32,000 nt of DNA from Desulfobulbus propionicus DSM 2032 (lineage in GTDB: Bacteria > Desulfobacterota > Desulfobulbia > Desulfobulbales > Desulfobulbaceae), in assembly GCF_000186885.1 (NCBI RefSeq), contig NC_014972.1:2160001-2192000 (forward strand), given 5' to 3'. This document shows, piece by piece, positions 1-32,000 of the stretch; positions within the stretch are counted from its first letter, which is position 1; each line of letters starts with the position of its first letter. The notes under the pieces were generated by a model. It had not been told where the DNA came from. It saw only the letters and a list, made by a program, of their open reading frames with translations, and searched no databases. The position numbers were made by a program, and so were the translations under genes.

Positions 1-291
1 CTTGTCATACAGGATTTAATCCTGTCAAACGGGACACAGTTGTGCCCTGCAGGATTGCCGCATTCAGACCGGCACATGGATCACCTCTGCAACTAACTCA
101 TTTTTCGACTTATTTCCCAAACTTTCTCTTCGCCTGTCTGGATGGAACGATTCTTGGACTGGTACATTGTAGGACTCTTGTTTTTTCCCGCCACCTTGTC
201 GTCAAGACAGGGACAGCTTTGTTGGCGTCCATTTTCCTGGAACATGCCGGCTCCCCCTGTCGCGACCTGGTGCCTTGCCCCGTGATGCACC

Positions 292-314
292 CTCCTCCGC
301 CGATCGCGGAGGGG
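292..314 (+). other. GC-rich stem-loop just upstream of the SH3b gene RBS
   Basis: CTCCTCCGC (292-300) pairs with GCGGAGGGG (306-314): 9 bp including one G-U, with a 5-nt loop cgatc. It is followed by T-rich tcatttcatt. Its role is undetermined (terminator of an off-window gene or leader structure). Confidence 0.3.
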
Positions 315-346
315 TGTCGCTCATTTCATTCCAAGGAGTATATCTG

Positions 347-808
347 ATGAAAAATGAACAATATATTTTTTCGTTTCGCGCCTGTCTTCTCGCCGCCCCG
401 ATCATCCTGGCCCTGAGCAGTCCGGCCGGGGCCAAGAGTATTGCCAAGGATCAGGTCAACATCCGCTCAAAACCAAGTCTCTCCAGCGAAATCATTTTCA
501 CGGCCCCCCTGGGCTACCCCATCAAGATCGAGCAGGAGGCCAACAACTGGTCCTTTTTCCACGATTGGCAAAACAATCGGGGCTGGGTCTACAAACCGCT
601 GGTCTCGGATATCGAGACAGCGGTGGTCGTGGTCGACAAGGCAAACATCCGAAACGCTTCCAATACCCGCTCGCAGGTGGTCAGCACAGCCGAACAAGGA
701 GAAATTTACAAGATACTCGCCAAAAAAGGCGACTGGGTCCGTCTGGGGTACTACCACGGCGGCGCGGAAGTCGGCTGGATTCACTCGGATCTCGTGTTCG
801 GCGAATGA
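347..808 (+). CDS. Secreted protein with two tandem SH3b (SH3_3-like) domains
   Basis: Same frame as ORF 275..808. The ATG at 347 lies 8 nt after AAGGAG (333-338). The product starts MKNEQYIFSFRACLLAAPIILALSSPAGA (signal peptide). Two SH3b-like units follow: VNIRSKPS...W...GWVYKPLV and ANIRNASN...GDWVRLGYY...GWIHSDLV. Confidence 0.8.
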   Translation: MKNEQYIFSFRACLLAAPIILALSSPAGAKSIAKDQVNIRSKPSLSSEIIFTAPLGYPIKIEQEANNWSFFHDWQNNRGWVYKPLVSDIETAVVVVDKANIRNASNTRSQVVSTAEQGEIYKILAKKGDWVRLGYYHGGAEVGWIHSDLVFGE

Positions 809-895
809 ACCGCCTTGTGGTGTTGAACACCGGTCAACCCATGGTCCCGGCTGCGCCCTCGTGAAAGTCAGCCTAACCAAGCAGGAGGAACACAC

Positions 896-1561
896 ATGGG
901 AGAACCCTTTGTTGTCAAGGATTGCACCCTCATCTCCATTGCCACCGGGCAGGAAGCGCAAAATCTGCGCGAGTTGAGCGATCGGCTGGAAACGATCCAT
1001 CCCGGGTGCATCTACTATCATTTCTGGGGCGGAATGCTCCGCTCCAGTTTCGACGAACCCGAATACCAGAATGACTTTGCCGCCTGGGCGTGGCGCAGCC
1101 TGCACGACTCCCGCCTGGCCGAGCGGCTGGCGATCATCGACCCCAGCCACCATCGGGAGATGGACGACCTGCGGCGGGAACTGCTGGACGTGATCGAGGA
1201 GCGGCTGGCGGAAAGCGAGTTCGTGCCCTGGGCTCGCGCCGGACAGCGGTTCAAGTTCATCCGCTCGCAGATCCTGGTGTTCGATACCGGATGCCGGATT
1301 CTGAAACCGCGGGACATGGCCGAACAGATCGCCCGCATGTCGCTGGGGTCGATCTTTTACCATTTCATCGATGCCCGGCGGCGCACGGAGCGCGGCCGCA
1401 GCGATTTTGTCGAATGGCTGGCCAGCTTCGGCAACGGCGATTATGACGAGCTGATCAAAAACATCAATGCCATCGACCCCTATTTCACCACTCTGGCGGA
1501 ACTGCGCCGGGAACTGGCCGGGGTTTTCGACCGCTGTCTTGCCGAAGGAGGGACCCCATGA
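896..1561 (+). CDS. Conserved hypothetical protein made of two tandem ~100-aa repeats (possibly the DUF5752-type family seen next to glycosyltransferases; family name recalled from memory, not verified)
   Basis: AGGAGG (881-886) lies upstream of ATG 896. The stop overlaps the treT start (ATGA at 1558-1561). Internal duplication: FVVKDCTLISIATG...IYYHFW...NDFAAWA...IIDP...LRRELLDV aligns with FKFIRSQILVFDTG...IFYHFI...SDFVEWL...AIDP...LRRELAGV. Confidence 0.7.
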   Translation: MGEPFVVKDCTLISIATGQEAQNLRELSDRLETIHPGCIYYHFWGGMLRSSFDEPEYQNDFAAWAWRSLHDSRLAERLAIIDPSHHREMDDLRRELLDVIEERLAESEFVPWARAGQRFKFIRSQILVFDTGCRILKPRDMAEQIARMSLGSIFYHFIDARRRTERGRSDFVEWLASFGNGDYDELIKNINAIDPYFTTLAELRRELAGVFDRCLAEGGTP

Positions 1562-2793
1562 CCAGTGTACTCGAACGCTATGTCCCCATTGTCGGCGCCG
1601 AGGTCATCGACCATCTCCGCCATCTGGCCGAACCGCTCAGGGGCATGAAGGTCGTGCACGTCAACTCCACCCGCGAGGGCGGCGGCGTGGCCGAGATTCT
1701 CAGCTGGCTGATTCCCTTCAAGCGGGAACTGGGCCTGGATGCCCGGTGGGAGGTGATCTCCGGCGAGAAGGATTTTTATCAGTGCACCAAGAGCTTCCAT
1801 AACGGGCTGCAAGGCACGCCGGTGGCGCTTCCGTCGTCCCTGCTCCGCGCCTATGAGCAAACCAATCGCGACAATGCCGAGCGGTTGCGTCCCCTTCTGG
1901 AGGACGCGGATTTCGTCTTTATCCATGACCCGCAGCCCGCGCCGCTGCTCCGTCTCTGTCCCGGCCGCAAGGGCAAATGGGTGTGGCGCTGCCATATCGA
2001 CCTCAGCCACCCGTATCGGGCGGTGTGGAAATACCTGCGTGACGTGGTCGCCGGATACGACGCCTCCATCTGGTCCCTGGCCGACTTCGCCCAGCCCTTG
2101 CCGCACCCCTTGTACCTGATTGCCCCCAGTATCGATCCGCTCAGCCAGAAGAACCGGGAGCTGTATCCGGGCGAGGTCGAGGCGGTGTTCGACCGCTATG
2201 GCCTTGATCCTGACCTGCCGCTGATCACCCAGGTGTCGCGCTTTGACCGCTTCAAGGACCCCTTGGGCGTGCTCCATGCCTACAGGCTGGTCAAGGAGTT
2301 CACCCCGGTGCAGCTAGTGCTGGCCGGCGGCGGGGCGAGCGACGATCCGGAAGGGGAAGAGGTGCTGCGCGAGGTGCGCGAGGCGGCCGGCGACGATCCG
2401 GATATCCATATCCTGCTCCTGCCCGCCGATGCCCATCGGGAGATCAATGGCCTGCAACGGGCCTCGACCATTGTCCTGCAGAAATCGACCCGGGAAGGAT
2501 TCGGCCTCACCGTCACCGAAGCGATGTGGAAGGGCAAGCCGGTCATAGGCGGTGATACCGGCGGCATACGCCTGCAGGTGATCAACCATCACACCGGGTT
2601 TTTGGTCAACACCCCGGAAGGCGCGGCCCTGCGCATTCGTTACCTGCTCAAGAACCGCGACCGGCTGGAAGAGATGGGCCGCAAGGCGCAGTCGTTTGCC
2701 CTCAACAATTTTTTGGTCACCCGCCACCTGCGGGAATACCTCACCCTGATGATCGCCACCCGGCACAAGGGTGTTGAGCGGATCGAGCTGTGA
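1558..2793 (+). CDS. treT: Trehalose glycosyltransferring synthase TreT (GT4; NDP-glucose + glucose to trehalose)
   Basis: 411 aa. It carries the TreT motif series in order: VHVNST.EGGGVAEIL, WRCHIDLS, PSIDPLSQKN, ITQVSRFDRFKDP, DDPEG and REGFGLTVTEAMWKGKPVIG. It is translationally coupled on both sides. Confidence 0.9.
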   Translation: MTSVLERYVPIVGAEVIDHLRHLAEPLRGMKVVHVNSTREGGGVAEILSWLIPFKRELGLDARWEVISGEKDFYQCTKSFHNGLQGTPVALPSSLLRAYEQTNRDNAERLRPLLEDADFVFIHDPQPAPLLRLCPGRKGKWVWRCHIDLSHPYRAVWKYLRDVVAGYDASIWSLADFAQPLPHPLYLIAPSIDPLSQKNRELYPGEVEAVFDRYGLDPDLPLITQVSRFDRFKDPLGVLHAYRLVKEFTPVQLVLAGGGASDDPEGEEVLREVREAAGDDPDIHILLLPADAHREINGLQRASTIVLQKSTREGFGLTVTEAMWKGKPVIGGDTGGIRLQVINHHTGFLVNTPEGAALRIRYLLKNRDRLEEMGRKAQSFALNNFLVTRHLREYLTLMIATRHKGVERIEL

Positions 2794-3623
2794 GGGGCAC
2801 GAAACCACCCCGTCACGCCCTCCTGGCGGAGCTGCCCCGTTTCTGGGAGCGGGTTGGCGATGCGTCCAGCCGCTTTCTCGGCCTGGATTACGACGGCACC
2901 CTGGCACCCTTTGCCGTCGACCCCATGGAGGCGCGGCCTCTTCCCGGCATTGCCGACCTGCTCCGTGCCCTGACCGTCGACACCGCCACCGAGGTGGCGA
3001 TCATCTCCGGCCGGCCGGCGGCCGAGGTCATGGCCCTGCTCGACGGTCCGCCGGTCACCGTGGTCGGCAATCACGGCTATGAACTGTGTCCGGTGGACGG
3101 CGACCCGGTCATTCGCCAGCCGACACCGGAGCAGCGGCAGGGGTTGGACAACATTCGCGCCGTTCTCCAGCAACGGGGCTACGGCCGCGCATTGGAAAAC
3201 AAGATGGCCTCGCTGGCCGTGCATACCCGGGGCCTTGAACCAGTGACCGCCGTGGCCCTGGAACAGGAGGTGCTGAGTGAATGGGGCGCCTTTGCCCTGG
3301 ATCACGGTCTGGAATGCCGCTGGTTCAACGGCGGGGTGGAGATTCGCTGCATCGGCTGGCACAAGGGCGACGCCCTGCGCAGCCTGCTCGATCAACAGCC
3401 CCGCGGAACCCTGGCGGTCTATGTCGGCGACGATGAAACCGACGAGGATGCCTTTGCCGCCCTTGAGGGACGGGGCATCGGCATCAAGGTCGGCCGGGAT
3501 GCACGGCCGACCGCTGCCCGGGCCACGCTTGCCGACTGCGCGGCGGTGGCCGATTTTCTTCGCGCCTGGCGGACGGTCACCACAACCCACAGGAGGAATG
3601 CACCATGGAAACAACCCGACTGA
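2790..3623 (+). CDS. otsB: Trehalose-6-phosphate phosphatase (HAD superfamily)
   Basis: HAD motif I is LDYDGTL and motif IV is GDDETDEDAF; IISGRP is also present. The GTG start at 2790 overlaps the treT stop (GTGA). Confidence 0.9.
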   Translation: MRGTKPPRHALLAELPRFWERVGDASSRFLGLDYDGTLAPFAVDPMEARPLPGIADLLRALTVDTATEVAIISGRPAAEVMALLDGPPVTVVGNHGYELCPVDGDPVIRQPTPEQRQGLDNIRAVLQQRGYGRALENKMASLAVHTRGLEPVTAVALEQEVLSEWGAFALDHGLECRWFNGGVEIRCIGWHKGDALRSLLDQQPRGTLAVYVGDDETDEDAFAALEGRGIGIKVGRDARPTAARATLADCAAVADFLRAWRTVTTTHRRNAPWKQPD

Positions 3624-5101
3624 CCGTCGTCTCCAACCGATTGGCGATTGTGGTCGACCGCGAGCAGGATGGCCGATGGACCATCAAGCCCGGGTCCGGA
3701 GGTTTGGTTACCGCCCTGGGGCCGGTTTTGCGCGATCGCGGCGGCCAATGGATAGGCTGGCTCGGCTCCAATCTCCAGGGCGAGCTCGACGAGGCGGCGC
3801 TCAGGGACCTGCTGGCTCGGGGATCGCGGGAAACCGGGTATGCCCTCAAACCGGTGGAACTGGATGACGAAGAGATCCAGAAATATTATTTCGGCTTCTC
3901 CAACGAGATCCTCTGGCCCCTGTTCCACGACCTGCCCTCGCGCTGCAATTTCGACCCGGCCTACTGGACCGTGTATGAACGGGTCAACGCCAAATTCGCC
4001 CGGGTGGTGGCGCAGAATACCGATGAAAAGGAAGATTATGTCTGGGTGCACGATTACCAGCTGATCCTGGTGGCGGCCCATCTCAAGGCCATGGGGGTCC
4101 GCCGGAGCACCGGCTTTTTTCTCCACATCCCCTTCCCGCCCCTGGACGGCTTCATCCGCCTGCCCTGGCGCTCCCAGATCCTCAACGCCCTGCTCCAGTA
4201 CGATCTGATCGGTTTTCAGACCGTGCGCGATCGGCGCAACTTCATGGACTGCGTGCGCATGCTGCTGCCGCAGACCCGGGTGGTCGGCCATGGTCACATC
4301 GCCCGCTGTCTGACCCCGGAGCGCGAGGTCCTGGTGGGCGTCTTCCCGATCAGCATCGATTTTCGGCAATTCGCCGACACGGCGGCCAGTCAGGAGGTCC
4401 AGGACCAGGCATGGATCATCCATGCCAACCTGCCCGAACGGCAGTTGATCCTCGGGGTCGACCGGCTTGACTACACCAAGGGCATTCCCCTTCGACTCCA
4501 GGCCTTTGCCAATGCCCTGGAACGGTATCCGGAACTGCGCGGCACAATAACCCTGGTTCAGGTGGTGGTGCCCAGCCGCGCGGAGGTGCCCGAATACGAA
4601 ACCCTCAAGCGGGAGATCGAACGCCTGGTGGGCGAAATCAACGGCCGCTTCACCGAGGTCGGCTGGACACCGATCCACTACATCTACCGCTCGTTATCCC
4701 GGGTGGAACTGCTGGCCTACTACCGAACCTGCGAGATCGCCCTGATCACCCCGCTCAAGGACGGCATGAACCTGGTGGCCAAGGAATTTTGCGCCTGTTC
4801 GATCGAAAACAACGGTGTGCTCATCCTCAGCGAATTTGCCGGGGCAGCGGCCCAACTGCACAACGGCGCGTTGCTGGTCAATCCTTTTGACATCCGGGGA
4901 GTGGCCGACGCCATTCATCGGGCCTGCGCCATGGACACCGTCAGCCGCCAGGCGCGGATGGAAAAGATGCGCCGCTCCATCCAGAAGCACAACATTTTTC
5001 ACTGGGTCAATGCCTTCCTCCGCACCGGCATCCACAAGGATCTCAACCAGTTTCCCAGGGTGGAATTTTTCGTCCCCAAACTGGCTGCTCCGGCCATCTA
5101 G
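3605..5101 (+). CDS. otsA: Alpha,alpha-trehalose-phosphate synthase (GT20)
   Basis: 498 aa. GT20 hallmarks are [28 protein letters not shown] and LVNPFD. AGGAGG sits at 3591-3596. The ATG at 3605 overlaps the otsB 3' end by 19 nt. Confidence 0.93.
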
Positions 5102-5120
5102 CCCACCCCCGCCACATCAC

Positions 5121-5153
5121 AAAAAAAGCGCAACCACCTCAAATGGTTACGCT
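5121..5153 (-). terminator. Rho-independent terminator for the EncFtn-like gene
   Basis: On the minus strand: AGCGUAACCA-uuugagg-UGGUUGCGCU, a 10-bp stem with one G-U, running directly into a U7 tract (A-run 5121-5127 on the plus strand). On the plus strand the same position is a C-A mismatch and no U tract follows, so the orientation is minus. Confidence 0.6.
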
Positions 5154-5232
5154 CAATGGTCATTCCCTGTCCCCGCCAGGCCGGCGGAACGTGTCCTGCC
5201 GGTCCGGCAGCGGCCTGCTCGGACGAAGTGGA

Positions 5233-5538
5233 TTATTTCTTGTGTTTGTTGATTTCTTCCTCGACCTCCTGGGCACCTTCCGCATACAGCTTTTCTTCCT
5301 CAGGGTCCAGCTCGTGCAGAAGCCGGAGAAATTCACCGGCATGCACCCGCTCCTCGTCGGCGATATCCGTCAGCACCTCGATGGCAAGCGTGTTGTCGGT
5401 TGATTCGGCCAACTGCATGTACAGCTGAATGGCCTCGTATTCGGCGGCGATCATGAACCTGATCGCGCGCACCAGTTCCGCATGGGTCAGTTTTCTCTCC
5501 TTGGCCAATCCCGCAAAGGGCGATCCAAACTCAGGCAT
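5233..5538 (-). CDS. Small ferritin-like / rubrerythrin-type two-helix protein (EncFtn-like mini-ferritin)
   Basis: ATG at 5538 has AAGGAGA 7 nt upstream, so the ORF-track start at 5562 is trimmed. The product is 101 aa. Its carboxylate/His metal motif is AAEYEAIQLY ... IADEERVHAGEFLRLL (E ... ExxH). The C-terminus is acidic. Confidence 0.75.
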   Translation of the reverse strand: MPEFGSPFAGLAKERKLTHAELVRAIRFMIAAEYEAIQLYMQLAESTDNTLAIEVLTDIADEERVHAGEFLRLLHELDPEEEKLYAEGAQEVEEEINKHKK

Positions 5539-5615
5539 CGGTGTTCTCCTTTCTCTGTTCATTATGGTTTTCCGGCGTTTTTAAAAAAGCCGGATTGCAC
5601 TGCCGATAAAAACGG

Positions 5616-7202
5616 TCAATGTAGATTGTACTTCCGCTTCATTTCCTCATAGACCAGTGACGAAAAATCGCGAATGACCCCGCCGCCGGAAACCATCCAT
5701 TGTTTGTAATCGGCCGGTTTTGAGGCACGCTCGACAATGCCGACAATGGCATAGGGTACCCGTCGCCCGTCCCTGGTCTTCGGCACCAGGATGCCCATGT
5801 CCCCGCAAAGCAAGGCCGTGGTGCCGGTTTTGTTGAACACCTGGGTTCCGGAAGGCACCTCGGTACCGCAGAAAATACGATCGCGCCCCGGCAGGGACAT
5901 TACCCGCAGCATTTCCTTGGAATAGGGCAGCTGATAGTTCCACAAAGCCTTGAGAAACTGGATGTAAGCCAACGGCGGAGCACTGTTTTTATAGGTCTTG
6001 CCTCCCGGCGGGATATATTCCCTGATCCGGACCTGCCGCAACATGGCCCCATATTCCTTCTTCAGCAAAGCCTCGCATTTCGCCGGCCCCCCCAGTTGCC
6101 GGATGAACCAGTTGGTGGCCGAATTGCTGCTTTGTTGAATCATGGCCTCCATCATGTGTCGGTGCTGCGCGGTATAGGACAGCTTCCCCTTGTCCACCTG
6201 ATGGAAAAAGGCCAGGGCGACAAAGGGCTTGATCATGCTGGCCGCTTGAAAGGCGCGTTGCGAGTTGACGCTGGTCAGATAGGTATTCCTGGTCAGGTCG
6301 TAGGCCACCAGCGCGGCCCGTTCCCTTTGCCGCAACCGGCCCTTTGCCTGCTGCTTCCGAAGGAAGTCATTCATTTTTATACTCAGCCCGCCGCCAGCGG
6401 TTTCGGAGGGTGGATCTGCCGGGGTGGCGATCACGGTTTCCTTGTCTTGGCAGCGCTCGCCGGCAGTTGTTTTTTTCCCTTTGCTCGTTCGCTGTTCCCG
6501 CCCCGGCTGCACGATGGCCGCCTGCACGGTTTTGCCTTGGCGGCGTTCAGAACCCAAATCGGCAACCGTGGCCAGATTGGTGTTCGGCCCCGCCATCGGC
6601 CGTTCAACGGCCGCGATGACGGCCGGAGCGATCTTCCTGCCACGCAGCAGCGCGCCGTGCTGCTTGGCCGTTCTCGCTGCCATGGTTTTGCTGCTCCAGC
6701 ATCTATAAACAATTGAAAAGGTTCGAGAATCGACCCGTTCGATGGCCAGCCGCTTGCCAGCCTGCACCCCAAGCGCCTGCTTGATGGAGCGGTAGTCTTT
6801 CGTCAGGCGCTCGACGCTGGGTCCTTTCAGGTAGCCAATATGGTACAGGGCATGATGGCCCTTGGCCTTGGTGACCTGCGCTGGTTTCAGCCCTGCCCGC
6901 CGCAGTTTCCTGGACTGCTGTTCCGCGGTCTTCTTGGCCTGGTCGAGCGTTCCCCGCAGGGGATGAATCACCCCAAACTGCTGATCCCGCCCAACGATCA
7001 GCAGCTGACGGTCAATGGCCATTTGCAAGAGGCCAGCCACTTTTCTGCGGTAATCGAGAACGCGCTGGATGTCCGTGTCCCACCCATAGGCGATATCATA
7101 GCGTTGATCGGCGGGCGCGGCGGCCAACGCAGGCGCGCAGGACAAGAAGAGGAGAACAAAAAGAATCAAGGACGATGCTTTCATTGCGGTTCGAACGATC
7201 AT
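5616..7202 (-). CDS. Exported serine hydrolase: class A beta-lactamase/PBP-like fold with an N-terminal tandem-repeat (SPOR-like) module
   Basis: The C-terminal ~250 aa carries SxxK (ASMIKP), an SxN-type motif (SSNSATN) and KTG (FNKTGTT). The signal peptide is MKASSLILFVLLFLSCAPALAAAP. The start is uncertain (ATG 7202 or 7184), and neither has a clear SD. The ORF-track start at 7277 would overlap the upstream gene. Confidence 0.75.
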   Translation of the reverse strand: MIVRTAMKASSLILFVLLFLSCAPALAAAPADQRYDIAYGWDTDIQRVLDYRRKVAGLLQMAIDRQLLIVGRDQQFGVIHPLRGTLDQAKKTAEQQSRKLRRAGLKPAQVTKAKGHHALYHIGYLKGPSVERLTKDYRSIKQALGVQAGKRLAIERVDSRTFSIVYRCWSSKTMAARTAKQHGALLRGRKIAPAVIAAVERPMAGPNTNLATVADLGSERRQGKTVQAAIVQPGREQRTSKGKKTTAGERCQDKETVIATPADPPSETAGGGLSIKMNDFLRKQQAKGRLRQRERAALVAYDLTRNTYLTSVNSQRAFQAASMIKPFVALAFFHQVDKGKLSYTAQHRHMMEAMIQQSSNSATNWFIRQLGGPAKCEALLKKEYGAMLRQVRIREYIPPGGKTYKNSAPPLAYIQFLKALWNYQLPYSKEMLRVMSLPGRDRIFCGTEVPSGTQVFNKTGTTALLCGDMGILVPKTRDGRRVPYAIVGIVERASKPADYKQWMVSGGGVIRDFSSLVYEEMKRKYNLH

Positions 7203-7236
7203 GGGAAATACCGATACCGTGTGGCTGCGGGACAGT

Positions 7237-8532
7237 TCATCGGGAAGTGGGAAGCGGCGTGACCAGTATTTTATCAATGCGGTTCATATCCATGTCAACA
7301 ACCTCGAATCGATGCCCGCACGCCTCGAAACCATCTGTTTCCATGGGTATGCGGCCAAGCATGTGAATAACAAATCCGCCCAGGGTGTGATAGGCATGGC
7401 CGTCGTCGCCGGGCAGCGCTTGATCGATGCCAAGGGTTGCCTTGACCCGGTCGATGGCGGCGCTGCCATCAACAAGCCAGGAGCCGTCCTCGCGGCGCGT
7501 GCATTCCTGCCCATCGGCCAGCTTGGAGTTCGGCAGCTCTCCGACAATGGCGGCGAGCACGTCGGTGAGGGTGACAAACCCTTGAATGTCGCCGTATTCA
7601 TCGACAACTAGGGCGCATTGCAGTTGGACCCTGCGCAGATGTTCCAGCAGCTGGGTGGTGGTGACATACTCGGGAATGTACAGGGGCTGGCGAAGATGGT
7701 GTTCAATCTGGAGCGGTTCGCAGGCCAGGGCGGCTTTGAGCAGATCAGCGGTACGCAACAGGCCGACCACCTCCTCCAGGCCGCCCCGGCAGACAAGAAT
7801 CCGCGAGAAGGGGCAGTCGGCCAGCTGTTCACGCAGTTCATTTTCCGGCTTGTTCAGATCAAGCATGTGAATATCCTGGCGATGGGTCATGATCGCCACC
7901 ACCGGCTGCTCGTCCAGGCGAAGCACATTGGAAACCAGCGTCCGCTCGCTCTGGTGAAAGACGCCGGCTTGCGCCCCCTGCTCCATCAGCAGTTTGATTT
8001 CCTCGTTGGTGACCGCCGCCGAATCCCGCGTACCGGTGCCGGCTCCCCGCAACAGCAGCGTGGACGAGGCCGAGAGCAGCCAGATCAGGGGCTTGGTCCA
8101 CCGGGCCAGCACCTTCATCGGCCGCGCGACCAACAAGGCAATGCGTTCCGGTTGCAGCAACCCGAGATGTTTGGGCACCAGCTCGCCCACGACCACGGAA
8201 AAATAGGTCAGGGCGATGACCACGGTTGCCAGGGCAATGGGTCTGGCATGGGGCTGCACTGCCGGGAAAGCGGCCAACCAGGCGGCAAGCGGTTCGACCA
8301 AGGCGTTTTCGCCCACCGCGCCGCTCAAAATGCCCACCATGGTTATACCGACTTGCACGGTGGAAAGAAAGCCCGTCGGATTATTTTTCAGCGCCAGGGC
8401 CGAGTTGGCGCCGCGCCGCCCGTCGTTTGCCAGTTTGTGCAGGCGAAAATCCCGTGACGAGAGCACGGCGATTTCCGACATGGCAAAGAGTCCGTTGAGC
8501 AGGATAAGCAGAAGAAGAAAAAGAAGTTCCAT
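7237..8532 (-). CDS. CNNM(DUF21)-CBS-CorC_HlyC family protein (hemolysin-family / putative divalent-cation efflux)
   Basis: ATG at 8532 gives MELLFLLLLILLNGLFAMSEIAVLS, a typical DUF21 N-terminus. This is followed by four TM segments, a CBS-pair region and a C-terminal CorC_HlyC-like segment (GHRFEVVDMDMNRIDKILV). Confidence 0.85.
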   Translation of the reverse strand: MELLFLLLLILLNGLFAMSEIAVLSSRDFRLHKLANDGRRGANSALALKNNPTGFLSTVQVGITMVGILSGAVGENALVEPLAAWLAAFPAVQPHARPIALATVVIALTYFSVVVGELVPKHLGLLQPERIALLVARPMKVLARWTKPLIWLLSASSTLLLRGAGTGTRDSAAVTNEEIKLLMEQGAQAGVFHQSERTLVSNVLRLDEQPVVAIMTHRQDIHMLDLNKPENELREQLADCPFSRILVCRGGLEEVVGLLRTADLLKAALACEPLQIEHHLRQPLYIPEYVTTTQLLEHLRRVQLQCALVVDEYGDIQGFVTLTDVLAAIVGELPNSKLADGQECTRREDGSWLVDGSAAIDRVKATLGIDQALPGDDGHAYHTLGGFVIHMLGRIPMETDGFEACGHRFEVVDMDMNRIDKILVTPLPTSR

Positions 8533-8791
8533 AACGCTCTGCCAAGGAAGATAACTCGCGGTTTCCAGGGATGCGCGGGACTGGCGGCCACGGTCGAGGC
8601 ATCCTCCCCTCGTGGGCACCCCGTGCCCGTCGCCGGGCGGCCCGCTTTCGGCGCGATCCACTCGCAGCTGTCCGTCCGCAATCGCCCTGCATCCTATCAA
8701 CATACAACTTTATCGCGCGGAATGGTACAAGCTGATTGTGCTCCCATCCGCTAGACAACCGCAGCAAGGGCCACTGAGTGCCTGCTCTCTT

Positions 8792-8820
8792 TTGACATCG
8801 TCCCCTATTCCCGATATGGT
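8792..8820 (+). promoter_or_regulatory. Candidate sigma70 promoter for the ACP-FAAL-acyltransferase operon
   Basis: TTGACA (8792-8797), an exact 17-nt spacer, then TATGGT (8815-8820). It lies ~50 nt upstream of ATG 8872. Sequence match only. Confidence 0.35.
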
Positions 8821-8871
8821 ACAACAAACCGAGTGACTCGATCCAGGTCGCCCTTGGGCGGGGAGAGACTG

Positions 8872-11762
<2,891 letters not shown>

Positions 11763-11766
<4 letters not shown>

Positions 11767-13667
11767 GCGATCCGGCCAATTGGAGCAACAGGGAAATGGT
11801 GACAGACAACGACTTGGTCATTGCCCCGGATCAGGCCACGACTCTGCCCGGCCTGTTCCGCCAGCGAGTGACCCGTACCCCGGACCGGACCGCCTTTCGC
11901 CAGTTTGACCGCCAAACCGACAAGTGGCGCGAATATTCCTGGCGACAGGTGGCCGAGGCAATCGGATGCTGGCGACACGGCCTGCGCATCCAGGGACTGC
12001 AAAGGGGAGAGCGGGTCGCCCTGTGGCTGGCCAACAGCGTCGCCTGGGTGGCCTGCGAACAGGCGGCCCTGGCCGAAGGGTTGGTCGTGGTCCCCCTCTA
12101 CGCCCGCGACAATGCCGCCAACCTGGCCTACATCCTCAACGACTGCGGCGCGCGCCTGCTGGTTGTCGACAGCGCTGCCCAGTGGCGGCAACTACGGGGC
12201 TGCGGCCACGCCCTGCCCTCTCTGCAGCAGGTGGTCTGCCTCGAACACATCGACGAGTCTGGTCGGCCCGAATCGCTTTGGCCCGTTGCACAGTGGCTGC
12301 CTCGGGACCCGGTCGCGGACAACGGTCCGATCCTGCAATCAAACGACCTGGCCACCATCATCTACACCTCGGGCACCACCGGCCGCCCCAAGGGGGTGAT
12401 GCTCTCGCACCGCAATATTCTCTGGAACTGCTGGGCCGTGCTTCAGGTCCATCCGGCCCGGCCGGATGACCTTTTCCTCTCCTTTCTGCCCCTGTCTCAT
12501 TCCTTTGAGCGCACGGTCGGCTACTATGTGCCGATGATGGCCGGCTGCTGCATCGCCTACTGCCGCTCCCTCCAGGAGCTGGCCGAAGACATGCGGTTGA
12601 TCCGGCCAACGATCCTCATTTCCGTGCCGCGCATCTACGAACGAATCGCGGCGCGAATCGAGGAACAATTGGAGCGCAAGGGGCGGCTGGCTCGCTGGCT
12701 GTTCGCCGCCGCAGTCACGGTCGGCTTCCGATGTTTCGAGGCCCAACGCGATCAGCGAACGCCCACCCTGCGCGACCGGCTGATTTGGCCACTGCTGCGA
12801 CAACTGGTGGCCATCCCCATGCTGGAGCGGTTCGGCGGCCGGGTCCGGCTGGCGGTCACGGGCGGCGCGCCGGTGCAGGAGGGCATCTCCCGTTTGTTTC
12901 TCGGCATCGGCCTGCCCCTGGTGCAAGGGTACGGCCTCACCGAGGCGGCGCCCGTGGTCAGCACCAACGAACCGGCAAACAACCGGCCGACAACGGTGGG
13001 CCCACCGCTGCCAGGCATCGAGGTGCGCCTGGCCGAGGACCACGAACTGCTGGTCCGCGGTCCGGGGGTGATGCTCGGCTACTGGCAGCAGCCCGAGCTG
13101 ACCGCCGAGGTGCTGGATGCGGACGGATGGTTGAAGACCGGCGATATAGCCCGGATCGACCATGGATTCATCCGCATTATCGGCCGGAGCAAGGAGATCC
13201 TGGTCACCTCCACCGGTGAGAAAGTGGCGCCCGTGGCCATGGAGATGGCCCTGGAACAGCATCCCCTGATCGACCAGGCCATGGTGGTGGGCGAGGGTCG
13301 GCCCCATGTGGCGGCGCTGCTGGTGGTCAATCCCCAGGCCTGGATGCGGCTGGCGGCCCACCTGGGTCTGGATGCGGACGATCCGGCCTCCCTGGACAGC
13401 GATGCGGCACGTGCGGCGGCGCTCTCAACGGTGAGCGGCCTGCTCCGCGCCTTCCCCGCTCCGGCCCAGGTGCGCGGCGTCTGCCTGCTCAGCGAGGAAT
13501 GGACCATCGACAACGGCCTGCTCACCCCAACCCTGAAGCTGATCCGCGACCGGGTCGCGGTCCGATATGCGCGGCAGATCAACGAGCTCTACCGATCCAC
13601 CCGTTCCGTATCCCTTGCACGGCAGGGTGCCGCACCGCTGCATGATGAACAATCAGGGTCTCCATGA
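11763..13667 (+). CDS. Long-chain fatty acid-CoA ligase (AMP-forming, FadD/ACSL-like)
   Basis: 634 aa. Motifs are IIYTSGTTGRPKGVMLSHRN, GYGLTEAAP, GWLKTGDIA and LTPTLKLIRDRV. The start overlaps the upstream stop (ATGA at 11763-11766). Confidence 0.85.
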
Positions 13668-13745
13668 GCCGCGACACGGTATGATTGCCCCCGCGACATA
13701 CCCCTCGAGCCAAACAGTCCCTTCCCCCGTCCAGGAGAACGAAGC

Positions 13746-15467
13746 ATGAAAATTTCATATTGTCTTGTGATGATCGCAGTGGTCTTGGGCCTTGGCCAAG
13801 CCGTCCATGGCGCCACGTGCGAACAGGGAGAGCACACCCATGTGTGGATTGTCCCCCGGGTGGTGCAGGAGGGGACACCGGTCAGGATCATGGCGGTATC
13901 CACGGCCGAGCCGCTCACCGAACTGGTGTTGACCGATCCGCAGGGGCAACGGCAATCGTTGGCCGCCACGGCAAGTAGCGGCGGAATGCCGTGGAGCCTG
14001 ACGGCGGAAACGGAACCCCTTGAAAGCGGGCCGTATCAGGTCGAGGCCAGGACCCAGAACAGGTCGCTGGCTTGCCGGCAGATCGGTTTCGGGGAGAACG
14101 GCAAGGAACGGGCGGTCTGGGATGAGGCGCATGAAGCCTTTTATGCCGCCTGGATTGAGCGGATGTTTGACCATCCGGTCGACGAACAGCTGAGTTTTCC
14201 CTCGCTGGAACCGGTGCTGCGCGATCCTGATCGCAATTTCTTGCACAATGCACTGGGGTTGAAGGAAGACCAAGGGGTGCCGGCCAACCCGGATTGCGCC
14301 GATTTCCCTTATTTTCTCCGGGGCTATTTTGCCTGGAAAAACGGATTGCCGTTCAGCTACCGGGTCTGCAACCGTGGCTCGGCTGTCAAACCTCCGACCT
14401 GCAACCCCGTGGTCATCAGGACCGATTTCGTCGGCAAACGAGCACCATTGGCCACCTTCAAGGCGGTCAGTCACGGCTTGCTGGATGCGGTGCAATCGGG
14501 CAACGGTCGCACCGCGCTGGCCGACGAGGAGACCGACTTTTACCCCGTGCCCCTGGAACGCGAGGCGCTTTGGCCGGGCACGATCTACGCCGACCCCTAT
14601 GGGCATGTGCTGGTCCTGACTAAATGGGTCGACCAGACCCCGGACAGCCCCGGACTCCTCCTGGCGGTCGATGCCCAGCCGGACAATTCCATTGCCCGAA
14701 AGCGATTTTGGGAAGGGACCTTCCTCTTTGCCCCCATCGCCAGCGCCGGCCCCGGATTCAAAGCGTTTCGCCCTCTTGCTGGCAACCGTCTGTTGCACAA
14801 CAAGGAATTACCCAACTATTCGCTGGATCAGGCGTGGTTGAACCCCGATGATTTTTACGCGGAACTCTCCGCGCTCATCAATCCCCATGGTTTGCAGGCG
14901 CATCAGGCCTATGAAGCGACACTCGCCGCCTTGGTCGAACAGTTGGAAACGCGGGTGCAATCGGTTGAAAATGGCGAAGCCTATTTTCGCAAAGGCGGCG
15001 GCACCATCGCGATGCCCAAGGGTGCGGCCATTTTTGAAACCGTCGGTCCATGGGAAGATTACGCCACTCCCTCGCGCGACATGCGCTTGCTGATCGCCAT
15101 GAACGTTGTCCTCAATTTTCCGGAAAAAGTTCTTCACTACCCGCACCTGTTCAACCTGAGCACCACCTCCGCCCGGCAGGTGAAGGCCGAGATCGAGCAG
15201 TTGCATAGCCAGCTGATCAACGAGAAAAGCATCCAGTACAATCGCAGCAACGGTGAACCATGGGAACTGACGGTCGCGGATATTTTGGCGCGAAAATCGG
15301 CCTTCGAGATGGGTTACAACCCCAATGACTGCGTGGAGGTGCGTTGGGGGGCGGAAGAAGGCACCGAGGAATATGCGACCTGCCGCCGTCACGCGCCGGC
15401 CGCGCACGTCCAACAGATGACCGCTGTGCGCGACTGGTTTCGGGAAACCAAGCGGCCATCGCGCTGA
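13746..15467 (+). CDS. Secreted 573-aa protein of unknown function (no family recognised)
   Basis: AGGAGA lies upstream of ATG 13746. The signal peptide is MKISYCLVMIAVVLGLGQAVHG/ATC. The frame is long and uninterrupted, with 8 Cys in the mature part. It starts 78 nt after the acyl-CoA ligase gene on the same strand. Confidence 0.8.
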   Translation: MKISYCLVMIAVVLGLGQAVHGATCEQGEHTHVWIVPRVVQEGTPVRIMAVSTAEPLTELVLTDPQGQRQSLAATASSGGMPWSLTAETEPLESGPYQVEARTQNRSLACRQIGFGENGKERAVWDEAHEAFYAAWIERMFDHPVDEQLSFPSLEPVLRDPDRNFLHNALGLKEDQGVPANPDCADFPYFLRGYFAWKNGLPFSYRVCNRGSAVKPPTCNPVVIRTDFVGKRAPLATFKAVSHGLLDAVQSGNGRTALADEETDFYPVPLEREALWPGTIYADPYGHVLVLTKWVDQTPDSPGLLLAVDAQPDNSIARKRFWEGTFLFAPIASAGPGFKAFRPLAGNRLLHNKELPNYSLDQAWLNPDDFYAELSALINPHGLQAHQAYEATLAALVEQLETRVQSVENGEAYFRKGGGTIAMPKGAAIFETVGPWEDYATPSRDMRLLIAMNVVLNFPEKVLHYPHLFNLSTTSARQVKAEIEQLHSQLINEKSIQYNRSNGEPWELTVADILARKSAFEMGYNPNDCVEVRWGAEEGTEEYATCRRHAPAAHVQQMTAVRDWFRETKRPSR

Positions 15468-15493
15468 ATCAGCCGCGTACCTCACCGACAGGA

Positions 15494-15532
15494 TGGAACG
15501 CTGATGGCCATCGCCCGGGAGCCAGCGTTCCA
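15494..15532. repeat. Perfect 10-bp inverted repeat (hairpin) in the convergent intergenic region
   Basis: TGGAACGCTG (15494-15503) and CAGCGTTCCA (15523-15532) flank a 19-nt spacer. Confidence 0.5.
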
Positions 15533-15551
15533 CGCCCCTGTCCACCTCCGG

Positions 15552-15590
15552 GCCCATCGGCTTGCCGCCGATGGGCATTCGATTCTTTTT
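15552..15590 (+). terminator. Probable intrinsic terminator for the 573-aa gene (may also serve the convergent MCP gene)
   Basis: GCCCATCGGC (15552-15561) pairs with GCCGATGGGC (15567-15576): a perfect 10-bp stem with a 5-nt loop. It is followed by attcgattcTTTTT (T-run 15586-15590). The 9-nt gap before the T-run is longer than ideal. Confidence 0.5.
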
Positions 15591-17988
15591 AACTCAGATA
15601 CAATTCGTCCAGCGACTTGAACAGCTGTTCGCGGGCGGTCTCGAACTCCTGCATCAGCGCGCCCGCCTGTTTGGAGTTGCCCTGCTGGATCAGCTCGGCA
15701 ATCTGCCTGGCCAACTGGTGCACCTTGGCATGCTGTGCACCGACCTCGGCAAAATGCGGTCGGTCGCGCAGGGCCTGTCCCTCGGAACCAAAGTACCATT
15801 GGCCGAACTCGCATTCCCGATCCGAGGCAACCTCTTCCGGGCGGAGGGCCTCCTTGCCGTTGAGCACCGCTTCCAGGCGGGAGCGCCACTGCATGTGCGC
15901 CGCCTTGACCTTGCCGATGTTGAACCGGGCCTGCTGGGTCTTGAATCGGTCCACCACCTCGGACAATCGTTCGGACAGGTTGAACAGATCGCGGGCATGG
16001 CTGGTGAGCTGCGCGCTGACAATGTTCATCTCCTCGGAAGCCCGGTTGACATCGACGATGTCCTTGCTGATCTCGCCGGTGACCAGCGAGACCTCGCCGA
16101 CATTGTGATTGACCTCCTGAATGCCCTGGGAAGCCTGGCTGAGGTTGGCCGCGATTTCCGCCGTGGCCACCGACTGCTCTTCAACGGCGGCGGCGATGGT
16201 GGCCACCAGCTCGTTGACATCGTTGATCACCGTTGAAATCCGTTCAATTTCATCGACCGTCTCGCCGGTCGAGGTCTGGATCGCCTCGATCTTTCCCTTG
16301 ATCTCGCCGGTGGCGACCGCGGTCTGCTTGGCCAATTCCTTGATTTCATTGGCCACCACCGCGAACCCCTTGCCCGACTCGCCGGCCCGGGCCGCCTCGA
16401 TGGTCGCATTGAGCGCCAGCAGGTTGGTTTGCTCGGAGATCTCGGTAATCACCTCGGTGACCTTGCCGATATCGTTCACATCGCTTCCCAGCCGGTTCAC
16501 CTTGTCCGAGGCAGTGGTGGCCCCCAAAGCGGCCTTCTGGGCAATGAGGCGCGCATGTTCGGCATTGCCGGCAATTTCCTTGACCGTTGCCGCCATCTGC
16601 TCCACGGCCGTGGCCACCGCGTTGACGTTGCCGGAGGCCTCCTCGCTGGCAGTCGCCACCGAGGCCATGTTGGCGCTCATCGATTCGGCGCCGTGCGCCA
16701 TCCTGGCGGACTTTGCCGTCGCGTCCACCGTGTTTTTCGACAATTGCTGGGCAATGGTGCTGAGATCATCCGACGACAGCCGCAGGCTGTTGGCCTTGGA
16801 GCCGAAATCGCGGACAATCCGTTCCAGCCGATCAAGAAAGAGATTGAACCATTGGGCCAGCTCTCCGACCTCGTCTTTCTTTAAAATTTGCAGCCGTTTG
16901 GTCAAATCGCCCTCGCCCTCGGCAATGTCCTTGAGCATGGTCGCCGTGCGCTGGATGGGCACGACCACCGCACGGACGCTCAACAACAGCGGCACGATCA
17001 CCGCCACCAGCAGGGCCGCGCACAGCCCGATCAATCCGCGCTCGATGGTGCGCATCTGCCGATACAACTCCGCCGCGTTGTAGACATAGGCCATGACCCC
17101 CACCTGCTTGCCGCTGAAATCCTTGATGGGAAAGAAGGTGGTGAAATAATCGCCGACGCGTTCCATGCGCACCCCGTCCCGTCCGCCGGCGAGCAGCTCC
17201 GCGGTGATGACCGCGTCGGTGGTCTGCCGATTGGAGGAGGAGACAAACACAAAGGCGTCGCCGACAATCGGATGCTTGGCCGCATCCTGCAGCTCGGTGG
17301 CAATGGCCAGGGAGGCTTTGTTCATGTACACGGCGATGTGCTCGTTTTCGTTGCTCACGCCGTACTGCACCAACGGATCATAGGAGGAGAGCGATTCCAC
17401 CGACCCTAAAAACCGGCTGTCGTCGGCAAGGATGGGCGCTATGCCGCGAATCTCAAACCCGCCCCTTCCCACCTCGACGCCGACAACCCGCTGATGCGAG
17501 CCTTGGTTGATGGCGGTTACCGTTTCCCGGAAGGAGGCCAGGTCATCGCTGGTGCGCTGATCCTTTTTCCATACCCGCAACAGGCTGCGGGCCGACGGCA
17601 CGTGAAAGTGGAGCCGCAGGGCTTTGTTGTCGCTGTTTTCCTTGAAGCCCTTTTCGATGGAGGCAAAATAGGCGCGGAGCTGCTGCCGGGCCTTTTCCAT
17701 CTGCTGATCGCCCTCATCGTCGAGCCGGCCCTGATGGGCGGTTTCATAGGCCTCAAGCACCGGCTTGGCCCGGCTGAACAGGGCGGCCTGAGCCAGCATT
17801 TCATTGGCGATGCGTTTCTCGCTGGCGGCGATGTCCGCCACCTTCGATTGGCCAAGCCGATCCAGATTATGCTCCATCAACCGCCCGATGGTGCGATCGG
17901 CCACCCCATATAAAACCAGGGAAAAGAGGATCGTGACCCCGGCAATCGGCAGTAGCACCCGCGGGGCTATTCGCTGGAAGACGTGCAT
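15589..17988 (-). CDS. Methyl-accepting chemotaxis protein: TM, periplasmic Cache-type sensor, TM, HAMP, MA signalling domain and a C-terminal CZB (chemoreceptor zinc-binding) domain
   Basis: ATG 17988 has AAGGAG upstream; the ORF-track start at 18036 is trimmed. TM1 is [19 protein letters not shown] and TM2 is [19 protein letters not shown]. The HAMP segment is [22 protein letters not shown]. The MCP hairpin core is [31 protein letters not shown]. The CZB motif is AAHMQW...[10 protein letters not shown]...AQHAKVH. Confidence 0.9.
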
Positions 17989-18264
17989 GCTCAGGCTCCT
18001 TGAATGGGTGTTGTTCTGAAACCGTCCCCAGACCACATGGACGGAATATACATGAAAATTGTACTGAAATACGAATGGATGTCAAGAAACGCGGGGCAAC
18101 GATTCGCAAAGAACAAACGCCGCCCGGTGCCACAGCGCGGTACCGGAATGATTCAATATCGTTGACGGCAGGAGCGAAACCGGTTGAACCAGCCAAGAAG
18201 CCGACGAAACGGTGGGCGTGGCTTCGGTGTCGCGGAGGGGGCGGTGGCGACTGCGGACGTCACC

Positions 18265-18305
18265 AAAAACGCAATGAGGCGCCGCCGGTGACCCGACAGC
18301 GCCTC
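18265..18305 (-). terminator. Possible terminator downstream of hydG
   Basis: On the minus strand, GAGGCGC (18305-18299) and GCGCCUC (18282-18276) form a 7-bp stem with a 16-nt loop, followed by auugcgUUUUU. The large loop and the 6-nt spacer weaken the call. Confidence 0.35.
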
Positions 18306-18355
18306 TTCATGGACCATGCACAGACGGAACGCCCGCCTGGGGCGATGCTCGACGC

Positions 18356-19789
18356 TTAGAAAAACAGATCGCGGCTCTGGCCGCTGCGGATCATCTCCAC
18401 ATTCTGGCGTGCTTTTTCCCGGTGTTCGGGTTTGGGCACCTTGTCCAGCTCCCGGTCCACCAGCCGGTACCCCAGGGCCTTGACCTCGGGCGAGGCGTAG
18501 TCTTCCAGGTATTCGGACAGGGTCATCAGGGCGTTGGGATGACAGACGTTCTTGATCTGGCCGCTCTTGGCGAGCGCCATGAAGCGATCGCCGGTGCGGC
18601 CGGAGCGGTAGCAGGCGGTGCACCAGGAGGGCACCAACCCTTCTTCCATCAACCAATGGATGATCTCGTCGGCGGTGCGTTCGTCGTTCTTGGCGAACTG
18701 GGCGGTCAGTTCCTGATCGACCACCCCGGTCTCGCGGCGGCGCTTCTCGGCCATGTAGCCGCCAACCCCGACCGCGCTGCAGGCGCTCATCTGGGTGATG
18801 CCGCAGTCGAGCAGATCCTTGCGCATGGCCGCGTTCTCGCGGGTGGAAATGATGATGCCGGTGTAGGGCACGGCCAGGCGGAGCACGGCGACGATCTTCT
18901 TGAAGGTTGGATCGTCCGGGATGTTGGGGTAGACAGCACTGAGATCGACGCCCTCGGCCGGACGGATACGCGGCACCGAGATGGTATGGAAGCCGACCCC
19001 GTAGGTTTTTTCCAGGTGCTCGTTGTGGAGCATCATCGCCAGGGCCTCGAAATAGGGATCGTGGAGGCCAAAGAGCACGCCCGCGCCGACATCGTCGATG
19101 CCGCCGGCCATGGCCCGGTCAAAGGCGGTGGTGTGGTACCAATAATCCCGTTTCGGCCCGGCTAGGTGGTATTTTTCGTAGGTCGGCTGGTGGTAGGTTT
19201 CCTGGAAGAGGATGTAGGTACCGATGCCCACCGCCTTGAGCTTGCGGTAATTCTCCACCGTGGTCGCGGCGATGTTGACGTTGACCCGGCGGATCTCGCC
19301 GGAGAGATCGGCCTGGGTCTTGTAAATGGTGCGCAAGCAGTCGAGGATGTAGTCGATCGGACAGTTGACGTCGTCCTCGCCCGCTTCCAAGGCGATGCGC
19401 TTGTGGCCCATGCGCACGATCTCGATGATCTCGTCACGGACCTCCTCCTGGGTCAGCTTGCGGCGCTTGAAGCTGTGGCAATCGTTGTAGGCGCAGTAGG
19501 CGCATCGGTTGACGCAGAAGTCGCTCACATAGAGCGGCGCGAACATGACGATGCGGTTGCCGTAGATCTCTTCCTTGATACGGCGGGCCACCTGGAACAG
19601 CCGGTCCAGGTGTTTGTCGTCCATCTTGAGCAGTCTGGCCACTTCGAGATGGCTCAAGCCCTCGAAGCGGGACGCCCGGTCGAGGATGGTCTCAATCTCG
19701 TTGTCCGGAGTATCGGCCGCCTGGGCCAGGATGGTCTCGATCTCCTCGGGACGGATGAATTCCTCAATTTCCATAGTTTCAATCAACAT
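18356..19789 (-). CDS. hydG: [FeFe]-hydrogenase H-cluster radical-SAM maturase HydG
   Basis: The radical-SAM motif is CVNRCAYCAY. The HydG-type C-terminal cluster region is WCTACYRSGRTGDRFMALAKSGQIKNVCHPNAL. ATG 19789 is preceded by GGGAGG; GTG 19804 from the ORF track is an alternative start. Confidence 0.92.
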   Translation of the reverse strand: MLIETMEIEEFIRPEEIETILAQAADTPDNEIETILDRASRFEGLSHLEVARLLKMDDKHLDRLFQVARRIKEEIYGNRIVMFAPLYVSDFCVNRCAYCAYNDCHSFKRRKLTQEEVRDEIIEIVRMGHKRIALEAGEDDVNCPIDYILDCLRTIYKTQADLSGEIRRVNVNIAATTVENYRKLKAVGIGTYILFQETYHQPTYEKYHLAGPKRDYWYHTTAFDRAMAGGIDDVGAGVLFGLHDPYFEALAMMLHNEHLEKTYGVGFHTISVPRIRPAEGVDLSAVYPNIPDDPTFKKIVAVLRLAVPYTGIIISTRENAAMRKDLLDCGITQMSACSAVGVGGYMAEKRRRETGVVDQELTAQFAKNDERTADEIIHWLMEEGLVPSWCTACYRSGRTGDRFMALAKSGQIKNVCHPNALMTLSEYLEDYASPEVKALGYRLVDRELDKVPKPEHREKARQNVEMIRSGQSRDLFF

Positions 19790-20040
19790 AGAGTGACCTC
19801 CCACTCACCGGCAGGTGGTTGTTGACGGACAACGGCCATCTGTCGTCAGGGGCACTGGCAGGGTATGGCCAATGCGGGAAAACCCACCAGCCCGAACCGT
19901 GCGAGCTGATGGGAGCTGGATGGATGGAGGGGCGGGAAGGCCGGCTCGGTCAGGATTGAGCTGTGACCGGCCGGCATGGCCTCCCCTCAAATAGGATTAT
20001 TTCTCAATAATAGATGCTCTTCCGCTGCCAGGCAAGCCGC

Positions 20041-21243
20041 TTATGCCTGGACACAACCTGCGTTGTGCGGCTGCATCTGCTCCTTGTCGGTATTGACGTA
20101 GGTGTCCCGATGCTCGTGGGCCGGAAAAACGTCAAAATTCTCGACGATGAACAGATAGACCAGAATGCCGATGGAGATCAAACCAATCGACAGGAACAGC
20201 TCGCCGGCGGAAGGAAAGTAGCTTTCCCCGGCTGCTTCGGCCATGCCGGTGAACACCACGTTGCCACGGTTCAGCGCCACGCCGAGCACCATGAGCACCG
20301 CGTTGCGCACGATCATTGTTTTGGTCATCACCTTACCGCGCAGCTTGTAGCTCCAGAAGAAGTAGACCGGAATGACGCAGCCGATGGCCAGTTCGAGCAG
20401 GCACATGAGGCTCTCCGTGTCCAAGGCGAACAGCGAACCCAACTGGCCGCGGATGGCCAGGTCGGAAAAACGGAGCACCGTGTAAAAGCTCATCACATAC
20501 CCGGACCATTTGGCCAGGAAGGTCATGGCCGGTTCGTCCCAGTCGTGGCGGAAAAAGCGTCCGGCCAGGGCGGTCTCGCAAGTGACCATGGCCGGCCCGA
20601 CGGCCACGGCCGAGGAGTAGTAGAGGATCGGCAGCAGCATGGTCCACCACAGTTCATTGAGCTTGCCCAGGGTGAGCACGTACATCGAACCCAGGGACGA
20701 CTGGTGCATGGTAGAGAGGGCAATACCGCCGATGACCAGCGGCGCGGTTAGACTGGTGAAGAAGGAGGAAATCTTTTTCATCCCCAGCCCCTTGAACAGC
20801 ACCGGGGCAAATTCACACGTCAAGACAATGGTATAGAGCAAAACGCACATGTAGAGTTCAAACATGACCGAATGCTCGCCCCAGCTGAAGATCGGGTGCC
20901 ACCACCCGTACCAGCGGCCCAGATCCATCAGCAAACCGAAGCCGACCAGGCAGTAGCCGAGCCAGGCCGTGAGGATGGCCGGCTTGACCACGGATTTGAC
21001 CTTCTTGACGCCGAGCACATAGTAGATGCCGGCGGTGGTGAAGCCGCCGGCGGCCAGGGCCACGCCCAGCTTGACGTCGATGAAGATCCACAGTCCCCAG
21101 GGCCAGGCATCGGTAAGGTTGGTCATCTGCAGCCCGTTGACCAGGCGGTAAGCAACAATGCCGACGAAGATCAGCGAGAAGGCGATCAATACCAGCCGGA
21201 ACGGGGTCATTTTAAAGGTGAGACGATTGCCGTTGATGGTCAT
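20041..21243 (-). CDS. NrfD/PsrC/HybB-family integral membrane subunit (putative quinone-interacting anchor)
   Basis: 400 aa and highly hydrophobic, with roughly 10 TM helices. The N-terminal region is NrfD-family-like (TDAWPWGLWIFIDVKLGVALAAGGF). Its start overlaps the upstream ferredoxin gene stop by 4 nt. Confidence 0.85.
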   Translation of the reverse strand: MTINGNRLTFKMTPFRLVLIAFSLIFVGIVAYRLVNGLQMTNLTDAWPWGLWIFIDVKLGVALAAGGFTTAGIYYVLGVKKVKSVVKPAILTAWLGYCLVGFGLLMDLGRWYGWWHPIFSWGEHSVMFELYMCVLLYTIVLTCEFAPVLFKGLGMKKISSFFTSLTAPLVIGGIALSTMHQSSLGSMYVLTLGKLNELWWTMLLPILYYSSAVAVGPAMVTCETALAGRFFRHDWDEPAMTFLAKWSGYVMSFYTVLRFSDLAIRGQLGSLFALDTESLMCLLELAIGCVIPVYFFWSYKLRGKVMTKTMIVRNAVLMVLGVALNRGNVVFTGMAEAAGESYFPSAGELFLSIGLISIGILVYLFIVENFDVFPAHEHRDTYVNTDKEQMQPHNAGCVQA

Positions 21244-22046
21244 GCCTGCGGCCCTCCTGTGTTGTCCTGTTTACCCTCCGCAATGGCGTTGCGGCGTTTG
21301 TTGAAGAAATAGATACCGGAGAGGATGGCGGTCCAGCCGAGCAGGATCGCCGGCAGCTTGCTGAGAATCTGCCAGGTGTAGGCGGGCAGCGACTCCTGCG
21401 GCACCGCGGTCTTGAAGCCGAGCGCGTCGAACGGCTGATCGGAGAGATACAGCCAGGCGGTGCCGCCAACCTCGGTCTCGCCGAACACATGGTTGACATA
21501 GAGCGCCTTGTTGCCCTCGATCCGCCGGTGCGCCTCCTTGATCAGTTCATCGCGGTCGCCGAAGGTCATCACCTGGTTGGGGCAGACGGCGATGCAGGCG
21601 GGCTGCTCGCCGGCGGCCACGCGTGAATAACACATCTGGCACTTGGACACCTTGGGGAAGCTCTTGTCCCACTCGTACTTGGGGATATTGAAGGGGCAAG
21701 CCACCATGCAATAACGGCAGCCCACGCACAGGTCCGGATGGTAGACCACCGGTCCTTCCGGCGTCCTGCGCAGGGCGCCGACCAGACAGGACGAGGCGCA
21801 GGCCGGATCGACGCAGTGCAAACACTGCTTCTTGGCAAAGCGCCAGGCTTCCTGGCCGCTCTTGTCGGTCACGTCATGCTTGCTGACCACGGTCCAGTTG
21901 ATATCCACCAACTGCGCCGCCTCTCCCACGGTGGGTTTGTTGACCTCATCGTATTTCTTTTCGTTCCATAGCTTGCAGGCCACGGTACACGCGCCGCAGC
22001 CGAAGCATTTGGTCATGTCGACCAGAACTCCCTTTGACATAATCAA
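21240..22046 (-). CDS. HybA/FdnH/NrfC-type 4x[4Fe-4S] ferredoxin subunit with a single C-terminal TM anchor and no signal peptide
   Basis: There are 16 Cys in four cluster motifs: CFGCGACTVAC, CLHCVDPACASSC, CVGCRYCMVACP and CQMC...CIAVCP. The C-terminal helix is LPAILLGWTAILSGIYFF. GAGGGA RBS is present. The start is 16 nt after the hydA stop. Confidence 0.88.
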   Translation of the reverse strand: MIMSKGVLVDMTKCFGCGACTVACKLWNEKKYDEVNKPTVGEAAQLVDINWTVVSKHDVTDKSGQEAWRFAKKQCLHCVDPACASSCLVGALRRTPEGPVVYHPDLCVGCRYCMVACPFNIPKYEWDKSFPKVSKCQMCYSRVAAGEQPACIAVCPNQVMTFGDRDELIKEAHRRIEGNKALYVNHVFGETEVGGTAWLYLSDQPFDALGFKTAVPQESLPAYTWQILSKLPAILLGWTAILSGIYFFNKRRNAIAEGKQDNTGGPQA

Positions 22047-22062
22047 TCCCTCGTGTTCCGGC

Positions 22063-23664
22063 TCACGCCTTGTTTTTTGGGGTTAGATGAGCGCTGCGGT
22101 CGGTATAGGTGGTGTGCAGCAGCTTGTGGGCCATCTCGCCGTTGGGCTTGCCCAGATAGTCGGCGTACAGGTCCATCACTTCCTTGTTCTCGTGGCTCAG
22201 CCGTTTCTTGTAGATCTTGGCGTCGATGGTGTAGATGGACTTCAGCCGCTCCTGGCGCACCCAGTCGCTGGGCGGCACCGAGGTCTTGGGCTGACCGCCG
22301 CCGCTGATGCAGCCGCCCGGACAGGCCATGAACTCGATGAAGTGGTAGCGGGGCGGCCGGCCGGCCTGCTTGTCAGCGCGGATCTGATCGAGCAGTTGCC
22401 GGCCGTTGGCCAGGCCGCTGGCCACGGCAACGCGCAATTCGCCCACTCCAGGCACCTCCAGGCTGGCCTCCTTGACGCCCTGCAGGCCACGCACGGCGGC
22501 AAGGTTGAGGAGGGCCTCGGGCGGATTTTCGCCGGTGAGCAGGTAATACCCGGAACGGATCGCCGCCTCCATGACGCCGCCGGTGGCGGCAAAGATAACC
22601 GCCGCGCCGGTGCCCTCACCCATGAGCGAGTCATAGGGCTGAGGATCGAGTTTGGCCAGATCGATGCCCTTGCCCTTGATCATTCGCGCCAATTCGCGGG
22701 TGGTGAGGACAAAGTCGACATCGCGCAGTTCAGGGGTGCCGGCCATGATGCCGGCACTGTTCATCTCGCCGCGTGCGGCCTCGAATTTCTTGGCCGTGCA
22801 GGGCATGATCGACACCGAGACGATCTGTTTGGGATCGATACCTTTCTTCTTGGCATAGTAAGTCTTGGCCACTGAGCCGAGCATCTGTTGCGGCGATTTG
22901 CAGGTCGACATGTGATCGAGCAGGTCGGGATAGAAGTATTCGCAGAACTTGACCCAGCCAGGCGAACAGGAGGTGAATTGGGGCAGCGCGGTCGGGGCAT
23001 GGCCATGCCCACCCTCGCCGTGCCCGCCGGCCGCCTTGATCCGGTTGACCAGCTCGGTGCCCTCTTCCATGATGGTGAGATCGGCACTGAAGTTGGTGTC
23101 AAAGACGCGATCAAAACCAAGCAACTTCAGGGCAGCGACCATCTTACCCTCGACGATGGAGCCGGCTGGCATGCCGAATTCCTCGCCAATGGCGATGCGG
23201 GTGGCTGGCGCTGTCTGCACGATCACATGCAGGTTTTTGTCGCTGATCACCTTGAGCACCCGCTCGATGTCGTCGCGCTCACTGATGGCGCCGGTGGGGC
23301 ACCACAGGGCGCACTGGCCGCAGTTGACGCAGGTGATGTCGTCCTTGATCGGCAGGCCGTAGAAGCCCTCGACGCTCTGCACGCGCTCGCAGGCCTCGGC
23401 GCACTGGCCGCAAAGGATGCACTTGCGGTCGTCGCGGACAATGGAGGGGTTGTTGGGATCGATGGGCACGCGCCCACGGACCTGCACCGGCCAGGAGCCG
23501 GGAGCGTTGTACTGTTGCGGAGTCCATCCTTCGCCGCCGACTGGTTTGCCGGCATCCTTGCACCCGGACAGGGTCGCGAGGGCGCCCGCCATGCCAGCGG
23601 TTCCCAATCCCTTGAGGAAAAACCGCCGGGAAACCGGGAGATCGTTTGTGCTGTTATTGTCCAT
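22063..23664 (-). CDS. hydA: Tat-exported [FeFe] hydrogenase catalytic subunit (two ferredoxin-type clusters, H-domain and a fused small-subunit-like C-terminus)
   Basis: The twin-arginine leader is SRRFFLKGLG. The accessory cluster motifs are CILCGQCAEAC and CVNCGQCALWCP. H-cluster motif L2 is MPCTAKKFE and L3 is EFMACPGGCISGGGQP. L1 is the variant FTSCSPGW. Similarity to Desulfovibrio-type periplasmic HydA extends along the whole protein. Confidence 0.92.
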   Translation of the reverse strand: MDNNSTNDLPVSRRFFLKGLGTAGMAGALATLSGCKDAGKPVGGEGWTPQQYNAPGSWPVQVRGRVPIDPNNPSIVRDDRKCILCGQCAEACERVQSVEGFYGLPIKDDITCVNCGQCALWCPTGAISERDDIERVLKVISDKNLHVIVQTAPATRIAIGEEFGMPAGSIVEGKMVAALKLLGFDRVFDTNFSADLTIMEEGTELVNRIKAAGGHGEGGHGHAPTALPQFTSCSPGWVKFCEYFYPDLLDHMSTCKSPQQMLGSVAKTYYAKKKGIDPKQIVSVSIMPCTAKKFEAARGEMNSAGIMAGTPELRDVDFVLTTRELARMIKGKGIDLAKLDPQPYDSLMGEGTGAAVIFAATGGVMEAAIRSGYYLLTGENPPEALLNLAAVRGLQGVKEASLEVPGVGELRVAVASGLANGRQLLDQIRADKQAGRPPRYHFIEFMACPGGCISGGGQPKTSVPPSDWVRQERLKSIYTIDAKIYKKRLSHENKEVMDLYADYLGKPNGEMAHKLLHTTYTDRSAHLTPKNKA

Positions 23665-23983
23665 AGACTGCTTCCCTTGCTGAAGTTACGTTCTTGGCCT
23701 CGCTTGCCGTTTCTGCTGCCCAGCCGCGGCCCGTGTGTGTTGTCTCGTGGACAGTGTCACCGACCAAAGAGAACACAGGCGTCCATCTTCGACCACGCAT
23801 CCACCGCCCACCCATCAAAAGTTTGCCGTGCAGTCCTTTTTTCCAAAAAACCGGAAAACTAAAAACAATGATTCCGGTCGGCAGAATCAGGGCCTCTCCC
23901 CTCTTCCGGCCATTGGTTGGCGCCCCTTTGTATAAGGAACCGGATACTGATTGAACCGGTCCAACGCTGACCCGGAAAGGACT

Positions 23984-24005
23984 TATAGAGAATTAATTCT
24001 CTATA
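23984..24005. promoter_or_regulatory. Perfect 22-bp palindrome, candidate operator overlapping the predicted hyd transcription start
   Basis: TATAGAGAATT|AATTCTCTATA has 11-bp arms with no mismatch. It begins 3 nt downstream of the candidate -10 hexamer on the minus strand. Confidence 0.5.
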
Positions 24006-24008
24006 TAA

Positions 24009-24037
24009 AGTCTAATAAAAACTGCTTGATATGTCAA
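24009..24037 (-). promoter_or_regulatory. Candidate sigma70 promoter reading toward hydA
   Basis: On the minus strand: TTGACA (24037-24032), an exact 17-nt spacer, then TAGACT (24014-24009). This implies a ~340-nt leader before the hydA ATG at 23664. Confidence 0.45.
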
Positions 24038-24319
24038 TTATTTTCAATGACGACCAAAGCCGGCTTGCCGGGTTTTTTTCCCGAACGGGCTATGAACGGA
24101 AGGAATTATCGAGTCATTCTGACCCGCAAAAAAATAGCAGGATACAAGCTGAAAAAGAGCGTCAACGACAAGGAAATGGCCGGGAACCGCTCGCGAATCA
24201 CGCGCCGATAAGTACAATTTTGTACTTTAAGGCAGTAAAAAAATCCTCTGCGGGACAGGGAACAGGAAAGGGTGTGGGGGAATGAAGAGGAAAAAATACG
24301 GTTGGGGTCAATCCGAGGC

Positions 24320-24358
24320 GCGGAAAAGGAAGGGAGAGGCCTCGATTGACGCCTCTCC
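24320..24358 (-). terminator. Probable intrinsic terminator of ppsR
   Basis: GGAGAGGC (24333-24340) and GCCTCTCC (24351-24358) form an 8-bp stem with a 10-nt loop. It starts 24 nt after the ppsR stop. On the minus strand it is followed by CUUCCUUUUCC. Confidence 0.45.
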
Positions 24359-24381
24359 GCATCTCTAACTCGGTCGGCCTT

Positions 24382-25230
24382 TTACAGGGAACGTCCGGAG
24401 ATATCGCGAGTGCGCGGCCGCTGTTTCTTGGTCAGACCAATGGCCTGGATCGCCTGCACGGCGATCTCTTCGATCGAGCGGCCCTCGACATTGAGCACCT
24501 TGAGGTTGTGCCGCTGGTAGAGCTGCTTGGCTTGCTGCAGTTCGCGGGTACAGTTGGCCAAGCTGGCATAGGTGGAACCGGCGTAGCGCTTTTCGCGGAT
24601 GGTGTGCAAGTAGAGCGGCGAGCAGGTCAGCCCCACCGCCCGCTTGCTGTTGCGCACGATCTCCTTGGGCAGTTCATGCTTGTCGAGGTGATCGGCGGTC
24701 AACGGAAAGTTGGCGGCCTTGAGTTCCATGTGGGTGGCCAGGTAGATACTGACCGGGGTCTTGCCGGATCGCGACACGCCCACCAGGATGATTTCTGCCT
24801 CGTCGTATTCTGCCGGCCGGGTGCCGTCGTCGTGCTCCAGGGAAAAATGGATGGCGTCGACCCGTTTGTTCATTTTGGAGATGGTAAAGTGGCGGGAATA
24901 TCCCGGTTCGCGCAAGGCCTTGACCCCCAGGGCCTGTTCCAGCAATTCCAGGGTGTTGAGAAAAATATCGAAAAATTTCACCTCTGGACAGTTGAACACG
25001 TCACGGGTTTCCTGATCCATGATGGTGCAGAAGACCAGCGGCTGCCCGCCTTCGGACTGCTGGAGAATGTGGGCCAGGGCCTTGCGGGCGTCATCGGGGG
25101 TATGGATGAAGGGAATTTTTTCTTCCCGAAAGCGAATGTCTTGAAATTGGGCCAGAAGGGCCTTGCCCATGTCTTCGGCGAGGATGGCGGTGGAACCGGA
25201 AACGTAGTAGACATCTTGGGTGGTAGCCAT
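24382..25230 (-). CDS. ppsR: PEP synthase / pyruvate-phosphate dikinase regulatory protein (bifunctional kinase-pyrophosphorylase, DUF299)
   Basis: 282 aa and collinear with YdiA/PpsR. Matching segments are VYYVSGSTAILAEDMGKALLAQF, the P-loop ILVGVSRSGKTPVSIYLA, REKRYAGSTYASL and SIEEIA. Confidence 0.9.
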   Translation of the reverse strand: MATTQDVYYVSGSTAILAEDMGKALLAQFQDIRFREEKIPFIHTPDDARKALAHILQQSEGGQPLVFCTIMDQETRDVFNCPEVKFFDIFLNTLELLEQALGVKALREPGYSRHFTISKMNKRVDAIHFSLEHDDGTRPAEYDEAEIILVGVSRSGKTPVSIYLATHMELKAANFPLTADHLDKHELPKEIVRNSKRAVGLTCSPLYLHTIREKRYAGSTYASLANCTRELQQAKQLYQRHNLKVLNVEGRSIEEIAVQAIQAIGLTKKQRPRTRDISGRSL

Positions 25231-25244
25231 GGCGTCTCGATGGG

Positions 25245-25505
25245 TTATTTTCGTTTATGACAGAACAAACAGCGGTATTTCGGCGGATGGGTTTCGGGCA
25301 AGGGGGCTTCCTTGCCTGGCGCATGACAACGCTCGCAGAATTTTTCCGCCTCCTTTTTTTTCATGGTCATGAATCGTTCATGCGTGGCGTCATGCGGCAG
25401 CGGTCGGGTGGTTTCCGGCGGCGCCTTGAGAAGAAACAGCAACAGTCCGGCGCAACCGACCAGAAACAGGGCATTGTAGAGGAGATGTTTCTGCTTGGTG
25501 GTCAT
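25245..25505 (-). CDS. Small membrane-anchored diheme c-type cytochrome (paired-CXXCH type)
   Basis: ATG 25505 gives 86 aa; the ORF-track TTG start at 25568 is judged unlikely because it would overlap the upstream gene. The TM helix is LLYNALFLVGCAGLLLFLL. The two heme motifs are CERCH and CLFCH, with His candidates (PHDATH, ETH) for distal ligands. Confidence 0.7.
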   Translation of the reverse strand: MTTKQKHLLYNALFLVGCAGLLLFLLKAPPETTRPLPHDATHERFMTMKKKEAEKFCERCHAPGKEAPLPETHPPKYRCLFCHKRK

Positions 25506-25536
25506 GGTGTCCTGGGGAAGAGTGGAAGCGATACCG

Positions 25537-26565
25537 CTAATCTGCCATTTCCAGACTATGAAAATCAATGATTTTCATTCGTAGCAGCAGAACCAGCAGA
25601 TCCATCAGCAGGCCGCAGAGTCTTGGGCTGCGACCCGCCAGCCGCATCACCCGGCCATGGCGCCGTTGTTTGCGGGCAAGCGTCGCCAGCTCGGTGCCCG
25701 GATAGGCGGGATCAAGGATCATTCGCGCCACAACCCGACCGGAGACCAGAGCCGGATAGATGCCTTCGCCGGTGAGCCCGGAAGCCAGTCCAGCGGCATC
25801 GCCGACCAGCCAGCCATGCTCGAAACAAACCCCACGATAATCGAAGTTGACCAGACCGGCGCGGATGGCTCCCGGATCAAGCGCAATGCCCTGTCGACCG
25901 GCCCAGACAAGCAACTGTTCTTTGAGCGTCCTGGCCGAAAACAGGCGGCTGTCGGCGTAGGCGCCGATGGAACAGGTCGTCGCATGGGGAAAGATCCAGC
26001 CATAGCCGGAACCGAAGAGGCGCGGGTCAAGATGCCATTCCATGCGGGAAAAGTGACCCGGCACCATGGCGTTGAGGCCGATTCCCAGGGCAAAGGACGG
26101 GAGGTTGAGATAGCGGCGCACCTGACTGCATGATCCATCCGCGCCCACCAGCTGGCCATAACGTACGCCCATCCGGCTGTTGCCCCGTTCTAAGATGGCC
26201 TGCCCGGGTTCCAGCGCGGCCAGCCGGGTTCCGCTCAGCAGGGTCACCCCGGCGGCTGCCGCCTGCGCCGCCATCCACTGTCCCAGGCGCTCTCGGCTGA
26301 CGGTGGCGATGATCGGATTCTGCTCCGCCACCACCACCTGTTGCCGAGGGGTGACCACCACCTGCTCGGGAAACTGTCGCTCGATCAGTTCGTGAGGAAC
26401 ATGACGGAGCAGGCCGTGCCAGGTGATGCCACCGGCACAAACCTTGGGGCCGAAAACCGGTTTGCGCTCCACCAGGACCACCCGTGCCCCGTGCCGCGCC
26501 AACTGGGTGGCGCAGGCCAAACCACCCGGTCCGCCGCCAACAATCAGAATATCAGTGTGTTCCAT
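25537..26565 (-). CDS. Geranylgeranyl-reductase-family FAD-dependent oxidoreductase
   Basis: The N-terminal dinucleotide fold is DILIVGGGPGGLACATQLARHGARVVLVER. VGADG and GDAAG-type motifs are present (LVGADGSCSQVR, LVGDAAGLASGLTGEGI). Confidence 0.85.
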   Translation of the reverse strand: MEHTDILIVGGGPGGLACATQLARHGARVVLVERKPVFGPKVCAGGITWHGLLRHVPHELIERQFPEQVVVTPRQQVVVAEQNPIIATVSRERLGQWMAAQAAAAGVTLLSGTRLAALEPGQAILERGNSRMGVRYGQLVGADGSCSQVRRYLNLPSFALGIGLNAMVPGHFSRMEWHLDPRLFGSGYGWIFPHATTCSIGAYADSRLFSARTLKEQLLVWAGRQGIALDPGAIRAGLVNFDYRGVCFEHGWLVGDAAGLASGLTGEGIYPALVSGRVVARMILDPAYPGTELATLARKQRRHGRVMRLAGRSPRLCGLLMDLLVLLLRMKIIDFHSLEMAD

Positions 26566-26842
26566 GCGTTAATTGTTCAAGAAACAATTCCTTGGTTGAA
26601 GGCAGGTGGCAAGGGGGGCAGAGGCCATCGGCAATACGCTCTCCGGGAAACGGCCGCTACGGCTTACCGGTTCCCGGAAAAAAAAGCAAGCGCATCCCGG
26701 ATCGTGCCCGCAGCCGGGGGCATGCGTCCCGCCTCGCCGCCGATCGACCCGAAGGGGTGATCCCCGGCTTTCCTGTTGTCAGCGTCTCCTCTTCCTGCTA
26801 CATATCAGGAATATTTCCCACCTCAAACAGCAAGGTGCCGCC

Positions 26843-28219
26843 ATGAACATCAGGGAACAACTGGCCATCCCCCGGCAACAACCGCGTGAACTTGATCCCG
26901 AGGAGCGGCTCGACAACTTCGACGAGGTCTCCAAAGGCTTTGACGAAGCCACCGCGCTGATCGAGGCTCAACGCTGCCTGCAGTGCCGCAAGCCGCTGTG
27001 CGTGATGGGCTGCCCCATCGGCAACGACATCCCGCGGTTCATCGAATTGTTGCGGGAGCGCAAGTTCGAACAGGCCTACTGGACCATCCGCGAGACCAGT
27101 TCCATGCCCTCGATCTGTGGCCGGGTCTGTCCCCACGAGTTCCAGTGCGAAGGTGCCTGCATCCGGGGCAAAAAGGACGCGCCGGTGGCCATCGGCCTGC
27201 TGGAACGCTTCCTTGCCGACTGGATGATCATCAACGGCAAGAATCTCTCACCCCGTTGCGCGCCGAAAAACGGCATCAAGGTGGCGATCATCGGTTCCGG
27301 TCCAGCGGGTATCACCGTGGCCCACTCGCTGTCGCACAAAGGATACAGCTGCACCATTTTCGAGTCCTTGCCGGTGTTCGGCGGCATGCTCAGCGTCGGC
27401 ATCCCCAATTATCGCCTGCCGCGCAACATCATCGGCGCCGAACTCTATGCCCTGCAGCAGTGCGGGGTCAACGTCAAGACCGGCATCACCGTGGGTCGCG
27501 ACCTGACCCTCTCCGACCTGCGTGACCAGGGCTACGCCGCGGTGTTTCTCGGCATTGGCGCCTATGAAAGCCGCCGGCTGGGCCTGGAAGGCGAACTTGA
27601 AACCCAGGGGGTGATGTCCGGCATCGATTATCTGGGACAGGTGCTTACCGGTCGAGAAATCGCGCTTGGCGACCGGGTGGTGGTGGTGGGCGGCGGCAAC
27701 GTGGCCATCGATGTGGCCCGGGTGGCGCTCCGTTCCGGCTGGAAGGAGGTGACCATCCTCTACCGCCGCACCCGCGAAGAGATGCCCGCCTCGGGAGTCG
27801 AGGTACATCATGTGGAGGAGGAAGGGGTACAAATCCTGTTCCTTGCCGTACCCACCAGAATCCTCTCGGACGACGGCAGATTGACCGGCGTGGAATGCAT
27901 CCGCATGCAGCCGGGCGAACCCGACGCGTCCGGCAGGCGTTCCCCGGTTCCGGTCGAAGGCTCCGAGTTCGTGCTCGAAGCCGATGCCCTGATCGCGGCG
28001 GTCGGGCAGAAAGTCATTCCAGTGCATGACGAGACCGTGCCGGTGGAGGTCACCTCCCGTGGCACCTACGTGGTCGACCCGGTCACCCTCCAGACCAGCG
28101 TCGAGTGGATCTTTGCCGGCGGCGACACGGTGCTCGGGCCGCAGACCGTGGCCAAGGCGGTCTGTCAAGGGCTGGACGCGGCCGAGTCCATGCACCGCTA
28201 CATGCAGGGGCTGATCTGA
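26843..28219 (+). CDS. GltD/NfnB/SudA-family NAD(P)H-dependent iron-sulfur flavoprotein (glutamate synthase small-subunit-like)
   Basis: ATG 26843 has AAGGTG 5 nt upstream; the ORF-track start at 26606 is trimmed. The two N-terminal Fe-S motifs are CLQCRKPLCVMGCP and CGRVCPHEFQCEGAC. The FAD fold is VAIIGSGPAGITVA and the NADPH fold is VVVVGGGNVAIDVA. Confidence 0.88.
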   Translation: MNIREQLAIPRQQPRELDPEERLDNFDEVSKGFDEATALIEAQRCLQCRKPLCVMGCPIGNDIPRFIELLRERKFEQAYWTIRETSSMPSICGRVCPHEFQCEGACIRGKKDAPVAIGLLERFLADWMIINGKNLSPRCAPKNGIKVAIIGSGPAGITVAHSLSHKGYSCTIFESLPVFGGMLSVGIPNYRLPRNIIGAELYALQQCGVNVKTGITVGRDLTLSDLRDQGYAAVFLGIGAYESRRLGLEGELETQGVMSGIDYLGQVLTGREIALGDRVVVVGGGNVAIDVARVALRSGWKEVTILYRRTREEMPASGVEVHHVEEEGVQILFLAVPTRILSDDGRLTGVECIRMQPGEPDASGRRSPVPVEGSEFVLEADALIAAVGQKVIPVHDETVPVEVTSRGTYVVDPVTLQTSVEWIFAGGDTVLGPQTVAKAVCQGLDAAESMHRYMQGLI

Positions 28220-28258
28220 ACGATCAAGCCCTGCGCGATGTTCACGGATTGAGGAGGG

Positions 28259-28909
28259 TTAGCTGTAGGCCTCGCTGTAGATGCGTGTGCCGGGAAAGTG
28301 CTCATCGAGCAGATGCGTCATGTCATGAATCATCGGCCGGGAGCCGCAGAGGTAGAAATCATAAAGCCCGGGCTTGAGATGCCGATCGATATAATCGGTC
28401 ACGTGCCCCCGGTGGAGATCCAGGAGCATGATCCCCGGCTGCGCCGGACCGGAAAGGCAGGGAATATAGCGGCTGGCCGCCATGGTCAGCGCACGCCGAT
28501 AGAACAGACCCGATACCTCCCGGGCGCCATGGACCAGGGTGAAGCCCCGCACCCCCGACGCGGCCATGGCCATAAACGGGGCGATTCCCACCCCGTTGGC
28601 CACAAAATAGACCGGTCGATCGGTCGGCCGGTAGATCAGATACCCCTTGGCCTGGCTCATGCCGACGGAACTCCCCGGAGCCAGTTCAGCTAGGGCACCG
28701 CTCAACACCCCACCGCGTATCCGTCTGATCAGAAAGCGCAGCTCACGGGCATCTGGAGGGGAGAGCAAGGTATAATCCCGCTCCTCGCCGTGCAGACTGA
28801 GGGTGACATGCTGGCCGGCAACAAAGGAAAAATTATCGGGTCGGTCGAAGGTCAACTCAAAGGCTTCGTCATCCAGCCATTCGCGCTTCAAAATGGAGAT
28901 GCGGTGCAT
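28259..28909 (-). CDS. FNR-like (ferredoxin-NADP reductase family) FAD/NAD(P)H flavoprotein with no Fe-S domain
   Basis: 216 aa. Motifs are RxYS/T (RDYTLLS), GGVLSG, GxGxxP (NGVGIAPF) and a C-terminal YLCGSRPM. The start is 19 nt after the adenosyltransferase gene stop. Confidence 0.85.
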   Translation of the reverse strand: MHRISILKREWLDDEAFELTFDRPDNFSFVAGQHVTLSLHGEERDYTLLSPPDARELRFLIRRIRGGVLSGALAELAPGSSVGMSQAKGYLIYRPTDRPVYFVANGVGIAPFMAMAASGVRGFTLVHGAREVSGLFYRRALTMAASRYIPCLSGPAQPGIMLLDLHRGHVTDYIDRHLKPGLYDFYLCGSRPMIHDMTHLLDEHFPGTRIYSEAYS

Positions 28910-28927
28910 CGATGTCCCCCTGTTCCA

Positions 28928-29494
28928 TCACTTCTTCCAGGTTTTATCGGCGGTTCCAAGGAGTTGATTAAGGTATCGGGCCACGACAAACAGATAATCG
29001 GACAAGCGGTTGAGGTAGACTTGGATGGCCGCCAGTTCACTGTTTCCGGCATCCGGAGAGACCTCGATCAATTCGGTCAAGCGCCGCTCGCAACGGCGAC
29101 AGACCGTACGCGCCACATGGGCCCAGGCCGCGACCGGCTGACCTCCGGGCAGAATGAATTCCTTCAGCACCGGCAACACGTCGGAAAGCGCGTCGATACG
29201 CTTCTCCAAATCTTTGGACACATTGACCGGCAGGGCAGTGAGATAACCGGTGGCGGAAGAGTCCGGAGTGGTGGCCAGCCAGGCACCGGCGAGAAAGAGG
29301 TGGGACTGAATCTGCTCGAAATCGCCGCGGATAGCCTGTTCTCCTTCAGGCAGATACGCGGCGACCGCCCCCAGCATGGAATTGAGTTCATCGAGATCGC
29401 CATAGGCCTCGATGCGGATATGATGCTTGGGTACACGCTCGCCAGAAAAGAGACTCGTCTTTCCTTTGTCGCCTCCGCCAGTATACACTTTCAT
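28928..29494 (-). CDS. PduO-type ATP:cob(I)alamin adenosyltransferase
   Basis: ATG 29494 has AAGGAGA upstream; the ORF-track start at 29665 is trimmed. The N-terminus MKVYTGGGDKGKTSLFSG is the family ATP-binding signature. The 188-aa length is typical for the family. Confidence 0.9.
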   Translation of the reverse strand: MKVYTGGGDKGKTSLFSGERVPKHHIRIEAYGDLDELNSMLGAVAAYLPEGEQAIRGDFEQIQSHLFLAGAWLATTPDSSATGYLTALPVNVSKDLEKRIDALSDVLPVLKEFILPGGQPVAAWAHVARTVCRRCERRLTELIEVSPDAGNSELAAIQVYLNRLSDYLFVVARYLNQLLGTADKTWKK

Positions 29495-30356
29495 CCGACT
29501 TCTCCTTTTGCTGTTATCTTGGTCAATTAAATCCCATTCTGACACACTGAAAATCGTTTTCGCCAAAGGCGTGGAAATGCTCTCCCCCAAGGCCGCATCG
29601 TCGGCCACGCGTTCTTGTCCCGTGGGTGAACGCTGCCTGGAAACCGGAGCACGATCGCCAGCCAATCTCGTCGCTCAATGGAGCAGACCTTGCACCGCTT
29701 CGCCAATCAACACTACCAAGTGTGATGTTGTACTCGAAAACAAGAAAGGCCACAACAAGCTATCTCATTAAATCAAATCTATTTTTCCAGAAAAAAATCT
29801 CCTGCCCCCTCCCTGCTCCGCCGCATGCCGGAAAGAATGACACCAGTAGCGGAACCCAAAAAAATCAAAAATGACCGTATGCGTTTTAACTAATTATTTT
29901 ATCGAGGAATGAGCGTGAATATTGATTCATTTCCCATTCACCAAATCTTTTTGCTGTTGACAAAAGAGCCAATCTCAAATAGGAAAATGCGAAACTTTAT
30001 GTTAATTAGTTTTAGCCTGTTATTCAATTTTTCCCACCTGAACGACAGGACGGTTTTTTGGTGTTCAATGTTCATTTTCACTCAGCCACCCTTGTTGGTG
30101 AGCGGACGATCGCAAGAAAGAGGTAGTAAAAAAAGAGTTAGCTAAAGGCTTTTCCGCGATTTGCTGGAAAAGACCAGTTTTTCCCTTGCAGTCGATATCG
30201 GCTTCGGTTCACGGTTGAAAAAACGAGACCGGAAGTGTGCATCATCTGTAAATATTCCGACGCGGTCGGAGTACCCACTTGAGGAAAATTGGCTCAACGT
30301 ATGACAGACAGATTCTCACAAGTTATTGTACAAGGTTTGCGATCCAGTCAAAAAAT

Positions 30357-30405
30357 AGACCGGCGAGACAGCAGTTCATAATCTGTTGTTTTCCGGTCTT
30401 TTTTT
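30357..30405 (+). terminator. Intrinsic-terminator-like hairpin inside the leader of the CoA-transferase genes
   Basis: AGACCGG (30357-30363) pairs with CCGGTCT (30393-30399). An inner helix ACAGCAG/CTGTTGT adds one G-U pair. The stem runs directly into T7 (30399-30405). An A6 tract precedes the stem, giving a bidirectional appearance. The hairpin ends 76 nt before the TTG at 30482. Confidence 0.55.
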
Positions 30406-30481
30406 GTATAGGGGGATCCCGGAGGGCCGCTGGGCGGCAACCGGGCAATAAAAACGCTTCATAGACAGGAAGAGGTACACA

Positions 30482-31498
30482 TTGGAAACTAACGCGAAAA
30501 TGTTCTGGACAGGTTTATCACCCGATGAAGCAAGGGAAGCACTTGTCAACAAAGACAAGTCCAAAAAAGACAAACGAATGACGCTGAAGGAAGCGGTTTC
30601 CAAGTTTGTTAAGAATGGCGACAATGTCGGTATCGGCGGATTCGTCAATCTCCGTCAGCCCGTAGCCATCTGTCATGAAATGGTTCGGCAAGGCTTCAAG
30701 GACCTGACTCTCTCCTGGCAATCCGCAGGCATGGCAGCTGAAATTCTCGGCGCCGCGATGATCGCCCGGCCGGATCATTTTTCTATCAAGCGGATCGAGC
30801 TGGCTTATTGGGGACATGAGTCCTTTGGTCTGTCTCCCTCCTGGCGCTATCTCGCCGAACGCGGCCTGATCGAATTCGAGGACTGGAGCAACTACAACAT
30901 GTCTGCCCGGTTCAAAGCCGGTGCCATGGGCCTGCCTTTCCTGCCCACCCGCGGTCCCTTGGGCGGCGACATCAAAAACACCAGCCGCACCAAGATTATC
31001 GACTGCCCGTTCACGGGACGGCCGATTGCCCTTGTCCCGGCCTGCCATCCGAACGTGGCCATCATCCATGTCCAGGCAGCGGACATGTACGGTAACTGCA
31101 TCATTCGCGGCACCGACGCCACCTGCCCGGAAATCGCCATGGCCGCGAAACACTGCATCGTCACCTGCGAGCAGTTGGTTTCCCACGAACTGATCGTCAG
31201 CAATCCGAAGGACATCCTTATTCCCTTCCCGGCTGTCGACGCAGTCATTCATGTACCCTATGGTGCCTATCCGGGTGCCTGCCGCCGCCACTACTATTTC
31301 AACGGCGACCATATCCGTGATTTCCTCGGACGTATCATGCCGATGGTCAAAGGTGCTCCGGCCGATTCACTCAAGGCTTGGTTTGACGAGTATATCTTTG
31401 GGGTCGAAACCTTTGAGCAATATCTGGACAAATTTCCGCTCTCCAAGATCCTGGCGGACAAAGCGGCGGAAGCGGTCCATTGCGAGCGGTTGGCCTAA
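30482..31498 (+). CDS. Family-I CoA-transferase subunit A (glutaconate CoA-transferase GctA-like)
   Basis: From MTLKEAVSKFVKNGDNVGIGGF onward it is collinear with GctA-type alpha subunits (AGAMGLPFLPTRG, VAIIHVQAADMYGN, AAKHCIVTCEQL, AVIHVPYGAYP). The TTG start at 30482 has GGAAGAGG upstream; ATG 30500 is an alternative. Confidence 0.85.
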   Translation: METNAKMFWTGLSPDEAREALVNKDKSKKDKRMTLKEAVSKFVKNGDNVGIGGFVNLRQPVAICHEMVRQGFKDLTLSWQSAGMAAEILGAAMIARPDHFSIKRIELAYWGHESFGLSPSWRYLAERGLIEFEDWSNYNMSARFKAGAMGLPFLPTRGPLGGDIKNTSRTKIIDCPFTGRPIALVPACHPNVAIIHVQAADMYGNCIIRGTDATCPEIAMAAKHCIVTCEQLVSHELIVSNPKDILIPFPAVDAVIHVPYGAYPGACRRHYYFNGDHIRDFLGRIMPMVKGAPADSLKAWFDEYIFGVETFEQYLDKFPLSKILADKAAEAVHCERLA

Positions 31499-31557
31499 TC
31501 TCCAGCAGCCTGAGTCATTGAAACGGAACCTCTCGGAACACTAGACAAGGAGTCATC

Positions 31558-32000
31558 ATGACAGTTTCAACGGATTACACCGCCCAAGAAATCATCGTTG
31601 TGGCGGGGTCAAAGATATTGGAAGACAACAAGATCGTCTTTGTCGGGACGGGCCTTCCCATGGTTGCCTCGCTCTTGGCTATTCTTACCCATGCCCCCGG
31701 ATTGATCGTGGTCTTCGAGGCCGGTGCCATGGGTCCGCCCCTGACACATGGTCTGCCCATTTCGGTCGGCGATTCCAAGACCGGAACCGGCGCATCCTAT
31801 ATGAAGGGCCTGAACGCCGCCTTTGAATTGACCCAGCGCGGATACGCCGATTTCGGCTTCATCGGTGGCGCCGAGGTCGATATGTACGGCAACCTCAACT
31901 CCACCATGATGGGTGATTACCCCGCAAGTTATGCCAAGCCCAAAGTTCGTCTGCCGGGTAGCGGCGGCGCCAGCGACATGGCGGCCTCCTGCGAGCGAAC
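31558..32000 (+). CDS. Family-I CoA-transferase subunit B (GctB-like), 3'-truncated by the window end
   Basis: It is absent from the ORF track because no stop is reached. AAGGAG (31544-31549) precedes ATG 31558. My translation is MTVSTDYTAQEIIVVAGSKILEDNKIVFVGTGLPMVASLL...VVFEAGAMG...GGAEVDMYGNLNST...LPGSGGASDMAASCE. VFEAG is the candidate catalytic-Glu motif. Confidence 0.85.
   Translation, partial: MTVSTDYTAQEIIVVAGSKILEDNKIVFVGTGLPMVASLLAILTHAPGLIVVFEAGAMGPPLTHGLPISVGDSKTGTGASYMKGLNAAFELTQRGYADFGFIGGAEVDMYGNLNSTMMGDYPASYAKPKVRLPGSGGASDMAASCER

Follow-up and report, generated by a model that had tools for sequence, protein, structure and literature searches.

The window analysed here, a 32,000-nt stretch of the Desulfobulbus propionicus DSM 2032 genome, contains a locus that probably specifies an [FeFe] hydrogenase of three subunits, bound to the membrane, facing the periplasm and exchanging electrons with the menaquinone pool. 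The genes present, their families and sequence features, and their conservation and joint inheritance are shown here, while complex formation, hitch-hiking of the ferredoxin, lipidation, quinone and proton coupling and direction are inferred; each structural element on which a preliminary description of the same DNA had built its interpretation (HydA, the ferredoxin and the membrane protein) held. That description had also implied novelty, knowing of no biochemical characterisation of this subunit combination. Our literature search likewise found no biochemical characterisation of a HydA/HybA-like/NrfD-like complex in any organism, but the novelty was overstated, since genome papers had already predicted this type of enzyme in other sulfate reducers, namely in Desulfotomaculum.

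The three subunits and hydG

The ORF list places the genes on the minus strand in the order hydA, ferredoxin gene, NrfD/HybB-type gene and hydG, in agreement with the three minus-strand genes described previously. The 4-nt overlap (ATGA) reported between the ferredoxin and membrane-subunit genes was correct, and this overlap of stop and start codons suggests translational coupling. By contrast, the reported 16-nt gap between hydA and the ferredoxin gene is valid only for the alternative ferredoxin start, TTG at 22046 (268 aa). The ATG at 22040 (266 aa) is the likely start, since a ribosome-binding site (GAGGGA) lies 7-8 nt before it and relatives begin with MSKGV, and with this start the gap is likely to be 22 nt. 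Similarly, the 236 nt previously given between the triad and hydG applies to the listed ORF (18356-19804), but not to the gene as refined: its true start is likely the ATG at 19789, preceded by GGGAGG, which places this radical-SAM H-cluster maturase at 18356..19789 (minus strand; TIGR03955, 630 bits against a cut-off of 312) and widens the gap to 251 nt. As stated earlier, hydE and hydF were not found among the large ORFs scanned in the window.

The hydA gene (22063..23664, minus strand; ORF, Pfam and NCBIfam evidence) encodes a group A [FeFe] hydrogenase of 533 aa, identical in sequence to ADW18050.1 of D. propionicus DSM 2032. The protein carries the Fe_hyd_lg_C and Fe_hyd_SSU domains, with a TIGR02512 (group A) score above the cut-off, and has the large and small subunits fused, together with two accessory [4Fe-4S] motifs; it aligns to the solved structures of T. 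kivui and A. woodii HydA1 and of D. desulfuricans HydAB. Both L2 and L3 are intact, which, with hydG adjacent, supports maturation of the enzyme. L1 reads TSCSPGW, and this counts against the reading in that it has Ser where C. pasteurianum CpI has a Cys that binds the [4Fe-4S] subcluster; inactivity is argued against by A. woodii HydA1 (PDB 7q4v), which has the same L1 motif. The twin-arginine leader noted previously was confirmed in codons 1-35 (23560..23664, minus strand), where the Tat motif SRRFFLKG and a hydrophobic stretch are followed by a lipobox, LSGC (Cys35), so that HydA is probably a lipoprotein. The preliminary description had missed this lipobox. A clade-specific GGxGWxPxQY segment comes next, and homology to solved hydrogenases begins only near residue 68.

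The ferredoxin (21240..22040, minus strand) has no leader, 16 Cys in four cluster motifs, and one C-terminal hydrophobic helix (residues 227-245) followed by NKRRN, forming a tail anchor. Its best NCBIfam matches were HmcB (1.5e-83, 280 bits) and HybA (2.8e-64), both below the cut-offs, its best solved relative was FdnH (1kqf_B, 5.6e-40), and it shares 33% identity with E. coli HybA; the motifs, the helix and these matches bear out its earlier assignment to the FdnH/HybA type.

The third gene (20041..21243, minus strand) encodes a haem-less, polytopic NrfD/HybB-type protein of 400 aa with approximately 10 transmembrane helices, named 'Polysulphide reductase NrfD' in GenBank. NCBIfam returned HybB (1.4e-72), HmcC (4.2e-72, 243 bits) and QrcD (1.8e-29), the HybB and HmcC scores lying below the equivalog cut-offs, while the Pfam NrfD model did not match this protein even at E <= 1. 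Because the scores of both partner proteins fall short of those cut-offs, we regard them as relatives, not orthologues, of HybA/HybB and HmcB/HmcC. BLASTP against E. coli HybB gave 31% identity (E = 8e-43), and the top Foldseek matches of the AlphaFold model (pLDDT 84.8) were ActC of alternative complex III, a 10-helix NrfD-like protein (TM-score 0.73). According to an NrfD review, replacement of R89, Y99, E148 or H184 in E. coli HybB lowers H2 oxidation; these residues correspond to K87, Y97, E144 and H180 here, three of the positions being conserved in at least 45 of 46 family members and the fourth always being R or K. The residues proposed to form the quinone site (D56, D107, S125 and E129) are kept in at least 43 of 46, and the protein is predicted to bear a quinone site and a proton path. 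Only two His are conserved in the family, too few for two haems. The HybB identity, the ActC fold and the HybB functional residues all support the family assignment made in the preliminary description.

Co-inheritance of the triad

Of 80 related loci, 46 carried the hydA, ferredoxin and NrfD-like genes in the same order and on the same strand, separated by short gaps or overlapping by 4-8 nt; these 46 loci come from at least four phyla. Their hosts included Desulfobulbus, Syntrophorhabdus, Desulfotomaculum-type Bacillota, Selenomonadaceae, Planctomycetota and Deferribacteraceae, and an arrangement kept in 46 independent loci across several phyla is far beyond chance. The neighbour-joining tree placed the 47 triad HydAs (those of the 46 loci and that of the window) in a single clade, together with the HydA of one locus, L037, which has the ferredoxin gene but no detectable NrfD gene. 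Conservation of the triad, which the preliminary description had proposed as a test of the complex, was strongly positive. The sequence features were equally constant: the Tat motif and lipobox were present in 45 of the 46 triad HydAs and a GGxGWxPxQY-like motif in 44, while the ferredoxin lacked a leader in all 46 loci. Its C-terminal helix followed by K/R residues was recognised in 38 of 45 loci under a strict hydropathy cut-off, and the remaining seven had the same ...YTKRR tail.

These patterns bear on whether HydA might act alone in the periplasm, either lipid-anchored or soluble, and feed cytochromes in the manner of Desulfovibrio HydAB, with the two downstream genes serving another enzyme. 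The lipobox would anchor HydA without a partner, and, outside the clade, the proteins most closely related to the membrane subunit work with periplasmic formate dehydrogenases, indicating that the module is not hydrogenase-specific. We nevertheless consider this very improbable, given the strict co-inheritance of the three genes across phyla and the overlapping stop and start codons. Moreover, all 34 loci that fall outside the triad set lacked both partner genes; in 31 of these HydA aligned only from approximately residue 50-77, that is, without the leader, and leaderless HydA relatives were never accompanied by the partner genes. Finally, the Tat signal of the catalytic subunit is the sole signal for export that the operon encodes, and the ferredoxin has none of its own.

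Proposed electron transfer and direction

In the quinone-linked complex that we favour, HydA would mature in the cytoplasm, with HydG encoded next door and HydE and HydF elsewhere, and would be exported via Tat in folded form, probably carrying the leaderless ferredoxin along as FdnG carries FdnH in E. coli. After export HydA would be cleaved and lipidated at Cys35, and the ferredoxin, anchored by its C-terminal helix, would be seated on the haem-less NrfD/HybB-type subunit. Electrons released at the H-cluster could then pass over HydA's two accessory clusters and the four ferredoxin clusters, reaching a quinone site that would lie in the membrane subunit, close to its outer face. The protons needed to reduce the quinone would be taken through the conserved HybB-type channel, which would make H2 oxidation electrogenic, and in reverse the proton-motive force could drive H2 formation from menaquinol.

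The HmcB and HmcC scores, which equal those of HybA and HybB and are the best or joint best NCBIfam matches, count against a simple quinone-reductase reading, since in the Hmc complex the HmcB/HmcC module is part of a transmembrane electron conduit. A conduit of the Hmc/Tmc kind would deliver electrons from periplasmic H2 to a cytoplasmic acceptor without a free menaquinone intermediate, and a DsrMK-like pair (Nitrate_red_gam plus a CCG-domain protein) does lie just upstream of the triad in a D. ruminis-type locus. However, only three genes co-travel, the conserved unit being without any HmcDEF-like, cytochrome b or cytoplasmic CCG-protein gene, and the proposed quinone-site residues of HybB are kept. 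In addition, an NrfD subunit without haem is not known to carry any cofactor that could take electrons across the membrane, and we judge such a conduit unlikely.

A second question is whether the same complex serves H2 evolution in D. propionicus, with the NrfD-type subunit reoxidising menaquinol from propionate, succinate or lactate oxidation while the proton-motive force drives external proton reduction; a reverse quinone loop of this kind has been proposed for syntrophs. We hold this as a tentative alternative. [FeFe] enzymes are often biased toward H2 production, and the operon is present in the syntrophs Syntrophorhabdus aromaticivorans, Pelotomaculum and Sporotomaculum syntrophicum. Furthermore, the membrane-bound Hyd2 of Syntrophomonas wolfei, modelled as a menaquinol oxidase, is up ~20-fold in syntrophic butyrate growth, and a 2026 preprint argues that HybAB-type modules spend proton-motive force making H2 or formate from menaquinol. 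Yet the operon is found equally in H2-consuming sulfate reducers and in Selenomonadaceae, and direction is not readable from the sequence, no feature of which fixes it. D. propionicus itself grows on H2 and sulfate, which also speaks against evolution; uptake of H2 feeding sulfate reduction is the more likely main direction in this organism, the reverse being plausible in Syntrophorhabdus, Pelotomaculum and Sporotomaculum.

Known relatives and candidate regulatory elements

The same three-gene, Tat-dependent 'membrane-associated [FeFe] hydrogenase' was described, from genome analysis only and as an extracellular enzyme, in papers of 2012-2014 on Desulfotomaculum ruminis (Desru_3431-3433, Desru_0447-0445), D. 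nigrificans (DesniDRAFT_1068-1070) and D. gibsoniae (Desgi_0926-0928). These loci share gene content and order with D. propionicus; in D. ruminis, the neighbours of a HydA gene are genes for a Fer4_11 protein and a PF03916 NrfD protein. Their HydAs fall in the same clade, at 60-70% identity and with Tat motif and lipobox, while the ferredoxins are 53-58% and the 10-helix NrfD-type subunits 40-46% identical. The papers described the membrane subunit as 'orthologous to cytochrome b' and took the leader for an uncleaved helix, whereas our data favour an NrfD protein without haem and a leader that is a lipoprotein signal. D. propionicus differs in being a diderm member of the Desulfobacterota, Desulfotomaculum being monoderm Bacillota, in having hydG attached to the operon, and in its membrane subunit, which groups with formate-dehydrogenase-linked NrfD proteins instead of the Bacillota hydrogenase-linked ones.

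The periplasmic formate dehydrogenases with a HybA/HybB-type module (FdhA, Fer4_11 ferredoxin, NrfD, FdhE, TatA), found for example in Calderihabitans maritimus, D. gibsoniae (Desgi_1522-1524) and Pelotomaculum schinkii (Fdn1), have NrfD subunits 54-57% identical to that of D. propionicus, above any Bacillota hydrogenase-linked one. There too the ferredoxin is leaderless and tail-anchored and the Tat signal lies on the catalytic subunit only, but that subunit is a molybdopterin formate dehydrogenase and its leader lacks a lipobox. E. coli hydrogenase 2 (HybOABC) likewise combines a tail-anchored four-cluster ferredoxin (HybA) and a haem-less 10-helix subunit (HybB) with a periplasm-facing active site, Tat export and the same HybB functional residues; however, its catalytic part, a [NiFe] large and small subunit, is unrelated to HydA, and HybA has its own Tat leader. 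Desulfovibrio HydAB (PDB 1hfe and related) is periplasmic and Tat-exported like D. propionicus HydA and shares its M2-type core (two accessory clusters, H-domain and small-subunit segment; E ~1e-105 to 1e-122). It is a soluble heterodimer with the Tat signal on the small subunit and donates to cytochrome c3, whereas the D. propionicus enzyme has fused subunits, an N-terminal signal with lipobox, a clade-specific 30-aa segment and membrane partners encoded beside hydA.

A membrane-bound, quinone-linked [FeFe] hydrogenase has been shown experimentally in S. wolfei, where membranes yielded Hyd2 in-gel activity as well as each of the three subunits. Hyd2ABC resembles our reading in being Tat-exported, outward-facing and membrane-bound, with proposed menaquinone coupling. 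The loci matching the published hyd2ABC primers with 0-3 mismatches, however, encode a large subunit of 387 aa lacking a leader, a separate small subunit of 135 aa with a Tat signal (as in Desulfovibrio HydAB) and, as membrane subunit, a true cytochrome b (220-aa cytochrome b561, PF01292), with neither a four-cluster ferredoxin nor an NrfD protein.

At the 3' end, hydG directly followed the triad in each of the 10 related loci from Desulfobulbus, but in none from other taxa among the 80 related loci. The consensus scan found a terminator-like hairpin of 13 pairs (10 G-C) after hydG (18276..18305, minus strand), likely the end of the transcription unit, and none of similar strength between the membrane-subunit gene and hydG. 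At the 5' end, approximately 345 nt upstream of hydA, it detected a promoter-like site, TTGACA-17 nt-TAGACT (24009..24037, minus strand; 10/12), whose TTGACA and -10 region are kept in 11 of 11 Desulfobulbus loci despite differing upstream genes. Four nucleotides past the -10 hexamer lies a perfect 22-bp palindrome, TATAGAGAATTAATTCTCTATA (23984..24005), read directly from the sequence and a candidate operator for a regulator. It occurs once in the window, against a chance expectation of 0 matches, and is conserved with 0-3 mismatches across the 11 Desulfobulbus loci. Its 15-nt core had no match in any non-Desulfobulbus taxon among the related loci searched; of the 10 related Desulfobulbus loci, 8 each contained a single exact copy, in every case upstream of hydA.

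The HydA operon and its conservation

The open reading frame list and the family searches confirmed the three packed minus-strand genes of the preliminary description: hydA (22063-23664; 533 aa, the exact sequence of ADW18050.1), a ferredoxin gene (21240-22046 when read from a TTG start) and a membrane-protein gene (20041-21243; 400 aa, ADW18048.1, annotated as 'Polysulphide reductase NrfD'). The gene hydG (18356-19804) follows as the fourth consecutive gene on the minus strand. Of the spacing originally described, the 4-nt overlap (ATGA) between the ferredoxin stop and the membrane-protein gene is present, while the ferredoxin start has been moved. Since the TTG leaves almost no room for a ribosome-binding site and a GAGGGA stands 7-8 nt ahead of the ATG at 22040, the ATG is preferred as the start; related ferredoxins start at MSKGV. 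Read in this way, the ferredoxin is likely 266 aa long and the gap to hydA 22 nt. The true start of hydG is probably the ATG at 19789, which has GGGAGG in front of it.

Membership of the group A [FeFe] hydrogenases was judged from the H-cluster motifs L1 (TSCCPxW), L2 (MPCxxKxxE) and L3 (ExMxCxxGCxxGGGQP), together with a family score over the cut-off. HydA falls within this group, scoring 484 bits against the TIGR02512 cut-off of 406, with Pfam domains Fe_hyd_lg_C (1.4e-92) and Fe_hyd_SSU (8.1e-21), intact L2 (MPCTAKKFE) and L3 (EFMACPGGCISGGGQP) motifs, and eight Cys for two accessory clusters. L1 departs from its motif as the variant TSCSPGW (22966-22986, in the region of residues 227-233), with Ser at the position of Cys300, a ligand of the [4Fe-4S] subcluster in Clostridium pasteurianum CpI. 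The variant, seen in 80 of 120 close homologues, was rejected both as a marker of the triad clade and as a sign of inactivity, since it also occurs in Acetobacterium woodii HydA1 (PDB 7q4v) and in 30 of 33 relatives encoded outside triads.

An identity as a group A6 (NADH-dependent) or clostridial ferredoxin hydrogenase was likewise rejected, since HydA scores below the cut-offs of NF040763 (590 versus 765) and NF040762 (436 versus 900). These low scores arise because the N-terminal extra cluster domains are missing, and both alignments begin only at model position about 132. The closest solved relatives are T. kivui HydA1, A. woodii HydA1 and the Desulfovibrio periplasmic enzyme, with homology to solved structures beginning only near residue 68 of HydA.

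The region before this point carries the export signal. Tat-lipoproteins were defined by [ST]RRxFLK, a hydrophobic stretch and a lipobox ([LVI][ASTVI][GAS]C), and all three are found in the leader of the window HydA (SRRFFLKG...ALATLSGC35), in which residue 35 is the lipobox Cys. The same layout, a Tat motif ([ST]RRxF[LF]K) leading through a hydrophobic stretch to a lipobox (LSGC, IAGC, LTGC or similar), is present in 45 of 46 HydAs from related triads, where a clade-specific segment, GGxGWxPxQY, comes after the lipobox. On these grounds HydA is most likely a Tat-exported lipoprotein. The D. ruminis genome paper proposed another fate for the HydA leader, namely that it stays uncleaved and serves as a membrane helix.

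The conservation of the triad was assessed by scanning HydA relatives in one genome per species, which gave 80 loci. Homologues of hydA, the ferredoxin gene and the membrane-protein gene lie in series on one strand in 46 of these, from Desulfobulbus, Syntrophorhabdus, many Desulfotomaculum-type and Moorella-type Bacillota, Selenomonas/Mitsuokella, Planctomycetota and one Deferribacteraceae genome. Among the 34 non-triad loci, 31 encode a leaderless HydA that aligns only from about residue 50-77, with neither partner gene. Partial triads account for two further loci: L037 (1379-5686), a contig of a metagenome-assembled genome, in which a HydA with Tat motif and lipobox is followed by a ferredoxin and no NrfD gene was detected in the next 1.8 kb, and L048, which ends at a contig edge. 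The HydA of another non-triad locus, L046, which has neither partner gene, has a Tat motif and lacks a lipobox.

By neighbour joining of catalytic-core sequences, the HydAs of the 47 triads (the 46 loci and the window) group with that of L037 as a single clade. The preliminary description had named a lack of conservation among relatives as a finding that would speak against it; with the triad kept in more than half of the loci and its HydAs in one clade, the proposal withstood this, its main test.

The ferredoxin and membrane subunits

Ferredoxins of the FdnH/HybA/HmcB type were recognised by 16 Cys, arranged in four motifs to bind four [4Fe-4S] clusters, together with a single C-terminal transmembrane anchor. 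The window protein has this architecture, with Cys at 14/17/20/24, 75/78/83/87, 107/110/113/117 and 136/139/151/155, and a single helix at 227-245 followed by NKRRN. It matches Fer4_11 (3.1e-23), and its top solved relative is FdnH (1kqf_B), aligned over residues 7-247. The best NCBIfam matches are HmcB and HybA, neither reaching the equivalog cut-off (280 against 420 for NF045715, HmcB; 217 against 263 for NF008134, HybA).

The ferredoxin has no leader. In this it differs from E. coli HybA, which carries its own Tat leader, and the alignment of the two starts only at HybA residue about 37-40. The absence of a leader extends to the ferredoxins of all 46 triad loci, which retain the tail anchor with its ...KRR... 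stop-transfer sequence. In E. coli FdnGH a leaderless subunit is co-exported in the same design, with the Tat signal on the catalytic subunit only.

For the membrane protein, the NCBIfam matches are HybB, HmcC and QrcD. It shares 31% identity with E. coli HybB (E = 8e-43) and scores 245 against the HybB equivalog NF008133, whose cut-off is 450. The Pfam NrfD model PF03916 gave no match to the window protein even at E <= 1; a precomputed PF03916 match exists for its homologues P0129, P0135, P0137 and P0140 (79-86% identity) and for nearly all more distant ones. A sequence search of solved structures with this subunit gave no match. An AlphaFold model built on 40 sequences (pLDDT 84.8, pTM 0.82) has about 10 long helices, and ActC and ActF, which are NrfD-like subunits of alternative complex III, make up its top nine Foldseek matches (E = 1.9e-9 and TM-score 0.73 for the best).

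Within the NrfD/PsrC family, the 10-helix HybB/ActC/QrcD subgroup is characterised by two four-helix bundles plus two extra helices and by the lack of a four-His haem-ligand set, and by its modelled fold and its conserved His the subunit falls in this subgroup. H180 and H233 are the only His kept throughout the 46 sequences, so that a di-haem cytochrome b is ruled out.

We then mapped the HybB residues listed in a 2021 review of NrfD proteins onto a 47-sequence alignment. That review proposes D58, D109, S129 and E133 of HybB as quinone-site residues, and reports that replacement of R89, Y99, E148 or H184 lowers H2 oxidation. The former correspond to D56, D107, S125 and E129 in the window, each kept in at least 43 of the 46 related sequences; the latter correspond to K87, Y97, E144 and H180, the first position being always R or K and the other three kept in 45-46 of 46. 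Residues of the other half-channel (K194, D261, E284 and R326) are also conserved, as are Y137, S182 and S183. This pattern makes the subunit look like a functional quinone and proton module of the HybB type.

Relationship to known hydrogenases and formate dehydrogenases

Membrane-associated [FeFe] hydrogenases of sulfate reducers were reportedly first described comparatively by Pereira and colleagues in 2011. For D. ruminis, D. nigrificans and D. gibsoniae, genome papers report 'membrane-associated' [FeFe] hydrogenases encoded by three genes, in which the catalytic subunit bears a Tat motif and the membrane subunit has 10 helices; a D. ruminis HydA indeed adjoins a Fer4_11 gene and a PF03916 gene. 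The 'cytochrome b' wording in these papers is explained by the legacy name of HybB, 'b-type cytochrome subunit'. An enzyme of this type has thus been predicted in the literature for over a decade and is still uncharacterised, which lowers the novelty implied by the preliminary description. Our literature search found no biochemical work on the HybA/NrfD-linked [FeFe] form, and [FeFe] hydrogenases do not figure among the NrfD-containing complexes of the 2021 review.

One D. ruminis-type locus (L084:1-1000) has a DsrMK-like pair immediately upstream of the triad, encoded on the other strand and separated from it by a LysR regulator. The pair consists of a Nitrate_red_gam membrane protein and a CCG-domain FeS protein, and might act as a menaquinol-oxidising partner; downstream there is a further Fe_hyd_lg_C gene.

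The only membrane-bound [FeFe] example with experimental support that we found is Hyd2 of Syntrophomonas wolfei, which lends support to the concept of an outward-facing [FeFe] hydrogenase linked to quinone: in-gel activity has been reported for it, its three subunits were detected by mass spectrometry, and it is induced about 20-fold during syntrophic growth. We recovered loci of the Hyd2 type with the published hyd2ABC primer sequences. The hydIIC primer had no match in the metagenomes, and the hydIIA primer led to two metagenome loci (L082:1549-3817 and L083:6172-8444), each with all six primer sites within 1.6 kb. Their products are a large subunit of 387 aa without a leader, a small subunit of 135 aa that bears the Tat signal, and a cytochrome b561 of 220 aa; neither locus contains a homologue of the window ferredoxin or NrfD-like protein. 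The large-subunit gene is intact in L082 and appears in L083 as two open reading frames (195 and 196 aa, in different frames), which may reflect a frameshift or an assembly error.

The window enzyme differs from this type in its fused HydA, its N-terminal signal and its lack of a PF01292 protein, whereas the Hyd2-type loci have separate subunits, the signal on the small one and cytochrome b561. The possibility that Hyd2 is the same, already characterised complex was rejected on this basis. The content of the recovered loci indicates that Hyd2 is a Desulfovibrio-type HydAB on a true cytochrome b and, judged by its genes, a different solution to the same problem. In the surveyed genomes the HybA/NrfD-linked form is far commoner than the Hyd2 type (46 of 80 related loci). 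The quinone-dependent membrane hydrogenase of Thermacetogenium phaeum was also rejected as a characterised precedent, since the genome paper calls Tph_c06350-06370 a [NiFeSe] enzyme.

After those of Desulfobulbus and Syntrophorhabdus, the nearest relatives of the membrane subunit are P0152 and P0153 (54-57% identity), which sit in operons for FdhA, a Fer4_11 ferredoxin, NrfD, FdhE and TatA. The formate dehydrogenase operons at L086:1152-7312 and L087:1163-7270 (FdhA, Fer4_11 ferredoxin, NrfD and FdhE, with TatA in L086) encode this closest NrfD relative outside the two genera. As in the triad, only the catalytic subunit of the formate dehydrogenase operons carries a Tat signal. Neighbour joining with E. 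coli HybB as the root places P0152 and P0153 with the Desulfobulbus and Syntrophorhabdus subunits, the hydrogenase-linked ones of Bacillota lying outside; the ferredoxins are intermixed. This suggests that the ferredoxin/NrfD module may have moved between the two kinds of operon, a suggestion that we treat only as a lead since the tree carries no support values.

Predicted function and genomic setting

The comparative evidence supports the membrane-bound, quinone-linked periplasmic [FeFe] hydrogenase originally proposed, and refines that reading by the lipobox on HydA, the start codons, a haem-less NrfD with conserved HybB residues, and the clade structure. HydA would be matured in the cytoplasm, exported folded via Tat with the ferredoxin as passenger and then lipidated, placing the complex on the outer face of the cytoplasmic membrane. 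From the H-cluster, electrons would travel along two and then four [4Fe-4S] clusters and reach menaquinone at the NrfD-type subunit, and H2 oxidation could be coupled to charge separation or to proton uptake via the conserved channel. With H+/H2 at about -414 mV and menaquinone at about -74 mV, H2 oxidation is strongly exergonic; the reverse reaction, H2 evolution, would consume proton-motive force. Charge or proton coupling has likewise been argued for hydrogenase 2 and Qrc.

Since the operon is found in H2-using sulfate reducers, selenomonads and syntrophs, we take the enzyme to be reversible. For D. propionicus we favour H2 uptake, and consider H2 evolution, which a reversible enzyme would permit at the expense of proton-motive force, the less likely role. 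The broadest reading is that the Tat-lipoprotein HydA clade and its HybA/HybB-type partners make up a distinct, widespread and biochemically uncharacterised respiratory [FeFe] class, an iron-only counterpart of E. coli hydrogenase 2 that couples H2/2H+ and menaquinone electrogenically in either direction and whose module has been swapped with periplasmic formate dehydrogenases; here we regard the case as evenly balanced. The link between H2 and quinone in sulfate reducers and syntrophs sets the energy conserved and the lowest H2 pressure that they can use or have to maintain. Because D. propionicus DSM 2032 is available in culture as a type strain and its genome is complete, the predicted H2:menaquinone activity, lipid anchor, hitch-hiking export and direction of operation are directly testable.

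Upstream of hydA, a promoter-like site (TTGACA-17 nt-TAGACT, 24037-24009, minus strand) would give a leader of 345 nt. A perfect 22-bp palindrome, TATAGAGAATTAATTCTCTATA (24005-23984), starts 4 nt after it and lies over the predicted transcription start. Both elements are kept in 11 of 11 Desulfobulbus loci despite differing upstream genes. In the ten related Desulfobulbus loci the palindrome has at most 3 mismatches, and its 15-nt core is exact in eight, with one copy per locus that in every case precedes hydA. The palindrome has a single copy in the window, does not occur in other taxa and is unlike the Rex operator. A search of the window against Rfam, the 345-nt hydA leader included, gave no known RNA element. 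A strong terminator-like hairpin (18305-18276) lies after hydG, and none of similar strength lies before hydG.

In six related Desulfobulbus genomes (L001:25-5536, also L002-L004, L009 and L043), four genes precede the triad: hydF, hydE, a gene for a 694-aa sensory-type [FeFe] hydrogenase-like protein (H-domain, extra FeS motif and weak PAS) and one for a PP2C/SpoIIE phosphatase. Its gene content makes this set a candidate for an H2-sensing module. A ppsR-like gene and an FAD oxidoreductase gene stand in its place in the window and in two other loci, L006 and L007. Right downstream of hydG, the window encodes a methyl-accepting chemotaxis protein of 815 aa that has HAMP and, at its C terminus, a zinc-binding CZB domain (15589-18036).

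Elsewhere in the window, three plus-strand genes (8833-15467) encode a 977-aa carrier (PP-binding), AMP-binding and acyltransferase protein, a 634-aa AMP-binding enzyme and a 573-aa protein without a Pfam match, and may form a lipid or acyl-modification cluster. Three trehalose-synthesis genes, for a TreT-type synthase, a trehalose phosphatase and a family 20 glycosyltransferase (OtsA-like), lie in a row at 1558-5101.
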